Of a stretch of 64,000 bases of DNA, positions 1 through 64,000 are shown piece after piece. How positions within the stretch are numbered: position 1 is the stretch's first letter; each line of letters begins with the position of its first letter. This stretch comes from a plasmid. Location of the stretch: sequence record NZ_CP043850.1. One strand, written 5' to 3'. The notes below the pieces were generated by a model that saw nothing but the letters and a program-made list of their open reading frames with translations, searched no databases and was not told the DNA's origin. The position numbers and the translations under genes are program-made.

Positions 1-389
1 GCGGGCCGACCGCCCCGCTGACGCGGGGCCTGGGCGCGCTCCGCGCGCCGGTTGGGTGCCCCTCCCGTTGAGTGCCCCGGCGTACAGCGGGGCACGGCGG
101 GCGCTGACGCGCCGCCGGGCGAGCTGCCAGACGGCAGGGCCTGGGACGGTGGGGGTGGGGCTGGCGCTAACACTCCCCCGGGCCGGTTCGGGCCGAACAA
201 GGGCACCCCCGCCAGGACGGCCCACACGCCCCCTCAGGCGCGGGCACCACCGATCCGGCACTCACGCCCACCGGCCCCACGAACGGCCCGCACACGCCCA
301 CACAGCCGCCCCACCCTCCCCCAACCCCCGACACGGCCCCGCCGAGGGCCGGCGCACTCCGAGCACCCCCCGGGAGGCCGAGCACACGC

Positions 390-555
390 GCGCCCGGCCC
401 CGACGGCCCGACCGGCCCGGACGGCCCGACGGCGGCCCGGGCCGGGCGGCGGCCCGGGCCGGGCGGCGCGACCGGGCGCACGGGACGCCGCACCACACAC
501 CACACCACACACACGCCACACCCCACGCCATAAACCACGCCACACCCCCAGTAGA
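390..555. repeat. GC-rich direct-repeat tract (GACGGCCCG repeats; GGCGGCCCGGGCCGGGC x2) followed by a CA-rich tract with CACGCCACACCCC x2
   Basis: Direct reading of repeats at 400-470 and 490-552. The tract is non-coding and lies immediately upstream of the first promoter cassette. Confidence 0.5.
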
Positions 556-650
556 CACCCCCTCCCCAAACATGTATTGTTAGACACGTTGGAGGGCACC
601 GCCCACCACACCCCCGCAGGGCCCATCAGGGGCCCCGCACCCCACCCCAA
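553..650 (+). promoter_or_regulatory. Promoter/leader cassette copy 1 (−35 TAGACA 553-558, −10 TATTGT 576-581, GTTAGACA box, leader hairpin GGGCCC-atcag-GGGCCC 619-635)
   Basis: Member of an 11-copy conserved element. A 17-nt spacer separates −35 from −10. The hairpin is followed by CGCACCCC and the RBS AAGGAGG. Confidence 0.6.
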
Positions 651-660
651 GGAGGACATC

Positions 661-1446
661 ATGTTCCAGTTCACCGCTCAGGCCCTGTACCGCGCGCTCG
701 ACGTGGCCGGCATGCCGGCTCTGAAGGCCACTCACGACGCGCGGCCGGCCTTGCACCACGTGCAGGGGGTGTTCACTGATCAGGGCCTGATCTTCACCGC
801 CACGGACCGGTACCACGCGGTGCGTACCGTGGCCGCGTACGAGGGTGAGGCTCCCACGCACGGCCAGGGGGCCCCGGAGGTGCTGATCCATCGTGAGGGC
901 CTCAAGCGCCTGCTGCCGATGCTCAAGGCGGCCAAGTCCGCCCCGGCGACGGTGGAGGCCGACGCGGACGCGGTGGTCTTCACCGTGGGGGGCCAGAGCA
1001 TGCGCTTGGAGAACGCCGCCGGGGACGGCATGGACTTTCCCCGCGTGGAGGCGCTGTTCCGCCTGCACCAGAACGCGACCCATCCCCCGCAGGCCGAGCC
1101 GTTCGTGTCCCTGAGCCCGGAGAAGCTGCAGCAGATCACCACGGTGGTCAAGCGGCACACCGGGCGCGCGATGCCCCTGCATCTGTCCCTGGACCGGTTC
1201 ACTGCGGGCAAGCCGATGAGCTGGATGCTCGGGGACTGGGCCGTGGGCATGCTGATGCCGGTGCGCAACGACGGGCCCTGCACGCACGAGAGCGAGGCCC
1301 GCCGGGACGATGGCGGCCTGAGCCGCCTGTTCTCGGCCGTGCCGCTGATGGAGGCCCCGGATGCCGCCCCCACCCGGGAGGACTCCGCGGAGGTGGCCGC
1401 CGCCCGGGCCACCACGCGCGGGACTCAGGCGTCGGTCCTCGCCTGA
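661..1446 (+). CDS. DNA polymerase III beta-clamp (DnaN)-like protein, 261 aa (the ORF-track N-terminal extension is rejected)
   Basis: RBS AAGGAGGACATC before the ATG at 661. The motif ATDRYHAV resembles the DnaN ATDGHRLA motif. Upstream in-frame sequence is a Pro/Arg-rich repeat translation. Confidence 0.4.
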   Translation: MFQFTAQALYRALDVAGMPALKATHDARPALHHVQGVFTDQGLIFTATDRYHAVRTVAAYEGEAPTHGQGAPEVLIHREGLKRLLPMLKAAKSAPATVEADADAVVFTVGGQSMRLENAAGDGMDFPRVEALFRLHQNATHPPQAEPFVSLSPEKLQQITTVVKRHTGRAMPLHLSLDRFTAGKPMSWMLGDWAVGMLMPVRNDGPCTHESEARRDDGGLSRLFSAVPLMEAPDAAPTREDSAEVAAARATTRGTQASVLA

Positions 1447-1455
1447 TCCTCACGG

Positions 1456-1503
1456 TCCGCGCGGGGCGGGACTGGCCACGGGGCCGGTCCCGCCCCGCGC
1501 GGC
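1456..1503 (+). terminator. Long GC hairpin (CGCGCGGGGCGGGAC..GTCCCGCCCCGCGCG) downstream of CDS 661-1446
   Basis: Near-perfect 15-bp inverted repeat seen directly. There is no U-tract, which is common in high-GC Actinobacteria. Confidence 0.5.
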
Positions 1504-1512
1504 GTCGCCGGG

Positions 1513-1595
1513 TTGCACCCTCCCCCCGATATGTGTATGGTTAGACACGTCAGCAGGGGGCGCGAGGCCCCCGGCACCCCCATCAAGGAGAGCCC
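1513..1595 (+). promoter_or_regulatory. Promoter/leader cassette copy 2 (−35 TTGCAC 1513-1518, −10 TATGGT 1536-1541, hairpin GGGGGC-gcgag-GCCCCC 1556-1572)
   Basis: Conserved cassette with a 17-nt spacer. Confidence 0.65.
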
Positions 1596-1596
1596 C

Positions 1597-1854
1597 GTGG
1601 ACACCGAGACCATCTGCACCTCCGCCACCGTCACCATTGGCCAGCCGGTCACCTACGTCGATCACCGCCTGGAGGGCGGGTCCATCCGCTTCCACGACGG
1701 CGTCGTGACCGCCATCGACCCGGTGGCACAGACCTTCGACATCGCCATCACCACGTTCATGCGCGGCCGCCACACCATCACCGTCTGGGATCAGTGGCAC
1801 GGGGACGGCCTGCCCTACGCCATGCCGGCCGACGAGGCCCCCGCGGCCGCCTGA
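1597..1854 (+). CDS. Small hypothetical protein (85 aa, GTG start)
   Basis: RBS AAGGAGAGCCCC before the GTG at 1597. Follows cassette copy 2 and has a terminator hairpin downstream. Confidence 0.5.
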   Translation: MDTETICTSATVTIGQPVTYVDHRLEGGSIRFHDGVVTAIDPVAQTFDIAITTFMRGRHTITVWDQWHGDGLPYAMPADEAPAAA

Positions 1855-1874
1855 GACGCCCGTCGGGGCGGGGG

Positions 1875-1955
1875 TTGCACCCCCGCCCCGGTAGATGTAT
1901 AGTTAGACATATCGCAGGGGGCACGAGGCCCCCCGCATCCCCCACTGGAGGTTCA
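1875..1955 (+). promoter_or_regulatory. Promoter/leader cassette copy 3 (−35 TTGCAC 1875-1880, −10 TATAGT ~1898-1903, hairpin GGGGGGC-acgag-GCCCCCC)
   Basis: Conserved cassette. The −35 overlaps the terminator hairpin of the preceding gene (CGCCC-gtcgg-GGCGG). Confidence 0.65.
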
Positions 1956-1956
1956 C

Positions 1957-2286
1957 ATGTCCCACGCCGCCCGCTCCGCCCGCTCCCCCCGCGCCGCCCA
2001 CCTGGCCCGCACCCTCACCGTCGGCCTGCAACGCGCGGCCCGCACGAGCTCGCAGGTGCTGCTCTACGGCTCCACCCTCCTGTTCGCCGGGATCTTCACC
2101 GGCCTGATCCACGTGAACATCTCCCTGCTGCCCCCCTCCGCCCTGTGGGCCCTGGCCGCGTGGTGCCTCATGGTGATCGCCTTCCTGGGGCTGAGCGTTG
2201 GCAGCGTCTGCGCCCGCATCATGCTCACCCTGGCCCGCGGCGGCCGAGGCCTCGCCCGCCGCGCCTGGGACGCCTCGCGCGTCTGA
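1957..2286 (+). CDS. Small membrane protein (two predicted TM helices)
   Basis: RBS CTGGAGG before the ATG. Two hydrophobic stretches are visible in the translation. Confidence 0.55.
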   Translation: MSHAARSARSPRAAHLARTLTVGLQRAARTSSQVLLYGSTLLFAGIFTGLIHVNISLLPPSALWALAAWCLMVIAFLGLSVGSVCARIMLTLARGGRGLARRAWDASRV

Positions 2287-2317
2287 CCCCCCGCCCTCGC
2301 GGCCCGCGCGGGCGGGG

Positions 2318-2425
2318 TTGCATCCCCCTCCCATACGTATATAGTTAGACATGTCCAGGGGGATTGCCTCGGACACCACGCAGGGCCCACCAGGGGCCCG
2401 GCACCCCGAGAGAAGGGACGCCCAT
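2318..2425 (+). promoter_or_regulatory. Promoter/leader cassette copy 4 (−35 TTGCAT 2318-2323, −10 TATAGT ~2340, hairpin GGGCCC-accag-GGGCCC)
   Basis: Conserved cassette with a longer leader. The preceding terminator, CCGCCC..GGGCGG, overlaps the −35. Confidence 0.6.
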
Positions 2426-2426
2426 C

Positions 2427-2756
2427 ATGGCGAACGCGATCAAGATCACCACCGACGGCACCACCACCACCGAGACCGTCAACGGCCTGCAGGACTTCCA
2501 GAAGCACGTCGAGGGCTGGGTCGAGGCCCTCGGCGCCGACGACGGCCGCCACATCTTCTGGTTCAACGAGGAGGGCAAGGTCAACGGCATGGCCGCCAAC
2601 GACAAGGCCCACCGCCTGGTCCACGAGCTCGTGACCGGCCTGTCCCCGTGGGACGTGATCGTCGGCCCCGTGCTGATCACCGGCCCGCTGGCCGCCGACG
2701 GCGAGCACTACGAGGCCCCGGCCGCGGAGATGCTCGCCCGGTTCGACCTGGCCTGA
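2427..2756 (+). CDS. Hypothetical protein (109 aa)
   Basis: RBS GAGAAGGGACGCCC before the ATG at 2427. ORF-track frame 2364..2756. Confidence 0.55.
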   Translation: MANAIKITTDGTTTTETVNGLQDFQKHVEGWVEALGADDGRHIFWFNEEGKVNGMAANDKAHRLVHELVTGLSPWDVIVGPVLITGPLAADGEHYEAPAAEMLARFDLA

Positions 2757-2871
2757 CCGGCCCAGCCTCGGCGGGCGGTCCCGAGAGGGGCCGCCCGCCC
2801 CGGCGGCGGCCGCCCGCGCGCTGGCCCGCGAGCGCAGGCCAGCCGGCGCGCCCGGCGGTCCCGGGCGGGGT

Positions 2872-2955
2872 TGCCCCGCCACCCTGATACGTGTATGGTT
2901 AGACACATCGCGGGGATCAAGAGGATCCCAGCACCCCGAGTGAAGGGACGGCCCG
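2872..2955 (+). promoter_or_regulatory. Promoter/leader cassette copy 5 (−35 TTGCCC, −10 TATGGT 2895-2900, hairpin GGGATC-aagag-GATCCC 2914-2930)
   Basis: Conserved cassette. The hairpin shows compensatory stem changes relative to the other copies. Confidence 0.65.
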
Positions 2956-2957
2956 TC

Positions 2958-4121
2958 ATGGCCACCATCGAGATCACCCCGGCCGCCGTCGAGGCGGACC
3001 TGCTCCTGACCCCGTTCGTCGTCGTCGGACAGCTGCGCGCCCCGGGCCACTGCCAGGCCTGGATGGACTCCACGGACCGGGTCTGCTCCACGGCCACGGA
3101 CGGCCACCTGTGCCCCCGCCACCGCACCGTGGCCCGCAAGCGCCGCGCCCGGCGCCTGGCCGAGATCGAGGCCGAGCAGACCAAGGACCGGGCCGCCAAG
3201 GCCGCCGCGGCCGAGCGCGCTCGCGGACGCCTGGGGGGCAACCGCCGCGAGCTGGCCGCCGTCGAGGCCGAGCTGGCCCACCTGTCGGCCGTGCCCGTGG
3301 ACGACCGGGCCGCCGCCGGCGGGGCCGTCCATCCCTCCATCGCCCGCCGCATGGACGCCTCCCTCTCCGAGACACGTGTCGCCAAGGGCCAGCGCCTGAC
3401 CCGCCGCGCCGAGCACCTGCGCCAGCAGATCACCCTCGCCGAGTCCTGCCCCCCACCCCCGGCCCCCGCGCCCGGGGAGCCGGGGGCCGCCCCTACTCCC
3501 CCGCGCCGCACCCTCTACCAGCGCCTGCGCACCCTCGCCGAGCGGCTGAACGATCACGCCGGCGCCGAGATGATCACCCCGCGCGCCCTCGCACAGCTCG
3601 AGCACCTCCCCGCCCGTGACGCGGCCCTCGGCGGACTTGTCCTGGCTGTGGCCGACCGCAGCGGCGAGCACGACCCCGCACACGTCTACGTCACCACCGA
3701 TCGCGCGCTCGCGGGCCACTTCGCCGGCCACCACGCCGCCGGGCCCGCCGGCGGGGCCCTCTACGCCGTCCAGCCGGCCGGGCCCCTCACCCCGGACCCC
3801 GACTTCCCCACCGTGGGGATGCGCTGCCCGTCCGCGACGATCCTCTCCAGCACGCCTGCCACCCCGTGGCAGAACCCCCATGCGGATAAGCCGTACACCA
3901 CCTGGCAGGACCGCCGCAGCCCCATCTACGCCCCCGACGGCCACGCACTGCCCTCCCCCTCGGCCGCGCGTCTGGGCGTCACCGCCGAGGACCTGCACCA
4001 CCTCGGCCCCTGGCCCGAGCTCAACCAGATCAACCGCGCCAGCCACGCCGTCATCCTCACCCTTCGCCCCGGCATGACCCACGAGGACATCGCGCGGATG
4101 AACCGCCGTTTCCAGGCCTGA
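2958..4121 (+). CDS. Hypothetical protein (387 aa) with an N-terminal Cys cluster (possible zinc ribbon) and an Arg/Ala-rich coiled region
   Basis: RBS GAAGGGACGG before the ATG at 2958. Motif CQAWMDSTDRVCSTATDGHLCPRH. Confidence 0.55.
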   Translation: MATIEITPAAVEADLLLTPFVVVGQLRAPGHCQAWMDSTDRVCSTATDGHLCPRHRTVARKRRARRLAEIEAEQTKDRAAKAAAAERARGRLGGNRRELAAVEAELAHLSAVPVDDRAAAGGAVHPSIARRMDASLSETRVAKGQRLTRRAEHLRQQITLAESCPPPPAPAPGEPGAAPTPPRRTLYQRLRTLAERLNDHAGAEMITPRALAQLEHLPARDAALGGLVLAVADRSGEHDPAHVYVTTDRALAGHFAGHHAAGPAGGALYAVQPAGPLTPDPDFPTVGMRCPSATILSSTPATPWQNPHADKPYTTWQDRRSPIYAPDGHALPSPSAARLGVTAEDLHHLGPWPELNQINRASHAVILTLRPGMTHEDIARMNRRFQA

Positions 4122-4126
4122 CCAGC

Positions 4127-4168
4127 CGCGAGCGCCGGCCGTCCGAGCATGGGGCGGCAGCGCTCGCG
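4127..4168 (+). terminator. GC hairpin (GCGAGCGC..GCGCTCGC) after CDS 2958-4121
   Basis: Inverted repeat seen directly. It precedes the −35 of the next cassette. Confidence 0.45.
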
Positions 4169-4176
4169 GCCGGCGG

Positions 4177-4262
4177 TTGCACCCCCTCTCCGATATGTGT
4201 ATGGTTAGACATATCGCAGGGATCGAAAGGATCCCCGCACCCCCGACCGAAGGGACGGCTCC
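4177..4262 (+). promoter_or_regulatory. Promoter/leader cassette copy 6 (−35 TTGCAC 4177-4182, −10 TATGGT 4200-4205, hairpin GGGATC-gaaag-GATCCC)
   Basis: Conserved cassette. Confidence 0.65.
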
Positions 4263-4263
4263 C

Positions 4264-4581
4264 ATGGCCCAGAACACCACCCCCGCACCGACCTCCGCGA
4301 GCGCGCGCGCCGTCGAGGCCCTCCTGGCCGACCCGGAGCACCTGCGCTCCACCCTCACGGCCCTGGTCCAGCGCGCGGCCTACCTCACCGCCGCCATGCA
4401 CTGGGACGCCCAGGACAACGTCGGCAGCTCCGAGTGGATGGCCGAGTCCCTCGCCCACGTCCTGCCCAGCGCCGAGATCCCCACGATCCTCGCCGAGGGC
4501 GGCTTCGACCTCCCCGCGTCTTCCATGGAGCCCTACCTGACCCGCTACATCCCCGCCGCACCCCCCGCCCACGTCTACTGA
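4264..4581 (+). CDS. Hypothetical protein (105 aa)
   Basis: RBS GAAGGGACGG before the ATG at 4264. A terminator hairpin follows at 4588-4626. Confidence 0.5.
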   Translation: MAQNTTPAPTSASARAVEALLADPEHLRSTLTALVQRAAYLTAAMHWDAQDNVGSSEWMAESLAHVLPSAEIPTILAEGGFDLPASSMEPYLTRYIPAAPPAHVY

Positions 4582-4929
4582 CCCCCACCCGTCCGCGAGC
4601 GCCGGCCCCCTCCCGTGCTCGCGGACGGGCACGGAGGCGCAGCCGGTAGCGTGCGGGTGTGCGCCGGCTCTTCTCATGGGGCCACGGGGGCGCGGGCACC
4701 CCGTGAGGGGCCACGCCCGCGCCGCCACACCACCCCCACCCCAGACAACGGACCCCCTGGAGGAGACCACCCATGAGCACCCCACCGCGCGCTCGCGGTG
4801 AGGCTCCGCCCGCGGCCGGATCTCTCCGCCGAGGGCGTCGGCGGCACCAGCTGATGGCCGCCGGCGCCCGCAGGGTCAAGGGGACGTGTCGCCAAGAGGC
4901 CGGGGCTGCCGGCGAGGTCGTCCCGCGTG

Positions 4930-5012
4930 TTTGACTCAACCCCCTTGTGGTGTATAGTTAGACACGTCGCAGGGGGCATGAGGCCCCCAGCATCCCGAGC
5001 CATGGAGGCCCC
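4930..5012 (+). promoter_or_regulatory. Promoter/leader cassette copy 7 (−35 TTGACT 4930-4935, −10 TATAGT 4953-4958, hairpin GGGGGC-atgag-GCCCCC)
   Basis: Conserved cassette. Confidence 0.65.
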
Positions 5013-5013
5013 C

Positions 5014-5670
5014 ATGAACGAGAACGTTCTGACCCGCACCGAGCTGGAGCTCACCCTGACCCTCGGCAGCCTGACCGCCCGCCACGGACGCCCTGGCGCC
5101 TTCGTCGAGCTGCAGTCCCTCTCCGATGCCACCGGCGGGATGATCCTGCGCGTCAGCTCCACGGACGGCCTGGAGTGGTCCAGCTCCCACACCAGCCTGG
5201 TGAGCATGGGCTCGCCCCTGCCTCGGGTCGCCCTGGACTACCCCGGCCTGACGCGCCTGAGGAACGGCGTGCGCGCCGCGGCCGACCTGTGCGGATGGGT
5301 CCGTCTGCGCGCCGACGAGCACACGCTGCAGCTGCTCGCCGACGGAGACCACATCCCGGAGTCCGAGCGCATCCTGGCCACGGCCCCCAACCACGCCAGC
5401 GCGCACCCTGCCCCGGCGCAGCCCCGGCCGGTCGCCCCCGTGAACTGCCCTCCCCTGCCGGCGCGCACGTCCCTTCCGGCCGGCCCCCTGGCCGACCTCA
5501 CCTGCCACGTCTCCGAGCACGCGCTGCTGAACCTGCACGGCACCGGAGACCCCCGCCTGGTCGGCTGGAGCCTCGGCGTCACCAGTCACGGGCAGATGCT
5601 CGCCCAGGACCTCACCAGCACCCGCTACCCGGGCGAGGCCGCCCACCTGCGCCGCCTCGAGGCCCTCTGA
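5014..5670 (+). CDS. Hypothetical protein (~218 aa)
   Basis: RBS GGAGG before the ATG at 5014; an alternative ATG lies at 5002. A strong terminator hairpin follows at 5680-5712 (CCCCCGCGC..GCGCGGGGG). Confidence 0.5.
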   Translation: MNENVLTRTELELTLTLGSLTARHGRPGAFVELQSLSDATGGMILRVSSTDGLEWSSSHTSLVSMGSPLPRVALDYPGLTRLRNGVRAAADLCGWVRLRADEHTLQLLADGDHIPESERILATAPNHASAHPAPAQPRPVAPVNCPPLPARTSLPAGPLADLTCHVSEHALLNLHGTGDPRLVGWSLGVTSHGQMLAQDLTSTRYPGEAAHLRRLEAL

Positions 5671-5714
5671 CCCAGCCCCCCTGCCCCCGCGCCGGACGCG
5701 CGCGGGGGCGGGGG

Positions 5715-5798
5715 TTGACCCCTCCCCCATAGGCGTGTATGGTTAGACACATCGCAGGGGGCATGAGGCCCCCGGCACCCCGAGCAAGGGAGAGCCGC
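5715..5798 (+). promoter_or_regulatory. Promoter/leader cassette copy 8 (−35 TTGACC 5715-5720, −10 TATGGT 5738-5743, hairpin GGGGGC-atgag-GCCCCC)
   Basis: Conserved cassette. Confidence 0.65.
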
Positions 5799-5799
5799 C

Positions 5800-6054
5800 A
5801 TGGCCACCATCAAGTCCCCCGGCACCTGGGTCGATCTCAACGGGCAGGTCACCTGCCTCACTCACGCCCCCATGTCCTTGACCGCCCGCCTCGAGGAGCG
5901 CCCCCGCCTGCGCACGGTCACCACGACCACCACCGTCTGGAGGAAAATCACCGCGACCATGATCACCGCCTGGGCCAACGAAGTCGGGAGCCTGACCCAG
6001 GCCTTCGGCCTGGCCACCTGCGAAGTGTGCCGCCGCAAGACCCCGGCACGCTGA
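5800..6054 (+). CDS. Small Cys-containing protein (84 aa); paralog of CDS 7359-7613
   Basis: RBS AAGGGAGAGCC. Shares NLNGQVTC..HAP.SL..LE and a C-terminal TCE.CR motif with CDS 7359-7613. Confidence 0.6.
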   Translation: MATIKSPGTWVDLNGQVTCLTHAPMSLTARLEERPRLRTVTTTTTVWRKITATMITAWANEVGSLTQAFGLATCEVCRRKTPAR

Positions 6055-6067
6055 CCACCCTCGAACC

Positions 6068-6098
6068 CGCGAGCGCCCCCGAGGGGCGCTCGCGGGCT
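6068..6098 (+). terminator. Perfect hairpin GCGAGCGCCCC-cgag-GGGCGCTCGC
   Basis: Inverted repeat seen directly, downstream of CDS 5800-6054. Confidence 0.5.
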
Positions 6099-6203
6099 CG
6101 GCCTCCAGCGAAACAGGGGACCCCGACTAGGCCCCTCATCAAGGCTTATCCCAGGGCCACGCCGATCAACGCGGCCCGCTTCGTCCCCTATGGAAGGAGT
6201 GCC

Positions 6204-6692
6204 ATGTCCAACCCTCGCCCCAACTCGGAGATGCAGCCGGAGGCGCCTGCGCCGAGAGCGCAGGCCGACTGGGGGCAGTGGGGCCGGCGGGCCACGGCGA
6301 CGGCCCAGGGGATAGTCGTGGTGGCCACCCTCGTCCTGGGCACCATCGCTGCCTTGCAGACCCATGAGGGAGACACGCAGCTCGCCGACCTGGGGCGGGC
6401 AGCCTTCATCACCTTCTACTGTGGCGGGATCAGGGCATTCCTGAGTCTCTATCCCGCAGGTCGTGATCGGCTCCCCTGGTCCCTCCCCGCGCTCCTAGGC
6501 GCACCCGCTGGCGGCTGGCTCTTCATGCACCCAGATCTGTACCGCCAGATCCTCCCGGACCCGTTCGTCGGCATCCCCCCGGGGCCCGCCACATGGGCCG
6601 CCTTCGGGTTCTCGACCGTACTGTTCATCGGTGTGACCCTCCAGGACCTCCTCACGAGGAGAGGTCAGCCAAAGCCGGAAGCCGGGCGCTGA
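6204..6692 (+). CDS. Membrane protein (162 aa, multiple TM helices); lacks its own cassette promoter
   Basis: RBS GGAAGGAG before the ATG at 6204. Hydrophobic segments are visible. It is an in-frame sub-ORF of ORF 5739..6692. Confidence 0.45.
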   Translation: MSNPRPNSEMQPEAPAPRAQADWGQWGRRATATAQGIVVVATLVLGTIAALQTHEGDTQLADLGRAAFITFYCGGIRAFLSLYPAGRDRLPWSLPALLGAPAGGWLFMHPDLYRQILPDPFVGIPPGPATWAAFGFSTVLFIGVTLQDLLTRRGQPKPEAGR

Positions 6693-6726
6693 TCTCCACC
6701 GGCGGAGACGGTACCTGCGAGCCTGG

Positions 6727-6811
6727 TTTGACTCCCCACCCTCATACGTGTATAGTTAGACATATCAGCGGGGGGCACCAGGCCCCCGGCACCCCCACCA
6801 AGGAGACCCCC
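6727..6811 (+). promoter_or_regulatory. Promoter/leader cassette copy 9 (−35 TTGACT 6727-6732, −10 TATAGT 6751-6756, hairpin GGGGGC-accag-GCCCCC)
   Basis: Conserved cassette. Confidence 0.65.
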
Positions 6812-6812
6812 A

Positions 6813-7102
6813 TGGACGACTACTGGGAGCAGATCGAGATCACCGAGGCAATGCTGCGCCTCCACGCCCCGACCACCGCCCAGGGCGTGATCGAGATCCT
6901 GCGCGCACACGACCCCCAGCAGACCGGCATCGCCGGGGACGCGTTCTACTCCGGCGCCAACGCCGGCCACTCCCTGATCGGCACCCTGGAGCAGTCCGGC
7001 TGGGAGATCACCTTCTGGAACGCGCACTACCACTATGGGCTGTCCTATCAGGGCGGCACCGAGCGGCTGCGCTACGTCGAAGGCGACGTCTACACCGGCT
7101 GA
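6813..7102 (+). CDS. Hypothetical protein (96 aa)
   Basis: RBS AAGGAGACCCCC before the ATG at 6813. A terminator follows at 7105-7140 (GGGTGCGCCCC..GGGGCGCACCC). Confidence 0.5.
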
Positions 7103-7271
7103 CCCTCAGGGTGCGCCCCACCAGAGGGGCGCACCCCACCGGCCAACGGCCCACGCCCGCGCTCGCGGCCACCACGGCCGCCTCCGCAGAGACCGACCCT
7201 CCGCAGCCACCCCCACCATGACGCCGCCCGCACACATAGACCCAGACCGGCACTCGCGGTCCACGGGCAGG

Positions 7272-7357
7272 GTTGCACCCACACCCCCCGATGTGTATTG
7301 TTAGACATGTCAGCAGGGGCCATCAGGGCTCCCGCACCCCCATCCACAGGAGGACAC
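7272..7357 (+). promoter_or_regulatory. Promoter/leader cassette copy 10 (−35 TTGCAC 7272-7277, −10 TATTGT 7295-7300, hairpin GGGGCC-atcag-GGCTCC with a G-U wobble pair)
   Basis: Conserved cassette. Confidence 0.65.
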
Positions 7358-7358
7358 C

Positions 7359-7613
7359 ATGAGCGAGACCCCCGCCACCGCGACCTGCGCCGCCTGGTCC
7401 AACCTCAACGGGCAGGTCACCTGCCCCGCCCACGCCCCCACCTCCCTGGCCGCAGCCCTGGAACGCGCCCCCCGCGCCCAGCAGATCCGCACCGACGACG
7501 ACCTCTGGACCCGCATCACCGCCGAGGACCTCCAGCTCATGGCCGCCTACCTCAACGACCCGGACCAGGCCCGACAGATCTACACCTGCGAGACCTGCCG
7601 CCACACCACCTGA
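7359..7613 (+). CDS. Small Cys-containing protein (84 aa); paralog of CDS 5800-6054
   Basis: RBS ACAGGAGGACACC. Shared motifs with CDS 5800-6054. Confidence 0.6.
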   Translation: MSETPATATCAAWSNLNGQVTCPAHAPTSLAAALERAPRAQQIRTDDDLWTRITAEDLQLMAAYLNDPDQARQIYTCETCRHTT

Positions 7614-7700
7614 GCTCCCCTGCGCACGCCCCGCGCCGCGCTCGCGGCCGGTGGGGGGCACACTGAGACCTGATCTACCCAGACCGCCCAGGAGAGACCC

Positions 7701-9047
7701 ATGGACCAGACACAGGGGCCGGCCCGGTACCACACACACTTCTACGACGTCGCCGGGGCAGATCATGGCGGCGTCGCCCGCCGGCACGGGCTGCTGCCGG
7801 CGCCCATGACACCTCAGGAGCTACAGGAGCAGCCGGCCCTGCTGCGTGCACGAGGGCACTCCCACCGGGACTCCGTACTGATGCCTGCCCTGTCGCCCGT
7901 CCCCGTTGTCTACTTCCTCGTCGGGGCCGCGCTGTTGGCTTTGGCCCTGCTCTTGGATACCCCGTCCGGGCCTGCCTTCTGGACCGCCTGCGGGCTGGCC
8001 GGGGTGATGATGCTGCTGCCGATGCTGATGTGGGCTGCACAGGGGATCTACGCTGCCCGCCAGGCCAGGATTCGGACCCTGATCCGCGCACGTCTGGGCG
8101 ATGACCACCAGCTCCAGCAGCGCCGCGCCCACGTCCGCTCCCATGGGGCGCTGCCGGCGGCTCTGATCGCCGGAAGGGACCAAGTGCTGCCGGCCAGCGA
8201 TGACCCCGTGGTGCTCCAGCGCCTGGCCCGCACCAGCGCAGACCTGATGAACACCTCCCCACACCTGCCCGTGCTCGCGGTGCTGGTCTCGGCCGACACC
8301 CCCCTGACCCTGCGCCAGGTCCAAAACCGCGCCGAGCACGGCCTGACGGCCACGCCCCGGAAGGCTGTCCGGGCAGCGTTGGAGCAGATGGAGCAGAACC
8401 GCTGGGTGCTCACCGACTGGGAATCCAAGCCCCGCACCTACCAGGCCAACCGGGACCGTCCCGGCTTCGTGCAGATGCTCCAGCTGCTGAGCCTGGACAC
8501 CAACACGGCCGCCTTGCTCCCCCAGGACCAGGCCCCGCTGACCCCAGCCACCACCGCAGGACAGGACCCTGACCTGCTGGCCCGCGCCCAGACCCTGGAC
8601 CTGCACAACCTCAACGACAGGATGTTCTTCGAGGTCGTCTTCGCCCAGCAGATCCCCCTGCTCGGACTCCACGAGCAGCAGAACGCCCGACAGCTAGCCG
8701 CCGCCGTCGCCGCCGTCGAGCAGCTCATCTCCTCCACCGCCCACGCGGACCCTACCGACGAGCTGGCCACCACCCTCCAGCAGCTGCGCTCCCGGCTGCG
8801 CATGACCACCGACGAGCCCTCCATGGGCGCTCACCCGATGATCGCGCTCCAGGCCCTCACCGCCGAGCACAACGCCCAAGCGATCGAAGAAGCCATCGCC
8901 CAGATCCGCGCCCGCCACCACGACATCGCCGCCACCGTCTGCGCCGACGCACTGCACACCCATGCACGCGCCCTGCGTCAGCTCATCGCGCAGATCCACG
9001 ACCAGCCCGACATGCAGCCCCTGCTCGCCCAACTGGACACCCCCTGA
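7701..9047 (+). CDS. Hypothetical membrane protein (448 aa, two N-terminal TM helices)
   Basis: RBS CAGGAGAGACCC before the ATG. Hydrophobic segments at residues ~65-120. Confidence 0.55.
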   Translation: MDQTQGPARYHTHFYDVAGADHGGVARRHGLLPAPMTPQELQEQPALLRARGHSHRDSVLMPALSPVPVVYFLVGAALLALALLLDTPSGPAFWTACGLAGVMMLLPMLMWAAQGIYAARQARIRTLIRARLGDDHQLQQRRAHVRSHGALPAALIAGRDQVLPASDDPVVLQRLARTSADLMNTSPHLPVLAVLVSADTPLTLRQVQNRAEHGLTATPRKAVRAALEQMEQNRWVLTDWESKPRTYQANRDRPGFVQMLQLLSLDTNTAALLPQDQAPLTPATTAGQDPDLLARAQTLDLHNLNDRMFFEVVFAQQIPLLGLHEQQNARQLAAAVAAVEQLISSTAHADPTDELATTLQQLRSRLRMTTDEPSMGAHPMIALQALTAEHNAQAIEEAIAQIRARHHDIAATVCADALHTHARALRQLIAQIHDQPDMQPLLAQLDTP

Positions 9048-9074
9048 CCGCCCCCCTCTGCCAAGGAGGCCACC

Positions 9075-9596
9075 ATGCGCACCCGCCACCTGCCCCTGAT
9101 CCCCCTGACCGCCGCCGCGCTCGCGGTCTGCGGCTGCGGGGTCACCGCCACCACCGACCCTGCACCGTCGGAGACGACGGCACCCCCCAGCACCTCAGCA
9201 GCCCCCGCCGGCCCCGTCGACCTCGAGATCCTCGTGCAGTGGGACCCTGCCGATAAGAAGAACACCGCGCCGGTCTCCGGCGGGGCCAACCTCTTCGTCG
9301 ACGGACGCGCCGCCGGCGTCCACACCCGCCAGAGCATCCCCTCCACCATCGGCGGGGCCGACCCCCTGATCCTTCCCACGCAGGCCGACCCGGGAGAGAG
9401 CGTGCAGGTGATCGTCAGCACCTCCCAGCTGGACTACCCCGGGGAGCTGACCTGCCAGATCCGCCTGGCCGGCACGGACACCATCCTGGCCGAGCACTCC
9501 GGCAACGACGAGGACATGCCCATGACCGAGTGCTCAACCACTGCCCCCGCCACCGTGCCCGCCAGCCTCCCGGCGACCAGTACCCCCCAGCCCTGA
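9075..9596 (+). CDS. Lipoprotein (signal peptide with lipobox LAVCGC)
   Basis: RBS AAGGAGGCCACC. N-terminal signal peptide followed by a lipobox Cys. Confidence 0.6.
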   Translation: MRTRHLPLIPLTAAALAVCGCGVTATTDPAPSETTAPPSTSAAPAGPVDLEILVQWDPADKKNTAPVSGGANLFVDGRAAGVHTRQSIPSTIGGADPLILPTQADPGESVQVIVSTSQLDYPGELTCQIRLAGTDTILAEHSGNDEDMPMTECSTTAPATVPASLPATSTPQP

Positions 9597-9627
9597 ACCC
9601 GGCACCACCCATCGAAAGGAACCACCC

Positions 9628-10647
9628 ATGAGCCTGAACCCGCACCTGATCACCATTGCCAGCGTCCTGGCCGCCGACGGGCACTCCGCCTCGGCCCAAG
9701 ACCTGCGGCAGGCGTTGCCGCGGTTCTCCCGCCGGGACGAGATCCTCCAGGAGCTCACGAATCAGCAGTGGATCATCCCCACCGTCGCGGACCGGTACAA
9801 GCTCAACGACGCCCGCCCGGGCATGGACGCCCTCAAGGAGCTGCTCGCCACCACCGCCGACACCCCCGCCCCGCCGGCCACCGCAGACCGCCACCTCAGC
9901 ACCACCGAACAGCAGCAGCAGCACCGTCAGCACTCCGTCATCGCCGCCGCGGACGCCAAGACCCTGCCGTTCATCCCCGAACCCGACGACGCCCCGACAC
10001 TGCTGACCCAGGAGCTGCGCCAGCGTCGCCGCCGGATCTACCGCAGCATGGCCATCCCCAACCAGCTGGAGCACCAGTACCAGCTCCTCTACAGCGACCT
10101 CCGCCACGAGCGCGGCCGCGACTTCATCCACCTGTTCGGACACCTCGAAGAAGAGCTCAGCAGCCTCCCGGCCGAACACCCCGACCCCCTGCGCGAGCTC
10201 GTCCGCCTGACCCTGATCGCCGACCACAACGCCGGCGTCTTCGCCCGCTACGGCGCCCGAGTGAGCGAGGCCGCCCGCCTGGGCCGCGAGCGCTCGCGGG
10301 TCGACGACGCCCTGGCCCAGTGGGCCACCGCGCAGCTCGATCCCAGCCCCACCCCGGAGATGCTGGGCCTGCACTCGGAGCACGACAAGATCACGGCGGC
10401 CCAGCAGCGTCGTAAGGTGCTGGCCACGATCGAGGCGTCCGAGCCGAACCTGATCCACCACGGCGGCATGCCCGCGGACTCAGATCTGGGCCACGGCGGG
10501 GACTACCTGCTGGCCCAGCTGCTGCTGGATCACGGGCGCCGGCTGTTCACGGCCCTGGAGGACCTGGCCTACACCAGCGAGCGCGTGCAGCAGTACGTGG
10601 ACGGGCTGCGCACCCACTCGGATGAGGACTTCAAGCACTCCCGCTGA
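9628..10647 (+). CDS. Hypothetical protein (339 aa)
   Basis: RBS GAAAGGAACCACCC before the ATG. No recognisable domain. Confidence 0.55.
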   Translation: MSLNPHLITIASVLAADGHSASAQDLRQALPRFSRRDEILQELTNQQWIIPTVADRYKLNDARPGMDALKELLATTADTPAPPATADRHLSTTEQQQQHRQHSVIAAADAKTLPFIPEPDDAPTLLTQELRQRRRRIYRSMAIPNQLEHQYQLLYSDLRHERGRDFIHLFGHLEEELSSLPAEHPDPLRELVRLTLIADHNAGVFARYGARVSEAARLGRERSRVDDALAQWATAQLDPSPTPEMLGLHSEHDKITAAQQRRKVLATIEASEPNLIHHGGMPADSDLGHGGDYLLAQLLLDHGRRLFTALEDLAYTSERVQQYVDGLRTHSDEDFKHSR

Positions 10648-10659
10648 GTCGTAGCACAC

Positions 10660-10696
10660 ACAGAGGCAGGGACACCCGGTAGTGTCCCTGCCTCCG
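10660..10696. terminator. Bidirectional terminator hairpin GAGGCAGGGACAC-ccggta-GTGTCCCTGCCTC between convergent genes
   Basis: Perfect 13-bp inverted repeat seen directly. Confidence 0.55.
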
Positions 10697-10905
10697 CTTG
10701 ATGGCTGGAGCGGTCAGGGCTTGCGGCGCAGGCCGGACACGCCCGTGCCGTCCTCGGCCAGGCGCTCGGCGTCCTCCTGCTCTCGCACCTAAGCCTGCCA
10801 GGACGGGTCAGTGCCCCCGGCACAAGGGTGGGCCCGGCAACCACACAGGAGGAACGCCACAACACACGGCCCATGCCAGCGCCCCAGAGACATCCACGCC
10901 GGGTA

Positions 10906-11604
10906 CTACGGCGGCGTCACCTTGCCCCCCGGGGGGCGCGGATGAGCGCGACGGAGGCCGAGGCGGCTGGTGAACCTCTTCCACGCCGGCCTCTCCGCTA
11001 GACGCGCCTCAGCAGTATCGATCCGCTCCGCCAGCTCGCTCACCAGCGCATCCAAGTCCGCCGTCGCCTGCTCCACCTGCACGCAGAAATGCTCCACGTC
11101 ACGCCGGTCCGTTGACATGAGCTGCGCCAAAGAAGCCGCCAACCTGGATGGCGCGAAGGCCAGTTCGAACGCCATGGCCAGCGAGGTCAGGCGCCCGACC
11201 TCATGACCATGATTCCCCTTCATCTCCTGGGCCCACCTGTGCATCGACCATGCGTCCTGGTATTTCACCCTCCACTGAGTCAGAACCTCTAGCACCCGTC
11301 CCTCGTTCGCGGCGTGGCTCAGCTGCACCGCACTCACGGCGAATCCAGCCATGGGGGACCCCTGGCTCTCGTCGGTAGGGTCTACATCAGGGTCCCTGAG
11401 ACGGTGTAGTTGCCCGGACATGCCGGCTACGGCTTCTGCTGCCCGCGTGCTCCGCGCCGTCCGGTCTGCCGCCTGCACGGTGAACCTCGCCACCGACCAT
11501 GCAACAACCCCCGAGCCGAGCGCGCCGATCGCTGCGCCGACGGCCGCCCCGAAGAACCCGTCCCACAGCGCCGGCCCCTCGGCCGCCCACACGATCCAGT
11601 CCAT
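10906..11604 (-). CDS. Hypothetical protein (232 aa) with an N-terminal hydrophobic segment
   Basis: Longest ORF in the region. The RBS is weak. Confidence 0.4.
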   Translation of the reverse strand: MDWIVWAAEGPALWDGFFGAAVGAAIGALGSGVVAWSVARFTVQAADRTARSTRAAEAVAGMSGQLHRLRDPDVDPTDESQGSPMAGFAVSAVQLSHAANEGRVLEVLTQWRVKYQDAWSMHRWAQEMKGNHGHEVGRLTSLAMAFELAFAPSRLAASLAQLMSTDRRDVEHFCVQVEQATADLDALVSELAERIDTAEARLAERPAWKRFTSRLGLRRAHPRPPGGKVTPP

Positions 11605-11896
11605 GCCGGTGAGCGTACTGGGGTCGGTGTCCGATCGGACGCCCGCTCACGGGGCCGTCACGACCTGTGGCGCGCGGGCCCAGGGGAGGCCCGAAGCCCT
11701 CCCCAGGCACATCGTGCGGGGATCGGCGAATGGCCGGCCCTGCCGGCCCGTGTGGTCTGGAGCAGCGGGGCGATCAACTCCCACTGGGTGTCGGAGAGCA
11801 TCTGGAACCGGGGCGTGTCTTCGAGGGTGTCAGCCGACCCCTGGATTCATTGTCAGACACGCCCTAGCGCGCGACCTGCACCATGTCTTTGTTCTC

Positions 11897-12262
11897 CTAG
11901 ACCTCCAGCGCCTCCTCCACCAGCCGCACCGACTCCCGCTCCGCGTTCTCGTACCGTCCGAAACCGATGGCGTCCGGGTCCAGCCGGCCGGCCTTACCAT
12001 TGGGACCCAACAGCGCCTCAGTCAGCTCCACAACCCGCTCGACGCCATCGTGGAAGAACACCCGGAAGCGGGCATCGTAGGGCCGACCGTTCTTGAGCAT
12101 CTTCCAGCCGCCGTCCAACACCAGCGCGATCTCGTGCCCGGTGGCCAGGTCGAACCACCAGCGCCCGACCCGGTCTTCATCCAACATCTGGAACTGTCTC
12201 TGCGCATCGGCCTTGACCCAGGCCCGGTTCCATCCCTCGCTGCCGCCCCTGATCCACTTCAC
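11897..12262 (-). CDS. Hypothetical protein (121 aa, GTG start)
   Basis: RBS GGAAGGGAG before the GTG. Confidence 0.45.
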   Translation of the reverse strand: MKWIRGGSEGWNRAWVKADAQRQFQMLDEDRVGRWWFDLATGHEIALVLDGGWKMLKNGRPYDARFRVFFHDGVERVVELTEALLGPNGKAGRLDPDAIGFGRYENAERESVRLVEEALEV

Positions 12263-12329
12263 CTACTGCTCCCTTCCTCACGCGCACACAGGTCTTCCCT
12301 GCAACAGGCCAGTATCCCCGCCGCCATCC

Positions 12330-13088
12330 TCACGCACACGACGCCAGGACCTGCTGCATCGCCGCCCGCTCAGACACGCTCACGCTCAACCCCCACTTCG
12401 CCTTCACCTTCACCTGCCGGCCGACCAGATCGCACCTGGCGGCCGCGCTCGCGGGCAGCCATTCGTCGGCGGAGTGGTCGGACTTGGCCTGGTTGGTGGG
12501 TCCGTCGACGGCGAGCAGGTTGTCCGTGTCGTTGGCGAACTGCTCGCGGCGCTCGGGGCTCCACTGGTCGGCGCCGGAGTCCCAGGCTTGGGAGAGGGAG
12601 ACGATGTGGTCGATCTGCACAGCGGTGGGGTCCGCGGAACTGAACGCGATGATCCCTCCGGTGTAGGGGTCCTCGAGGGTGCCCTCGAGCACCTTGCAAC
12701 CGTGGGTGCCCGGCTTGATCACCGTCTCGCGCAGGTCCCGGCGCAGGACATCGTTGCGCTGATCACAGCCGTTGCGATCCGTGTCCGCCCAGCGTTGTCC
12801 GAAGGCCTCGCGGGCGTAGGCGGTGGAGGGTCGGTACTCGGTGATGGGCAGCAGCTCAAGCTGTTCGGCAGCGGGGCCAGCCGCAGGCGCCGCGCCTGCC
12901 TGACGGTCTCCGGCCGGCGACGGCGTGGTGCCCACCAGATCGTTGAGCACCTCGGCACCGGGGATCTTCCCTCCGACCGTGACCCGGTCCAGACTCAAGT
13001 CCTCCAGCTGGCCGGCGCCGAGGGCGCCGAGCAGGCCCACCCCTGCCAGGGCAACGGCAGCTCCTGAGATCCACCTCTTGATGCTCAT
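12330..13088 (-). CDS. Secreted DUF1524-family (HNH/GmrSD C-terminal-like) nuclease
   Basis: Strong RBS GAGGAGG. N-terminal signal peptide. Motifs DTDRNGCDQRND..DPYTG..IDHIVSL..NDTDNLLAV..NQAKSD..W are typical of DUF1524. Confidence 0.55.
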   Translation of the reverse strand: MSIKRWISGAAVALAGVGLLGALGAGQLEDLSLDRVTVGGKIPGAEVLNDLVGTTPSPAGDRQAGAAPAAGPAAEQLELLPITEYRPSTAYAREAFGQRWADTDRNGCDQRNDVLRRDLRETVIKPGTHGCKVLEGTLEDPYTGGIIAFSSADPTAVQIDHIVSLSQAWDSGADQWSPERREQFANDTDNLLAVDGPTNQAKSDHSADEWLPASAAARCDLVGRQVKVKAKWGLSVSVSERAAMQQVLASCA

Positions 13089-13174
13089 CGTCTCCTCCTC
13101 ATCTTCCAGGCCCTCACCTGGTCTGCCGCGACGTCGAGCCCGCGGTGGTCCTCTCCGAGCCGGCGCGTCGGTGC

Positions 13175-13606
13175 TCAGTGCTCGGGCTTGGGCACAGCCT
13201 CGATGCGGGCTTGCACCCCGTGCTCCACGCGCAGTCGGCGGGCAGCCTCGGCGGTGGCCGAGCGGTGCAGCTCGACGGGGATCTGGGCGACGCCGTCGCC
13301 CAGATCCGGCTCGGCCATCTCCGGCAGCCAGTGGTAGAACGAGCCGCGGTCGGAGTAGGTGAGCATCAGCGCTGCGCCGCTGGCCCCATGGACCTGCAGG
13401 GTCTCAGCGACCAGACCGGCGACGAGCTCCTCGCGGTAGTCCTCGAGGCGGGTCAAAGCGGTGTCGATCCACCCCCAGTCCCGCGGCGGGTTCTTCCCGA
13501 ACTCCCACCGCGTGATGTTCTGCTCCCGGACGTCCAGGGTGTCCGCGAGCGCATCGCGGGAGAGTCCGAGGGCTTCTCGGCGGCACTTCATCTCGATCGC
13601 GTTCAT
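13175..13606 (-). CDS. XRE-family helix-turn-helix transcriptional regulator
   Basis: N-terminal HTH CRREALGLSRDALADTLDVREQNITRWEFG. Sits in an operon with the upstream small ORF behind cassette copy 11. Confidence 0.65.
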   Translation of the reverse strand: MNAIEMKCRREALGLSRDALADTLDVREQNITRWEFGKNPPRDWGWIDTALTRLEDYREELVAGLVAETLQVHGASGAALMLTYSDRGSFYHWLPEMAEPDLGDGVAQIPVELHRSATAEAARRLRVEHGVQARIEAVPKPEH

Positions 13607-13609
13607 CGC

Positions 13610-13879
13610 TCAGCCTTCCGTGGACATGTAGGAGCGCAGCAGCTCGACCTCGCGGTCGCGCAGCCGGCTGATGGCTTCGCGGAGCGGCTCTTGGCGGGCG
13701 GGGACCTGCTTGTGGAGGTTCGCTTCCCAGGTGTTCAGGGTCCAGCCGGCTGCCGGGGCCTTGCTGACCATGACGCAGTCGGGGGTGGGCATGGCCTCTC
13801 GCATGCGGGTCCAGCTGGCCGGGGATGGGAATCCGGCTTGGCGGCCCATCTCGGTGGCCGAGTAGTAGAACTCAGGCAT
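13610..13879 (-). CDS. Small hypothetical protein (89 aa)
   Basis: RBS GAAGGAGACCACC before the ATG at 13879. Lies directly downstream of minus-strand cassette copy 11. Confidence 0.5.
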   Translation of the reverse strand: MPEFYYSATEMGRQAGFPSPASWTRMREAMPTPDCVMVSKAPAAGWTLNTWEANLHKQVPARQEPLREAISRLRDREVELLRSYMSTEG

Positions 13880-13960
13880 GGTGGTCTCCTTCGTCTGTGG
13901 GTCGGGGTACGCCACCCCGTTATGTCTAACCTTACATGTCTGGATGCACATATTTCAAGT
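13880..13960 (-). promoter_or_regulatory. Promoter/leader cassette copy 11, minus strand (−35 TTGAAA, TGTAAGGTTAGACATAAC box, hairpin GGGGT-ggcg-TACCCC)
   Basis: The reverse complement of 13880-13960 carries the GGTTAGACA box and a variant leader hairpin followed by the RBS. Confidence 0.55.
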
Positions 13961-14257
13961 CGTGTCACACCGTCGGCCTCGACGGGTGGACAGCAGTGGT
14001 CCTCACCCCTCGAGGTGCCTGGCTCGGGATGGCTATGCACAGGGGCGCCCCGGCCGCTGTGGTGCGTTGATACGGTGAGGGTACGGCCGGTTGAGCGAAT
14101 CCCGTTGATCTCCTGGCCCAGAGGCCCCCAGGTCATCCCCCCTCCGACCTGGGGGCTTCGCCCTACCCGGAACCCGGCTAGGGACACAGGGGGGCGCAGG
14201 CGGCCTTCTGATAGCGCATATCGGGGTTGTAGCGTTGGAGTCATTGACTCCCGTCGT

Positions 14258-14647
14258 CTACAAGTACCTACACACTTGATCGGTGCTGCACGTTTCAGGG
14301 TCCGGGTGCGCGGCGTCCTGTCTGAGGTCCGCGATAGTGTCGCGCAGCACGGAGAGCTGCGCGATCTGCTGCTCGATCTCAGCGAGGCGCACGTCAAGCA
14401 GGTCGCGCACGTGCTCGCAGGGCGCATGGCCGCCGTCGCGGATGTCGAGGATCTGGCGGATCTGGGCGAGGGTGAGGCCCGCGGCCTGGCCGCGGTGGAC
14501 GAAGTCGATCCGAGCGACCGTCTCGGGCGCGTAGTCGCGGTATCCGGACGGCGTGCGCTCGGTCGGGGGCAGAAGGCCCTGTTCCTCGTAGAAGCGAAGG
14601 GTCTTCGCGGTAGTGCCCGCCCTCTCGGCGAGTTCTCCGATCCGCAT
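14258..14647 (-). CDS. merR: MerR-family mercuric resistance regulator
   Basis: N-terminal HTH MRIGELAERAGTTAKTLRFYE. Metal-binding cysteines (HAPCEH, ETCSTDQVC). Divergent from merA. Confidence 0.75.
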   Translation of the reverse strand: MRIGELAERAGTTAKTLRFYEEQGLLPPTERTPSGYRDYAPETVARIDFVHRGQAAGLTLAQIRQILDIRDGGHAPCEHVRDLLDVRLAEIEQQIAQLSVLRDTIADLRQDAAHPDPETCSTDQVCRYL

Positions 14648-14671
14648 TGCTGTCTCCCTCCGTGGCCGCGC

Positions 14672-14705
14672 TTGACCTTCCCCTGCACTGGAAGGTCCAG
14701 CATGG
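14672..14705 (+). promoter_or_regulatory. merA promoter with MerR operator dyad GACCTTC-N11-GAAGGTC between the −35 TTGACC and the −10
   Basis: 7-bp perfect inverted repeat in a ~19-bp spacer promoter, a typical MerR operator architecture. Confidence 0.6.
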
Positions 14706-14745
14706 CTGAGACAGAGCAGAAAGCCAAGAGTTGACAGGAGCAGCG

Positions 14746-16167
14746 ATGCCTACGAAGTACGATCTCGCCATCATCGGATCGGGAGGCGGCGCGTTCGCCG
14801 CTGCGATCCGCGCCAGCACGCTCGGGAAGTCGGTGGTGATGATCGAGCGCGGGACGCTCGGCGGCACCTGCGTGAACACGGGCTGCGTCCCGTCGAAGGC
14901 GCTCATCGCCGCGGCCGGCGCGCGGCACGTCGCCGTCGACGCCGCAACCCGGTTCCCCGGGATCGCGACGACGGCGGATCCCGTCGACATGCCCGCGCTG
15001 ATCGCTGGGAAGCAAGCGTTGGTGGAGTCGCTGCGCGGCGAGAAGTACGCCGACGTCGCCGACTCCTACGGCTGGCAGGTCCTCCGCGGCGACGCCTCGT
15101 TCGTGGGCACCCCTGATGCGCCGGTTCTCGATGTTGCCGGAGCCGACGGAAGCGTCGAGACCATCGAGGCCCACCACTACCTGGTCGCGACTGGTTCTCG
15201 CCCGTGGGCACCGCCGATCGACGGCCTGGAGGAGACCGGATACCTGACCTCGACCACGGCGATGGAGCTGACGGAGGTCCCCGAGTCGCTGCTGGTGCTC
15301 GGCGGCGGCTACGTCGCCCTGGAGCAGGCGCAGCTGTTCGCCCGCCTCGGCTCGCAGGTCACGCTGCTCGTGCGGTCCCGGCTCGCCTCGAAGGAGGAGC
15401 CGGAGGTGTCGAAGGCGCTCCAGGAGGTGTTCGCCGACGAGGGCATCCGCGTCGTCAGCCGCGCAGTGCCCACCCGGGTCTCCCGCGGCACGGGAGGCGA
15501 GGCCGTCGTGACCGCCGCCGTGTCCGGCGGCTCGCAGGAGTTCCGCGCCGACCAGGTCCTGGTCGCCCTCGGACGCCGTCCCGTCACCGATGGCCTGAAC
15601 CTCGATGCGGTCGGGGTGAAGACCGGAGGTTCCGGCGAGGTGGTCGTCTCCGACCGGCTGCAGTCCTCGAACCCGCGGATCTGGGCCGCGGGCGACGTGA
15701 CCGGGCACCCCGAGTTCGTCTACGTCGCCGCCCACCACGGCACCCTCGTCGCCGAGAACGCGTTCGCCGACGCCGACCGGTCCGTCGACTACGCCCGCCT
15801 GCCGCGGGTGACGTTCACCGGGCCCGCGATCGGCGCGGTCGGGATGACCGAGAAGGACGTCCTCGCCGCGGGGATCCGCTGCGACTGCCGCGTCCTGCCC
15901 CTGCACCACGTGCCCCGCGCCTTGGTGAACCGCGACACCCGCGGGTTCATCAAGATCGTCGTGAACGCCGAGACGAACGAGATCCTCGGCCTGACCGCCG
16001 TCGCCAAGGACGCCGGGGAGCTCGCCGCCGCAGGCGTCCACGTGCTCGGCAGGACCGTCGCCGAGGTCGCCGACGCCTGGGCCCCCTACCTGACCATGGC
16101 CGAGGGCATCCGGATCGCCGCGAAGGCCTTCACCACCGACCCGTCGCTGCTGTCGTGCTGCGCATGA
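14746..16167 (+). CDS. merA: Mercuric reductase MerA (pyridine nucleotide-disulfide oxidoreductase)
   Basis: FAD-binding GSGGGAFAAA, redox-active GGTCVNTGCVPSK and a C-terminal Cys pair (LLSCCA). ATG at 14746 with an RBS; the ORF-track TTG start at 14731 is rejected. Confidence 0.85.
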   Translation: MPTKYDLAIIGSGGGAFAAAIRASTLGKSVVMIERGTLGGTCVNTGCVPSKALIAAAGARHVAVDAATRFPGIATTADPVDMPALIAGKQALVESLRGEKYADVADSYGWQVLRGDASFVGTPDAPVLDVAGADGSVETIEAHHYLVATGSRPWAPPIDGLEETGYLTSTTAMELTEVPESLLVLGGGYVALEQAQLFARLGSQVTLLVRSRLASKEEPEVSKALQEVFADEGIRVVSRAVPTRVSRGTGGEAVVTAAVSGGSQEFRADQVLVALGRRPVTDGLNLDAVGVKTGGSGEVVVSDRLQSSNPRIWAAGDVTGHPEFVYVAAHHGTLVAENAFADADRSVDYARLPRVTFTGPAIGAVGMTEKDVLAAGIRCDCRVLPLHHVPRALVNRDTRGFIKIVVNAETNEILGLTAVAKDAGELAAAGVHVLGRTVAEVADAWAPYLTMAEGIRIAAKAFTTDPSLLSCCA

Positions 16168-16213
16168 ACGGCAACGCAGGCAATCGGGGAGATCTCATCC
16201 TGAAGAGGTGCAG

Positions 16214-16537
16214 ACGATGAGCGCCGATCAGGACCGCGACGAACGGCGCGCCGGTCCCGTCGTCGCTGCAGGGACCGGGCTGCTCTTGCTGGCATGCTGC
16301 GCGCTTCCGTTGCTGCTCTGCTGCGGCCTGCCGCTCATCGCGGCGGGCGGAGCACTCGCAGGCGTCGGTGGGCTCCTCGGTAATCCCTGGATCATCGGTG
16401 CCGGGACCGCCGTCGTGATGGCCGTCATGGCGGGGATGCTCGTCAGGCTACGGCGGCGGCACCGACGCCTTCCCGACCGCTCCGTCTGTGCATTAGGCTG
16501 GAGTGCAGTAGCGCCCCGCACCTCCTGGTTGATCTGA
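16214..16537 (+). CDS. Small membrane protein with paired-Cys motifs (LACCALPLLLCCGLP); putative mercury transport/binding protein
   Basis: Hydrophobic, with CC pairs resembling MerT/MerF metal-binding motifs. Lies immediately downstream of merA. Confidence 0.4.
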   Translation, partial: TMSADQDRDERRAGPVVAAGTGLLLLACCALPLLLCCGLPLIAAGGALAGVGGLLGNPWIIGAGTAVVMAVMAGMLVRLRRRHRRLPDRSVCALGWSAVAPRTSWLI

Positions 16538-16641
16538 CAGTCGCCGGATACCGCGGGGCGCTTCTTCGCGTCCAAGACATTGCAGGCCCCTCCCCCACGC
16601 ACCTACTATGTTTAGGTCAGATCAACATAGGAGGGCCCGTC

Positions 16642-16896
16642 ATGGTCCAGGTGTCTTGGTGGGGACGGATGAGCACGTCCCTGCCCATCACGGATGAGGA
16701 CGTCGCCGCATGGGCGGCAGCACGCCCCGATCTTCTTCTCGCTCGCAGGGCTGACGGCGCCACCGAACGCCCGGACGTCGAGCGTGTGGTGGCCTTCATG
16801 GCCGCTCAGCCGCACTTCGCCCAGGCGATGCGCTTCCAGTTCGCCCAGGCCCACGGGCTCGTGCCGGCCGCGGCTCGGCAGGTGATGGCCGCCTAG
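16642..16896 (+). CDS. Hypothetical protein (84 aa)
   Basis: RBS ATAGGAGGGCCCGTC. A 7-bp inverted repeat CTATGTT-N11-AACATAG overlaps the RBS at 16600-16632. Confidence 0.4.
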   Translation: MVQVSWWGRMSTSLPITDEDVAAWAAARPDLLLARRADGATERPDVERVVAFMAAQPHFAQAMRFQFAQAHGLVPAAARQVMAA

Positions 16897-17179
16897 TCGT
16901 CCCAGGGGCCGCGCTGGTGGTAGGGGTCCTTCCAGGTCGACTCCTCGAACGGGATGCGCTGGACCCACTCGGCCGGCACCCATGCGTTGATCCGTGCAGC
17001 CCCTGGAGCCGGCTCCCAGACGATCAGGACGTGGGTCGGGGACCAGCGTTGGACCATGGCGTCCACCTGCCCCAGATCGGGCACCTGGACCCTCACGTAG
17101 GGCTCCCGGTTGTAGGGCGCCGAGTGGACCTGGGTCGGGCTCGTGAAGGCCGGCCCCTCATAGACCAGGATCGCCGCGG

Positions 17180-17947
17180 TCAGGACTTCCCCTTCTCTGC
17201 CTTGCGCGCCTGCTGGCGTAGCTCAGCGGCATGGATCCGTTGCGCCTGACGTTGGCGGCGGCGCTGACGCTGGGCCGGCTGTGCGAACACAGCCTCGGCA
17301 GCGTCGCAGAGCAGTTCCGCGAGCTCGCCGATCTCCTGTGCGGAGTAGTCCACCCCGTGATGCAGCGCTTCACGCCCCACCAGTCGCGCGTCGGTGAACG
17401 TCGCTTTGAGTTCCTCCACCAGGCTCGGGTCCACCTCCGCCAGGTTCGGGTCCTCCTCCAGCCACTGGACGAACTGGTTGACCTTCGCCGGAATGTCCCG
17501 GCCCGTCACCCTGGAATCCAGCATCGCCTCGGCGGCGGAGCGATAGAGGCCCCCCGCGGCGCGAAGTGCTCCCACCGATTCGCAGACCCCGGCTTCCTGG
17601 AAGAACGAGGCCATGAGCTCTGGTGCTTCATCCGGCAGTCTTCGGGCAGAGCCTGGCGGGTCGATCACCCTGCGCTCCACCACCCCCACTCCCGGCGCTT
17701 CCTCTCCTGTGGAGGTCATGCCGAAGGTGTCCATGAGGATCACCAGGCCAGCGCACGCGCGGCACCGGATCGCAATGATCTCCTTGGTGTCTGGATCGAC
17801 CTCCCGAGTCGAAGTGATGCGTTCCCAGTCGGTATCCGTGAAGTCCACGACCTCCGGTTCCAGTTGAATCCGCCCGTCGACATCGAAGGTCGAGACTTCC
17901 CCGCAGTAGGGGCAGGCTGCCACGTCATGCTTGAAGACAGAGCTCAT
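17180..17947 (-). CDS. Zinc-ribbon protein with a C-terminal DUF4145-like domain
   Basis: RBS CAGGAGGGACCCC before the ATG at 17947. CPYCG..CRAC zinc ribbon. The C-terminal ..ARLVGREALHHG resembles the DUF4145 consensus LRxxGNxAAH. Confidence 0.5.
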   Translation of the reverse strand: MSSVFKHDVAACPYCGEVSTFDVDGRIQLEPEVVDFTDTDWERITSTREVDPDTKEIIAIRCRACAGLVILMDTFGMTSTGEEAPGVGVVERRVIDPPGSARRLPDEAPELMASFFQEAGVCESVGALRAAGGLYRSAAEAMLDSRVTGRDIPAKVNQFVQWLEEDPNLAEVDPSLVEELKATFTDARLVGREALHHGVDYSAQEIGELAELLCDAAEAVFAQPAQRQRRRQRQAQRIHAAELRQQARKAEKGKS

Positions 17948-18396
17948 GGACGGGGTCCCTCCTGAATCTTCTCGCGGCGGGCGACGCGGGCACTGCGCAA
18001 CGCCCCGGGACGGGGAGAGGTCTCTTGGCGGTGCTCGAGGTAGTCGATGACGTCCGGCTCGCACCACAGGCGCCCGCGCACGACGGCGCGGGGGAAGGCC
18101 TTGTCACGCTGGCGGGTGGAGCGGCCGGTGGTCTCGGACACGCCCATCAACTCGGTGATCCGCGGTTCGGCGACCAGGCCGATCACGCGCGGGTCCAGGC
18201 CGGCGGAGCGGATCTGTTCGGCGGCCGCGCGGATGCGTCGGCGCCGGGGCTCGTCGGCGGCCGCGTAGGACTCGGCCCCCAGCAAGCGGGCCAGCAGGTC
18301 CAGCAGCACCACGGGGGGCTGGTAGGGGCCGAGCTGAGCGGCCGGGTCGAGCTCCTCCTGCCATCGCCTGACCGGTGGGTGGGGCGTCACTTCCAT
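17944..18396 (-). CDS. Excisionase/AlpA-like helix-turn-helix DNA-binding protein
   Basis: HTH ITELMGVSETTGRSTRQRDKAFPRAV. Its stop overlaps the downstream gene's start by 4 bp (ATGA). Confidence 0.45.
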   Translation of the reverse strand: MEVTPHPPVRRWQEELDPAAQLGPYQPPVVLLDLLARLLGAESYAAADEPRRRRIRAAAEQIRSAGLDPRVIGLVAEPRITELMGVSETTGRSTRQRDKAFPRAVVRGRLWCEPDVIDYLEHRQETSPRPGALRSARVARREKIQEGPRP

Positions 18397-19178
18397 CTAC
18401 TGGTGCCTCCTCGGCGTCCCCACCGGCGGGTGCCGGCGGCGTCCTGGGCCACGCGTTCCTCCTTGGATCGGGTGGCGTTGAAGGTGGTCAGGGACAACCC
18501 AACCAGCTGTCCTTGGGCCACGGAGTCCTGGGCGTAGCGGTCTCCGACCTGGGAGGAGACCCAGGCCTTCACGCTGCCTCCGCTGCGGGAGCGGATGTCC
18601 GCGACGATGTCGTTGGAGAGGTACCCGCCCTTGGAGCCGACGTCGAAGGTGCGGGTCTGACCGCCTCCGATGTCGACGGTGGCCCGCACGCGCACGCGCT
18701 TGTCCGCCCATCGGGTGCCGCGGGCAATGTTGGTCAGCTTGGTGCGCATCTCCCGGTCCGCAGCATCCCGGGCAGCCGGGCCGCGGCCCTTGGGCACCAC
18801 GATGTGGTGGATGCGGTTGCCGTCGGGCAGGTGGACGGTCTCGGAGCGGTAGGCGCCCACGGAGCGCCCGGTGCCGCCCGGGCGGGTGTCCCTGGGGGTG
18901 ATCGTGGGCTTCTTGGCCCCTGCCTTGGCTCGCACGGGCACCAGCTTGCCGGCGGCGTTGCGGCGGCGGGGCGGGGCTGCCGAGACGGTGCCTCGCTCGT
19001 AGAGCTCGGTCAGCGCCCCGCGGTAGGACTCCCCGGAGCTCTCCCCGCGGGCGATCTTCTGGATCATGCGAGGGGAGCGGTTCATGGCCGCGCCCATCTC
19101 CTTCCAGGTCAGCCCGTAGGCTTCGCGGGAGCGCTGGACTAGCTCTGCAGGGCTGAGCTGCTCGGTGGGCTCACTCAC
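18387..19178 (-). CDS. HTH-domain protein (263 aa), likely a regulator within the Rep operon
   Basis: N-terminal HTH-like GLTWKEMGAAMNRSPRMIQKIARGE. Overlaps the start of the downstream gene. Confidence 0.5.
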   Translation of the reverse strand: MSEPTEQLSPAELVQRSREAYGLTWKEMGAAMNRSPRMIQKIARGESSGESYRGALTELYERGTVSAAPPRRRNAAGKLVPVRAKAGAKKPTITPRDTRPGGTGRSVGAYRSETVHLPDGNRIHHIVVPKGRGPAARDAADREMRTKLTNIARGTRWADKRVRVRATVDIGGGQTRTFDVGSKGGYLSNDIVADIRSRSGGSVKAWVSSQVGDRYAQDSVAQGQLVGLSLTTFNATRSKEERVAQDAAGTRRWGRRGGTSRWK

Positions 19179-20925
19179 CGGCGTCCTCCTCCCCCGGCAG
19201 GTAGCCGGCGCCGTCGTCGTCGGGGCGACTCTGCAGCTCGAACTCGGAGTAGGCGGCGTCCACGCCGGTGGCCGCGGCCTTGCGGCGCAGCTTGTTGCGT
19301 TCGGCTTCGTTGGTGGGGATCTTCATCGGACCCTCAAGGTAGCCCTGCAGGCGCATCCGCCCCACCCGGCCGTCGTCGGCGCCGCCGCGCTCCACGGGCA
19401 GGGACCACTGCGGGATCTGCGTGGTGTAGATCGCGTCTCCGCGCACCCCGAGCAGGGTCTGGGGCGGCACGTGCAGGGCACCGCCGTACTGCCCGTCGGC
19501 CATGGGCCCGGAGAGCATGCGCGCCCGGGCCCGGCCCCAGACCTGCATGGCCAGCTCGGGGTGGTAGTAGCGCTCGGCCTGGGAGTTCCAACGGGCCTTC
19601 TCCGTCCAGATGAAGGCCTTGCCGCGCTGGTTGACGTCGGCGGCGTCGGCGGGGATCTCCTTGGGGTCAAAGGTGACATGGGTCTGATCGCGGCCTCGGG
19701 AGGCGAAGTTGCCGACGGTGTTGATCAGGATTGAACGCAGCGCCGCGGTGACGGCGGCCTTGATGGTCTCGGACATCATCGCGTCGGCCGCGACCGCGGC
19801 ACGGGCCTCGGTCAGGCGCGCCTGCCAGGTGTCCAGGGGGCGGGCAGCGGTGAGGCGGTTGCGATCGCGTGCGGCCGGGGTACGGGTGTTGAACACCACC
19901 GACTCGATCGGGTCGACCTGCCAGCCGAAGCGCTGGGCCACGTGCCACTCGGCCGCGTCGATCCAGGTGTGTCCGGTGGCTCCGGGGCGGTTGGGCCAGT
20001 ACCAGCCCTCGCGCACGCTCTCGTGACGGACCCCGAAGATCCCGATGTGGTTCCAGTCCTGGGGGACGGTGAAGCTCACGTGGATGCGGGCGCGGGCGTA
20101 GGGGTTCTCCCGCAGCAGGTCCGCGGTGGCGGCCCGGTTCAGCCGTTCCCCGGGGCCCACGCCGAGCTCGGAGCAGACGGCGGCGTACATGAACCTGCCG
20201 TCGACGTAGGCGAACCCGTCGATCTTGGGGGTCGTGTCCGGGTTGAGCAGGGGGATGCAGTCCTCGTGAGGGTCGGAGGACTCCCCGGCCACGAGGTGCT
20301 CGACGTGGTGCTGCCCGGAGGTACGGTGCATCTCCTCTGCGATGTCCGGGGCCAGCGGATAGGGCTCGAGGTTCTTGGGCAGGGACAGGGCCCAGAGGTT
20401 GCTGCCGGTGGCTGTGGGGGTGTCCATCAGCTTCCCGTCCCGGAACTTGGCCTCGATGATGTTCCCGAGCGCCTGCCAGGCCAGACGGGCCTGCTCAGGC
20501 GTCACGGGGGTGTCGCCGAACCAGGTGCTGGCCGCGGCGACTTGGATGCGCTTGCCGGTCTGGCGATGCTCGAACCGGCCCACCGGCGGCGAGCCCATGA
20601 AGTGGCCCGCGTCGATCCAACCGGGAGTCTGCACGAGCAGCCAGTGGCGCTGACCGCGGTCGATCATGGGGACCTTGCCGGTGAACATGATCCGGTCCAC
20701 CCCGACGGCCGCGGCGGTGTCGAGCATGTCGGTCAGGTTCGGATTCTTCCGGCGCGGGCCGATCTTGGGAGGCACGGTGGTGCCGTTGTCGAGCACACCG
20801 CGGCCAGTGACGTAGTCCGCCCAGAGGTTCTTCCGCTCGCCCAGATGACGGTACGGCGCCGGGCGGAAGGTGGGGCGGCGCTCCTGCTCGCGCATCGCGC
20901 CGCCCTGGAACTTGCGGTAGGCCAT
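19171..20925 (-). CDS. Putative plasmid/element replication initiator (Rep)-like protein, 584 aa
   Basis: Large conserved-looking ORF with RBS GAGGAGG and a palindromic operator upstream. The family assignment is uncertain and is made by size and context only. Confidence 0.35.
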   Translation of the reverse strand: MAYRKFQGGAMREQERRPTFRPAPYRHLGERKNLWADYVTGRGVLDNGTTVPPKIGPRRKNPNLTDMLDTAAAVGVDRIMFTGKVPMIDRGQRHWLLVQTPGWIDAGHFMGSPPVGRFEHRQTGKRIQVAAASTWFGDTPVTPEQARLAWQALGNIIEAKFRDGKLMDTPTATGSNLWALSLPKNLEPYPLAPDIAEEMHRTSGQHHVEHLVAGESSDPHEDCIPLLNPDTTPKIDGFAYVDGRFMYAAVCSELGVGPGERLNRAATADLLRENPYARARIHVSFTVPQDWNHIGIFGVRHESVREGWYWPNRPGATGHTWIDAAEWHVAQRFGWQVDPIESVVFNTRTPAARDRNRLTAARPLDTWQARLTEARAAVAADAMMSETIKAAVTAALRSILINTVGNFASRGRDQTHVTFDPKEIPADAADVNQRGKAFIWTEKARWNSQAERYYHPELAMQVWGRARARMLSGPMADGQYGGALHVPPQTLLGVRGDAIYTTQIPQWSLPVERGGADDGRVGRMRLQGYLEGPMKIPTNEAERNKLRRKAAATGVDAAYSEFELQSRPDDDGAGYLPGEEDAGE

Positions 20926-20953
20926 GGGGAACCTCCTCGGCGATCTGACAGTT

Positions 20954-20980
20954 AGAACAACTCTACATTGTCCTAATGCC
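20954..20980. promoter_or_regulatory. Palindromic operator TTAGAACAA-N7-TTGTCCTAA in the rep upstream region
   Basis: 9-bp inverted repeat with 8/9 matches, in an AT-richer intergenic region. Confidence 0.45.
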
Positions 20981-21069
20981 AGTCGGGTAGTAGTTCCAGG
21001 GCATCGAGCTGGCCGGCGAGCACCGGGGTGGGCTCGCCGGCCGGCTGCTGTTCGGTCTCGGGGTGTTTC

Positions 21070-21939
21070 TCAGTGCGCATGGGCCAGGTCTGCGAGCGGG
21101 ACGGTGCCCCACAGGGAGGTGTGGACCACCGTGGAGCCGCAGTCGACCATAGTCGGGCCGAGGTGGTGGGCGATGCCCCGGCAGGCGACGGCCAAGTGCA
21201 GGCCCGCGGCCCGTCCCAGTCGGGCGATGCTGATCAGAGCAGCTTCGGCCTGGTCAGCCCCGGGATGGCCCTGAGCGCCCAGATCGGCCCAGCGCTGGCG
21301 CAGGTCCTCGTAGTCGTCCAGGACCAGGACGATCGGCTGCACCTGCTGCGGACACTCCTGGGCCAGCTGAGCCTGCTCCATCAGCTGGTAGCGCTGCTCC
21401 ATCAGCTGGTAGCGCTGCTCCATCAGCTCGTAGGCGCTGGTGATCCGCTCGAGCTGGTCTTCGACGTCGGCGGTGCACACCTGCACGCGGTGATCTCCCG
21501 GGGCGCAGCAGCGGGCGTCGACTCCGACGGCCCACCCCTGCCAACCGGCGCCGGCGACTGCCTGCAGGACCCGGCCGAGCATGGCTGACTTGCCACTGCC
21601 CCGGTCACCGACCACCAGCAGGTTGCCGCTGGTCGGAGTCCACTGCAGGGGCTCGTCAGCCTCGATCTGACCGAGCTCGAAGCAGGGGTTCACGGCCTGG
21701 GCACGGTCGTGGCGCCGCTTGGCCTCGGTGAGCTTCTCGGTGTCCACTCCCGGCCACATCTGCCCGGTGGCGGTGTCCTCCAGGACCGGGACGGTGGTGA
21801 ACCCTGCCTCCTTGAGCCGGGCGGCGGCGGCCGGGTCCTGGGTGATGTCCACCTCGGTGAAGGGCAGGTCCATGGTGGTCAGGCGGCGCTTGAGGCCGGC
21901 GCAGGGGCCGCAGCCGGGGCGGGTGTAGAGCATCAGCAT
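21070..21939 (-). CDS. Glutaredoxin-like (NrdH-type CGPC) domain fused to a P-loop NTPase, containing a YQLMEQR heptad tandem repeat
   Basis: N-terminal YTRPGCGPCAGLK..TVPVL glutaredoxin fold. Walker A GDRGSGKS and Walker B VLVLDDYED. A 21-bp tandem repeat x2.5 lies at 21370-21430. Confidence 0.5.
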   Translation of the reverse strand: MLMLYTRPGCGPCAGLKRRLTTMDLPFTEVDITQDPAAAARLKEAGFTTVPVLEDTATGQMWPGVDTEKLTEAKRRHDRAQAVNPCFELGQIEADEPLQWTPTSGNLLVVGDRGSGKSAMLGRVLQAVAGAGWQGWAVGVDARCCAPGDHRVQVCTADVEDQLERITSAYELMEQRYQLMEQRYQLMEQAQLAQECPQQVQPIVLVLDDYEDLRQRWADLGAQGHPGADQAEAALISIARLGRAAGLHLAVACRGIAHHLGPTMVDCGSTVVHTSLWGTVPLADLAHAH

Positions 21940-22014
21940 GATCGTGCCTTTCGGTGGGGCAGGCGTCGGGGGTCGGGGCCTGCTGATGGCGGGCGCCTCG
22001 TCCGGGGCGCCTCA

Positions 22015-22662
22015 TCATGCAGAAGGCCCGTCGGGGGCGCGGATGTCCCTTCCTGGGCGGTGGTGTTCTTCGGCAGGGGGTGTCGCCGAGAGCACCAGGT
22101 GCCCGGCTGGGGCCTGATCGGTGCTGGGGAGCACCTGCACGCCAGCGTCCACGAGGATGGCCACGATGGGGTGGTCCATCTCAAGGCCATCCAGCGTGAG
22201 CACCGGCAACGCCGAGCGCTCCTGGGGCTCGATCTCCGCGGCAGGGGTGTCGCCGAGCTCGACGGCGGGGGTGTCGTCGAGGTGGGGTGTCGGATCGGGG
22301 TCCGGGTCGGCGGCTGGCGTGGGACCGGGGGCGCCGGGCGGGGTGGGGGTCTCGGCGGCGGGGGCGAGGAGCTCTCCGGCCTTGGTGCGCAGTCGTTGCA
22401 GGGAGGGCCCGTGGCCGGCGGAGATGACCTTGGTGGTGTCGGCCATGGTCAGGGCTTGGGCCAGTCCGGTGTGGTCGCTCCTGGCCAGCAGCGTGGCGGT
22501 GAGCAGTCCGACGCGGCCGGCCTTGCCGGCGTCGTGCCCGGGGTCCCCCGGCACGGGGTGAGAGTGGATGATCGTGTCGATGTCGGTGTGGCGCAGCCCG
22601 GCCGTGAGCACCGCGGTCAGTGCGCGTCGGTCGCGGACGGTGAAGATCCGGGTCCGAGGCAT
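22015..22662 (-). CDS. Hypothetical protein (~215 aa)
   Basis: ATG at 22662 with a weak RBS. No recognisable domain. Confidence 0.35.
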   Translation of the reverse strand: MPRTRIFTVRDRRALTAVLTAGLRHTDIDTIIHSHPVPGDPGHDAGKAGRVGLLTATLLARSDHTGLAQALTMADTTKVISAGHGPSLQRLRTKAGELLAPAAETPTPPGAPGPTPAADPDPDPTPHLDDTPAVELGDTPAAEIEPQERSALPVLTLDGLEMDHPIVAILVDAGVQVLPSTDQAPAGHLVLSATPPAEEHHRPGRDIRAPDGPSA

Positions 22663-22676
22663 GGGCTGATCGTAGG

Positions 22677-23285
22677 TCAGGCGGTCAGCAGCAGCACGAG
22701 CAGAACGATCAGGTGCCCGCCGACCAGGTAGGGGCCCAGGGGGATCTTCTCGTGGCGGCGGCCGGTGAGCAGCCGCGGGATGGCCGCGAGTGTCGCGGCG
22801 AGCAGGTAGGACAGGGTCACGGCCAGCACCCACGCTCCGGGACCATGGACGCCCAGGCCGACAGCGGCTGCGGTGACGAACTTGACGTCGCCCATGCCGG
22901 TGCCCCCGAGCAGGTGCAGGGAGGTGAAGATGACCGCTGCTGCCCCGGTCAGCGCCAGGGCCGTGAGCGCGGCGGCCTGCCCGCCGGCGGCGGCCACGCC
23001 CGCCGCGGCGCCGAGGTGGATCAGGGCCAGGGCGGCGACGGCCCAGTTCGGTATCCGGTGCACGGCCCGGTCGACCCGCCCGATGTAGATGCCCAGTGGG
23101 ACCAAGGCGATCAGGCAGATGAGCAGGTGTGACTGGGCGAGACTGAGCTGCTCGGTCGCGGCGAGGGCGGGCACGCCGGCCGCGGCCGTCAACGCCCCGC
23201 CGGCACCGATCCCGCGCCGTACGGCCGTGGGGGGCAGCGGGTACGGCGCCGGGCCGGTGGCGGCGGGGGCCTCAGGATGCGACAC
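22677..23285 (-). CDS. Prepilin (Flp leader) peptidase, A24 family, TadV/CpaA-like
   Basis: Polytopic membrane protein with a GMGDVKF motif (GGGDVKL consensus). The GTG start overlaps the stop of the upstream gene. Confidence 0.6.
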   Translation of the reverse strand: MSHPEAPAATGPAPYPLPPTAVRRGIGAGGALTAAAGVPALAATEQLSLAQSHLLICLIALVPLGIYIGRVDRAVHRIPNWAVAALALIHLGAAAGVAAAGGQAAALTALALTGAAAVIFTSLHLLGGTGMGDVKFVTAAAVGLGVHGPGAWVLAVTLSYLLAATLAAIPRLLTGRRHEKIPLGPYLVGGHLIVLLVLLLTA

Positions 23286-26200
23286 GGTAGCCGTGGTTCC
23301 TGAGCTGCTCGATGAGCTCGGCGGTCTCTTCCTCCGGCTCCAGCCCGTCCTCGAAGTCCTCGAGGTAGGCGTGGAGCCCCTCGACCAGGCGGGCGACCTC
23401 GTCGCGGCGGCCGGCGGCGGCCTCGGCGAGCATCGCATCGCGCCAGGCGGCCTCGTTGGCCGGGTCCACGGCGCGCGCGGCGCGCGCGGCCAGGCGGGCA
23501 TGCTCGGTGTTGCCGGAGGCCAGGGAGCGGGCGACGAGCTCGTGAGCGGCGTCGCAGATGCGCTGGGTCATCTGCTGCACCAACTCGTCCGCCCAGGCGA
23601 TGTTCCTGGGCTTGGCGTGAGCGAAGGGCTCTCCGCGGACCAGCTGCATCGCTGCCAGCAGCGAGGGCGTGGAGGCGGTGACCGGGTCGGCGCCGACGAG
23701 CTCCTGGAAGACCTGCCAGTCAGTCAGCACGGACTCGTCCAGCCGGTAGCCCTCGGTGGTGGTCACGGCCGGGAAGTACACGGTCCCGTCCTCGGCCTGG
23801 CCCAGCAGGCGCCGGGTGTGCGTGGCCAGCTTGTTCCGGTTCGAGGAGGCTGCACTGCCCTCGGGGCGGGCGTTGGGCCAGAACGCGGCGTGGACCTGCT
23901 CAGCGGTGGCCCCGGGGTGCAGCGACAAGAACGCGGCCAGCGCCACACACCGGGCTTCCTGGGCCTGGGAGACCTTGCCGTTGGACGCGCTGATCGGCGC
24001 GGTGCCGCGGGCGCCGATGACCTTCATCTCGCCCAGCAGCCGGATCATCGGCGCGCCGGAGTGCTTCTGCTCGAGCATCTGGGCGGCGTCCCGTTCGAGG
24101 TCGTCCTTGGGGCTCTGGGCAGAGAGCTGGCTGACCGTGGCCGCAGGAGCACGCTGTTCCTGGTCGGCAGTGTCCAGCTGACCCGCCGGCGCCTGGTCCT
24201 GGTCCTGGGCGTCTTCCTCGGCCGACTCGCGGGTGGCCTGCTCGGGCTCCTGCTGATGGTCTGCGGCATCCGGGGCTGCGTCGTCTTCAGGCTCGGCGGC
24301 TCCTTCAGTCGGCGCCTGCTCGGCAGGGGTGTCGCCGAGCTCGGCGGGGTCCTGGGTGGGGGTGTCGCCGAGCTCGTCCTGGGCTGGCTGCTCCGCGGTG
24401 GTCTCGAGCTGGGGGGCAGTCTCCTCAGGGGTCTGCTCCTCGACCACGGGCTGCAGGTCCTGGTCGTCGAGCTCGCCGGCCGGGTCCTGGGCGTCTTCTG
24501 TCTGCTCAGCGGGGATCAGGTACTGATCCAGGGTGCGCTCTTCGGCGGCACTGATGCTCACCTGCGGGATCTGCTCGGTCCGCTCTTCGTCCTGGTCAGC
24601 TGCGGGCTCGTGCGGGTCAGGAACCGCCGTCAGGTGCTTGCTCGGGTTCAGCACCTCGGCCGGGTCGATGCGTGTGGAGGTCTTCCCGGTGTCCTGGGGC
24701 TGCTGCAGGGCGGTGGCCAACACCTGAGTGATCTGGTCGGTCTCCTCGGGAGTGACCAGCTGCGGGCGCAGGTGCTGGCCGGTGGGCTGCAGGTCAGCGT
24801 TGCGCTCGTCCTCCAGGGTCAGCACCCACTGTGCGTCCAGGGGGTTCGAGGTCGTCACCGCCGCGATGCCCAGATGCGGGATCGCCGCGGCCAGCTCGTT
24901 GATCTGTCGGGCCTGGTCCTGGTCCGGGTGCAGTCCCAGCAACACGATCTCGGGGGCCCAATCGCCCTCAGCGCTCATGGACTTGGCCTCGTCCAGGTTC
25001 GCGGCGCCCTGCTCGGTGAGCGCGGCACGGGTGTCCTCGGCCTTGCCCTGGAGCAGGCGGATCAGGTGGTCCAGGTCGTCGATCTGACGCACCCGGTCTC
25101 CGCCGACGACCGAGGCCAAGCCCGGGGCGACGCCGACCAGCGTGACCTGCACGTTCTCGCTCCAGGCTGCCGTGGCCAGCTCCACGGCCATGGCATCGAG
25201 CACCTGCGGCGCCAGCTGCGGGTCGCCCTCGATGCCCAGCGTGCCCAGCCGCTCCAGGTCCAGCAGGACCTGAGCGTCCGTGTCGTCCTGGCCCACGGTG
25301 ACCAGGCCCGGCCAGGGGGCGCTGGGCAGATCCGCATCCAACTCGATCGCCCCGGACTGCAGGGTCCACACCGTGCCGTCCTCAGCGGCGGCCACGAACG
25401 GGGCCGGCAGCTGCGCCGGACCCATCAGGTACAGCGCGATCTCCTGGGCCGAGACGCGTACCAGAAACAGCTCCGGCAAGGTCGTGCCGGACTGCTGGGC
25501 CCAGCGGGCCAGCCATCTCTGCACGACGTCGAGCTCGTCTGCCTGCTCAGCTTCGGCGACGACCTTCAGCTGCGCCTCGATCTGGGCATGCTCTGCCTCG
25601 GGCATCGGCACCTGCTGGCCCGGACGCCGGCGCCGGCGCTGCATCGCCCGACGTGCGCCCAGCACACCAAGCAGTCCCGCAGCGGCGAAGGCGCCGATCC
25701 CGCCCAGGGTGGACCACTCCACCTGTTCGGGCTGCGCGGTCTCTGCCTCGGCCCGATCTGAGCCCGGCTGATCCGGGGCGACCGCGAACGCTGCCCCGGG
25801 CACCGGCGAGGCCTCCTGGTCCGGGGCCGGGGACTGTTCGCGCTCGCTCTGCGGGACGACTTCGCCGGGGACACTCGCCGGCGGCGTTGCCGGTACCTGC
25901 TCGGATGCAGGAGCCTGCTCTGTGGCCGGGGCCGACTCGCTGGCCGTGGCCTCGGATGCGACGTCGGGCTGGTCCGTGGCCTGATCGGTGGGAGCCGTCC
26001 TCTGCCCACTGGATGCGGTCTGATCGCCGGGCAGTTCCACGGTCCATCCGACGTAAATGAGGTTGGGGTCGCTCATCGTTGTCCCGTCAGCCTGGGGGCG
26101 GTTCTTGAGCCCTTCGGCCAACTCGCTCCACCGTGAACCGTCGCCAAGCTTCTGCTCGGCCACGCCCCAGAGGGTGTCTCCGGTCTGGATGGTGTACTGC

Positions 26201-26652
26201 CGCGCGTCGGCCTGGTCGGTGGGCTGTGACGGGGTGTCCTCGAGCTGGGTGTCTTCGAGCTGGGTGGAGATCGAGGACCCGTTGGTGCTCGGCTGGGCAG
26301 TCATGGCCGTGGCCGGGGTACCTGCTCCGATGGCCAGCACGGCCGCCACGAGGGCGCCAGCTAGGGCCTGCTGCGGGCGGAGCCCCGCCAGCTGCGGGGC
26401 CGTGACGTTGTTCAGGGCTGCACGGGCCTCCACGAGCACGGAGAACACGAACGAAGCCCAGAAGCCCCAGCCGATCAGCGGCAGGATGGTGCCGAGCAGG
26501 AAGGTGCCGCCGAAGTCGACGCCGGTCAGTGCCTGCTGCAGCTCGGGCATGGTGGGGATCGGGTTGCCGGCGAACAGGATCAGGGCTGCTGGGATGCCGA
26601 CCATGAGCAGCAGCAGCACCAGCAGTGCTCCCAGGCCTTTGAGAGTGCGCAT
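23272..26652 (-). CDS. Large membrane protein of 1126 aa: N-terminal TM helices, LysM domain, Pro/Glu/Asp-rich linker, third TM helix, and a C-terminal SARP-like module (OmpR-type winged helix + BTAD)
   Basis: LysM motif YTIQTGDTLWGVAEQKLGDGSRW. wHTH MIRLLGEMKVIG..RNKLATHTRRL..EGYRLD. BTAD-like helical C-terminus. Confidence 0.55.
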   Translation of the reverse strand: MRTLKGLGALLVLLLLMVGIPAALILFAGNPIPTMPELQQALTGVDFGGTFLLGTILPLIGWGFWASFVFSVLVEARAALNNVTAPQLAGLRPQQALAGALVAAVLAIGAGTPATAMTAQPSTNGSSISTQLEDTQLEDTPSQPTDQADARQYTIQTGDTLWGVAEQKLGDGSRWSELAEGLKNRPQADGTTMSDPNLIYVGWTVELPGDQTASSGQRTAPTDQATDQPDVASEATASESAPATEQAPASEQVPATPPASVPGEVVPQSEREQSPAPDQEASPVPGAAFAVAPDQPGSDRAEAETAQPEQVEWSTLGGIGAFAAAGLLGVLGARRAMQRRRRRPGQQVPMPEAEHAQIEAQLKVVAEAEQADELDVVQRWLARWAQQSGTTLPELFLVRVSAQEIALYLMGPAQLPAPFVAAAEDGTVWTLQSGAIELDADLPSAPWPGLVTVGQDDTDAQVLLDLERLGTLGIEGDPQLAPQVLDAMAVELATAAWSENVQVTLVGVAPGLASVVGGDRVRQIDDLDHLIRLLQGKAEDTRAALTEQGAANLDEAKSMSAEGDWAPEIVLLGLHPDQDQARQINELAAAIPHLGIAAVTTSNPLDAQWVLTLEDERNADLQPTGQHLRPQLVTPEETDQITQVLATALQQPQDTGKTSTRIDPAEVLNPSKHLTAVPDPHEPAADQDEERTEQIPQVSISAAEERTLDQYLIPAEQTEDAQDPAGELDDQDLQPVVEEQTPEETAPQLETTAEQPAQDELGDTPTQDPAELGDTPAEQAPTEGAAEPEDDAAPDAADHQQEPEQATRESAEEDAQDQDQAPAGQLDTADQEQRAPAATVSQLSAQSPKDDLERDAAQMLEQKHSGAPMIRLLGEMKVIGARGTAPISASNGKVSQAQEARCVALAAFLSLHPGATAEQVHAAFWPNARPEGSAASSNRNKLATHTRRLLGQAEDGTVYFPAVTTTEGYRLDESVLTDWQVFQELVGADPVTASTPSLLAAMQLVRGEPFAHAKPRNIAWADELVQQMTQRICDAAHELVARSLASGNTEHARLAARAARAVDPANEAAWRDAMLAEAAAGRRDEVARLVEGLHAYLEDFEDGLEPEEETAELIEQLRNHGYRVAS

Positions 26653-26746
26653 CGTCGTGTCTCCGCCTCAAGATGGTGGTTTCAGGGGTCTCATCAGGCA
26701 GTAGGCACAGCCTGCTCCCCCATGTCCCTCTTGTGTTTATCTCACC

Positions 26747-28009
26747 TCAGTTTAGGGGAGGTGGGGTGGCGCGGGCCAGACGTGACTCCCGCTCCAGCCG
26801 ACGTCGGGCGAAATCCGCCCGGATCTTCTTCAACGCGGCCTGCCTGAGCGCCGATGACGGGGACGCTGCCGCCGCTCGAGCATGTGCTGCCGCCTCGCGC
26901 TGGGCCTTCTGCTCGAGGAGATCGCGCTGACGACGTCGCTGCAGCCGCTGAGAGATCGAGGTACTCACCTGGCCGTCTGCCTCCAGCCAGTGTCCCAGGC
27001 GCCATCGAACATGCCCGCGCACACGCGAGGTGTCCTGCCCGACTCCCAAGCTGTCCAGGTGGTGGGCACCGGCAGGTGCATGCTCGAGCCCGTGCAGCAC
27101 ATCAGCGACCGTCCAGCCCGCCTCGAAGAACCCCCGGACCAGGGAACGAACATCCCGGGCCGACAGCACACGCAGGCTCAGGACCCGATCCTGCAATGCT
27201 CTGGCTGCTGCGAGCTGCTGACGACGAGTGCGCACCGATGCATGCACCGGCCAGAGCTCCGTCTGCGGCCTTTCCCGCGCGTGCGTGGTTTGTTCTAGCA
27301 CTACTGGTGTGTCCTCTAACGAGGTAGGGGTCCAACTTCTCTCCACACCCAGCGCCACGTCGATGAACCGCCGCACCCGCACCTGCTGATCCGTTACCAC
27401 TCCCCCACTGCTCTGGGACCGCCGCATCAGCCGAGCCACCTGCAGCGCCACCGTCTTGCACAGCACATAGACCGCGGCCTCGTTGATCCGCTTCCCGTCT
27501 GGCCCCGGGGCCGCGTACCGGGCAGAGCGCCCGCCTGCGACCAGGCCCAGCACACCCTGCTCACGCAGCCACCGGATCGCCGCGGACACGGTGCTGCTCT
27601 TGCGCCCCACCATCACCTCTAGGCGGGCATGCCCGGGCCGGGATGTCATGGACCTGACATCCGCGGTGGCCACCAGGGCGGCCATCAGCCGGCGCATCAG
27701 CTGACGACGTCGCGGGCCCAGCTGATCAAACGCCGGCAGGGCCTCGAGCGCGGGGATGGCCTCGTCCAGGGCGGCCACGCGTTGGGAGCCGGCCGGCACG
27801 CGGGAGAGCACCACGGCCGGGTCGGTCTCACGGGCCCGGTTCACCCGCCGCCAGTCCGCGCGGTTCGGGTTCGTGATCCTCCCCCTGCGGCGCCGACGAG
27901 CGCCGCGGGATGGCCGTGCTGGTGAGGGCGCGGGGTGCCGCGGAGTCGGCCCGCCCCCCAGGGGGGACGTGCCATGGAGAAACAGATTCGATAGACTGGG
28001 GCACGTCAA
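26747..28009 (-). CDS. Hypothetical protein with a winged-helix-like segment; N-terminal boundary uncertain (ORF-track TTG start)
   Basis: STVSAAIRWLREQGVLGLV is wHTH-like. Arg-rich N- and C-termini. Confidence 0.4.
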   Translation of the reverse strand: MTCPSLSNLFLHGTSPLGGGPTPRHPAPSPARPSRGARRRRRGRITNPNRADWRRVNRARETDPAVVLSRVPAGSQRVAALDEAIPALEALPAFDQLGPRRRQLMRRLMAALVATADVRSMTSRPGHARLEVMVGRKSSTVSAAIRWLREQGVLGLVAGGRSARYAAPGPDGKRINEAAVYVLCKTVALQVARLMRRSQSSGGVVTDQQVRVRRFIDVALGVERSWTPTSLEDTPVVLEQTTHARERPQTELWPVHASVRTRRQQLAAARALQDRVLSLRVLSARDVRSLVRGFFEAGWTVADVLHGLEHAPAGAHHLDSLGVGQDTSRVRGHVRWRLGHWLEADGQVSTSISQRLQRRRQRDLLEQKAQREAAAHARAAAASPSSALRQAALKKIRADFARRRLERESRLARATPPPLN

Positions 28010-28185
28010 GATCGACGTACCTCCTTTCGGGGATACGACGCAGCCCTCCCTTGGGAGGGTCCGGGTCCCTTGGCGGGGACACGGGCAAGCAGGTCGAGAG
28101 CTGGTGAATGGCTAGTTCTGGGGCTCTCGAATCAACTGAAAACTTCGACTAGATGCCTGTGGGTAGCAGATCTAGTCCTAAGAAG

Positions 28186-28215
28186 CGGACTCGTTGGCGC
28201 GGGTCCGCTTCTTGC
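28186..28215 (-). terminator. Hairpin GAAGCGGAC-N12-GTCCGCTTC downstream of the RHH gene
   Basis: 9-bp inverted repeat followed by a T-rich stretch on the minus strand. Confidence 0.5.
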
Positions 28216-28219
28216 ATGT

Positions 28220-28468
28220 TCAGGCGCTCTTCAAGTCGAAGACCTCCTGACCGTTCGACGTAGGCACTTCGCGGGAATCGAGGTCCCGCATGATGAGAGT
28301 TGCGACGTAGTCAGTCACGCTCTCCCCGGTGTGGTCCAGCAGGGCGCGCATCTTCGGCTCGTAGGACCGCGGAAGTTTGGTCGTCAAGGTGACTCGGTCA
28401 CCTCGAGACCGACGACCCCCGCGGGGTCGCGGGGACTGGGACATCGTTGCGCTCATGCGGGTGAGCAT
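28220..28468 (-). CDS. Ribbon-helix-helix (CopG/Arc/MetJ-like) DNA-binding protein
   Basis: VTLTTKLPRSYEPKMRALLDHTGESVTDYVATLIMRDL is a typical RHH beta-alpha-alpha fold. Confidence 0.55.
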   Translation of the reverse strand: MLTRMSATMSQSPRPRGGRRSRGDRVTLTTKLPRSYEPKMRALLDHTGESVTDYVATLIMRDLDSREVPTSNGQEVFDLKSA

Positions 28469-28545
28469 ACGCTAATCGGATTGACATCCTAGGGTTCTCC
28501 TACGCAACGCGCCGGGGCGAACTTCAGACCCACCTCGGCGCAGAC

Positions 28546-29478
28546 TTACGGCTTCACGTTCAGGGCGTGGAACTCGCCGATCTTCACCGGCTGAGAGCTC
28601 CGCGTGAGGGTCTCGATCACACCCGACTCCCCTTCGGCCTCCCACTCCACGGACCACGTTGTGATCGCCGCGACCGTGTAGTCGCCCATCTCCATGTAGG
28701 TGTGCCCGCAGGTCGGGGACTCCTTCTTCCCGAACGACCTCTCGTACGGGGTGCCAGGGCCCTCGCAGACCACCTGCGTGCCATCACCCATGTCCCAGGT
28801 CACGAACTTCGGTCGGGCCGTGGCCGTCACCTGCACCCCGTCCACCTCTTCCGTGACCGTGTACGGCCCCCAGGCCAGCGGGTCGCCCGTGTTGCCCACC
28901 CACATCCATGCCGGCAGGCCCACAGCGCCCACACCGCGCTCGTCGGCGCCCTTCGGGGTCATGCCGATCTCGATGCCCTGAAGCTGCATTCGCGCCACCA
29001 CCTCGGTCGCGGCCGCAGACGGGGATAGCTGACCCCCCACCACCGTGGAGGGCATCCAGCGCACCTCGTTCGGCACCCCAAGGGTCGGGGCTGCCGGTAC
29101 GCATTCCTCCCAGGCACCCACCGGGTGCGGCGCGTCCGGCGGGGGCGGCGGCTGATCCGCGGTGTTCTGCCACACGCAGTCGCGGGCCTTGTCGTAGTTC
29201 ACGTCGCACCGGTACGGCACCGAGCCGCCGTTGTTGATGTCGCAGAAGTCGCGCTCCACCGGCTGCGCCGGAACGAGCCCGCCGTTCCCGGGCCCGCCCT
29301 GTCCCGGCGTCCCAGGCTCCGTGACGGAGAACTCGCAGTCGCCACGCTTGCAGCCCGCACCTTGGACCCCAGGCTCAACCCCGAAGGCGGCTGCCGGTGC
29401 ACTGGCTGCCGCAATGGCCACCGCGACTGCGCCCAGCAGACTTCCCACCTGATGCTTCCTATGACGCCGCATCAGCAC
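28546..29478 (-). CDS. Secreted protein with an N-terminal signal peptide, Cys-rich and Gly/Pro-rich
   Basis: Signal peptide LLGAVAVAIAAASAPAAAFG. No recognisable domain. Confidence 0.55.
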   Translation of the reverse strand: MLMRRHRKHQVGSLLGAVAVAIAAASAPAAAFGVEPGVQGAGCKRGDCEFSVTEPGTPGQGGPGNGGLVPAQPVERDFCDINNGGSVPYRCDVNYDKARDCVWQNTADQPPPPPDAPHPVGAWEECVPAAPTLGVPNEVRWMPSTVVGGQLSPSAAATEVVARMQLQGIEIGMTPKGADERGVGAVGLPAWMWVGNTGDPLAWGPYTVTEEVDGVQVTATARPKFVTWDMGDGTQVVCEGPGTPYERSFGKKESPTCGHTYMEMGDYTVAAITTWSVEWEAEGESGVIETLTRSSQPVKIGEFHALNVKP

Positions 29479-30221
29479 GTCTGCACCCCCGGGTCATCCT
29501 CCGAGGGCTCCGAGGAGCCCGTGACCGTCCACCTCTTGTTCTGCTCGTCCCAGCGCGTCGAGAAGTCGAGCACGTACCGGTCTGCACCGGTCGGCAGCTC
29601 GTTCCCGGCCTCGTCTGTCACCGTGACGCCGGAGTTGTCCTCGCAGACGCGCACCACCACGGACGAGTAGTCCGTCCGCGAGCCATCAGGCCAGATCAAC
29701 GGCCCGGCCGTGGCCTGAATCAGCTCCGGCTCCGATGCGCCCTCGTAGGTGCGCTTCTTGCCCTCGAACGCATTGGTCAGCGCTGCCTTCTCCTGCTCGA
29801 GGTAGGGGCCCGAGACGATGGAAGACAGCTCGTCCACCTGCTCCGGGTCCCGATCCTGCAGCAGCTTCGTTTGCGCCTCGTAGTACCGCTGCACGGCCTT
29901 CCACCCCATCTCCTTCCCCTCCTCGTACGTCTTCGGGGCCTCCTCCGCCTTCACGGGCTCGAACGCTTCCACGCGGTCCGACTCCGACGCCGATCCCGAC
30001 CCGGCCGACGACGACCCACTCGAACCCGCAGCAGGCGACGACGACAAGGGGTTCTCCGGGATCGGTGCCGGCGACGACTCCGACGCGCTCGCGGGCGTCG
30101 TCTCGCTGGTGGGGCTCTCCTGTCCCCCGTCGGTGCAGCCGGTCAGGAGCAGAGCAGCAGACAGGGCCGCGCCTGCGGTGGCGGTGAGCTTCTTCTGACG
30201 GATCATGGTGGTCTCCTTCAT
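29472..30221 (-). CDS. Lipoprotein (lipobox LLTGC)
   Basis: Signal peptide plus lipobox. Ser/Pro-rich linker. Confidence 0.55.
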   Translation of the reverse strand: MKETTMIRQKKLTATAGAALSAALLLTGCTDGGQESPTSETTPASASESSPAPIPENPLSSSPAAGSSGSSSAGSGSASESDRVEAFEPVKAEEAPKTYEEGKEMGWKAVQRYYEAQTKLLQDRDPEQVDELSSIVSGPYLEQEKAALTNAFEGKKRTYEGASEPELIQATAGPLIWPDGSRTDYSSVVVRVCEDNSGVTVTDEAGNELPTGADRYVLDFSTRWDEQNKRWTVTGSSEPSEDDPGVQTC

Positions 30222-30223
30222 GG

Positions 30224-30652
30224 TCAGATCGTGTTCTGGCTGATGCTTGAGGTCCCGGTTCCCTGTCCGGTGAGGACGCCGACGGGAATGAACTTGGGGT
30301 GGTACTCGACGGTGACGTCGACGGTCACCTTCGTGTTCGTGGTCCTGACGGTGCCGGTGGCCCCTGACTGGGCGAGGAACTGCTGGGCGGCCCGGGCCGC
30401 TTCTGCGCGGTCCAGCTGCACCTCTTCCCCCTCGGCGGCCGCGGCCTGCACGCCGGCGTTGGCGCCGGAGCGGGCGGCCTGCAGCGCGATGGTCACGGCC
30501 TCCTCGGACGCTCGGACCTTGCCGGCCCAGTCGACGCTGAGGCCGAAGCCGACGAGCACGATCACGGGCACCAGCAGCAGGACCAGGAAGGAGCTCTCGC
30601 CGTCCTCGCGGCGCAGCCAGTCTCTGATCGAGGTCAGGGTCGTGGTGCTCAT
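30224..30652 (-). CDS. TadE/TadG-like pilus assembly protein
   Basis: N-terminal E-G-S-S-F-hydrophobic segment (REDGESSFLVLLLVPVIVL) typical of TadE-like pseudopilins. ATGA overlap with the upstream gene. Confidence 0.5.
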   Translation of the reverse strand: MSTTTLTSIRDWLRREDGESSFLVLLLVPVIVLVGFGLSVDWAGKVRASEEAVTIALQAARSGANAGVQAAAAEGEEVQLDRAEAARAAQQFLAQSGATGTVRTTNTKVTVDVTVEYHPKFIPVGVLTGQGTGTSSISQNTI

Positions 30653-31110
30653 CAGCGCCTCTCTCGGTAGGTGTCCACGGGGGACGCGGCTTCGGCGGTC
30701 AGAGTCCAGGAGCCGGGGACGCCGGGGACGGCGAGGTCGGCCAGCGGAACGGAGCACTCGATGGTGGCGGTGACCTCTCCCGGGACCCCGGGGGCGTTGT
30801 TGAGCGCGGAGGTGTCCATGACCAGGCTCTGACCGCCGCAGGTGAAGTCGGCCTGGTCCAGGGTCATCCGCGCGGAAGACTGAGCGTTGGACTGGGCCTG
30901 CCCCGGGGTGCCGGCCAAGGTGGCCTCGCGGACGGCGACGCCCACAGCAGCCTCCAGTGAGGTCTGGGCCGCGCCCAGGCGGCCGGCGACCAGGGCCATG
31001 AGGATCAGCATGCCGATGGCCGGGGCGATGTAGAGCAGCCCGATGCCGGACTCCCCTCGCTCCTGACGGACCAGAGCACGCAGCGAACAGAGCAGACCGG
31101 TCATAGTCAT
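30652..31110 (-). CDS. TadE/TadG-like pilus assembly protein
   Basis: N-terminal QERGESGIGLLYIAPAIGMLILMALV. Overlapping start and stop codons within the operon. Confidence 0.5.
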   Translation of the reverse strand: MTMTGLLCSLRALVRQERGESGIGLLYIAPAIGMLILMALVAGRLGAAQTSLEAAVGVAVREATLAGTPGQAQSNAQSSARMTLDQADFTCGGQSLVMDTSALNNAPGVPGEVTATIECSVPLADLAVPGVPGSWTLTAEAASPVDTYRERR

Positions 31111-31508
31111 CTCACCACCTTCTCGACGGGGCCGGTGATGGATCGGGTGACCGGGGGGCTGAGCCACTCCCCGGTGAACGTGGGGGCGGTGCCCGAGACG
31201 GTGACCGTCATGCGGTCCCCGCTGGCGGAGATGCTCACCTCGGCTCCTCGCAGGCTGCCTTCGTGCTGGGCCAGGACCTGCTGGGCAGCCTGGCGGCCTT
31301 CGGCGGCAGAGCCCTCCATCAGGCGGGAGGCGCTGTAGGCGGCGTTGGCCGCCGCCTGGGCCACCGTGGAGGCCTGGTAGTAGGCCCCCGCCTGCGGGAC
31401 GGCGAGCACGAGCAGGAGGGCGACGGGGGTGATCAGCGCGCTGGCAATGCTCGAGGCACCGGCCTCGTTCTCGCGCAGGCGCTGGATCAGTGTTGCGGGG
31501 TGGATCAT
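31107..31508 (-). CDS. TadE-like pilus assembly protein
   Basis: N-terminal ENEAGASSIASALITPVALLLVLAV. Confidence 0.45.
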   Translation of the reverse strand: MIHPATLIQRLRENEAGASSIASALITPVALLLVLAVPQAGAYYQASTVAQAAANAAYSASRLMEGSAAEGRQAAQQVLAQHEGSLRGAEVSISASGDRMTVTVSGTAPTFTGEWLSPPVTRSITGPVEKVVR

Positions 31509-31543
31509 CTGCCCTCCTGCTCGTGTCGTTCTCGGGCCCGGGA

Positions 31544-31726
31544 TCAGCCGAGCTCCCCGATCTTTCCCTGGCCGAAGGCGTTGATGCCGGCCCAGATTGC
31601 CGCGGCCAGCGCGACGGCGCCGATGACGCCCAGGATGATCTCGATGGTCTCGGCCCCGGTCTCGTCCTCGGCCTTCTCGGTGAGCATGGAGCGCAGGATC
31701 AGGTACTGCTGCATCAGGGTGTTCAT
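31544..31726 (-). CDS. flp: Flp/Fap pilin
   Basis: 60-aa protein with DETGAETIEIILGVIGAVALAAAIW, the hallmark E-x-G-x-T-x-[IV]-E-Y N-terminus of Flp pilins. Confidence 0.7.
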   Translation of the reverse strand: MNTLMQQYLILRSMLTEKAEDETGAETIEIILGVIGAVALAAAIWAGINAFGQGKIGELG

Positions 31727-31814
31727 GGTGGGTCCTCATTTCCTTTCATCGGCACCGAGTCGGTCTCGGTGCTCTCCTGTCGGGCTCTTCTGCCTCGAGT
31801 GAGGCGGAGGCGTC

Positions 31815-32687
31815 TCACGCTGAGATCAACGTCAACATCATCGGCGTGAGGACGATCACGGTGAACATCAAAGCGATGAGCATGATGATGTTCTTCATGC
31901 GGCCAGAGGCCTCGTGTTCTCGGGCGGCTTCCTCGTTGAGCATGCGCACCCGCAGGTTCCGGCCCAGGGCTCGAAGCGGTTCGTAGACGCTGGCTCCATT
32001 GTCTCCTGACAGGCGCATCACACGGGCCGCTTCGGCGAGGTCTGGGACCTGGAGCTGCACGGAGAGCTCTTCGAGCGCGACCCAGGGCTGGACCTTGGAG
32101 AAGCGGGCCCGGACGAGTTCCTGGCGGATGCGCTGGAAGGCCCAGGAGTCCCCGATGGCGGCCGCGTTCTCCAGCGCCACCGTGGGCTGGGCGTTGCGGC
32201 TGCGCTCGGCCGCCATCAGCTCCACGTACACGGCGACCGCACGGGCGAACTCGCGCCGGGCCTTGGTTGCCTGCTTGCGGGCCTCTGCGTCCGGGGCGAG
32301 CCACACGACGGCGACGAGCAGGCCCACCAGCACCAGCGACAGCCACAGGGGCATGGAGTAGAACACCTGCGCACCCACGCTCAGGGACAGGCCGACCACC
32401 AGCATCAGGGCCGCGCCGTAGATCTTGGCCCAGGTGTGCCGTGACCGGGTGGTCCCCAGCACATCCAGGTCGGCGTCGCTGAGGCCGTGGATCATGCTGG
32501 CGGGCAGATGCGCCATGGCCCACTGGGAAGCCCTCTCCTTCCACGAGAGCGCGGCGCTGGGGGTGATCTCCTGCCCGGGGGCCCCGGGCAGGGCGGCCAG
32601 GGACAGGCGCGGGCGCTCCGGCAACAGAGGCCAGAGCAGGGCGGTCAGGGCCAGCCCGAAGAGCATGCCGGCGATGATCATCATGCG
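31815..32687 (-). CDS. tadC: TadC (T2SS-F/GspF domain) pilus assembly membrane protein
   Basis: Polytopic membrane protein. ATGATGA overlap with tadB. The ORF-track N-terminal extension is rejected. Confidence 0.65.
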   Translation of the reverse strand, partial: RMMIIAGMLFGLALTALLWPLLPERPRLSLAALPGAPGQEITPSAALSWKERASQWAMAHLPASMIHGLSDADLDVLGTTRSRHTWAKIYGAALMLVVGLSLSVGAQVFYSMPLWLSLVLVGLLVAVVWLAPDAEARKQATKARREFARAVAVYVELMAAERSRNAQPTVALENAAAIGDSWAFQRIRQELVRARFSKVQPWVALEELSVQLQVPDLAEAARVMRLSGDNGASVYEPLRALGRNLRVRMLNEEAAREHEASGRMKNIIMLIALMFTVIVLTPMMLTLISA

Positions 32688-33547
32688 GAGCTCCTTGCGG
32701 TGAGCAGCCGGATTTGGGGCTGGGGGGCGACCACGCGGGTCATCCAGAAGATCAGCAGCGCGGTGATCGAGGCCAGGGCAATGAAGATGATCTGCCCGGC
32801 CGGGCTCTGGTAGGCGGCCATCGGTCCTCCCATCATCGGTGTCACGCACAGGGCGCCGACCACGAACAGGATCACGATCCGCGCTTCGCGGCGTGCGCCG
32901 GCGCGGTCCGAGACGATCGAGCGGCGCTTGGCCACCTCTTCCTCGACCGCGGCGGCCAGGTCCTCCAGGGCGTTGACCAGGCCGCGGCCGCGCTGCATGG
33001 CGGCCAGGTTCAGGTGCATGACGATCAGGTCTCCGGTCTGGTCGGCCAGGTCGTAGCCGAGGTGGCGCAGCGCGTCCGTGGTGCTCCAGCTGGCCCGGAT
33101 GCGCGCCACGAGGCGGCCGATGTCCTCCCGGATCAGGGGGCCGGCGTTGGGCAGGGAGGCGATCAGGGCGGTCTCCAGGCCGGCGCCGGAGGTGAGCAGG
33201 CCGGACAGGGAGCGGGTCCACATCTCCATCTGGGCGAGCTTGTCGATCTGGTTGGTGGTCGAGACGGCACTGAACCCCAAGCGGACCAGGATCACGCAGG
33301 CCGGGAGGATCAGCAGGTACACCAGCAGGTGCGTGAACAGCGCGAGGAAGAAGCCGGCGGCGGCAGCGATGCCGACCGCGATCCAGGTCTTGCGGTCGAA
33401 TCGGGCGGCCAAGCGCTTGGCCATGGCGGTCAGACGGGAGTCCGGGGCGGCCGCCTTCGGCTCCGCCGGCCACCGCCAGTTGACCACGGCCAGGCCGAGT
33501 CCGAGCACGGCCAGTGCAGTGCCCAGGGTGATGAGCAGGGTGTGCAT
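32681..33547 (-). CDS. tadB: TadB (T2SS-F/GspF domain) pilus assembly membrane protein
   Basis: Polytopic membrane protein lying between tadA and tadC. Confidence 0.65.
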   Translation of the reverse strand: MHTLLITLGTALAVLGLGLAVVNWRWPAEPKAAAPDSRLTAMAKRLAARFDRKTWIAVGIAAAAGFFLALFTHLLVYLLILPACVILVRLGFSAVSTTNQIDKLAQMEMWTRSLSGLLTSGAGLETALIASLPNAGPLIREDIGRLVARIRASWSTTDALRHLGYDLADQTGDLIVMHLNLAAMQRGRGLVNALEDLAAAVEEEVAKRRSIVSDRAGARREARIVILFVVGALCVTPMMGGPMAAYQSPAGQIIFIALASITALLIFWMTRVVAPQPQIRLLTARSSA

Positions 33548-35130
33548 CAGGCGCCTCCTGCCACTCGGGTCAGGTCGAAGCCCACACGCTCGAGGTCAGC
33601 GCGCAGCCGGGTGTCCCCGGGGGGCTGCACAGGCTGGGCGTGGTCGTCGCCCGGGCGCATCTCGAACAGCGGTGCGACGGAGATGCCATCGGCGCTGTCT
33701 CCAGGCATGACCTCAGCGATGGTCACGACCTTGCGGCGCCACAGCCCCTGGGCGTCCTGGATCTTGCGCATCTGCAGGACGATGTCAAGGTGGTGGCCCA
33801 GCTGCCGGGTCATGAAGGTCTCGGAGAACTCATTCATGCCCAGACCCACCAGACGGTGGACCGCTTCCTGGGCACTGTAGGAGTGGACGGTGCAGAACGT
33901 GCCGGCGCCGGTCTGCATGGCTTGGATCATCGCGGTGATCTCGGTGCCGCGGACCTCGCCGACGAGGATGCGACGGCTGTTCAGTCGCAGGGCCTTCTCC
34001 ATGGCCTGGGCCAGGGTGTACTCCCCGATCCGAGAGCCGTCCGCGGTGCGCTCCCCCACCCCCGGTCGGTACTGCAGCTCGATCGGGGGGACCATCAGCG
34101 AGTCCAGGCGGTCCAGGTGCAGCTCGCGCTCTTTCTCGATGGTCACGATCTGCTCCATGGGAGGGATGCGCCCGGCCAGGGAGCGCATCAGGGTCGTCTT
34201 GCCGTCACCGCCGAAGCCTGAGATCACGATGGTCTTCTGCGCCTTCACGCAGGCGGTGAGGAAGTCGCACGCCAACGGGGAGATCACGCCGGTCTCGACC
34301 ATCTGGTCCAGAGTCACGTTCACGAAGCGGTGGACGCGGAAGACCGCGGTCGGACGCTTGGAGATCGGGGGGGCGGTAGCGGCCAGACGAACCGCGCCGC
34401 GCAGGTCCATGTCCAGGTCCGGGGAGGCGGCGCTGAAGGATCGGGACTCCTCCCCCGCGTGGGATGCCAGGTACTGCAGATCGGCCATCAGCTGCTCGTC
34501 GCTGTCGGCCACCGGGGGGCGAGGTTCCATGCGTCCGCCGGCGAGCTCGACCCAGACGCGGTCGCAGCCGTTGATGTGCACGTTCTCGACCTCGGGCTCG
34601 TCCAGAAGGGCCTGGAACCGGCCCAGGCCGAACATGTCGTCTCGCAGGGCCTGGCGCAGCGCCTGGCGCTCCTGGGAGCTCCAGGCGGCGGCCTGACCGC
34701 CGGTCTGCATGTTCTCCCGGTCCATCTCGTCGATGACGGAGTCGATGTGCTTCCAGCCCATGGACTGCCGCTCGTCCTCGGAGATGCCCTCCCGGCCGGC
34801 CAGCTCATCGGCGTAGCGATCCGAGGCCCGGTCGCGCAGGGTCTTGACGATCGACCAGAACGCGCGCATCTCGGTGTCCGGGGAGGTCCGGGCGGCCTCT
34901 GGTGCCGGCGAGGCCTCCAGAGACGGCTCCTGCACGGCGGAGGGCGCCGGGATGGTGCGTTCCGTGACGGGCGTGACCGAGTTCAGCTGCGATCCGAGCG
35001 GGCGGCTCAGATGGGCCCCCGCCGCTGCCGGGATCAGCGAGACCCGATCGGTCTTCTGCGCCGGCGCCCCGGTCAGGTACGGGCTGTTGAGCAGGTCCAG
35101 GGAGGTGTCGTCGCGGCCGGTGTTGCTCAT
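33547..35130 (-). CDS. tadA: TadA/CpaF secretion ATPase (VirB11/GspE superfamily)
   Basis: Walker A GFGGDGKTT and Walker B. Standard CpaF architecture. Confidence 0.8.
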   Translation of the reverse strand: MSNTGRDDTSLDLLNSPYLTGAPAQKTDRVSLIPAAAGAHLSRPLGSQLNSVTPVTERTIPAPSAVQEPSLEASPAPEAARTSPDTEMRAFWSIVKTLRDRASDRYADELAGREGISEDERQSMGWKHIDSVIDEMDRENMQTGGQAAAWSSQERQALRQALRDDMFGLGRFQALLDEPEVENVHINGCDRVWVELAGGRMEPRPPVADSDEQLMADLQYLASHAGEESRSFSAASPDLDMDLRGAVRLAATAPPISKRPTAVFRVHRFVNVTLDQMVETGVISPLACDFLTACVKAQKTIVISGFGGDGKTTLMRSLAGRIPPMEQIVTIEKERELHLDRLDSLMVPPIELQYRPGVGERTADGSRIGEYTLAQAMEKALRLNSRRILVGEVRGTEITAMIQAMQTGAGTFCTVHSYSAQEAVHRLVGLGMNEFSETFMTRQLGHHLDIVLQMRKIQDAQGLWRRKVVTIAEVMPGDSADGISVAPLFEMRPGDDHAQPVQPPGDTRLRADLERVGFDLTRVAGGA

Positions 35131-35936
35131 CGTTCCCCCTGCATGGGCTCGGTCTTCTCGATGATCTCTCGCCGGCTCAGCAACGCGTCCCCGAGCGAGG
35201 CGTTCAGGGCCTGGACCGCGCGGGTGTAGGGGCGCAGGCGCAGGTGGGACACCCGGGCCCCCCCGCCGAAGTGTGCTGCGGCCTCAGCTGCATGGGGCAG
35301 TCGCCCACGCACCGGGGCGCCCAGGACGGTGGCAACGTCCTTGGAGGGCAGTCGCTGGGCTCGATCCTCCACGAGCGTCAGCGACAACGAGTCCCCGATC
35401 CCTCGCTCAGCGCGGGCAGTGACCAGCTCAGGCAGGTAGGAGCGTGTGGCGGCCACGGAGACCAGATCGCTGCGCAGCACCACGTTCAGGTGATCGGCTT
35501 CGGTCCACAGGCTCTCTCGCCCGTAGGGGGCCTCGGCGCGGCCGGCGTCGATGATCACGTCGACGTCCTGTTCGGAGATCCGGCGCAGCACGGCGAACAA
35601 GTCGGCCCAGAACGAGCGCATCCCGCGCGCGGCACGGGGCTCGGCGATCGCCGGCAGCAACCAGCGGGCGGTGGCCGCCTCGGACCCGGAGAGCTCCACC
35701 GCTTGGTCCCAGACGTCCTGCTCCGAGATCGTGCGGTGGAACGATGCCTGGGCCACACCGATCAGCCCACTGTCCGCGGGGATCGACCCCTGCAGCCAGC
35801 CGGCCAACACCGACGAGGGCTTGGAGGCGTCAGCCTCGACCAGCAACACCGGGCGTGGCCAGGACAGGGTCATGGCCACGGCAGCGGTCGTCACGCCGGG
35901 ACTGGTCCCGAAGGATGCCAGGGTCAACACGCTCAC
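35127..35936 (-). CDS. TadZ/CpaE-like pilus assembly protein (degenerate ParA/MinD-like)
   Basis: GTG start after RBS GGGAGCGAAG. ParA-like fold without a canonical Walker A. Position is typical of a tad operon. Confidence 0.5.
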   Translation of the reverse strand: MSVLTLASFGTSPGVTTAAVAMTLSWPRPVLLVEADASKPSSVLAGWLQGSIPADSGLIGVAQASFHRTISEQDVWDQAVELSGSEAATARWLLPAIAEPRAARGMRSFWADLFAVLRRISEQDVDVIIDAGRAEAPYGRESLWTEADHLNVVLRSDLVSVAATRSYLPELVTARAERGIGDSLSLTLVEDRAQRLPSKDVATVLGAPVRGRLPHAAEAAAHFGGGARVSHLRLRPYTRAVQALNASLGDALLSRREIIEKTEPMQGER

Positions 35937-36628
35937 TTCTTCGCTCCCTGCATGACAACGCTCGCAGAGTCCGTGGCGGCCCACGAGGCGACAGTGGGGG
36001 CGTCCTTGGTGCTGAGGCGCACATCCACGGTGATCTTGCCGCTGGCTTCATCGACGCCACTGGCCTCCACGACGGCGGCGACCGACTCCCCCCGCTTGTC
36101 CCTGTCGGCGTTGTCATTGCCCGGCGTGAACACGACCAGGACCGGATCGCCCGCATTCAAGTCGCGGGAGGGAGTGCGTCCGGCCTCGAGGGCCAGACCC
36201 ACCAGGGCCTGCCCGTCGTCGACACCGACACGGGCAGCCGTGGAGGTCCGGGTGATGGTGCTGCCCGGCTCCAGGTCAGTCACGGCCACCTGGCCGATCA
36301 CGGTTCCCGACTCGTCGGAGGGCACCAAGGACCCGGGGTCTCCGGCCACGTCCACCGTGGTCAACATCGAGGACTCAATGCGGTCGCCTCGTTCGATCGC
36401 CTGGTTGGCCACCAGGTAGGGGCGCGCGTCATTGGTCAAGGAGGCCGAGTACGCGACCACTCCGCCCACCACGGCCAGCGCAGCAGCGACAGCCACTCCC
36501 CCGACCCGGCGCTTGGCAACCGGTGTGGCCGCAGTCCGACCGCGGCGGGCAGTGCCACCTGCCTCCGGGCCCTCTTGGGGGGCGTCCTCAGCCGTTGCGA
36601 CCGAGGTAGCGCGCTTCTTCAATGCCAC
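35933..36628 (-). CDS. cpaB: CpaB/RcpC-like Flp pilus assembly protein (SAF domain)
   Basis: N-terminal TM anchor. First gene of the tad operon. Confidence 0.55.
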   Translation of the reverse strand: MALKKRATSVATAEDAPQEGPEAGGTARRGRTAATPVAKRRVGGVAVAAALAVVGGVVAYSASLTNDARPYLVANQAIERGDRIESSMLTTVDVAGDPGSLVPSDESGTVIGQVAVTDLEPGSTITRTSTAARVGVDDGQALVGLALEAGRTPSRDLNAGDPVLVVFTPGNDNADRDKRGESVAAVVEASGVDEASGKITVDVRLSTKDAPTVASWAATDSASVVMQGAKK

Positions 36629-36768
36629 CGTGGGCGTCCTTTCCGAATGTGTTCCTACGCCGTGAAGGCTACCTCACCTACCATGATCCATGTCAGGTTG
36701 GCGCCTCTTCACTCTGGATAAGGCCGCTGCGGAAGGGTGGTGTCCCTTCCAGGGGGTAGAAAAGTTCC

Positions 36769-37071
36769 ATGACCAGCCCGCCTGCCCCCATGGACCCCCT
36801 GGATGTCGCCGCTACGGCGTTCAGCTCCCGCCTCCGACTCGACATCCTGTCCACCCTCGCCCGCTCGCCCGGCTCCACGGCCCAGCAGCTCGCGGCGGAG
36901 CTCGGGGTCATCCGCTCCACGCTCGGGGTGAACCTGCGCGCGCTGGAGGCGGCTGGAGTGGTCCTGGCTGATGATCCCTCAACTGACCGCAGTGGGCGTC
37001 GGCTCCGCTATCGCCTGAACCTGGCGGTCTACGAGGGCGCTGTGGCCGCCATTCGCCGTCTCATCGCCTGA
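36769..37071 (+). CDS. ArsR-like winged-helix transcriptional regulator
   Basis: RLDILSTLARSPGSTAQQLAAELGVIRSTLGVNLRALEAAGVV is an ArsR/SmtB-type HTH. Confidence 0.5.
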   Translation: MTSPPAPMDPLDVAATAFSSRLRLDILSTLARSPGSTAQQLAAELGVIRSTLGVNLRALEAAGVVLADDPSTDRSGRRLRYRLNLAVYEGAVAAIRRLIA

Positions 37072-37250
37072 CTCGATGCCATAACGCATGCCAGTCTCCC
37101 CGCCATGCCAGCAGGAGCTCGTCCAGGCCTTGTCATGCCATAAATAAGGCCATACAGGGGCCACAACGCACTCGGTAAATCTCTCGTGTTTTCCCGATGG
37201 ATGCAGTAGGCTGATCACACTGTCAGATCACCGAGTGCAGGAGGTCCCTC

Positions 37251-38168
37251 GTGTCCACCCCTACCCCCACACCCCTTGGCCTTGAAGGCGTCATCGCCGT
37301 CGCCAACAACAAGGGCGGCTGCGGCAAGACATCCGTCTGCGCGAACCTCGCCGGGCTGACCGCCGCTGCCGGCATTCGCACCCTCGTCGTCGACTTCGAC
37401 CCCCAGGGCAACCTGGGGCGAGACCTTGGTCTCGAGTCGCAGGATGGCCTGCAGCTCCGCCGGGCACTCGAGGATGGGGCTCCGTTGCCTGTCACTCTGG
37501 ACCCGCGGAGAGAGAACCTGGGGGTCGTGCAGAGCGGACCCCGCCTGGAGGAGATCATCAGCCTCCAGGTCGCCCGCGGATACGGCGCCCCCAGCCTCGC
37601 TGAGCTGCTGCACCAGAGCCTGTCAGCCGTCCTGCCGGACTGGGACCTGATCATCTTCGACACTTCCCCGGGACACCGTCCCCTGGTGGAGGCCGTGTTC
37701 AGCAATGCCCAGGCCGTCGTGCTGGTATCCAAGGCCGATGAGCGCAACTACGACGGCGTCGCCCAGACGGGTCAGTGGTTCCACAACGTCCACGAGACGA
37801 CCAACCCTGGTGTGCAGCTGCTGGGCGTGGCCCTGTTCGACATCGACTCCCAGGCTGTGAAGATCGAGGCCGGCGCGCGGCAGGTCCTGAACGAGATGCT
37901 CGCCGGCCTGGCCTTCGACCCGGCCGTCTTCACGGCCCGCATCCGCCACTCCTCGGCGGCGGCCGTGGATACCCGCCAGCGCGGCAAGCTCATCCACGAG
38001 CTCGAAGGCGACGTCGCCCAGGCCTACCAGGAGCGGTTCGCCGCGATCCGCGACGGGCGCCGACCGGCGTTCCACTCCAGGAGCCTGGACGGTGTGGCCG
38101 GTGACTACGCGGCTCTGGCCGAGGAGATCCTTGGCCGGCTCCAGTCTCTGGAAGGAGGGCAGCGCTGA
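37251..38168 (+). CDS. parA: ParA-family partition ATPase (GTG start)
   Basis: RBS GCAGGAGG before the GTG. Deviant Walker A NNKGGCGKTS. Walker B IIFDTSP. Confidence 0.8.
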   Translation: MSTPTPTPLGLEGVIAVANNKGGCGKTSVCANLAGLTAAAGIRTLVVDFDPQGNLGRDLGLESQDGLQLRRALEDGAPLPVTLDPRRENLGVVQSGPRLEEIISLQVARGYGAPSLAELLHQSLSAVLPDWDLIIFDTSPGHRPLVEAVFSNAQAVVLVSKADERNYDGVAQTGQWFHNVHETTNPGVQLLGVALFDIDSQAVKIEAGARQVLNEMLAGLAFDPAVFTARIRHSSAAAVDTRQRGKLIHELEGDVAQAYQERFAAIRDGRRPAFHSRSLDGVAGDYAALAEEILGRLQSLEGGQR

Positions 38169-38749
38169 TGTCCACCCACCGCGCCAGCAACCTCGGCAAC
38201 CTCTTCAACGCCCGCCGCGCGGCAGACCGCCCTGCCCAGGCGCCAGAAGCAACGCCATACACTGTGCGTCACTCCATGCCAGAATCTGCACCATCAACCA
38301 CGCCAGAGTTCACGCGGGAAACTGCACGGGAACCTACGGTGGAACCCACGCAGGATCTCACGCACGTCACTGTCTTGGCTGCCACGACCGCCGACCCGCA
38401 GGAGGACGAGCTGGTCGTCTCCAACGTCGCTATCTACCTTCCCGCGCCCGTGCTGGACCGTCTCAAGCGCGAGCGTGGTCGTCGGAAGATGACCTACACC
38501 GACCTGCTGGTCATGGCGTTCGACGAGCTCTCCCAGGAGCAGCTGCTGGAGGCGCTGGGGTACAAGCCGCAGGGCTCTGGGATGCCGCGGCGTCGTGGCG
38601 CCGGCCGCGGGCAGGGGGGTATCCAGGTGCAGTTGCGCCTGGATCAGCTGCAGCGCTCATGGCTGGATCAGCAGGTCCAGGCCTTGGGGGCGCCCTCGCG
38701 CAGCGCCTTGGTGGCCGCGGTGTTCGACTTCTGGCTCCCCAAGCGCTGA
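38168..38749 (+). CDS. Putative partition partner (ParB/ParG-like centromere-binding protein)
   Basis: Translationally coupled to parA (ATGA overlap). Highly charged. Confidence 0.4.
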   Translation: MSTHRASNLGNLFNARRAADRPAQAPEATPYTVRHSMPESAPSTTPEFTRETAREPTVEPTQDLTHVTVLAATTADPQEDELVVSNVAIYLPAPVLDRLKRERGRRKMTYTDLLVMAFDELSQEQLLEALGYKPQGSGMPRRRGAGRGQGGIQVQLRLDQLQRSWLDQQVQALGAPSRSALVAAVFDFWLPKR

Positions 38750-38804
38750 CGGACCACACCTGAGGGGCCCTCGAACCACTGGTTCGAGGGCCCCTCGAGT
38801 GTGT

Positions 38805-39812
38805 TCAGCCGAGCGAGCGCAGAGGGACAGCCCGGTGTGCCGGCTTGGGGACGTGGGTGGGGGAGGGGTGCAGGCGTAGGCCCTTGTCGAGCACGGCCAC
38901 CCGCGCCTTCGGGTAGATCACCTTCACCTGCTCGAGATTCTTGAGGAAGGCGGCCTTGAACTGGCGTCGCTGGCGGTACTCGGCCCCGAACTGCGCCTCC
39001 AGCTGGGCCCAGGAGACGGTCGTGGCCCGATCGAGCGTGGCCATTCGGTAGCACAGCCACACATAGAGGTCCTGTCGCATGGGGCTGCCGCCGAGGGCGC
39101 CCAGCGCGGAAGTGAGCACGGGGACGGGAGAGTGGAGGATCTCGCGGAAGTAGTCCTCGCTGAGTTCGATCACCGCATGGTTATGGCCCGTTTTATGGCC
39201 TGGCTTCTGGTATGTGAGCTGGTAGCGGGAGGAGACCAGGAAGCTCTGCCCGTTGATCGTCTGCGCAGTGCCCTGGTCGCGGATGGTCTCGATCAGAATC
39301 GAGGTCGTGCTCAGGCGGTGCAGCTGGTCCATCACGCGGCGCTGGTTCGCTCCTGAGGGCGCGTAGGTGCCCAAGCTGGACATGAACGAGCGCAGGGAGG
39401 GGCCGGGGTCCAGATGGCGGGAGCGGGTGCGCACCGCCTGGGTCGACATCCAGGTCAGCAGACTCCGAGCCACCACTCCGTAGGGGTAGCCGGCCGGGCC
39501 GGGGGAGAGCGTGACCGTGGTGTTCCCGTTGCGACGTGTCCAGTGCCGGACCTGCTCGCCTGGGTCCTTGTAGGGCAAGGAGAGCTGAGCCCAGATCCGG
39601 GTGGAGAAGGCCAGCTGCCCCGGGGTCTGTTCGATCTCACTGCTGGCCTCGAGCAGACGCAGTCGCCTCTGGCTGACCTGGGGCAGGCCAGCGGTGCTGA
39701 ACTCGGTGAGGTCGGGGGTGTGAACCATGGGGGAGAGGTCTTTCGAGGTGACGGCCGCGGAGACGGCAGGGGTGGGGAAAACCGGCTGCGGGCCGGAGTT
39801 ATCCACGTGCAT
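38805..39812 (-). CDS. repA: Plasmid replication initiator RepA-like protein (iteron-type theta replicon)
   Basis: Lies immediately downstream of iterons. The first iteron overlaps the start codon. Size and position are typical of a Rep protein. Confidence 0.5.
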   Translation of the reverse strand: MHVDNSGPQPVFPTPAVSAAVTSKDLSPMVHTPDLTEFSTAGLPQVSQRRLRLLEASSEIEQTPGQLAFSTRIWAQLSLPYKDPGEQVRHWTRRNGNTTVTLSPGPAGYPYGVVARSLLTWMSTQAVRTRSRHLDPGPSLRSFMSSLGTYAPSGANQRRVMDQLHRLSTTSILIETIRDQGTAQTINGQSFLVSSRYQLTYQKPGHKTGHNHAVIELSEDYFREILHSPVPVLTSALGALGGSPMRQDLYVWLCYRMATLDRATTVSWAQLEAQFGAEYRQRRQFKAAFLKNLEQVKVIYPKARVAVLDKGLRLHPSPTHVPKPAHRAVPLRSLG

Positions 39813-39975
39813 CTTGTGACACCCGGGGGTGAGAGCCGACGAGGGCGTCGGTGGGGGACGAAAAGGGCGTAATCATGCGGATCGAGCATGTGCATCTTGT
39901 GACGCCCACCCGGTGAGGGCCGGAGTTATCCACGTGCATCTTGTGACGGTGGGCGTGTGCATCTTGTGACGCCCA
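39795..39975. repeat. Iteron array/oriV candidate: GTGCATCTTGTGAC x4, including two ~30-bp copies of GGCCGGAGTTATCCACGTGCATCTTGTGAC
   Basis: Direct repeats read at 39806-39819, 39889-39902, 39936-39949 and 39958-39971. Confidence 0.7.
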
Positions 39976-40100
39976 CCCCCTCAGATTCCGCGCCAGCACT
40001 GGGATCGGAGAGGGCCCCCATATAGGAAAACCCATGTAGTTCTCTCCTGTAGTAGGCCCGCTTGTGGTTGGGGATTGGTGGAGAACTCGACGAATGGGGG

Positions 40101-40904
40101 TCATGCGGCGCCCTGCTGCATGAGCGACTCCCAGTCGACGGTGAGATCAGAGCGCTGCAGGGCGTAGTCCTTCAGGGCCTTGGTCAGCCGACTGCGCAGG
40201 ACCGAGACGCGCTTGCACAGGGCGCGACCGTTGTAGCCGCACTCCTGGCTCAGTGCAGCGCGCTCCTGGTCGTCGGCCAGCTGGTAGCGCAGGAACACCG
40301 ACGCGTCTCGACTGGAGAACACGGCCGTGTCGCGGGCCCAGGCGACCAGAGCACACAGCTCCAGCGTTGCCCGGTCGCCGTCCTGTTCGTCGCCGGAGGT
40401 GGTGGCGAGCTCGGGCAGCCAATCAGGCAGGGTGTCGTTGCCGTCGTGGATGTCGTAGATCCGGCGCTCCAGCAGGGAGTCCTTCATCACGTCCATGGCC
40501 AGGTTGCCGATGCACGAGCCGGGCCGGTGCAGGGAGGGCTTACGCACCCAGCGCCACGCGGCGGCGATCACCGCGGCCGCCACCTCCTCCTGAGCGCTTG
40601 AGTCTCCGTGGACGGTGGCCAAGCGCATGCGTGTGTGGCGGGCGGCGATCAGGGTGAACCGCGGGAGCATGAGCTGCAGTACCGCGCGCCCGCAGTGCTC
40701 ATCGCCCTGCGCTGCCTGTTCCAGCAGCCCGCGCATCAGCTGCTCGCGCTCCTCCCGAGGTGCTTCGCTCACGCTCTGGCGCAGCTGGTCGCCGGTCTGC
40801 TCCCCGTGCGGCCAAGCGTGCGGGACATCGGCGTAGCGCACAGCCCACTCGGCGTTGAGTCGGTCGATCACGGTGGGGGCATAGGCCTGGGTGATGGTCA
40901 TGGG
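40101..40904 (-). CDS. Sigma-70 family (ECF-like) sigma factor
   Basis: Excellent RBS AGGAGGTAACC. Region 2-like AWRWVRKPS..GNLAMDVMKD. Region 4-like VFLRYQLADDQERAALSQECGYNGRALCKRVSVLRSRL. Confidence 0.45.
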   Translation of the reverse strand, partial: PMTITQAYAPTVIDRLNAEWAVRYADVPHAWPHGEQTGDQLRQSVSEAPREEREQLMRGLLEQAAQGDEHCGRAVLQLMLPRFTLIAARHTRMRLATVHGDSSAQEEVAAAVIAAAWRWVRKPSLHRPGSCIGNLAMDVMKDSLLERRIYDIHDGNDTLPDWLPELATTSGDEQDGDRATLELCALVAWARDTAVFSSRDASVFLRYQLADDQERAALSQECGYNGRALCKRVSVLRSRLTKALKDYALQRSDLTVDWESLMQQGAA

Positions 40905-41159
40905 GTTACCTCCTGAAGCGGTGGCCCCGGGCAGGGCCGGGCGGATCAGAATCCAGTCCACTCAGGGGGTCGGGATACGAGTCTGGACATGAGCCAGCGC
41001 AGCGAAGATCAGCAGATTTCCAGAAGCGATGGGTCTGGAAATCCCCGGATTCATGCGGATCTGAGGGCGCATCCGAAAATCTTGGTCACGCGGGAGGGAC
41101 ACCTGTGCTGCAAGGGGGGCCTTTAGGGCAGTGAGAGACCCCCCGCTAGGAGAGCCGTC

Positions 41160-41411
41160 ATGCCCGAGCAGTGCCCCCACTCCGTGTCCGACCAGGACCA
41201 GATCCCGACGCTGACCGATCAGCAGTGGACGGAGTTCGTCAGCGACGCGCACGCGATGCGTCAGGCCGAGACCACCTTGGAGGCCGGCATGGCCGATCTG
41301 CTGGCGCGCCCGTTCGACGAGAGCGCTCAGCTCCAGCTGCGCCAGGTGCTCGACTCGGACCAGCTGCGCCGGGCCACCCAGATCGCGCGGAGCATGCAGG
41401 AGGGCCGATGA
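41160..41411 (+). CDS. Hypothetical protein (83 aa)
   Basis: RBS GCTAGGAGAGCCGTC. First gene of the plus-strand transfer operon. Confidence 0.45.
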   Translation: MPEQCPHSVSDQDQIPTLTDQQWTEFVSDAHAMRQAETTLEAGMADLLARPFDESAQLQLRQVLDSDQLRRATQIARSMQEGR

Positions 41412-42454
41412 TGGCGTGGGCACGGAAGAAGCGGCCTCGGCAGGAACCGGGTGAGCTGGCGCAGGAGCAGATTCCGACGCCGGCCCGAACCAAGGTCAAC
41501 GACCTGGGGTCCAAGCTTCTGGTGGGGGGCGTCTATGGCGCCATCGCGCTGGGGCTGCTGTCCGGGTGCGGCGCCCTGGGGATGTCCGTGATGTCCTCCG
41601 GCGCTGAGAAGGCTCCGGTGGTGGAGACGATGAACACGGCCACCGCCGAGGGCACCGCGGTCTCCTACGTGACGGCGTGGCTCACGGCCTCCCGGCAGGA
41701 CCAGAGCCTGCTGAGCGCATACGTCAAGGAGGACTCCCGGAAGGTCCCCGAGACGCCGTTGGCCGTGCGCGACGTCGCCGTGGCCGGTGTGGAGAAGACC
41801 GAGGACCCGGACGTGATCTCTGTGCTCGTCGCCGCTCACGTCGAACAGCGCACCGAGCTCGAGCAGGACGGGCAGACGCCCAAGAACACGACGAGCTCGG
41901 CTCCAGCCTCCGCCAGCACGGAGGCCAAGACCAGCGCCAAACCGGCTCCCACCACGTACGCGCTGCGCTACTACCAGGTGGCGGTCAAGCAGACAGAGGG
42001 CACGGTCCAGGTAATCGGATACCCCACACCTGCGCCTGGGCCACGTCAGGGCGAGGCGGTCTCGTTGGGATACCCGCACCGGATCTCCACGACCACCGAT
42101 CTGGGGACCACGCTGGAGGGCTTCCTACAGTCCTACGGCGCCGGCAAGGGGGACGTCACCCGGTACCTGGCTGCCACCGACACGCTCCAGGCGATCACCC
42201 CGGCCCCCTACACCGAACTGGTGATCGAAGACCTGCGCACGAGCACGAAGCTCGAGGAACTTCCCGACGGCGAAGCCGTCCGGGTGCTCATCCAGGCCGA
42301 GGGGGTGCTGCCGGATGCGAACCAGTCACGCATGGGCGCCACCTTCCCGGTCACGGTCGCTCGGCGAGACGGCCGATGGGAGGTGATCTCTCTGGACCCT
42401 GCTCCTCTGCTGGCCCCTGAATCCGAGTCCCGCTCAGCTACCCCCACCTCTTGA
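41408..42454 (+). CDS. Membrane-anchored protein (348 aa); conjugation-associated by context
   Basis: ATGATGG overlap with the upstream gene. Single TM helix LLVGGVYGAIALGLLSGCGALG. Confidence 0.5.
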   Translation: MMAWARKKRPRQEPGELAQEQIPTPARTKVNDLGSKLLVGGVYGAIALGLLSGCGALGMSVMSSGAEKAPVVETMNTATAEGTAVSYVTAWLTASRQDQSLLSAYVKEDSRKVPETPLAVRDVAVAGVEKTEDPDVISVLVAAHVEQRTELEQDGQTPKNTTSSAPASASTEAKTSAKPAPTTYALRYYQVAVKQTEGTVQVIGYPTPAPGPRQGEAVSLGYPHRISTTTDLGTTLEGFLQSYGAGKGDVTRYLAATDTLQAITPAPYTELVIEDLRTSTKLEELPDGEAVRVLIQAEGVLPDANQSRMGATFPVTVARRDGRWEVISLDPAPLLAPESESRSATPTS

Positions 42455-42479
42455 ACCCCCTGTCTGAAAGGAACACCCC

Positions 42480-42773
42480 ATGAACACCTCCCTCACCTCC
42501 ATCACCCAGACCGCCCTGGACGGCATGGTCGTCGGCAACATCTTCGACACCGTCAACGACCTCACCTCCGAGGCGATGATCGCGCTGAAGGCCGTCATCG
42601 TCCTGTTCGGCGTCGTGGTCTTCCTCATCGGTGCCGTCGCCGCCAAGGGCAAGACCGCCGGCACGATCATGGCCGGCATCGGCGGCGGCTTCTTCATCTG
42701 GCTGGGCCTGTTCGGTGTCCAGTGGCTGGCCGAAGAGTTCGGCTCCACCGTCGCCGGCGTGCTGCTGGTCTGA
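42480..42773 (+). CDS. Small two-TM membrane protein; putative VirB2/pilin-like T4SS component
   Basis: 97 aa, two hydrophobic helices, lying upstream of VirB4. Confidence 0.45.
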   Translation: MNTSLTSITQTALDGMVVGNIFDTVNDLTSEAMIALKAVIVLFGVVVFLIGAVAAKGKTAGTIMAGIGGGFFIWLGLFGVQWLAEEFGSTVAGVLLV

Positions 42774-42792
42774 GCCAGGAAGGACACGACCG

Positions 42793-43320
42793 ATGGCCGA
42801 GACCGGACGGTTCTACAGCAGCATCCGCCGCATCCCCACCACCTTGCACCGACTGCCCGACGGCACTCGGATCTGGGGTGGGCCCTACACGCTCGTGCAG
42901 GGCGCCGGAGCGGCGGCGGTCCTTGCTCTGCTGTGGTCCTTCCGCGGTGTCTGGGGCACCCAGACACTGATCGTCGACGTCGTCATCTCGCTGGGCTGGG
43001 CCGCCGCCGCGGTCTGGGCCCTGCGGTACGCCCCGGACAACATCCACGAACTGATCATGCTCTTCACCGGCGCGATCAACGCCTGGTCCAAGCCCAAGAA
43101 CGGGCAGTACGAGGGCGTGAAGTTCGAGCTGACCCGACCGCCGAGGCACCCGCAGGACGACACCTCAGAGACCACGCCCACCGCGGCGGCGCCCCCCTCC
43201 CAGGGAGCCACTCCTGACGAGACACCCCAGCGCCCCACCTACCGGCCCCTGGGCACCTCCTCGGTAACCCGCCTCCTCCACCAGGCCACCGCCCCCACAG
43301 ACCGCAAGGACCACGCATGA
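42793..43320 (+). CDS. Membrane protein (175 aa), possibly VirB3-like or TcpE-like
   Basis: RBS CCAGGAAGGACACG. Two TM helices. Stop overlaps the virB4 start. Confidence 0.45.
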   Translation: MAETGRFYSSIRRIPTTLHRLPDGTRIWGGPYTLVQGAGAAAVLALLWSFRGVWGTQTLIVDVVISLGWAAAAVWALRYAPDNIHELIMLFTGAINAWSKPKNGQYEGVKFELTRPPRHPQDDTSETTPTAAAPPSQGATPDETPQRPTYRPLGTSSVTRLLHQATAPTDRKDHA

Positions 43321-45881
43321 AGAACCCGATCCTGTACATGACACAGAACCTGGTCTGGACCACCTCCGGCACGGTCTGGGCGATGTGGCGTCTGCGCGGT
43401 CTGCCCTACGGCTTCGGCAAGGGCGACCACAAGGAGCGGGCAATGCTCGCCCATCAGGCGCTGTTCCAGGGTCTGCGCGGGGAGGCACTGCTGATGGGCC
43501 TGTGCGCCGAGATCGAGCCGGCCTCCGTCGTCGAGCGCATGCTCGAGGGACTGGACCTGAGCGAGTGCGAGCACTACCTGCACGAGGCCGAGCTCGTCCT
43601 GGACGAACTGGAGCAGATCCCCGTCGGGGAACGCGCCTACTGGCTGGCCGTCCCGCTGCCGGCCCGCTCGGTCATGGACCGGGTTCGGACCCTCGCCAAG
43701 GCCGCGGACGGCAAGCTGCGCGAACAGCTGGCCCTGCCCTCCCGCCGCCCCGACGCCAACGAGATCGACGCGCTGCTCAAGGCCGCCCACCAGATCGCCC
43801 GCAACATCCCCGAGGCCTTCCACGCCAAACCCTCCAGCCCCGCGGAGGTCCTGTGGATCTACTCCCACTCCCACAACCGCGGGCTGGGCTCTGACCCCAC
43901 GGCACCGGCCGGGGAATCCTCAGCACAGCACCTCACCGGCCGCGGGGTGATCCCCGAACCCTGGATCGACGAGGGCGGCCAGTCCGAGGTCAGCGCCAAG
44001 GAGAGGCTCAACCCCTTCCGGCGCCGCTACCTCAAGGTCCGCTCCGATGCCACCGCCGGAGAGGCCAGCTACCAGGTGCTGTTGGCGCTGACCGGCGGAC
44101 CGGCTGAGGGCTTCAACTTCCCAGACGATGAGTTCATCAGCTACCTGGACAGCCTGAACGTCAACGCGGACTGGGTCATGCGGATGAACATCCTGCCGGC
44201 CAAGAAGGCCGCCTCCAGGAACAAGCGCGCTGAAGAGAAGCTCAACGACGAGTACAACCAGCAGTCCGGGGACTCCCACGCCATCACCGGCGGCTCCACC
44301 CGACTGGACCGGATCGCTGAGGACCTCACCGCCTACCACGCGGCCCTGAACAGCTCAGAGTCCGAGGTCTCCGTCGACGCCGCGGTGATCTTCGCTGTCG
44401 GCGCGCCCACGGCAGAGATCGCCCAGGACCATGCCAACGCCATCGTGCGCGCCTACGAGTCCCGCGAGTTCAAGGTCACCACCCCCCTTGGATACCAGGA
44501 GGAGCTGTGGTGGGCCGCTCTGCCTGGCACCCCGAGCTCGGCGACGGTGAAGAAGCTGGAGCTGCTGGCCACCGGGCGGCACCTGGCCTTCGGGGTCCCG
44601 CTGGTCACCGACGCGCTGGGCACCCGCAAGGGTTTCCGCCTGGGAGTGAACATCTCCAGCTCGCGCCGCTCACCGGTCTTCATGGACATCGGCGGCCTGA
44701 TGGAGGCCGACATGTCCGGCTCCTTCGCCGTCACCGGAGAGAACGGCTCCGGCAAGTCCACCCTGCTCAAGATCGTCGCCGGCAACGTCTTCGACCGTGG
44801 CGGTCAGGTGGTGGCCATCGACCGCTCGGACAACACGGAATGGGCAGAGCTAGGAACACTGCTCACCGAGGCCACCGGCATCGAACCGACCGTGGTAGAG
44901 CTGAGCAACACCCACTGGTCCCTGGACCCCCTGCGTCTGTTCCCACCGGCTAACGCCGCACGTGTGACCCGGTCCCTGTGCTCGGTCCTGCTGGGCTTCG
45001 AGGCCAACTCCCCCGAGGGCCGCCTTCTCGGCCAGGTGCTGCACCCCGACTACGCGGCCACCCATCAGATCACCTCCATGGGCGCCCTGGTGGCACACCT
45101 GCATTCCGGTCAGGGGCTGGCCGGCACCGACCCGCAGCAGGCCCGCGACATCGCCTTCGGCCTGCAGAACGTCGAATCCACAGAGTTCGGCCCCCTGCTG
45201 TTCGACGAGCAGCTTCCGACCCTGGATCTGGCCTCCCGCTTCCTGACCTTCTGCACCCGCGGGGTGGAGCTGCCCCGACGCGAGGAGCTCGAGTCCGCCG
45301 CCCTCAAAGCGGAGCTGCCGGTGGAGAAGGTCATCGGCCGCGCCCTGTACTCCCTGATCGTGGCCATCAGCCGTCTGGTGCTCTACGCCGACGACGCCAT
45401 CGAGTCCCTGATGATCGTGGACGAGGCCCACCACGCCACCGGCTCGCCCGAGACCGAGCTGGAGCTGTCGAACGTCGTGCGCTACGGCCGCAAGCACAAG
45501 GCCGCGGTCGCCCTGGGCTCGCATGACGCCTCCACCGACTTCGGTTCCGAGACCCTGCGCGGGCTGATCCCGGTGCGCATCGTCTGCCGGGCCCGGGACG
45601 CCGCCATGGCACGGCGGAACCTGGAGTGGCTGGGCGACATGGGCCAGGAGCAGTGGGTGGAGCTGGTCACCTCCGGGCTCTCGCCCATGGGCTCGGACGA
45701 CAAGGTCCCTGTGGAGCGCCGCGGTGAGGCCCTGATGCGAGACGCCCACGGCAACATCGCCAAGATCAAGGTGCTGCCCCCGCTGACCCCCGAGCGAGCC
45801 AAGGCCGTGATGACGACCCCGCCCAAGCGAGGGACCCCCGCAGCCTCCGCGGCACAGGATCGAGAGCTGGTGCAGGCATGA
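43317..45881 (+). CDS. VirB4-family conjugative transfer ATPase (TraE/ConE/TcpF-like)
   Basis: 854 aa with Walker A GENGSGKSTLLK and Walker B LMIVDEAHH. Size and position match VirB4. Confidence 0.75.
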   Translation: MKNPILYMTQNLVWTTSGTVWAMWRLRGLPYGFGKGDHKERAMLAHQALFQGLRGEALLMGLCAEIEPASVVERMLEGLDLSECEHYLHEAELVLDELEQIPVGERAYWLAVPLPARSVMDRVRTLAKAADGKLREQLALPSRRPDANEIDALLKAAHQIARNIPEAFHAKPSSPAEVLWIYSHSHNRGLGSDPTAPAGESSAQHLTGRGVIPEPWIDEGGQSEVSAKERLNPFRRRYLKVRSDATAGEASYQVLLALTGGPAEGFNFPDDEFISYLDSLNVNADWVMRMNILPAKKAASRNKRAEEKLNDEYNQQSGDSHAITGGSTRLDRIAEDLTAYHAALNSSESEVSVDAAVIFAVGAPTAEIAQDHANAIVRAYESREFKVTTPLGYQEELWWAALPGTPSSATVKKLELLATGRHLAFGVPLVTDALGTRKGFRLGVNISSSRRSPVFMDIGGLMEADMSGSFAVTGENGSGKSTLLKIVAGNVFDRGGQVVAIDRSDNTEWAELGTLLTEATGIEPTVVELSNTHWSLDPLRLFPPANAARVTRSLCSVLLGFEANSPEGRLLGQVLHPDYAATHQITSMGALVAHLHSGQGLAGTDPQQARDIAFGLQNVESTEFGPLLFDEQLPTLDLASRFLTFCTRGVELPRREELESAALKAELPVEKVIGRALYSLIVAISRLVLYADDAIESLMIVDEAHHATGSPETELELSNVVRYGRKHKAAVALGSHDASTDFGSETLRGLIPVRIVCRARDAAMARRNLEWLGDMGQEQWVELVTSGLSPMGSDDKVPVERRGEALMRDAHGNIAKIKVLPPLTPERAKAVMTTPPKRGTPAASAAQDRELVQA

Positions 45882-47749
45882 TCCACGCCCGCACACTGAC
45901 GTTGGCCGCCGGGGTCACCGTCCTGGCCGCCCAGCTCTGGGCCGCTCCGGCCGCCCTCGCAGCCCCCAGGGACGGGGCGCCCGCGCAGGGCTCGGGGGTG
46001 ATGGGCCTGGACGAGTGGCGCGCGCAGGTCACGGACACCGCCGGCGTGCCCATCGAGAAGTACCGTGCTCTGCCTCTGGACCACGGAACCGCGATCGAGC
46101 TCGACATCGAGCACTCCATGAAGCGCTCGGCTCTGGTCTCCATCCTGGACCTGCTGTGGGGGATCCACTACGAGATCGTCACCACCGTGATGTGGCTGTT
46201 GCACACCCTGCTCTCCTTCGAGTGGGTCGGCTGGTTCGCCGCCCCCATGGAGTCCTTCGGGGCTGCGGTGGGCCAGATGGTCGCACAGATCCACTGGATT
46301 CCCCTGGCCTCGATGATCAGCGGTCTGGCGATTGCGTTGCTCTTCGCTGCCCGCAAGCGCGGAGCGGCATGGGGAGAGCTGGCTCTGAGCGTGACGATGG
46401 TCATCGTGGCCACCAACATGGCATTGAACCCGGTGGCCTACGTCACCGGCGACAACGGCGTGCTCACCAAGGCCGAGGAGGCCGCCGGCCAGATCAGCGT
46501 CGAGATCGCCGGCGGCGCCGACCAGCTGGATTCCGGGGCCAGCGCCTCGGAGGTCATGGGGCAGACGCTCACCGCGGATCTGACCGACATGCTCATGCGC
46601 GGACCCTCGCAAGCAGTGGCGTTCGGTGAGTCCCTCACCGGGGAATGTGACGCCGTCTTCACCCAGACCATGAGCGAGTCCGACCCGATGAAGGTCGAGG
46701 AGAAGACGGTGATGGACCCGATCAAGGACTGCAGCGAGTCCGCGGCCAGCTGGTCCGAGTCCATCTCCTTCACTCGCATCGCCCCGATGGTGATGATCAA
46801 CCTGGGGTCCCTGGCGTTCAGTGCCATGGCCTTCGTGCTCGGTCTCGTACTGATCGTGGCTGTGCTGATGGCCCTGTTCTACGCGCTCTACCAAGGGTTG
46901 GCGGTGCTGGTGGCAATCCTGCCCCTCCGCAGCCGACTGGGCTTCTTCAACGCCTTCATCGGCGTGCTGGCCTGCGCGGTGGGCATCGTGGCCGCGATCG
47001 TCACCGTGAGCCTGTGCCTGCAGCTGCTCAAGGAGCTCCTGGCGGTCACCGCGGGGCTGGGCGTGACGGTGCAGATGCTGCTGATGGTCATCGTGCTCGT
47101 CGTGCTGTGCTTCCTGATCTTCCGCGCCTATGGGGCATCCCGGGCCAAGGGGCGCGCTCTGGCCCGGTGGCTGTCGGGGCTGGGCCTGTCCAAGCAGGGC
47201 GGCAGCAACAAGGTCAAGGCACTGGCCGGCGCCGGCGGCGCCGCTGCGGCCGGATACAAGGCCCGCAAGTGGATCGAGCAGCGCAGAGGCAAGACCGAGA
47301 CCGAGGAGACCGGCCGACCTCGGGCGGGCCTGCGCACGGCCGGCGGAGGACCAGATGCCGCAGCCCAGCCTGGCGCCGGACCACGGCGTCCAGGGCCTGG
47401 GCCCACCCGTCCGGGGCTGCCGACAGCCCCGGTGCTGCGGGCCGTCGGCACGGGCGCGGCCGGCGTGGGCGGCCCCTGGGGAGCGGCCGCCGGCGCAGCC
47501 GCTCACCTTGCAGCGTCTCGCCTCGAGAGGGGGGCGCACCGTCGTGAGCTGGCGGCCCCGCGGCCGCGCAAGGTCGAGCGCTTCTCCCGCATCCAGATCG
47601 ACAAGAACGGGCAGGCGGTCGTGAACCCTCCTCGCCGCGAGGTCGTCGAAGGCACTGTCGTGCCCCCGCATCAGGGACCGCGGCCTCGGCAGCAGTCCTC
47701 CGAGGCGACTCGGCGCATGCGTGAGCGGCTGCACCAGGAGCATCCGTGA
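45878..47749 (+). CDS. VirB6-like (ConG/TrbL-like) polytopic membrane protein with a signal peptide
   Basis: Signal peptide and more than 6 TM helices. Gly/Ala/Arg-rich C-terminal tail. Confidence 0.55.
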   Translation: MIHARTLTLAAGVTVLAAQLWAAPAALAAPRDGAPAQGSGVMGLDEWRAQVTDTAGVPIEKYRALPLDHGTAIELDIEHSMKRSALVSILDLLWGIHYEIVTTVMWLLHTLLSFEWVGWFAAPMESFGAAVGQMVAQIHWIPLASMISGLAIALLFAARKRGAAWGELALSVTMVIVATNMALNPVAYVTGDNGVLTKAEEAAGQISVEIAGGADQLDSGASASEVMGQTLTADLTDMLMRGPSQAVAFGESLTGECDAVFTQTMSESDPMKVEEKTVMDPIKDCSESAASWSESISFTRIAPMVMINLGSLAFSAMAFVLGLVLIVAVLMALFYALYQGLAVLVAILPLRSRLGFFNAFIGVLACAVGIVAAIVTVSLCLQLLKELLAVTAGLGVTVQMLLMVIVLVVLCFLIFRAYGASRAKGRALARWLSGLGLSKQGGSNKVKALAGAGGAAAAGYKARKWIEQRRGKTETEETGRPRAGLRTAGGGPDAAAQPGAGPRRPGPGPTRPGLPTAPVLRAVGTGAAGVGGPWGAAAGAAAHLAASRLERGAHRRELAAPRPRKVERFSRIQIDKNGQAVVNPPRREVVEGTVVPPHQGPRPRQQSSEATRRMRERLHQEHP

Positions 47750-49512
47750 GCACGGGTAAGCAGGAAGAGCACCACGAGCCAACCGGTGCCGCAGGGGCAC
47801 GAGCGCGCCGGGCGGTGATCATGGTCGCCGCCTCGATCGTCCTCTGCATCGGACTGCTCATCGTGCTGGTGCTGGGCCTGGTCATGTTCACCGGCGCCGG
47901 CCTGGAGAAGAAGCGACAGCAGGATCTGGCCGCGAGCACCTGTCTGGCCCCGGAGGTGGCAGCAGGGGTCGCCGGCGACGGCTCGGTCGCGGTGCCCGTG
48001 GCGGGGATCGTCACCAGCATGTTCGGCCCCCGAGACAACCCGTTCGGCCCGGGCGGCGGTGGAGGCGGCTCCGGGCTGACCAACCACGTCGCCGTGGACA
48101 TCGGGGCGCCGGAAGGCACCCCGATCTACGCGGCCATGGACGGCACCGTGGACGTGGTCTCTCTCGGCGGGCAGGAGGACGGCAACGGCGTTCTCATCGA
48201 CAGCGGGGGAGGGGTGAAGATCCTGTACTGGCACGCAGCCAACAACACGATCCGGGTCAAGGAAGGCGACGTCGTCAAGGTCGGTCAGCACATCGCCGGA
48301 GTCGGAGACACCGGCGTCGCCACCGGCTACCACCTGCACATGGAGGTGCGAGTCAATGGGGAGAAGATCGACCCGGCGGCCTTCTTCCGGGAGCGCGGTC
48401 TGATCTTCGAGCTGCGCAAGCCTCCCCGGCTGGTGGAGACCGCACGCAAGACGGGCGCCAGCGCCTCATCCTCGGCCACGTCCGCCTCGGCTGAACCCTC
48501 TCAGGGGCAGAACGATCCCACCCAGCTGCAGACCGAGCAGGTGAAGGTGATGTTGCCCGAGGGCATCGAGTACGAGCTCAAGCCCGAGCAGATCCGCAAC
48601 GCCGCGGCCATCATCGGCGCCGGCCAGGCCGCGGAGGTCTCCGACCAGGCGATCATCGTGGCGCTGATGACGGCGCTGCAGGAGAGCATGCTCTACAACC
48701 TCGCCTCCCCTGCGGTCCCGGAGTCGCTGGCCTACCCTCACGACCGGCAAGCGGTGAACAAGGCCTCGGTCGGGTTGTTCCAGCAGCAGTACACGATGGG
48801 GTGGGGTCCGGTGGCGGACCTGATGCAGCCGTCGATCTCAGCGCGGACCTTCTACCTAGGGAGGGAGAACCCGAATGATGCGCCAGCGCTGGGGCTGCTG
48901 GACTACCCCGGATGGGAGAGCATGCACCCGGGAGTGGCCGCGCAGGTCGTGCAGAAGAGCGCCCACCCCGACGCCTACATCAAGTGGGAGCAGACCGCCA
49001 CGCAGATCCTCTCGCAGGTGACCGGAACCGCGCCGGTGCCCTCGGCCTGTTCAGGTCCGGCGGTGCCTGCAGGCGAACAGCCCGGCCCAGCCGATGGAGC
49101 TCGCGCCCGGGACGAGAGCACCCTGGACCTGCAGATCCCTGCTGGTCTCAGCCGTGAGGACATCGTCGCGGCCGCGGAGTCCGGTGTGGGCGGGGCCTTC
49201 ACGTACGGCGCCGCCGACTTCCAGTCCTGGGACTCCAGCGGGTTCGTCTACTGGGTCTACCGGGATCAGGGAATCGAGATGCCGCGCACCTCCCCGTGGG
49301 CGGCCGGTGAGCGCACGCAGACGCCCCAGCCCGGCGACCTGGTCGCTCAGCAGTGGAACGCCCAGCGCCAGCGGTGGGACCACGTCGGGATCTACGTGGG
49401 CGACGGGATGATGATCTCCGCCATCAACGAGGACGCCGGTACCCGCAAGCACCCGGTCACCCAGACCGGTGAGTCTCCCGTCTACTTCACCATCCTCAAG
49501 GAGCAGCAGTGA
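47746..49512 (+). CDS. Bifunctional cell-wall hydrolase (M23/LytM peptidase + C-terminal NlpC/P60), T4SS-associated
   Basis: N-terminal TM helix. HLHMEVRVNG is an M23 motif. C-terminal ..SSGFVYWVY..HVGIYVGDGMMIS is NlpC/P60-like. Confidence 0.7.
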   Translation: MSTGKQEEHHEPTGAAGARARRAVIMVAASIVLCIGLLIVLVLGLVMFTGAGLEKKRQQDLAASTCLAPEVAAGVAGDGSVAVPVAGIVTSMFGPRDNPFGPGGGGGGSGLTNHVAVDIGAPEGTPIYAAMDGTVDVVSLGGQEDGNGVLIDSGGGVKILYWHAANNTIRVKEGDVVKVGQHIAGVGDTGVATGYHLHMEVRVNGEKIDPAAFFRERGLIFELRKPPRLVETARKTGASASSSATSASAEPSQGQNDPTQLQTEQVKVMLPEGIEYELKPEQIRNAAAIIGAGQAAEVSDQAIIVALMTALQESMLYNLASPAVPESLAYPHDRQAVNKASVGLFQQQYTMGWGPVADLMQPSISARTFYLGRENPNDAPALGLLDYPGWESMHPGVAAQVVQKSAHPDAYIKWEQTATQILSQVTGTAPVPSACSGPAVPAGEQPGPADGARARDESTLDLQIPAGLSREDIVAAAESGVGGAFTYGAADFQSWDSSGFVYWVYRDQGIEMPRTSPWAAGERTQTPQPGDLVAQQWNAQRQRWDHVGIYVGDGMMISAINEDAGTRKHPVTQTGESPVYFTILKEQQ

Positions 49513-50315
49513 CCACTCAGAGCCCCGCCCCCCAGGAGCCTGCTGGCCATGGCCGCGTGTGGCCCTACCTCGCCGGTGCCGCCGCCGCGGCAGCCCTCGG
49601 GGTCAGCCTGTTCGCCATGGGATCAGACCCGGAGCCCTCACCGACCCCAGCGGCCTCCGCGGGGTCAGCGCAGGCGCGCGTCAGCGAGGCGCCCACGGCG
49701 CCGGTCACCTCCCCGGCGACCTCGGCTGCCCCGTCCAGTTCCCCCTCCCCGGCCTCGAGCAGTCGGGACACGGGTCGGGAAAAAAGCTCGCAGACCCCGA
49801 TCGACCTGTCTGGAAAAGGCCAGGTCAGCGAGGAATCGGTCAGTCCTGAGCGGGAGGCGCAGATGCAGGTGGAACAGCAGGCTCAGGCCCGGGCCGTAGC
49901 GGGCGCAGACGCCTCGAGCCGGCAGCGGGCGGAGCAGGTGGCCGAGGCCTTCGTGCTCGCCTCGAATGAGCGCACCTGGCAGACCGGGCGGCAGCAGTGG
50001 GTGCAGCGACTGCAGCAGCTGGCGACCCCTGGGGTGGTGGAGAGCGTGAACGTGGACCAGGACTGGGAGTCGGACAGCCAGCGCCGCTACGTCGAAGCCA
50101 AGGCCGAGACCACCACGCAGATCCAGCAAGTCCAGGCGCAGACGCTCACCAACGATGGGCAGATCGAGGTGGAGGTCGAGTTCGTCACCGAGACCGACAG
50201 CGAGGACCCCTGGGTGAGCAACCCTCCGGTGCGCAAGTCCTTGGTTCTGGTGGTCGATCCAGCCCAGGGCATGGTCGTCGACCAGCTGGACATGACCCCC
50301 AGAGGCGGTTTGTGA
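49509..50315 (+). CDS. Membrane-anchored protein (268 aa); possibly VirB8-like
   Basis: Single TM helix, Ser/Pro-rich linker and a C-terminal globular domain. Last gene of the operon. Confidence 0.4.
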   Translation: MTTQSPAPQEPAGHGRVWPYLAGAAAAAALGVSLFAMGSDPEPSPTPAASAGSAQARVSEAPTAPVTSPATSAAPSSSPSPASSSRDTGREKSSQTPIDLSGKGQVSEESVSPEREAQMQVEQQAQARAVAGADASSRQRAEQVAEAFVLASNERTWQTGRQQWVQRLQQLATPGVVESVNVDQDWESDSQRRYVEAKAETTTQIQQVQAQTLTNDGQIEVEVEFVTETDSEDPWVSNPPVRKSLVLVVDPAQGMVVDQLDMTPRGGL

Positions 50316-50505
50316 GCGCCGACTGAGGCCCCTCGTCTAGGGCGTCCACTCGCACAGGGTGGGCGCCCTTGATGCTGTCCGGGCTGTGGCGATGGGGGAC
50401 GGCGTGGTCAAGCCCCTCGTGATGGCGTAGACGGCCAGGAGCGCCAGGGGTCCTGGGGCCGGGCGAAGCGGGGCACGGGGGAAGGCGCGCCGGTTGTCGA
50501 GATGC

Positions 50506-50543
50506 AGCGAAGAGTTCACACGACGCGCGGTGAACTCTTCGCA
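50506..50543. other. Perfect palindrome GCGAAGAGTTCAC-N10-GTGAACTCTTCGC (terminator or nick-site candidate)
   Basis: 13-bp perfect inverted repeat lying between the T4SS operon and the IS. Confidence 0.5.
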
Positions 50544-50782
50544 TATCAGGCGGGATCCGGTCGGCGTGAAATCTGGGTGTCCCGGTGGGCGCTCCCGCGC
50601 GCCCCAGGGCCCGCCAGAAACGTACGGGCGGCTGCCGCTCTGGCGGGTCGGTTGTGGCGAGTCATGTGGCGGGCGGACAGGGTCGGATGTGGCGCGCACG
50701 GCGCATGGCGGGGTTGTCAACGTCGGCCGAATATTGACCCCTTATCGTCGTTGAATTTTGACCCCCTCGAATTGATGTGTTG

Positions 50783-51562
50783 TTACTTGCCCGCGGGTTG
50801 TGCGGGGGTCTTGAGGAGCTCGCGGCGTGCCCTGGTGCGGTAGGAGTCCCCGCCGAGGGTGAGGACTTCCGCGTGGTGAACGAGTCGGTCGATCATCGCG
50901 GCCGCGACGATGTCGTCGGAGAAGATCTCACCCCATCTGCCGAAGGGCATGTTGCTGGTGAGCACGATCGAGCCTTGCTCGTAGCGGGACGCGATGAGTT
51001 GGAAGAACAGGTTCGCGGCGTCCGCGTCGAATGGCAGGTAGCCGACCTCGTCGATGATCAGCATCCGGTAGCGGCGGAGTCGTTTCAGCTCATGCTCGAG
51101 CCGGCCGGCTGCGTGCGCGGCCTGGAGTCGGCCAGCCCAGCCGGTCGCGGTATCGAACAACACCGGGTATCCAGCGTGCGCGGCTTTGATGCCGAGGCCG
51201 ATCGCGAGGTGTGTTTTGCCGACACCGGGTGGGCCGAGCAGGATCACGTTCTCCGCTTTCGGGATGAACGTTGTCGTCGCGAGGTGAGCGAGGACATCGC
51301 GACGCAGCGAGGGCTGATGGTCGGCGTTGAAGTCGTCCAGGGTCTTCACCGCGGGGAAGTGAGCGCCCGCGATTCGCAGTGTCGTTCCGTTCGCTTCCCG
51401 GTCCGCGACCTGGCGTTACAGGACCGCGGTGAGGTATTCCTCGTGGGACCAGCCCTCGGTGCGGGCTTGATCGCCGAGGGTCTCCCAGACCCGGCCGATC
51501 GTGGGGGTCTTCAACGCCCGGGTCAGGTATCCCATCGTCGCCGCGATCTCCGTTTCGGGCAT
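50783..51562 (-). pseudogene. istB: istB (IS21 helper ATPase) with a premature stop (CAA>TAA at 51416-51418; ~Q49*)
   Basis: A single nucleotide difference from copy 2 (ttacag versus ttgcag). The ORF track shows only a 188-aa remnant. Confidence 0.7.
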
Positions 51563-52821
51563 CAGAGGACCTCACCGGTTCGAGGATCGACAGGGAAATC
51601 GACGCCGAACAACTCGTCGTAGTCGGGCAGTTCCCGAAACACCACGCTGGCCGCTGGCTGCCCGCGATGGTGCAGTCGTTCTCGGTCGCGTTTCGCGGCG
51701 CTGAACGTGGAGCGCAGCCCCCTCGCGATCTCGACGTGGACAGGGTCGATGACGGTCGCGTGTTTCGCCCAACAGCGTTCGTGGTCAGCGACGGTGCGGC
51801 CATCGCAGATCACGATCACTCGTGTCAGCGTGGCCGTCACATCCACCAGCCGCCCAATCACGCGAGGGTCAACGGAGTAGTCGTTGGCATCGATGCGGAC
51901 GTAGTAGTCCCGCGCCAATCGGACCCGGTTTCGCAGCCCCGTCACCGGCGGCAGCGGCGGCAACACGGTCATCGCCTGCAGATCCCGCTCCACCACGTCG
52001 ATAGGTCGCCCGCCCAGCGAGCGGATCGTGCGGGAGTTCGCCCGCGGGAGCCACTCCGCGAGTTGGCTGTTGAAACTGTCCGGTGACGCGAACGACCGCC
52101 CGGGCAGGAACGATGTCTCCATGTACTGGTTGTTGCGTTCGGTCATGCCCTTGAACTCCGGATCCCGCGGAGGGGCGAGCACGATCCTCGTCGCCAACGT
52201 TCCCGCGAACGCGGCCGCGGCCTGCGTGACAGTCCCCTTCCCCCCGATCGCGGCCTCACGATCCCAGACGAGCGTCTTCGAGACCCGCCCGACACGAGAG
52301 ATCAGCTGCCACATCCCCGCGACCAGATCGCCCGCCTGCCGGGACGGGAGCATCACCGCGGACAGGAACCGGGAGAACGTCAACGTCATCACGAGCACCG
52401 GCAGCATCAACGCTTGCCCATGCCCGACAGGGATCCGCGGCTCCGGGAACCACAGATCCATCTGCGCGCTCTCGCCAGGAAGATGAATCAGACGATCCGC
52501 GGGATCGACCCCGGCATACTCCGGACGAATCGTCCGGATCCGATCCTTCAGAATCGTGATCGAGTGTTCCCACCCGATCCGCTCCGCGATCACCGTCGCC
52601 GGCATCCTCGCATCCACCACCAAGAGCTTGCGGATCTCGGGCTCCGCAGCGTCAACGAGTGACCCTTTCCCTGCCCGCTGATACGACGGCGGCGTCTCTG
52701 ACGCCAACGCCGACCGCACCGTATTTCGCGCCACACCGAGCCGACGCACGATCTCCTTGATCGACACGCCCTCCGCCCGATGCAACCGCCTGATCTCTGC
52801 CCACTGTTCCAAATTGATCAC
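51562..52821 (-). CDS. istA: IS21-family transposase IstA
   Basis: 419 aa with an N-terminal HTH and a DDE domain. ATGA overlap with istB. Confidence 0.8.
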   Translation of the reverse strand: MINLEQWAEIRRLHRAEGVSIKEIVRRLGVARNTVRSALASETPPSYQRAGKGSLVDAAEPEIRKLLVVDARMPATVIAERIGWEHSITILKDRIRTIRPEYAGVDPADRLIHLPGESAQMDLWFPEPRIPVGHGQALMLPVLVMTLTFSRFLSAVMLPSRQAGDLVAGMWQLISRVGRVSKTLVWDREAAIGGKGTVTQAAAAFAGTLATRIVLAPPRDPEFKGMTERNNQYMETSFLPGRSFASPDSFNSQLAEWLPRANSRTIRSLGGRPIDVVERDLQAMTVLPPLPPVTGLRNRVRLARDYYVRIDANDYSVDPRVIGRLVDVTATLTRVIVICDGRTVADHERCWAKHATVIDPVHVEIARGLRSTFSAAKRDRERLHHRGQPAASVVFRELPDYDELFGVDFPVDPRTGEVL

Positions 52822-52892
52822 CCTCCAAAGGATGCCCGGAAGGGGTCAAAATTCCCCGACGCTCAGGGGTCAGTATTCACGCGTCGTCGACA

Positions 52893-53664
52893 GCACCCGC
52901 TCGGAAAGCCACCCGTCGCTCCGCTTCTGTCGGCCGTCGCCGCGGAGGCTGCGGGCACGTTCGTCCTCGTGTTCGGAGTCATCGGAGCGGCGACCTTCTC
53001 CGCATCCTTTTCGAAGTCGGATGTCGCGGTGAACATCGGATTCCTCGGCGTCGCCTTCGCGCTCGGGCTCAGCGTGCTCGTCGGCGCCATCGCCTGGGGC
53101 CCCGTGTCGGGCGGCCACTTCAACCCTGCCGTCACGCTCGGATTGGCGACCGCCGGATTCTTCTCGTGGCGCCGCGTCCCGGCCTACATCGCGTCGCAGT
53201 TCGTGGGTGGGCTACTCGCGTCCACCGCACTTGTTCTCGTTGCGGCGGGCACCAGCACGGAATTCCTGTCAGACGCTCGAAAGAGCGGATTCGCGTCCAC
53301 CGGCTGGGGACCGCTCTCACCAAGCGGGGCCTCCTGGGAGGCGGCGTTCCTCATCGAGGCGGTCACCACGGCCGTGCTCATGGCGGTCGTCCTCGCCGTC
53401 TCCACTCGTCGCACGGACGCGACGCTCGCGCCGCTGGCCATCGGGTTCACGCTGACGGTGGCGGCGCTCGTCGCGATCCCGATCTCGAACGGCTCTTTCA
53501 ACCCGGCCCGCTCGATAGCGACCGCCGTCTACGGGGGCCCTGTCGCGCTCGAGCAGTTGTGGCTCTCGCTCGTCGCGCCAACCCTCGGCGCGGCGCTGGT
53601 CGGCCTCGTCGTGACAGCGGTCCGCCACCTCGCGCCGCGAGCGAGGAGAAGCTCCTACATCTGA
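52893..53664 (+). CDS. MIP-family channel (aquaporin/glycerol facilitator) whose native 5' end is disrupted by the IS21 insertion
   Basis: Two NPA motifs (HFNPAVT, SFNPARS) and six TM helices. The reading frame continues upstream into the IS end (ORF 52780..). Confidence 0.6.
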
Positions 53665-53708
53665 GTGCGGTGCGTGTTCCATCCCGGAGATCCGGGACGG
53701 CGTGACGC

Positions 53709-53930
53709 TTATGCGGCCGCGTCGACGACCTTCGTCGCGCGGTATGTACTCACGGCGCGGAGGACGGCAGGTGTTGCATGCTGGACGACCCTCAAAGCGC
53801 CGGTCGCGATCTGGAGCCGGCGCTGCACGGCCGCGTCGGCAGCCATCTTCAGGCCGATCTCTATGCCACGTTCGATCCCAACGGCAACGCCGCGGTTGAA
53901 GCCGAGACCGTAAACAGGACTTCCCATGAG
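53709..53930 (-). CDS. Small hypothetical protein (74 aa)
   Basis: RBS GGGGAG before the ATG at 53930. Low confidence. Confidence 0.25.
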   Translation of the reverse strand, partial: LMGSPVYGLGFNRGVAVGIERGIEIGLKMAADAAVQRRLQIATGALRVVQHATPAVLRAVSTYRATKVVDAAA

Positions 53931-54016
53931 TGCTCCCCAGATTGAGTGGTGCTGTCGAGCGTAGTGAGATCCGGGAGCGCCAGACCGTGAGGTGGCTGGG
54001 ACTTCAGGCGGAATCG

Positions 54017-54785
54017 TCAGGCTGTCGGCGCATCCTCGTTCACCGACGGAGGCACCGGCCCACGAGCGGCACGTACGCCAGCCCTGTACGCGCGCATCTC
54101 CCGTCGCGCGAATCGCTGATGGACGAACCATTCCCGAATGGTTCGTCCCAGACGGCGGCGGCGGACGTCGTCGACAAACATCAGCCATCCCACCCGAACC
54201 GACCGTGCCCGCTGCGTGACCTTGTTGTCGGACGGGTCCGAGACGAGCAACCATCGTTGCACCTGCACGTCCGGGCTGGAGCGCGGCTCCGCGAGCTCGT
54301 CAACATGGTCTTCCAAAACCCCGACGATGACGTTGCGGCGTTGCTCCGGGTATGCCCATTCCCTCGTGACGCGTTGCGCGCGAGCGAGGGTGAATTCGTA
54401 CTCCGTGCGCGCAATCGGTTCCATGCCCGGTCGGCAGTGCGGGTAGCAACTGCTCCGCGGTGTGACCCAGCTTCCGGAGGAACGCCTCGACCTCGCCCCG
54501 CTGACGTTGCGCGCGAGGAGACGTCACGCGGTCACTCCACAATCGCACCGCGTCACCGTACTGACGGGCGAAGTCCGACCGCGCCAGCCCGTCTTCGCGG
54601 CCGGCGAGCGACAACGCCGACACGGCGATGGCGAACTCGTCTCCGACAGACCGGTCGAGCTGGAAGTCACGATTGGAGCGAGCCTCGCGGCTGGCGTCGC
54701 GTGCGATGACCAATCCGACCAGAGCAAGGATCACCGACAGCAGAGACGCGATGACCTGGATCCAGGTCGCGAAGGCGTTGTCCAC
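54017..54785 (-). pseudogene. Frameshifted gene for a membrane-anchored protein (ORFs 54300..54785 and 54017..54424 overlap in different frames)
   Basis: Two adjacent ORFs with a 125-bp out-of-frame overlap. N-terminal TM helix in the upstream part. Confidence 0.3.
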
Positions 54786-54882
54786 AGACGAACAGTATCG
54801 TCAGGACGCCGCATTCTTCCTTCCAAGAATGCAGAAGAGGTGCACCCGGATCCCGGGTGCACCTCTTCTACTGCGCCGCTTC

Positions 54883-55719
54883 TTACTTCTGGATGAAGGC
54901 GAGGAGGTCAGGGTTGATGACCTCGGCGTGCGTGGTCAGCATGCCGTGCGGGTAGCCGGCGTACAGCTTCAGCTCAGAGTTCTGGAGGAGCTCGTGCTGC
55001 AGGAGCGCGGCGGCCTTGTAGGGAACGACCTGGTCGTCGTCGCCCTGCATGACGAGAACGGGGACCGTGATGGCCTTGAGGTCTTCGGTCTGGTCGGTCT
55101 CGGAGAAGGCCTTGATGCCCTCGTAGTGAGCGAGCGCGCTGCCCGTCATGCCCTGACGCCACCAGTTCGCGACGACCGGCTCGGACACCTCGACACCGTC
55201 GCGGTTGAAGCCGTAGAACGGACCCGACGCCACGGCCTGGAAGAACTCGGCACGGTTGGCGGCGAGAGCGGAACGGAAACCGTCGAGGACCTCGATGGGC
55301 GTGCCCTCGGGGTTGCTGTCGGACTTCAGCATGATGGGAGGAACCGAGGAGACGAGCACGGCCTTGGCGACACGACCCTGGGGCTGACCGTACTTGGCGA
55401 CGTAGCGAGCGACCTGGCCGCCGCCGGTGGAGTGGCCGATGTGGATGGCGTTCTGCAGGTCGAGGTGCTCGACGACGGCGTTCACGTCGCTGGCGTAGTG
55501 GTCCATGTCGTGGCCGGTGCTGATCTGCGACGAACGTCCGTGGCCGCGGCGGTCGCTGGCGACGACGCGGTAGCCCTTCGAGAGGAAGTAGAGCATCTGT
55601 GCGTCCCAGTCGTCGGACGACAGCGGCCAGCCGTGGTGGAACACGATGGGCTGGGCGTTCTTGTCGCCCCAGTCCTTGAAGTAGATCTCTGCGCCGTCTT
55701 CGGTGGTGATGTATCCCAT
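54883..55719 (-). CDS. Alpha/beta hydrolase, non-haem haloperoxidase/arylesterase family
   Basis: GYITTEDGAEIYFKDWG..PIVFHHGWPL..GHSTGGG nucleophile elbow. RBS AAAGGA before the ATG at 55719. Confidence 0.7.
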   Translation of the reverse strand: MGYITTEDGAEIYFKDWGDKNAQPIVFHHGWPLSSDDWDAQMLYFLSKGYRVVASDRRGHGRSSQISTGHDMDHYASDVNAVVEHLDLQNAIHIGHSTGGGQVARYVAKYGQPQGRVAKAVLVSSVPPIMLKSDSNPEGTPIEVLDGFRSALAANRAEFFQAVASGPFYGFNRDGVEVSEPVVANWWRQGMTGSALAHYEGIKAFSETDQTEDLKAITVPVLVMQGDDDQVVPYKAAALLQHELLQNSELKLYAGYPHGMLTTHAEVINPDLLAFIQK

Positions 55720-55896
55720 GATGAGTCCTTTGTCATGTCGTCGAACGAGCAAGCCCGCGCGACTGGTGGGTAGTTTGCGCCTCGACGATGTGGCGACTGC
55801 ATTCACGGTAACTTTCGGGCGCCCGCGATGTCAACGTCGGCCGAATATTGACCCCTTATCGTCGTTGAATTTTGACCCCCTCGAATTGATGTGTTG

Positions 55897-56676
55897 TTAC
55901 TTGCCCGCGGGTTGTGCGGGGGTCTTGAGGAGCTCGCGGCGTGCCCTGGTGCGGTAGGAGTCCCCGCCGAGGGTGAGGACTTCCGCGTGGTGAACGAGTC
56001 GGTCGATCATCGCGGCCGCGACGATGTCGTCGGAGAAGATCTCACCCCATCTGCCGAAGGGCATGTTGCTGGTGAGCACGATCGAGCCTTGCTCGTAGCG
56101 GGACGCGATGAGTTGGAAGAACAGGTTCGCGGCGTCCGCGTCGAATGGCAGGTAGCCGACCTCGTCGATGATCAGCATCCGGTAGCGGCGGAGTCGTTTC
56201 AGCTCATGCTCGAGCCGGCCGGCTGCGTGCGCGGCCTGGAGTCGGCCAGCCCAGCCGGTCGCGGTATCGAACAACACCGGGTATCCAGCGTGCGCGGCTT
56301 TGATGCCGAGGCCGATCGCGAGGTGTGTTTTGCCGACACCGGGTGGGCCGAGCAGGATCACGTTCTCCGCTTTCGGGATGAACGTTGTCGTCGCGAGGTG
56401 AGCGAGGACATCGCGACGCAGCGAGGGCTGATGGTCGGCGTTGAAGTCGTCCAGGGTCTTCACCGCGGGGAAGTGAGCGCCCGCGATTCGCAGTGTCGTT
56501 CCGTTCGCTTCCCGGTCCGCGACCTGGCGTTGCAGGACCGCGGTGAGGTATTCCTCGTGGGACCAGCCCTCGGTGCGGGCTTGATCGCCGAGGGTCTCCC
56601 AGACCCGGCCGATCGTGGGGGTCTTCAACGCCCGGGTCAGGTATCCCATCGTCGCCGCGATCTCCGTTTCGGGCAT
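55897..56676 (-). CDS. istB: IS21 helper ATPase IstB (intact)
   Basis: 259 aa with Walker A GPPGVGKTHLA. Confidence 0.8.
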   Translation of the reverse strand: MPETEIAATMGYLTRALKTPTIGRVWETLGDQARTEGWSHEEYLTAVLQRQVADREANGTTLRIAGAHFPAVKTLDDFNADHQPSLRRDVLAHLATTTFIPKAENVILLGPPGVGKTHLAIGLGIKAAHAGYPVLFDTATGWAGRLQAAHAAGRLEHELKRLRRYRMLIIDEVGYLPFDADAANLFFQLIASRYEQGSIVLTSNMPFGRWGEIFSDDIVAAAMIDRLVHHAEVLTLGGDSYRTRARRELLKTPAQPAGK

Positions 56677-57935
56677 CAGAGGACCTCACCGGTTCGAGGA
56701 TCGACAGGGAAATCGACGCCGAACAACTCGTCGTAGTCGGGCAGTTCCCGAAACACCACGCTGGCCGCTGGCTGCCCGCGATGGTGCAGTCGTTCTCGGT
56801 CGCGTTTCGCGGCGCTGAACGTGGAGCGCAGCCCCCTCGCGATCTCGACGTGGACAGGGTCGATGACGGTCGCGTGTTTCGCCCAACAGCGTTCGTGGTC
56901 AGCGACGGTGCGGCCATCGCAGATCACGATCACTCGTGTCAGCGTGGCCGTCACATCCACCAGCCGCCCAATCACGCGAGGGTCAACGGAGTAGTCGTTG
57001 GCATCGATGCGGACGTAGTAGTCCCGCGCCAATCGGACCCGGTTTCGCAGCCCCGTCACCGGCGGCAGCGGCGGCAACACGGTCATCGCCTGCAGATCCC
57101 GCTCCACCACGTCGATAGGTCGCCCGCCCAGCGAGCGGATCGTGCGGGAGTTCGCCCGCGGGAGCCACTCCGCGAGTTGGCTGTTGAAACTGTCCGGTGA
57201 CGCGAACGACCGCCCGGGCAGGAACGATGTCTCCATGTACTGGTTGTTGCGTTCGGTCATGCCCTTGAACTCCGGATCCCGCGGAGGGGCGAGCACGATC
57301 CTCGTCGCCAACGTTCCCGCGAACGCGGCCGCGGCCTGCGTGACAGTCCCCTTCCCCCCGATCGCGGCCTCACGATCCCAGACGAGCGTCTTCGAGACCC
57401 GCCCGACACGAGAGATCAGCTGCCACATCCCCGCGACCAGATCGCCCGCCTGCCGGGACGGGAGCATCACCGCGGACAGGAACCGGGAGAACGTCAACGT
57501 CATCACGAGCACCGGCAGCATCAACGCTTGCCCATGCCCGACAGGGATCCGCGGCTCCGGGAACCACAGATCCATCTGCGCGCTCTCGCCAGGAAGATGA
57601 ATCAGACGATCCGCGGGATCGACCCCGGCATACTCCGGACGAATCGTCCGGATCCGATCCTTCAGAATCGTGATCGAGTGTTCCCACCCGATCCGCTCCG
57701 CGATCACCGTCGCCGGCATCCTCGCATCCACCACCAAGAGCTTGCGGATCTCGGGCTCCGCAGCGTCAACGAGTGACCCTTTCCCTGCCCGCTGATACGA
57801 CGGCGGCGTCTCTGACGCCAACGCCGACCGCACCGTATTTCGCGCCACACCGAGCCGACGCACGATCTCCTTGATCGACACGCCCTCCGCCCGATGCAAC
57901 CGCCTGATCTCTGCCCACTGTTCCAAATTGATCAC
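56676..57935 (-). CDS. istA: IS21-family transposase IstA
   Basis: Identical to the copy 1 istA. Confidence 0.8.
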   Translation of the reverse strand: MINLEQWAEIRRLHRAEGVSIKEIVRRLGVARNTVRSALASETPPSYQRAGKGSLVDAAEPEIRKLLVVDARMPATVIAERIGWEHSITILKDRIRTIRPEYAGVDPADRLIHLPGESAQMDLWFPEPRIPVGHGQALMLPVLVMTLTFSRFLSAVMLPSRQAGDLVAGMWQLISRVGRVSKTLVWDREAAIGGKGTVTQAAAAFAGTLATRIVLAPPRDPEFKGMTERNNQYMETSFLPGRSFASPDSFNSQLAEWLPRANSRTIRSLGGRPIDVVERDLQAMTVLPPLPPVTGLRNRVRLARDYYVRIDANDYSVDPRVIGRLVDVTATLTRVIVICDGRTVADHERCWAKHATVIDPVHVEIARGLRSTFSAAKRDRERLHHRGQPAASVVFRELPDYDELFGVDFPVDPRTGEVL

Positions 57936-58080
57936 CCTCCAAAGGATGCCCGGAAGGGGTCAAAATTCCCCGACGCTCAGGGGTCAGTATTCACGCGTCG
58001 TCGACAGGGGTCCCTCGCCACAAACGACCGAATCTGTCGAGTCAGTTGCAGAGCGCCGGGGTCAAGGGAACGACTCCGCC

Positions 58081-58647
58081 TTAGCGGGGATGGCGGAGGC
58101 CGCGTGACCGTGCGATGAGGCAGACCAGCAGCCCGAGGGCTGCTGCCGTACTGGCAAGGTGGATCGGCCACGCCCACGGGCTGTGGTCGCCCCCGGAGAT
58201 CATGTAGGTGTCGGCCAGGCCCAATCCCATACCGAAGGAGGCCACCCAGTAGGCAGGGGCCGCGGCGGTAAGCAATCCCAGGCCCATGGTCAGGAGCATC
58301 AGAGGGTCGATCCGTGGCCGGCGCCGGGCCAGGCGACCCAGCACGAGGGCGCCGCCGATTCCTGCGAAGAAAGCGAGCGCGGGGAAGGCCGCCAGCTCGA
58401 ACACGCTGACCTGCGGGGCCAAGTCAGCATAGATCTGGGTGAGGCTACGGTCTGCGGGTGCTGCGGCCAGCGGGTTGAGGACGAGGGTCTGCAATGCCCC
58501 GAGGAGGGCCAACATCGCCAGGAGGGAGGGGATCGCAGTGCGTGTCGCCGGACCCATCCACGCAGGCCTAGCGGAGGCGGGTGAGCCGCCAGCGGTGCGG
58601 GGCTCGACCGGGCCCGGGCGGGCAGAAGGCGGGAAAGGGCGCGACAT
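58081..58647 (-). CDS. Hypothetical polytopic membrane protein
   Basis: Multiple hydrophobic helices. Pro/Arg-rich N-terminus. Confidence 0.4.
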   Translation of the reverse strand: MSRPFPPSARPGPVEPRTAGGSPASARPAWMGPATRTAIPSLLAMLALLGALQTLVLNPLAAAPADRSLTQIYADLAPQVSVFELAAFPALAFFAGIGGALVLGRLARRRPRIDPLMLLTMGLGLLTAAAPAYWVASFGMGLGLADTYMISGGDHSPWAWPIHLASTAAALGLLVCLIARSRGLRHPR

Positions 58648-58799
58648 GGGCTCACTCTAGGGCCATCCCCGCGCCTGGCCCTCGGTGACCAAGCAGGGTG
58701 CAGGCGCATTGGCTGGGCATCTGGCTGAGTTGCAGCGGATGGCCCAACTGGCTTCGCCCACTGGCGCGTCTTCGGGACGACGCAAACGACCGAATCTGC

Positions 58800-59297
58800 C
58801 TAATCGACGGGCTGGAATCCAAGTTTCTGGTAGATCCCCATGGCCGCCTCGGAGGTGCCCTCGCCGAAGCGCAGACTCAGGGCGGGGTCGCCGGCGGCGG
58901 AGCAGACGTCGACGGCGTGCTGCACCAGGGCGCGCCCGACCCCCTTCCCGCGCGCGGCGGGATCGGTGAAGAGGTCAATGATGAACGGCCCCGCGAGGTC
59001 CGCGTCCCAGATCGAGTGGGTGACCACCATGATCGCCCCGGCCAGGCGGCCGTCCACCCACGCCGAGGCGCTCGCGTCGGCGCGCAGCTCCCCGTAGTCG
59101 CCGCGGAAGGTCGCCTCCATCTCCTCCCGCGCTTCGGCCAGGTCGGAGGCGGCGACGCCCGGTGGGTAGGCGGCGAGGTAGCACCGGGCCAGGTCATCGG
59201 CCGTCCCCGCGTCCAGTCCTCGGAGCTCGAGGCTTCCAGGGGCGTGGTCAGCGGAGTGGGTCGGCGGCAGGTGAAGGGTCAGCAGGTCAGTAGACAC
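58800..59297 (-). CDS. GNAT-family N-acetyltransferase
   Basis: Motif A region GKGVGRALVQHAV and a C-terminal YQKLGF. Confidence 0.65.
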   Translation of the reverse strand: MSTDLLTLHLPPTHSADHAPGSLELRGLDAGTADDLARCYLAAYPPGVAASDLAEAREEMEATFRGDYGELRADASASAWVDGRLAGAIMVVTHSIWDADLAGPFIIDLFTDPAARGKGVGRALVQHAVDVCSAAGDPALSLRFGEGTSEAAMGIYQKLGFQPVD

Positions 59298-59720
59298 AGG
59301 GGTTCCTCTCGTGATGGTTGGCTACTCACAGTGATGCCGTCACAGAGTGAACATGGTCAGAACGATAACAGCGCACACCTGCTCTCGGAATGAGTCGAGT
59401 CGGTCGGAACATGAGTGACCTATGCATGTCCAAGCAATGCACGCGCTGGCAGTTCGTTTCGGTGGCGGGGATTGGGCCAGCCACAAACAACCGATATGGG
59501 CGTTCAGCGAGGGGGTGAGTCGGTCTCTGCGGATCGGGGGGTCACCGCGGGGAGGTCACAGGGGAGCTTCACGACTGTCCGACTCGCGGCGACGCTTGGT
59601 GATCGCAGTCCGAAAGATGAGCGGCACGATCCCGAGGACGAAAAGACCCCAGCCCACCAGGGCGCGCCATTCCATCTGCGAGTTGGAGAGAACAAGGCTC
59701 CCGGCGAGAGTTGAGTCCCG

Positions 59721-61117
59721 CATAGTGGTGTAGCGCCCGGTGGTCGGGCGTGTCGTCTCAGACGTGGACGCGGCCACCGTGTGATCCGTCGAGTCAACCT
59801 TCCACAGAATCCTCGAATGGAGTCATCACGATGACCGCTCCTCATATTCTCGACCCTGCCGGCCTGCTCGGAGAAGCCCTGTCTGAAGCGTCCCCGGACA
59901 TGATGCGCCATCTGCTGCAGACCATGATCAACACCTTGCTGTCCGCGGATGCCGACGCGGTGGTCGGTGCCGAATGGGGCAAGCCCAGCTCCTCGCGCAC
60001 TGCTCAGCGGAACGGGTACCGCCACCGGGACCTGGACACCCGGGTCGGCACCCTGGACGTGGCCATCCCCAAGCTCAGATCGGGCACGTACTTCCCGGAC
60101 TGGCTACTTGAACGCAGGAAGAGAGCGGAGTCGGCGCTGATCACCGTGGTCGCTGACTGCTACCTCGCCGGGGTCTCGACCCGACGGATGGACAAGCTGG
60201 TCAAGACTCTGGGCGTCAACGCCCTGTCCAAGTCCCAAGTCTCCCGGATGGCCACCGAGCTCGACGAGCAGGTGGAGGCCTTCCGCCACCGGCCGCTCGG
60301 GGAGGCGGGACCGTTCACGTTCGTTGCCGCGGACGCGTTGACGATGAAGGTGCGTGAGGGCGGGCGTGTGGTCAACGCGGTGGTGCTCATCGCCACCGGG
60401 GTCAACGGCGACGGCCACCGCGAAGTGTTGGGCCTGCGGGTGGCCACCAGCGAGACCGGGGCGGCGTGGAACGAGTTCTTCGCCGACCTGGTCGCCCGGG
60501 GCCTGGCCGGGGTCCGGCTGGTCACCTCTGATGCCCACCCCGGGCTCAAGGACGCCATCGCCGCGAACCTGCCCGGTGCGGTGTGGCAACGCTGCCGCAC
60601 CCACTACGCGGCGAACCTGATGGGCATCACCCCGAAGAGCATGTGGCCGGCGGTGAAGGCCATGCTCCACTCGGTCTACGACCAGCCCGATGCCGCCAGC
60701 GTCAACGCCCAGTTCGACCGGCTGCTGGACTACGTGAGCGAGAAACTGCCGGTGGTGGCCGAGCACCTCGATGCTGCCCGGGCCGACATCCTGGCGTTCA
60801 CCACATTCCCCAAGGACGTCTGGACCCAGATCTGGTCGAACAACCCGGCCGAGCGGCTCAACCGCGAGATCCGCCGCCGCACCGACGCGGTGGGCATCTT
60901 CCCCAACCGGGCGGCCATCGTCAGGCTAGTGGGTGCGGTGCTGGCCGAGCAGACCGATGAATGGGCCGAGGGTCGACGCTACCTCGGTCTCGAAGTCCTG
61001 GCCCGCTGCCGACTCACCACCGTGACCAACACCGGAGACGAGGTGGACCCCGACACCGAACTCAACCTCGGCCTCAGCGCCTGACCCCCATGAAGGATCA
61101 GACCGCTACACCATCAC
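59721..61117 (+). mobile_element. IS256-family insertion sequence (~1.4 kb) with short terminal IRs (..GTGGTGTAGCG / CGCTACACCATCAC..)
   Basis: Contains a mutator-type transposase. Boundaries are approximate. Confidence 0.55.
59831..61084 (+). CDS. IS256-family (mutator-type) transposase
   Basis: 417 aa with conserved NGYRHR..L.T and DDE-region motifs. Confidence 0.8.
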   Translation: MTAPHILDPAGLLGEALSEASPDMMRHLLQTMINTLLSADADAVVGAEWGKPSSSRTAQRNGYRHRDLDTRVGTLDVAIPKLRSGTYFPDWLLERRKRAESALITVVADCYLAGVSTRRMDKLVKTLGVNALSKSQVSRMATELDEQVEAFRHRPLGEAGPFTFVAADALTMKVREGGRVVNAVVLIATGVNGDGHREVLGLRVATSETGAAWNEFFADLVARGLAGVRLVTSDAHPGLKDAIAANLPGAVWQRCRTHYAANLMGITPKSMWPAVKAMLHSVYDQPDAASVNAQFDRLLDYVSEKLPVVAEHLDAARADILAFTTFPKDVWTQIWSNNPAERLNREIRRRTDAVGIFPNRAAIVRLVGAVLAEQTDEWAEGRRYLGLEVLARCRLTTVTNTGDEVDPDTELNLGLSA

Positions 61118-61224
61118 GAGGGGCTTGACCCCGGCGAGCCATAGCGCCATGGTCAGCAAGGTGAGGCCCCAGTAGGTTCGCTGTGATTTTCTCATGTCTC
61201 CACAGCAGAAGAGTGGGAGAGGCC

Positions 61225-62505
61225 ATGGGGAAAGGGCCCGGTGGGAGCATGCAGCAGCGACCGATCCGGGCAGAGACGTGGAGACTCCGTTTCGGGGCCA
61301 GCATGGTGGGGGATGGGCCTGGCACCGCGGATCTGGCCCTCGACGAAGCCTGCGGGCCGGGGGAGGATGGGCCGATGAAGGCGAGCGTGCAGGACCTGCT
61401 GGCCGGCCCGCGTGGGCGGCGTCTGTGTCTGGAGGCGACGAGGATGCTCAGCCTCCGGGTTGCCGAGCTGGTGTTCTGGCTGGGCTATGAGCTGGATCCG
61501 GGCCGGGGCACCTCCCTGGTCGTGTGGTCCCCGGGCGGCGGTGCCCTGGAGGCGGGCGCGCGTCCTGCCGTGTCCATCGAGCAGGCGGCGCAAGCGATGG
61601 CCGACCTCGACCTCTCGGGCCTGACGGATGAGGTGGTCCAGGCGGCCCTGGTCGGTACGGTCATGTCGGCCCGGTACTGGCAGGAGCCCGACGGCGAGGA
61701 TGTGCTCGCCGGGCATCCGGCCGTCCAGGCCGCCCTGGAACCGGTGGCCGAGGGCGTGCTGGGCTCGGCAGTGGCCCGGCACTGGGGGAGTCCGCGCGCA
61801 GCGGCGCAGTGGGTGATCGACTGGCGGGCGTTCGAGGATCCGGCCCCGGTGTCCCGGGATGCTCAAGGGGTCCTGGCGGCCTGGGCTCGGGAAGAACGGC
61901 GGCAGGAAGTCCGGGCTGCCACTGAGCATCCTGCTGATCCGACGGCGAACTTCTCCGGGACCTGGTGGTCCATCCCGCAGGGGGCCGTCGTCAGCGTCGG
62001 GCAGATCCCGGCTGGGTTGGACCTCGTCGAGGACGACATCGGCGCGGAGGCGGCCACGGTGATCCCGGTGCGGGGAGCGGGTCGGACGTATGAGGTCCGT
62101 GGCCCCGGTGACTGGGTCCGGCTGTGTCGGTGGTTCCCGCTGGAGGTCAGTGCCTCGCGTCGGCACGACTGGTACCGGGTGACCGGCCGGTCCGGGCGGT
62201 GGGTCATCCCGGACTGGGAGCAGGTCGCTTCCGAGTGGGACGCGGTGCACCTGACCACCTTGGGCTATCTCGGCGCGGCCACGCGCGCTCTGCCCGTGGA
62301 CGCGGACATGGCCACGGTGCTCGCCGGGTGGAACCCGGACACCACCGTGTGGCTCACCGACACGGTCCGTGAGTCGGAGGAGCCCCGCCAATGTTGGCAG
62401 CGCGTATCCGGCGACGACGGATGGGCCCGTTGCTTGCCCGTCCGTGATGTCGGCTCGGAGGGCCCCGCGCGGGGACGCGGGGCCAGCCCGCCGGTGGAGG
62501 GGTGA
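61225..62505 (+). CDS. Hypothetical protein; N-terminus uncertain
   Basis: Long ORF with no recognisable domain. Confidence 0.4.
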   Translation: MGKGPGGSMQQRPIRAETWRLRFGASMVGDGPGTADLALDEACGPGEDGPMKASVQDLLAGPRGRRLCLEATRMLSLRVAELVFWLGYELDPGRGTSLVVWSPGGGALEAGARPAVSIEQAAQAMADLDLSGLTDEVVQAALVGTVMSARYWQEPDGEDVLAGHPAVQAALEPVAEGVLGSAVARHWGSPRAAAQWVIDWRAFEDPAPVSRDAQGVLAAWAREERRQEVRAATEHPADPTANFSGTWWSIPQGAVVSVGQIPAGLDLVEDDIGAEAATVIPVRGAGRTYEVRGPGDWVRLCRWFPLEVSASRRHDWYRVTGRSGRWVIPDWEQVASEWDAVHLTTLGYLGAATRALPVDADMATVLAGWNPDTTVWLTDTVRESEEPRQCWQRVSGDDGWARCLPVRDVGSEGPARGRGASPPVEG

Positions 62506-62876
62506 GCAAGCGCGGGCCTTCTGCGTCGGGCCAGATGCCTTCCACGGAGGCTGTGCTCAGCATCCTTCGGCGTCTGGAGCGGCGTCACTTCAGCCGTGAT
62601 GTCTATGCGCGGTTGCTTGACGCCGACGTGACCGGGGAGGTGCTCACGGTGGTGGCCTGGCAGGGGGGTCCTTCCCCGGCGGACCCGGAGCGGGTGATCG
62701 CTCACCGCACGGACCTGCGCCAGCGTCTGACCGAATGCCGTGGCGATCTCGAGGCGGTGCTGATGGATGCGTTGCAGTTCGGTGTGTACGAACCAAGCTC
62801 GCCGGGCAGGCCGCCGGCGGGGGATGAGCCTGCCCGGCTGCTGGAGAAGTATCCCGAGGCCACCTGGTACGAGTGA
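62502..62876 (+). CDS. Hypothetical protein (GTG start overlapping the upstream stop)
   Basis: GTGA overlap suggests translational coupling. Confidence 0.35.
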   Translation: MSKRGPSASGQMPSTEAVLSILRRLERRHFSRDVYARLLDADVTGEVLTVVAWQGGPSPADPERVIAHRTDLRQRLTECRGDLEAVLMDALQFGVYEPSSPGRPPAGDEPARLLEKYPEATWYE

Positions 62877-63019
62877 GGAAGCTGGAGCGACGCGCGGCAA
62901 CATCTGGTCAGCGTCCAGTCGGGTATACCCCTTTACACACCCCCCGCCGCCACGAGAGGATCACGTCAGAGTGGGTTCATTTTGGACCCGTTGGACATAC
63001 CTGACGGAGGGTCTTAGAC

Positions 63020-63598
63020 GTGGTTGGACAGACTGTGGGGTACGTGCGGGTGAGCTCGGCGGAGCAGAACCTGGACCGCCAGCTCGAGGCGGTGGGGGAG
63101 TGCGACCGTGTCTTCCAGGACAAGATCTCCGGCAGCTCCCGCGCCAAGCGCGCCGGGCTGGCGGAGCTGATGCGGTACGTCCGCGAGGGGGATCTGGTGA
63201 AGGTCGCCTCCATGGACCGGCTGGGCCGGGACACCCGGGACCTGTACGCCATCGTGGACGAACTGACCGACAAGGGGTGCGCGGTGCAGTTCGTGTCCGA
63301 GCGGATCACCGTGGACAAGTCCGGCACCTCCCCGGTGGACGGGCTCATGCTGGGCATCCTGGCCGCGTTCGCTGAGTTCGAGCGTCGACGGATCAAGGAG
63401 CGCCAGGCAGAAGGCATCGCCCTGGCCAAGACGAGAGGCAAGTACGTGCAGGCCCCGAAGCTCTCGGACACCGACGTGGAGCAGGCCCGGGTGATGATCG
63501 AGATGGGGATCCCGAAGGCTGAGGTCGCTCGCACCTTCGGGGTCAGCCGGCAAACCCTGTACACCTCCCTCGCTCGCGGAGCAACGATGTTGCCTTGA
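63020..63598 (+). CDS. Serine recombinase (resolvase/invertase family)
   Basis: GYVRVSSAEQNLDRQ active-site Ser region, C-terminal HTH, RBS GGAGG. Confidence 0.8.
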   Translation: MVGQTVGYVRVSSAEQNLDRQLEAVGECDRVFQDKISGSSRAKRAGLAELMRYVREGDLVKVASMDRLGRDTRDLYAIVDELTDKGCAVQFVSERITVDKSGTSPVDGLMLGILAAFAEFERRRIKERQAEGIALAKTRGKYVQAPKLSDTDVEQARVMIEMGIPKAEVARTFGVSRQTLYTSLARGATMLP

Positions 63599-63861
63599 GT
63601 GCCCCAAGGGGAGAGTCAGACCCCTGCTAGTAAGCTTCACGGGTAGGGGTAATGGTGAACCACCAACGGCTCGACTGTAGGGCATTTTTGTGCAGTCCGT
63701 GCATTTACCAAATTGGTTTAGAAAATCCTACGGACCCGCCCGACGCAGATATCTTTATATCGGTCCTCTCCTCCTTTAATCTCCATGCCCCTTGGGTCAC
63801 GGCAGTCGGCGTGGCGGCTATGAAATACCCCAGCGCTTTAGCGACACGCTGACGAACATCG

Positions 63862-64000
63862 AAAGATCAATCAGTCGCCATCTCATTGAGCTTCTGCAGC
63901 CAACTCTTCACGTCCCCCGCAGGGTCTGCTTCTTTTAATCTATCCAATGTCATTTTTTCAAATGCTTCGTCCGCGAGGCGCCTCTTTACGATTTCCTCCT
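63862..64000 (-). CDS. Partial CDS (C-terminal fragment; the gene continues beyond the window) in a low-GC segment
   Basis: Minus-strand frame reading ..EEIVKRRLADEAFEKMTLDRLKEADPAGDVKSWLQKLNEMATD*. Identity unknown. Confidence 0.25.

Follow-up and report, generated by a model that had tools for sequence, protein, structure and literature searches.

A promoter–hairpin control module with a palindromic repressor-type site in front of eleven genes of a Micrococcus luteus linear plasmid

What kind of control element stands, copy after copy, in front of the genes at one end of sequence record NZ_CP043850.1? The window analysed here, 64,000 nucleotides in full, covers one end of a ~92-kb linear plasmid of the terminal-protein type from Micrococcus luteus. 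Short GC palindromes with 3–4-nt loops, strung into a telomere-like chain (1–185), represent the plasmid end, ~0.5 kb from the beginning of the array, and the same array lies against contig ends in CP039423.1 (92,619 bp) and three more assemblies. RepA, ParA and T4SS/Tad genes identify the host element as a conjugative-type plasmid. Eleven genes in the window are preceded by a control module of ~85 bp, i.e. a promoter with a palindromic repressor-type site, followed by an RNA hairpin and a C-rich tail. Ten copies lie on the plus strand at 552–7361, as an initial annotation had described, and an extra copy was found on the minus strand at 13958–13877. The box GTTAGACA occurs 11 times (0.19 expected from shuffles), on the plus strand at 579, 1540, 1902, 2344, 2898, 4204, 4957, 5742, 6755 and 7300, and on the minus strand at 13923–13930. 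A covariance model, as suggested in that annotation, matched the same 11 copies and no others in the whole 64 kb, and homologous cassettes in other Micrococcus plasmids. The non-chromosomal setting is that of a plasmid accessory region; the terminal location on a linear plasmid had gone unrecognised, as had the separability of promoter and hairpin (see below).

The cassettes follow the order −35, spacer, −10, YRTC(A)GCR, 6-bp stem, 5-nt loop ending in AG, return stem, NGCAYCCC, SD and start codon. This layout agrees with the initial annotation in each copy, except that copies 1 and 4 carry insertions and that hairpin and tail differ in copy 11. The promoter is of the sigma-A type (TTGNNN, 17 nt, TANNNT): −35 elements are TTGCAC, TTGACY, TTGCAT or TTGCCC (TAGACA in copy 1), spacers measure 16–17 nt throughout the ten-copy array but 18 nt in copy 11, and −10 elements are TATGGT, TATAGT or TATTGT (TAAGGT in copy 11). 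Across a set of 64 cassettes the −35 starts with TTG in 60 and the spacer is 17 nt long in 53, with TANNNT as −10.

Cassette 1 (552–663, plus strand like all array copies) combines TAGACA at 552–557 with TATTGT at 575–580 in a box at 570–590; a ~25-nt insertion in its leader precedes the hairpin (619–635, GGGCCC/GGGCCC), the tail (636–643) and the ATG at 661 of a gene that is beta-clamp-like by protein comparison (661–1446). In cassette 2 (1513–1599; −35 at 1513–1518, −10 at 1536–1541) the stems GGGGGC and GCCCCC enclose the loop gcgag at 1556–1572, followed by the tail and the GTG at 1597 (gene 1597–1854). The −35 of cassette 3 (1875–1959) at 1875–1880 sits within the loop formed by the preceding post-gene hairpin (1863–1891); −10 (1898–1903), hairpin (1917–1933) and ATG (1957) of a membrane protein gene (1957–2286) follow. 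Cassette 4 (2318–2429; TTGCAT at 2318–2323, −10 at 2340–2345) retains a stub of an old leader (TGTCCAGGGGG) plus an insertion ahead of its GGGCCC hairpin (2383–2399), and drives a DUF3846 gene (2427–2756, ATG at 2427). Cassettes 5 (2871–2960; TTGCCC at 2871–2876, −10 at 2894–2899) and 6 (4177–4266; −35 at 4177–4182, −10 at 4200–4205) share the stem GGGATC/GATCCC, with loop aagag at 2913–2929 and gaaag at 4219–4235, respectively; their genes occupy 2958–4121 (ATG at 2958) and 4264–4581 (ATG at 4264). Cassette 7 (4931–5016; TTGACT at 4931–4936, 16-nt spacer, TATAGT at 4953–4958, hairpin 4972–4988) precedes a gene of a distant clamp-like family (5014–5670, ATG at 5014), and cassette 8 (5715–5802; TTGACC at 5715–5720, −10 at 5738–5743, hairpin 5757–5773) the gene at 5800–6054 (ATG at 5800). 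Cassette 9 (6728–6814) has TTGACT at 6728–6733, a −10 at 6751–6756, a hairpin with loop accag at 6771–6787 and an ATG at 6812 (gene 6812–7102). Cassette 10 (7273–7361; −35 at 7273–7278, TATTGT at 7296–7301) shows one G-U pair in its stem GGGGCC/GGCTCC (7316–7332) ahead of the ATG at 7359; the gene at 7359–7613 probably forms an operon with the cassette-less genes 7701–9047, 9120–9593 and 9673–10644. The stem variants and positions listed in the initial annotation were correct. Its proposal of a private terminator for each gene was confirmed in part: strong GC hairpins of 10–21 bp follow 9 of the 11 array genes, but a canonical T-tract terminator, sought after each gene, was found after none. 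The 21-bp hairpin after gene 1 (1457–1502, plus strand) lacks a U-tract, and equivalent plus-strand structures lie at 1863–1891, 2289–2317, 2770–2799, 4125–4170, 4588–4629, 5673–5717, 6066–6096 and 7109–7136, several of them with CCGCGAGCGC/GCGCTCGCGG arms.

The GTTAGACA box had been read as an invariant context of the −10 element. It does overlap the −10, but it is also the right half of a ~20-bp dyad, AYRTGTAT-GGTT-AKACAYRT, that encloses the −10/+1 region. One centre of symmetry stands out, with 55% complementarity over 10 pairs compared with a median of 25% for other centres, and complementarity reaches 69–98% at positions ±5 to ±8; some boxes have perfect 9-bp arms, e.g. GATGTGTAT-GGTT-ATACACATC. 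Box types differ among plasmid lineages and each is still symmetric, although the outer arm positions co-vary symmetrically mostly between lineages and not inside the window. As the left half overlaps the extended −10 region and the right half the predicted start site, conservation of the box could partly reflect promoter function. The dyad is nevertheless most likely a repressor operator, because a divergent XRE-HTH gene carries the dyad in duplicate at its promoter. This minus-strand operon (13175–13879) encodes an 89-aa protein (13879–13610) and a 144-aa XRE-type HTH protein (13609–13175), and is syntenic in pLMA7, pCW.Ay and pSGAir0127. Its promoter, cassette 11 (13877–13958, minus strand; TTGAAA at 13958–13953, TAAGGT at 13934–13929, ATG at 13879), carries two overlapping boxes (13954–13934 and 13939–13919), and two boxes, tandem or overlapping, also occur at the corresponding "hypothetical + HTH" promoter of pLMA7 and pCW.Ay. 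The leader has a divergent 7-bp hairpin (13919–13903) and a divergent tail compared to the array copies. The HTH protein is the best candidate for a repressor of the boxes, the two lines of evidence for this link being synteny and the duplicated boxes; the promoter of its homologue in pLMV7 (23% identity) shows no box.

The hairpin has a stem of 6–7 bp in at least 14 sequence variants. In a MAFFT alignment 98.3% of the stem cells are paired, and the covariation score was reached by 0 of 500 shuffles. The alignment of 64 copies is paired to 96.9%, with double-sided changes in five of six pairs (54 such cells); many cassettes are kin by duplication, so there were fewer independent events than these cell counts suggest. 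G·U cells outnumber A·C cells by 13 to 3, and hairpin orientation always tracks the gene, on either DNA strand. The covariation shows that selection acts on sense-strand structure, as the initial annotation had argued for pairing over sequence; of the two molecules it had considered, RNA or single-stranded DNA, mRNA is most likely the one that folds. The distance from hairpin to start codon is 23–28 nt in 10 of 10 array copies, copies 1 and 4 included, while that from box to hairpin is 7–8 nt except for these two copies (31–32 nt, due to the ~25-nt insertion). Elsewhere, a hairpin–tail–RBS unit occurs without promoter (L078, 7320–7358) and a box promoter without hairpin (L190, ~6850–6950). Promoter and hairpin are separable modules, the hairpin being tied to the ribosome-binding site and not to the promoter. 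In predicted folds the SD is mostly unpaired, and leader folding energies are unexceptional at this GC content (z −0.3 to −1.6).

In the stretches searched, four further Micrococcus linear plasmids carry 6–25 homologous cassettes apiece; all of these are terminal, with model scores of 21–79 bits, most of them above 60. The proteins downstream share only 28–64% identity between plasmids. In more distant elements, whose regulators are 45–50% identical, the hairpins differ but the design and the CGCACCCC tail are kept. The phage affinity that had been suspected did not materialise: the phage collection gave no sequence match and viral contigs gave single chance-like matches only. Actinophage repeats such as the phiC31 early promoters with conserved inverted repeats, the stoperators of cluster A mycobacteriophages and the start-associated sequences of cluster K are comparable in that many near-identical regulatory repeats precede small genes on mobile actinobacterial DNA of high GC content; a single repressor binds some of them, and some are positioned relative to translation starts. 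The cassette differs in its conjugative-type plasmid host and in uniting promoter, operator and covarying RNA hairpin. Suspected anti-defence content fared no better: the products that could be identified are DUF3846 and truncated beta-clamp-like proteins of two families, with no recognised anti-defence gene among the products analysed. Like leading-region islands (Frpo/ssi), the array groups small genes of one orientation, mostly uncharacterised and DUF3846 included, at the part proposed to enter the recipient first; unlike there, the promoters are ordinary duplex rather than long ssDNA foldbacks.

We put the chances at about even that the cassette is the regulatory unit of a plasmid "terminal-region regulon", i.e. 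an operator-bearing promoter coupled to a cis-acting RNA leader. In the terminal array, every gene or short operon would have one private promoter of the housekeeping-sigma type, and a plasmid-encoded dimeric repressor, putatively the XRE-type HTH protein acting also on its own doubly boxed promoter, would bind the dyad. With a common repressor site at all array promoters, all would therefore be switched together, presumably repressed in the established plasmid and transiently de-repressed, e.g. upon entering a new cell. Transcripts are predicted to start ~7–9 nt ahead of the stable GC hairpin, which would be followed by the single-stranded NGCACCCC tail. Acting in cis on the RNA level as a structural 5′ block that borders the ribosome-binding region on its upstream side, the hairpin would most likely guard the message against 5′-end-dependent decay (RNase J/E) and standardise translation initiation for unrelated coding sequences. 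The E. coli ompA 5′ stem-loop and the B. subtilis aprE and T7 gene 10 leaders likewise have a stable stem-loop near the mRNA 5′ end, upstream of a strong SD, and structure counts more than sequence. Compared to these classical 5′-terminal stabilisers the single-stranded 5′ stretch appears longer (7–9 nt; 31–32 nt in two copies), a distance that is itself a prediction because the start site is predicted; moreover, the cassette has a sequence-conserved C-rich tail and is reused 6–25 times per replicon in the stretches searched.

A plain stabiliser does not explain the conserved NGCACCCC sequence and the kept 3′ G of the loop. It is possible, albeit unlikely, that hairpin and GCACCCC tail form an RNA operator on which a plasmid factor acts in trans, either a translational repressor of the kind of phage T4 RegA or coat proteins, or a lambda N/nut-type processive antiterminator by which polymerase passes the GC hairpins between genes; if so, the array would have a second, RNA-level tier of control. 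RNA hairpins recognised by proteins typically have a stem of free sequence and conserved pairing between nearly invariant flanks (here GCR before, NGCACCCC after), and the tail is the best-conserved feature in distant relatives. The last base of the 5-nt loop is conserved as well, but positions 1–3 vary freely among several unrelated classes, including AYGAG, ACCCG and CACCG. No RNA-binding or N-like protein was identified among the proteins analysed; the HTH regulator is transcribed together with an uncharacterised 89-aa protein in the very operon whose leader is devoid of the canonical hairpin and tail. The post-gene hairpins could serve as conditional terminators; antitermination, however, would yield one long transcript and render per-gene promoters redundant. 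Lambda nut (boxA and boxB hairpin) similarly places a short 5-nt-loop hairpin and a conserved adjoining single-stranded motif just past early promoters, with hairpin "terminators" downstream, but the cassette has no boxA-like sequence, its hairpin precedes the tail, and sites occur per gene instead of per operon.

It seems improbable that the cassette is a strong promoter with a generic leader, spread or homogenised by duplication, recombination or gene conversion, the box being promoter-only without a dedicated repressor. Cassettes within a plasmid are more alike than those of orthologous genes across plasmids, stems are plasmid-typical (GGGGTTC at the right and GGGCGG at the left end of pLMV7), gene order is shuffled, and the leaders of copies 1 and 4 bear recombination scars; yet the compensatory stem changes demand selection on pairing, beyond copying. 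Coincidence of the left dyad arm with the extended −10 region would suit a promoter-only box, but the symmetry spans 8–9 bp on each side, including bases past the start site that are dispensable for a promoter. Tandem duplication is specific to the regulator operon, where one box sits in the spacer and so not at the −10 position, and the design persists with other sequences in the elements with 45–50% identical regulators.

Action of the hairpin in ssDNA, as a priming or recognition signal on the strand that end-first conjugative transfer or telomere-primed replication displaces, or as an attC-like recombination site of a cassette system, is very unlikely. The array is located at the end of a linear plasmid, end-first transfer has been proposed for such T4SS-bearing plasmids (PMC11707576), and DNA tolerates G·T wobbles, too; but hairpins follow the gene rather than the replicon strand, with both strands of one plasmid end in use, and keep constant spacing to the start codon and to no DNA landmark. 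Shuffling of cassettes among plasmids and the agreement of GTTAGAC with the integron core consensus GTTRRRY would suit such a site, whereas the box variants GTTATAC and GTTTGAC violate the consensus, the element lies 5′ of its genes with a promoter, unlike attC, and no tyrosine recombinase occurs among the ~40 window ORFs scanned. Least probable of all is a promoter-proximal pause or attenuation element tuning elongation, e.g. via first-ribosome coupling or Rho loading on the C-rich tail: past the GC hairpin there is a C-rich, G-poor stretch directly ahead of the RBS, and M. luteus Rho acts on structured GC-rich RNA, but there is no U-tract, the stretch of ~8–15 nt is far below rut-site length, and predicted folds show no alternative antiterminator or anti-antiterminator pairing.

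The proposed terminal-region regulon has its closest conceptual counterparts in the global repressor regulons of conjugative plasmids, i.e. the KorA/KorB operators of IncP RK2 and the ArdK/StbA/KorA network of IncW R388. Here, too, many promoters of one replicon share the same palindromic operator over the promoter core, the regulator, a candidate only in the Micrococcus plasmid, would be plasmid-encoded and autoregulated, and establishment, maintenance or accessory functions would be controlled. Conversely, the Micrococcus replicon belongs to the terminal-protein linear plasmids of actinobacteria, with an XRE-type HTH protein as candidate repressor; the 6–25 copies (in the stretches searched) cluster at plasmid ends, and every promoter comes with a conserved RNA leader module that is absent from the RK2 and R388 systems. 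No Rfam entry and no description in the searched literature matches the cassette, in line with the initial view of the motif as undescribed and at variance with its membership in a catalogued repeat family. As a module that would co-regulate a block of plasmid genes it is thus undescribed, though familiar in concept.

The 64-kb window contains the box GTTAGACA 11 times, where 0.19 occurrences would be expected. A sequence count places ten copies on the plus strand, from 579 to 7307, and copy 11 on the minus strand at 13923–13930, in the promoter of a divergent regulator operon. Reading the flanks of all copies bears out the cassette layout proposed in the initial annotation, i.e. a promoter and a structured leader in front of each gene. 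The −35 box is TTGCAC, TTGACY, TTGCAT or TTGCCC (TAGACA in copy 1), the spacer measures 16–17 nt in the ten array copies and 18 nt in copy 11, and the −10 box is TATGGT, TATAGT or TATTGT, its final two bases starting the GTTAGACA box. There follow YRTC(A)GCR, a 6-bp GC stem, a 5-nt loop ending in AG, the return stem, NGCAYCCC, the Shine–Dalgarno (SD) sequence and the start codon. This general layout holds, but copies 1 and 4 carry a ~25-nt insertion between box and hairpin, and copy 11 has a different, 7-bp hairpin without the canonical tail. The stem variants initially listed are correct in sequence and position. The cassettes were used to build a covariance model (R1), which matches exactly the 11 copies in the window and nothing more, and a weight matrix of the 21-nt box recovers the same 11. 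The earlier impression that no described leader motif resembles the element also stands: Rfam 15 gave no match at the gathering threshold, nor did any fall on the cassettes at E ≤ 1, and the box sequences are absent from the ~8 million papers covered by a literature search.

Among 64 cassettes, the −35 box begins with TTG in 60 and the spacer is 17 nt long in 53, with a −10 box of the form TANNNT. The combination of TTGNNN, a 16–18-nt spacer and TANNNT fits predicted promoters of the housekeeping sigma (sigma-70/SigA) type. Just four of the ten window copies passed a strict scan with the E. coli consensus, as one would expect from −35 boxes of actinobacteria. The only clear dyad centre of the 21-nt box is TGTATGG|TTAGACA, where complementarity reaches 55% over ten pairs compared to a median of 25% at other centres, and 69–98% at positions ±5 to ±8. 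The dyad (consensus AYRTGTAT-GGTT-AKACAYRT, arms of 8–9 bp) is present in all cassettes. Some Micrococcus copies are perfect, e.g. GATGTGTAT-GGTT-ATACACATC, and the pLMV7 lineage has a different yet symmetric box, CATGTAT-GCTT-ATTCATG. Dyad symmetry accounts better than a −10 context for the invariance of GTTAGACA noted in the initial annotation. A dyad site lies over the promoter core and is repeated at many promoters of one replicon, as in a repressor–operator regulon, and from its sequence the box is probably an operator.

Two boxes, at 13954–13934 and 13939–13919, are found at the promoter of the divergent operon, which encodes an 89-aa protein (13879–13610) and a 144-aa XRE-type HTH protein (13609–13175) on the minus strand. 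The upstream box (13954–13934) falls within the spacer, outside the −10 position. The corresponding promoters of pLMA7 and pCW.Ay also have two boxes, 14 bp apart. Compared to their pLMA7 counterparts, the 89-aa protein is 51% and the HTH protein 78% identical, the latter matching only the generic families HTH_3/HTH_31. In three plasmids the XRE-HTH gene is syntenic, with two boxes 5′ of its operon. Dyad, duplicated boxes and HTH operon together form the signature of a dimeric autoregulated repressor, which would bind and control all array promoters. The HTH homologue of pLMV7 was dropped from a test of operator–regulator co-variation; at 23% identity it is too diverged, and it has no box at its own promoter. 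According to the annotation of the sister contig L184, the regulator operon is adjoined by a GmrSD_C gene (type IV restriction-like, window ~12330–13090, minus strand), and a defence gene therefore stands beside the candidate repressor.

Selection on pairing of the leader stem, as initially suggested, is sustained by an unguided MAFFT alignment of 20 cassettes. Here 98.3% of the stem cells are paired, compared to 88% in column shuffles and at most 80% with slid partners; ten cells carry double-sided changes, and the covariation score was reached by none of 500 shuffles. In an earlier MAFFT alignment of the hairpins (A1) the 7-bp and 6-bp stems were out of register, and a model-guided alignment was substituted. 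This alignment of 64 copies (60 distinct), which is biased toward structure by construction, has 96.9% of cells paired, double-sided changes in five of six pairs (54 cells), and 12 additional pair types. The stems are of at least 14 kinds, among them GGGGGC, GGGATC, GGGCCC, GGGGCC, GGGGTT, GGGCTC and GGCCTC as well as GGGCGG, GGGTGG, GACGGC, GGGGTTC, GGGGATC and GGGGTGC. G·U-type cells outnumber A·C-type cells by 13 to 3, and the hairpin always lies in the sense of the downstream gene, whichever DNA strand carries the cassette. It follows that the strand which folds is the transcript or, in formal terms, the sense strand of the DNA. Compensatory changes above controls, combined with this strand asymmetry, characterise a conserved structured RNA motif, and the comparison of copies makes it likely that the hairpin works as RNA. 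The predicted folds have the hairpin as the dominant structure of every leader and leave the SD mostly unpaired, with an unpaired 5′ stretch of 7–9 nt (31–32 nt in copies 1 and 4). A 2-bp GC extension of the stem over a 1×1 mismatch is possible, and corresponds to a real outer helix in distant relatives. The folding energies of the leaders are ordinary for their GC content (z −0.3 to −1.6), so that the support for the hairpin is evolutionary, not thermodynamic.

Promoter and leader are separable modules. The distance from hairpin to start codon is 23–28 nt in ten of ten window copies, and that from box to hairpin is 7–8 nt in eight copies, 32 nt in copy 1 and 31 nt in copy 4. The ~25-nt insertions in the latter two, at 587–618 and 2352–2382, each fold into an extra 5′-proximal hairpin. 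In copy 4 the first 11 nt of an older leader, TGTCCAGGGGG, are still present, and both insertions look like scars of inter-cassette recombination. Moreover, pLMV7 contains a promoter-less hairpin–tail–RBS unit (7320–7358 of locus L078) and a box promoter without the standard hairpin (~6850–6950 of locus L190). Fixed spacing to the start codon and the lone modules thus link the hairpin with its tail to the translation-initiation region of the mRNA, and not to the promoter, the 5′ end or a DNA landmark.

We propose that the array is a plasmid regulon in which each gene would have a SigA-type promoter gated by a shared palindromic operator, with the autoregulated XRE-HTH protein as the probable repressor. 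Each mRNA would start with a standardised leader, placing a stable hairpin and a C-rich tail at the upstream edge of the ribosome-binding region, and this leader may act in cis on mRNA stability and translation initiation. Such a cis role for the hairpin, as stabiliser or in translation, is advanced tentatively, at slightly less than even chances. The tail is conserved in sequence, which would be better explained by an RNA operator that a trans-acting regulator or antiterminator recognises than by a cis stabiliser; we regard this, the main alternative, as unlikely. Two specific candidates were discarded. A lambda nut-type antitermination site was ruled out, as the conserved 3′ flank of the hairpin, NGCACCCC, does not match boxA and the Pfam, PHROG and NCBIfam scans contained no N-like ARM protein. 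Nor is the tail likely to serve as an anti-SD: its predicted pairings are limited to 3 bp (CCC/GGG) and to copies with a GGGA-type SD, which we consider too weak for sequestering. Other readings are unsupported or contradicted, namely that duplication or gene conversion alone has spread a plain promoter with its leader, that the hairpin acts in single-stranded DNA or serves as a recombination site of the attC kind, and that it is a promoter-proximal pause or attenuation element. An ssDNA promoter (Frpo/ssi) was ruled out since −35 and −10 have no complementary partner arm; in local folds, some −35 boxes merely lie in the loops of upstream hairpins. An integron gene-cassette array was likewise ruled out: the scanned ORFs included no tyrosine recombinase, and the element lies 5′ of genes and has its own promoter, unlike integron cassettes, which are promoter-less and end in attC.

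A search of the plasmid collection shows DNA in common with the window in four linear plasmids of Micrococcus only, namely pLMA7, pCW.Ay, pSGAir0127 and pLMV7. Their terminal regions have the same architecture of small co-oriented genes, followed in pLMA7, pCW.Ay and pSGAir0127 by a divergent “hypothetical + HTH regulator” pair. The covariance-model search advocated in the initial annotation proved productive, with 11 copies in the window and 6–25 per plasmid in the searched stretches of these four. At E ≤ 0.01, R1 finds nine cassettes at the left end of pLMA7 and two at its right end (within 7 kb of that end), 11 in pCW.Ay, six in pSGAir0127, and 19 at the right and six at the left end of pLMV7. 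All are confined to terminal regions, with none in the replication/transfer backbone. Families of cassette genes are common to several plasmids, in shuffled order and at an identity of just 28–64%, and the hairpin stems of orthologous genes differ from plasmid to plasmid. The regulator family is small (20 clusters). Distant elements (60–67% GC, regulators 45–50% identical) retain the design: a −35 box and a TGTA-type box are followed by a hairpin that differs and is bipartite in some cases, and then by the same CGCACCCC tail and an RBS. One distant relative (L194, ~5740–5860) has AGTACT-rich short tandem repeats upstream of an HD-domain gene, with no counterpart in the window. A composite-pattern scan of the genome collection yielded 105 stretches; among those listed above 60% GC, the only genuine cassette is L100, identical to a pLMA7 cassette. 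L100 is a 383-nt contig with a coverage of 0.9 in a Streptomyces sabulosicollis assembly, and P0010, named ‘Escherichia coli’, is a tiny low-coverage contig. Together they show a Micrococcus-type cassette and regulator fragment, and both are probably Micrococcus contamination of data sets from unrelated species.

The claim that each gene ends in its own terminator holds in part. Very strong GC hairpins of 10–21 bp lie directly 3′ of 9 of the 11 array genes, but they have no U-tract. The scan of the array plus strand found no T-tailed terminators, and the hairpins are not canonical intrinsic terminators (GC stem-loop plus U-tract). Several hold the next −35 box inside their loop or 3′ arm. They might serve in termination, like the debated U-less terminators of actinobacteria, or in 3′-end stabilisation. 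Many are built from the arms CCGCGAGCGC/GCGCTCGCGG. For the 10-mer GCGCTCGCGG, counted together with its complement, the window has 18 sites compared to 1.4 expected, 17 of them in the first 13.6 kb (2826–13552) and one at 30085, some within coding sequences. All plasmids show an enrichment of this 10-mer in their array regions (L076–L078, L190–L192), and in pLMA7-type cassettes it stands exactly 28 nt upstream of the box. The 10-mer is conserved in sequence and not in structure alone, which suggests a protein or recombination site.

An exact-protein look-up located the same array in four long contigs, among them CP039423.1 (92,619 bp), in each case 300–700 bp from the contig end, and three sister assemblies stop no more than a few hundred bases from the point at which the window begins. 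By their source names, the proteins belong to plasmids of Micrococcus luteus. Positions 1–185 form a chain of six short GC palindromes with 3–4-nt loops, extended by 45 nt in the sister contig (L184 1–230). By appearance this chain looks like a linear-plasmid telomere, presumably akin to the foldback telomeres of terminal-protein linear replicons. Between it and the first cassette lie degenerate GGCCCG/GGCGGC repeats forming long imperfect palindromes (387–477) and, 3′ of these, direct repeats CCACAC/CACGCCACACCCC (485–548). The centre of the window encodes RepA, ParA, a VirB4-like ATPase, a cell-wall hydrolase and Tad/T2SS-type genes, and no cassettes were found among these replication/transfer-type genes. 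Proximity to contig ends, the telomere-like start and the RepA/ParA/VirB4-like centre thus establish the array as the end region of a conjugative-type linear plasmid. Terminal proteins at the 5′ ends of Micrococcus linear plasmids are experimentally established (PMC2974207). The affinity to phage arrays seen in the initial annotation had to be abandoned: the phage collection gave no match, and the 75 viral-contig hits are single chance matches without the composite pattern. Elsewhere in the window, two IS21-type elements (IstA-like transposase plus IstB; 50786–52845 and 55900–57959) in the same orientation enclose an alpha/beta-hydrolase gene (54886–55830), an arrangement like that of a composite transposon.

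The cassette products are mostly uncharacterised in Pfam, PHROG and NCBIfam scans. Gene 4 (2427–2756) is a DUF3846 protein. Gene 1 (661–1446) belongs, according to family profile and predicted structure, to a family of truncated beta-sliding-clamp homologues: Pfam DNA_pol3_beta domains are found in 6 of 22 family members, the family profile matches PDB clamps with E = 6e-14, and for the AlphaFold model (pLDDT 82.7) all 50 structural matches listed are beta clamps. The gene 7 family (5014–5670) is the most expanded, with 3–4 paralogues per plasmid, and hhalign relates it distantly to the gene 1 family (97%, E = 9e-11). Both families, the largest among the cassette genes and with further paralogues in L076–L078, consist of truncated clamp-like proteins and reach 4–5 copies per plasmid. 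Sequence searches with genes 1, 5 (2958–4121) and 7 against the PDB gave no match, family profiles alone being successful, and a deep homologue set for gene 7 was not found. Genes 8 and 10 (5800–6054 and 7359–7613) are paralogues of 84 aa each with 43% identity and a homologue in pLMV7; their conserved ‘NGQVTC..HAP’ motif and C-terminal CxxC suggest small zinc-binding proteins. A 162-aa membrane-protein ORF without a cassette (6204–6692) lies between genes 8 and 9. This slot is taken by a 123-aa gene in the sister contigs L185 and L186, and the array position is therefore variable. No anti-defence or SOS-inhibition genes (ardA, klcA, psiB, ssb etc.) were recognised, only DUF3846 and clamp-like proteins, and the likeness to a leading-region anti-defence island drawn in the initial annotation finds no support in these products.

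A bolder and, in our estimate, improbable possibility is that the array serves as an entry regulon, carried by a terminal-protein-capped linear plasmid with end-first transfer. Telomere-proximal genes would enter the recipient first and be expressed in a burst from de-repressed operator-promoters, and a plasmid-encoded translational repressor or antiterminator would read the hairpin and GCACCCC tail as a second, RNA operator. If true, this two-tier DNA-and-RNA switch would be of a kind not known from any plasmid, and would open to experiment the disputed mechanism by which linear plasmids of actinobacteria are transferred. If the array is entry-induced, its orientation and position bear on whether linear plasmids transfer end-first.

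For the proposed operator-gated regulon with a cis-acting leader, the cassette logic may be likened to the global regulons of plasmids (RK2 KorA/KorB, R388), to the repeated promoters and operators of actinophages, and to 5′-UTR stabilisers. The novelty lies in a single cassette that unites promoter, probable operator and covarying leader motif and is reused 10–25 times at linear-plasmid termini. The cassette accounts for the ‘numerous sequence repeats’ that hampered early assembly of Micrococcus linear plasmids, and offers a compact, portable promoter/5′-UTR part for high-GC actinobacteria. The terminal proteins and conjugative transfer of linear plasmids from Micrococcus and other Micrococcales are known experimentally; their regulation is undescribed, and the papers on them mention neither promoters nor leader hairpins or other leader structures. 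The cassette adds an uncatalogued, well-covarying RNA motif, delimits a coherent regulon of 10–25 genes per plasmid at the termini, and supplies a candidate operator–repressor pair.

Follow-up and report, generated by a model that had tools for sequence, protein, structure and literature searches.

A composite transposon of two direct IS21-family copies on a Micrococcus plasmid and its probable movement as a unit

Two copies of an insertion sequence (IS) mobilise the intervening DNA in Tn5, Tn9, Tn10, and the translocatable units of IS26, and composite transposons of the IS21 family are far less documented than those of IS26, IS10, and IS50. In Tn5, Tn9, and Tn10, the target duplication lies around the whole unit, and one defective IS copy is served by the other; in Tn5, it is IS50L that carries a nonsense mutation. 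Within the IS21 family, in which target duplications range from 4 to 8 bp, two direct copies of IS21-558 are involved in the cfr segments of staphylococcal plasmids. The "cointegrase" fusion by (IS21)2 on R68.45 yields the order target–IS–donor DNA–IS–target, with direct copies and a single duplication around the whole, and details of this tandem replicon fusion are said to be given by Reimmann & Haas and by Schmid et al. 1998. The two ends on which IstA acts in this fusion come from different IS copies (PMC10122671). The mobility of the IS21-558-associated cfr segments is described in those passages of PMC4862533 that cite Kehrenberg et al. Ends of the IS21 family are imperfect inverted repeats of the form 5′-TG…CA-3′ with several internal repeats (L1/L2 and R1/R2), and the IstB protein is essential, including its N-terminal domain (PMC11208146). 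IS5376 duplicates 5 bp of its target and requires IstB for correct duplications (PMC10122671).

We analysed a window of 64,000 nucleotides from a plasmid (sequence record NZ_CP043850.1) that contains a 7292-bp unit (positions 50715–58006) in which two direct copies of the same IS21-family IS enclose a 2936-bp cargo (52893–55828). From comparisons of its sequence, the unit is probably a composite transposon that moved as a whole, a reading to which we assign a probability of roughly 0.85. Both IS copies are 2178 bp long and lie in the same orientation on the minus strand, copy 1 (50715–52892) on the side of the aquaporin (MIP) gene of the cargo and copy 2 (55829–58006) on the side of its hydrolase gene. 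Comparison of one copy with the other demonstrates that their similarity ends exactly at these positions and that they differ only in an A at 51418 of copy 1, which is a G at 56532 of copy 2. A reading of the sequence alone had already described a composite IS21 structure with GGGGT at both outer flanks and two 2178-bp copies identical but for one SNP; this description holds against the copy comparison, the empty site, and the other insertion sites presented below.

Gene content and ends follow the organization of IS21 and IS5376, namely overlapping istA-istB genes, an IstA with HTH, DDE, and β-barrel domains, an AAA+ IstB of the IstB_IS21 type, ∼54-bp imperfect TG/CA ends with two internal repeats each, and a 5-bp duplication (PMC10122671, PMC11208146). 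The istA gene is intact in both copies (51562–52821 and 56676–57935, minus strand) and encodes 419 amino acids, in which Pfam detects the domain set of the family: an HTH domain (HTH_7), the DDE domain (rve, E 1.5e-7), and the Mu-transposase C-terminal barrel (PF22483, Mu-transpos_C_2, E 1e-28). Its D, D, and E align with Asp-124, Asp-187, and Glu-233 of IS5376 IstA (8q4d/8b4h), which are named as the DDE residues of that protein (PMC10122671), although the two sequences are only distantly related (phmmer E 1e-17). The istB gene lies directly downstream, its start overlapping the istA stop in the motif TGATG. In copy 2 (55897–56676, minus strand), it encodes a 259-amino acid protein that covers 234 of the 238 positions of PF01695 (IstB_IS21, E 4.7e-72) and features the Walker A motif GPPGVGKT and the Walker B motif IIDEVG. 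Copy 2 thus has both genes and the coding capacity for IstA and IstB intact.

Alignment of the two IS ends yields terminal inverted repeats with 54-nt arms that are 80% complementary and have the termini TGTC…GACA; each end contains two internal AATAYTGACCCC-type repeats, as is characteristic of the family. The istB-proximal repeat of copy 1 (IRR, 50715–50768) bounds the composite on the left, its istA-proximal repeat (IRL, 52839–52892) is the inner end adjoining the truncated aquaporin gene, and on the right the composite is bounded by copy 2 with its istA-proximal end at 58006. Target duplications of 5 bp, within the range of the family, were found at five composite sites and at four sites of solo copies (L103, L105, L107, and L108); a further solo copy (L101) has no target duplication. 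The sequence-only reading had feared that the IS ends might shift and the flanking 5-mers no longer match. No such shift occurred in comparisons with the empty site, the IS-free native locus of the cargo, and the solo copies with 5-bp duplications, all of which confirm the ends.

The flanks of the two copies read GGGGT, copy 1, GCACC … CGCGA, copy 2, GGGGT, so that, as had been noted from the sequence, the outer 5-mers (50710–50714 and 58007–58011) are equal, whereas the inner ones differ. Neither copy individually has matching 5-bp flanks; the duplication surrounds the whole unit, as in a composite transposon. A search for the empty target, proposed in the same reading, led to a plasmid (L090, GCA_025148905.2) that shares 15.8 kb with the window at 100% identity (11,206 + 1,702 + 2,871 bp, 0 mismatches) and contains one GGGGT with contiguous flanks where the window contains the 7292-bp unit. 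Six further plasmids (L091–L096) likewise have one GGGGT at the corresponding position, and the cargo is absent from all of L090–L096. The same comparisons bear on two independent IS insertions into resident plasmid DNA, with an outer match by chance. A fortuitous 5-bp match has a probability of ∼0.2% at the local base composition, where a G+C content of 69% makes short matches somewhat likelier than 1/1024, but the question is moot given the single GGGGT of L090. Independent insertions would also leave the 2936 bp in place, which are missing from the otherwise identical L090, and would give each copy a duplication of its own, which neither has; moreover, the unit recurs elsewhere with other duplications. 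This explanation has next to no probability and is refuted by the empty site. The Micrococcus plasmid is of a conjugative type, and the two genes that flank the unit are convergent. We also observed that the insertion point falls within a strong hairpin, at the edge of the variable cassette region of the plasmid.

The cargo is 100% identical, with 0 mismatches, to IS-free chromosomal loci (L081/L082/L086, positions 9892–12827), and the match stops exactly at the IS ends. A dCTP deaminase neighbouring this native locus shows 91–92% identity to Microbacterium proteins, which points to a Microbacterium-like chromosome as the source. The ∼2.9 kb had been described as carrying a 5′-disrupted aquaporin, a frameshifted membrane gene, and a haloperoxidase-like hydrolase, and all three were recovered, the first two with refinements. 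The aquaporin gene (52893–53664, plus strand; PF00230, E 3e-37) is indeed disrupted, but comparison of the boundary with the native locus, which encodes a 270-amino acid protein, demonstrates a loss of only the first 41 bp (13 codons). It no longer has its native promoter, and a start codon within the IS (ATG at 52780) is in frame with it, which gives a fusion ORF of 294 amino acids. The second gene is a pseudogene (54020–54785, minus strand) of a ∼255-amino acid hypothetical protein with one predicted N-terminal membrane helix. When its intact homologues P0048 and P0049 were used in tblastn, the matching frame changed from −3 to −1; the frameshift is single, lies near 54405–54424, and was already in the donor locus. 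The only intact cargo gene (54883–55719, minus strand) encodes a 278-amino acid α/β hydrolase (Abhydrolase_1) and retains 109 bp of native upstream DNA. It is of the cofactor-free (non-haem) chloroperoxidase/perhydrolase type, as the source names also have it, and matches chloroperoxidase L (1a88) over its full length with E 2e-125.

The event had been called recent, and this is supported by the one SNP between the copies, the 0 mismatches of the flanks to L090, and the 0 mismatches of the cargo to its native locus. The data show a very recent transfer from a Microbacterium-like chromosome to Micrococcus plasmids in isolates and several metagenome projects.

A search for the IS-flanked cargo elsewhere, also suggested by the sequence-only reading, recovered units with identical inner junctions and the same 2936-bp cargo at four further locations, bounded in every case by a perfect and distinct 5-bp duplication: TTGTC (L080), GCCTC (L083/L084/L087), AGGTC (L085), and GAGCA (L088/L089). 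Further one-sided junctions of the unit occur in L116, L117, and L128. Several of these contexts are short-read or metagenome assemblies in which the 2.2-kb repeats may be misjoined and SNPs misphased; one metagenome scaffold (L113) contains a collapsed 209-bp IS remnant with inconsistent flanks, and L088 and L089 have different allele states although they represent one site. We considered whether the structure might be an assembly artefact, produced when one IS was merged with a contig of unrelated cargo at a collapsed repeat, so that IS–cargo–IS would be present in no actual molecule. Assembly across 2.2-kb repeats is difficult, as L113 illustrates, but the same arrangement and inner junctions recur in independent isolate assemblies and metagenomes of several projects, the outer flanks carry matched duplications that a chimeric join would not give, and the SNP between the copies of the window is phased alike in L080, L084, and L087. 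An artefact is therefore very improbable.

For two of the five sites, there are sister assemblies in which a solo IS is flanked by the duplication found around the composite (L103 versus L080 at TTGTC, and L105 versus L084 at GCCTC). Because solo and composite forms share these sites, the solo IS may have come first and the cargo may have followed by homologous recombination. In such a capture, a circle of IS and cargo, excised from an existing composite via its direct IS copies, would enter a resident IS, much as IS26 translocatable units move but driven by RecA; we know of no conservative targeting of a resident IS, as described for IS26, in the IS21 family. Direct repeats of 2.2 kb recombine readily, and the product of capture could not be told apart from that of composite transposition. 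However, none of the related plasmids read has a solo IS at the GGGGT site (L090–L096 are all empty), and L090 suggests an empty rather than a solo-occupied ancestor for the site in the window.

The istB alleles bear on the same question. The SNP in copy 1 turns codon 49 of istB (50783–51562, minus strand), CAA for Gln, into the stop codon TAA (51416–51418, with TTA in place of TTG on the plus strand). The copy comparison bears out the nonsense mutation in copy 1, noted earlier from the sequence together with the intact copy 2, as Q49*. It leaves a 48-residue N-terminal fragment of IstB; a possible restart ORF of 188 amino acids (50783–51349) would be devoid of the N-terminal domain. The stop is located on the MIP-side copy in seven of the eight composites, including L080, L083, L084, L085, L087, and L088, and four of the five isolate-derived composites share the arrangement of stop and intact copy. 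Among the contigs read, Q49* is limited to composite-associated copies or to a solo copy whose site is elsewhere occupied by a composite. In L085, both copies carry the stop, so this instance would need IstB in trans.

Recombinational capture predicts mixed allele configurations, yet the reverse arrangement, in which the MIP-side copy is intact and the hydrolase-side copy has the stop, was not seen among the eight composites, and the predominance of one arrangement in the isolates and the confinement of the stop allele also argue against it. The solo copy has the stop allele at GCCTC and the intact allele at TTGTC, which under capture needs two circle alleles and particular crossovers, whereas deletion from one fixed composite gives both solo alleles directly. 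The allele pattern fits inheritance of one fixed arrangement, with later deletions between the copies, and, if indirectly, favours transposition over homologous recombination. We consider capture unlikely and infer movement catalysed by the transposase on the outer ends.

Under transposition of the composite, the unit would have been assembled in a Microbacterium-like chromosome by two IS insertions on either side of the 2.9-kb segment, one of them 41 bp inside the aquaporin gene and the other intergenic, 109 bp upstream of the hydrolase gene. Later, the whole IS–cargo–IS unit would have relocated repeatedly, with IstA acting on the outermost ends (istB-proximal of copy 1 and istA-proximal of copy 2) and the AAA+ helper IstB, from copy 2 or in trans, delivering the target. 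Every move would create a 5-bp target duplication, in the window GGGGT. That copy 2 IstB would compensate in trans for the dead allele of copy 1, as the sequence-only reading proposed, is plausible, and a nonsense allele beside an intact copy provides a natural test case for IstB trans-complementation. As the IS copies are direct repeats, recombination can readily cause deletions in the unit, and the solo copies at composite sites are probably the products of such deletions.

In IS21 terms, this reaction would be the same as replicon fusion from abutted ends, and the window displays the layout left by (IS21)2, with direct copies and a single duplication around the whole. In the (IS21)2 pathway, however, the tandem ends are abutted and a whole plasmid is inserted, whereas the ends observed here lie 7.3 kb apart; no transposition intermediate emerged when JGI metagenome contigs were scanned for the exact pattern of abutted IS ends (0 matches). 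As in the IS21-558-associated cfr segments and the IS100-flanked regions of Yersinia, an IS21-family element is tied to the mobility of a cargo, but unlike in the cfr case, the cargo is not a resistance gene and the hosts are Actinomycetes. For the present unit, the analysis yielded an empty site, a donor-type locus, and several target sites. The unit resembles Tn5, Tn9, and Tn10 in the duplication around the whole and in one defective copy for which the other would supply the function, and Tn9 also in its direct copies; it differs from these and from IS26 in IS family, in chemistry, and in the requirement for the helper IstB.

It is an ordinary composite transposon, well documented here, and one for which public data provide the full natural history of donor-type locus, empty target, filled target, and several sibling insertions; no new principle emerges, and the understanding of such elements is unchanged. 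It is improbable that the unit goes beyond a passive composite, since this would require three things at once. Its spread from a Microbacteriaceae chromosome to Micrococcaceae plasmids may reflect selection on the intact chloroperoxidase/perhydrolase gene, the istB-null copy may be kept on the aquaporin side, suppressing its independent movement and stabilising the unit, and the landing in a hairpin may reflect structure-directed target choice by IstB.

The closest relatives of the IS are actinobacterial, with 84% amino acid identity in a Microbacteriaceae MAG, and nucleotide identity to the IS among PLSDB plasmids is at most 72.5%.

The 7292-bp unit (50715-58006) consists of two IS21-family copies of 2178 bp each in the same orientation (copy 1, 50715-52892; copy 2, 55829-58006), which enclose a cargo of 2936 bp. 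A repeat search and base-by-base comparison showed that the similarity between the copies stops exactly at these coordinates and that they differ at a single position (51418 A versus 56532 G). As described in the sequence-only reading, this substitution is a nonsense change in istB of copy 1, converting codon 49 from CAA to TAA (51416-51418). Copy 1 is preceded by GGGGT and followed by GCACC, and copy 2 is preceded by CGCGA and followed by GGGGT, which bears out the same reading's statement that the outer flanks match and the inner flanks differ.

Each copy encodes on the minus strand a 419-aa IstA (56676-57935 in copy 2) with HTH, rve, and Mu-transposase C-terminal domains, and a 259-aa IstB (IstB_IS21 match, E 5e-72). 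The stop codon of istA and the start codon of istB overlap as TGATG. The IS ends are 54-nt imperfect inverted repeats that start with TG and end with CA, with two internal AATAYTGACCCC-type repeats, and the residues aligned to the catalytic D124/D187/E233 of IS5376 IstA are kept. All defining features of the IS21 family that could be examined are present. According to published structural work, IstB is essential, and assembly depends on its N-terminal domain as well as its AAA+ module (PMC11208146); the copy 1 istB allele should therefore be null.

The empty target site came to light through a look-up of the 268-aa protein whose gene (49509-50315) is the unit's immediate neighbor on the left. 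Exact matches to this protein occur in a family of plasmid contigs with a common backbone (RepA_C, TpcC, AAA_10 ATPase, M23/NlpC-P60 peptidase). Within this family, L090 (GCA_025148905.2) shows 0 mismatches to the window over 39509-50714, 58007-59708, and 61130-64000, and its first two match blocks overlap by exactly 5 bases, GGGGT. The window thus corresponds to L090 plus the 7292-bp unit and a separate IS256-family insertion. In six further related plasmid contigs without the unit (L091-L096), GGGGT is likewise single at the unit's position. These empty sites remove the earlier caveat that the GGGGT match might be chance in G-rich DNA. The insertion point lies between two convergent genes, 395 bp past the stop codon of the 268-aa gene and 70 bp past that of a minus-strand gene at 58081. 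Joining the outer flanks yields no convincing ORF that the unit could have interrupted.

The IS-cargo-IS arrangement, with identical inner junctions and the 2936-bp cargo, recurs in four further contexts, each with its own perfect 5-bp direct repeat: TTGTC (contig L080), GCCTC (L083, L084, and L087), AGGTC (L085), and GAGCA (L088 and L089). One-sided junctions of the unit are also present in L116, L117, and L128. Single IS copies without cargo ("solo" copies) are surrounded by 5-bp duplications in L103, L105, L107, and L108, and the solo IS in L101 lacks a target duplication. For IS5376, a 5-bp duplication is known, and IstB is reported as needed for correct duplications (PMC10122671). Read from sequence, a recurrent unit with its own 5-bp repeats is the standard signature of a composite transposon moving whole. 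The empty site and the four other duplicated sites therefore support the initial proposal of composite transposition, to which we assign a probability of roughly 0.85.

In such an event, IstA would synapse the outermost ends, which lie next to istB in copy 1 and next to istA in copy 2. The target would be presented by IstB that comes either from copy 2 or from a further IS copy within the same cell, and 5-bp staggered insertion would follow. The geometry is the same as in IS21 replicon fusion from tandem copies (PMC10122671). The outer ends, abutted across the 7.3-kb unit, would read ...CGTCGACA-N(0-10)-TGTCAACG... Exact-pattern scans of JGI metagenome contigs gave 0 matches for abutted IS ends, as in a circle or tandem intermediate, and 0 matches for the inner IS/cargo junction.

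Alternatively, a 5.1-kb circle of one IS plus cargo could have entered a solo IS already at the site by homologous recombination. Sister Micrococcus assemblies (GCA_0171684xx-5xx) lend such a capture some support, because at two composite sites they hold a solo IS within an identical duplication (L103 versus L080, and L105 versus L084). The distribution of the istB alleles argues against it, however, and we regard capture as improbable. Among 8 composites, 7 have the stop allele in the copy next to the aquaporin, 5 have the intact allele in the copy next to the hydrolase, and 0 show the reverse configuration, although several of these contexts are metagenome scaffolds, in which SNP phasing is unreliable given the collapsed IS in scaffold L113. 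Across all contigs read, the stop allele is confined to composite-associated copies or to the solo copy of a site that also holds a composite. To remake one arrangement each time, capture would require circles with different alleles and crossovers at particular positions, whereas deletion between the copies of one fixed composite can leave either allele in the solo copy, according to where the crossover falls. The solo istB is intact in L103 and carries the stop in L105. The solo/composite pairs fit a deletion in which the two copies recombined with each other; skipping of the loop during assembly would be an alternative. Moreover, the GGGGT site in related plasmids is seen only empty and never occupied by a solo IS, which again favors composite transposition.

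Two irregular elements were encountered among these contigs. The solo IS of L101 (GCA_977010785.1, 3.5-Mb contig; 3930-6107) has the flanks GTGCT and CGTTC and five private SNPs, and adjoins remnants of another IS21-family element; this arrangement may reflect a rearrangement between copies. In L113, the second IS of the composite (∼9034-9243) is reduced to 209 bp comprising both ends only, with flanks that do not match each other; it is a collapse of the assembly or, alternatively, a MITE-like derivative with an internal deletion.

The cargo proved to be as first described: a 5'-disrupted aquaporin, a frameshifted membrane gene, and a haloperoxidase-like hydrolase. The aquaporin/MIP gene has lost its native first 41 bp, and by chance its reading frame continues that of an ATG within the IS (52780), giving a 294-aa ORF. 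The middle gene is a minus-strand pseudogene (54785 to ∼54020) for a ∼255-aa protein with one N-terminal membrane helix. Compared with the homologues P0048 and P0049, which are intact, its reading frame shifts once, near 54405-54424. A Pfam search of the middle cargo ORFs gave 0 matches, and the gene was recognized solely via three uncharacterized homologues. The α/β-hydrolase (54883-55719, 278 aa) is intact and closely matches cofactor-free chloroperoxidase L (PDB code 1a88) over its full length (E 2e-125).

A look-up of the exact hydrolase protein also revealed candidate source loci. Three IS-free contigs (L081, L082, and L086) match 52893-55828 at 100%, ending exactly at both IS ends, and their aquaporin gene is complete (270 aa). 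The dCTP deaminase adjoining the cargo in these contigs is 91-92% identical to Microbacterium proteins, and the nearest IstA relatives are also found in Microbacteriaceae. NCBI assigns the exact IS and cargo proteins to Micrococcus, whose plasmids share ∼77% identity with the plasmid backbone. Most simply, the unit would have been built in a chromosome of Microbacterium type and would now reside on plasmids of Micrococcus. Among GTDB representative genomes, neither a source nor a donor genome was recovered, and IstA relatives reached ≤84% identity only. In a donor chromosome with both IS in place, the left junction would read CGCCTGCACCCGCACC directly followed by TGTCAACGTCGG, and the right junction CGTCGACA followed by CGCGACGCCTCCGACAATTG. 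Such junctions would mean assembly in situ, and GCACC and CGCGA would then be the target duplications left by two founding insertions.

The pairing of a functional IS copy with a defective one has a classical precedent in Tn5. IS-bounded or composite mobile segments of IS21-family elements are also known, e.g. IS21-558 with cfr, as cited in PMC4862533. Near and distant searches of PLSDB plasmids found neither the unit nor a close IS copy (best IS match, 72.5% nucleotide identity), and a literature search (assembly prefixes; Micrococcus with IS21 and composite transposon) found no description of this unit. On these grounds, the unit itself appears to be previously undescribed and its kind is known. 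It is recent, as had been proposed, and unsurprising to a specialist.

Many plasmids of Rhizobium, Sinorhizobium, and Agrobacterium carry chloroperoxidase/α/β-hydrolase genes with ∼75-78% nucleotide identity to the hydrolase gene (54883-55719), a level that is unusually high across phyla. Sequences identical to the hydrolase and to IstA also appear under Shigella flexneri accessions (EBV8528776.1, EGD7391186.1, and others), most likely due to Micrococcus contamination of those assemblies.

The replicon around the unit (39509-50315) has a conjugative-type actinobacterial backbone, including an 854-aa AAA_10 ATPase and a 588-aa M23 plus NlpC/P60 peptidase. This backbone is common to many isolate and metagenome contigs at 99-100% identity, and the regions downstream differ. 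The IS256-family insertion (59709-61129, 1421 bp; Mutator-type transposase ORF 59750-61084) is flanked by a 9-bp target duplication, CCCGGCGAG, at 59700-59708 and 61130-61138, and is absent from the otherwise identical L090.

A 15-bp motif, CGCCACAAACGACCG, occurs at 50659(-), 58016(+), 58778(+), and 59479(+), recurring between single small minus-strand genes right of the unit. Up to this motif, all the related plasmids L090-L096 are nearly the same in sequence, and they diverge directly beyond it. At the empty site (L090, 11151-11225), the motif and an inverted copy lying 60 bp upstream of it form a strong predicted hairpin (-30.2 kcal/mol, z -4.0), inside which the GGGGT target lies. The motif looks like a cassette boundary or a site-specific recombination site of the plasmid's variable region, or it may be a bidirectional terminator.
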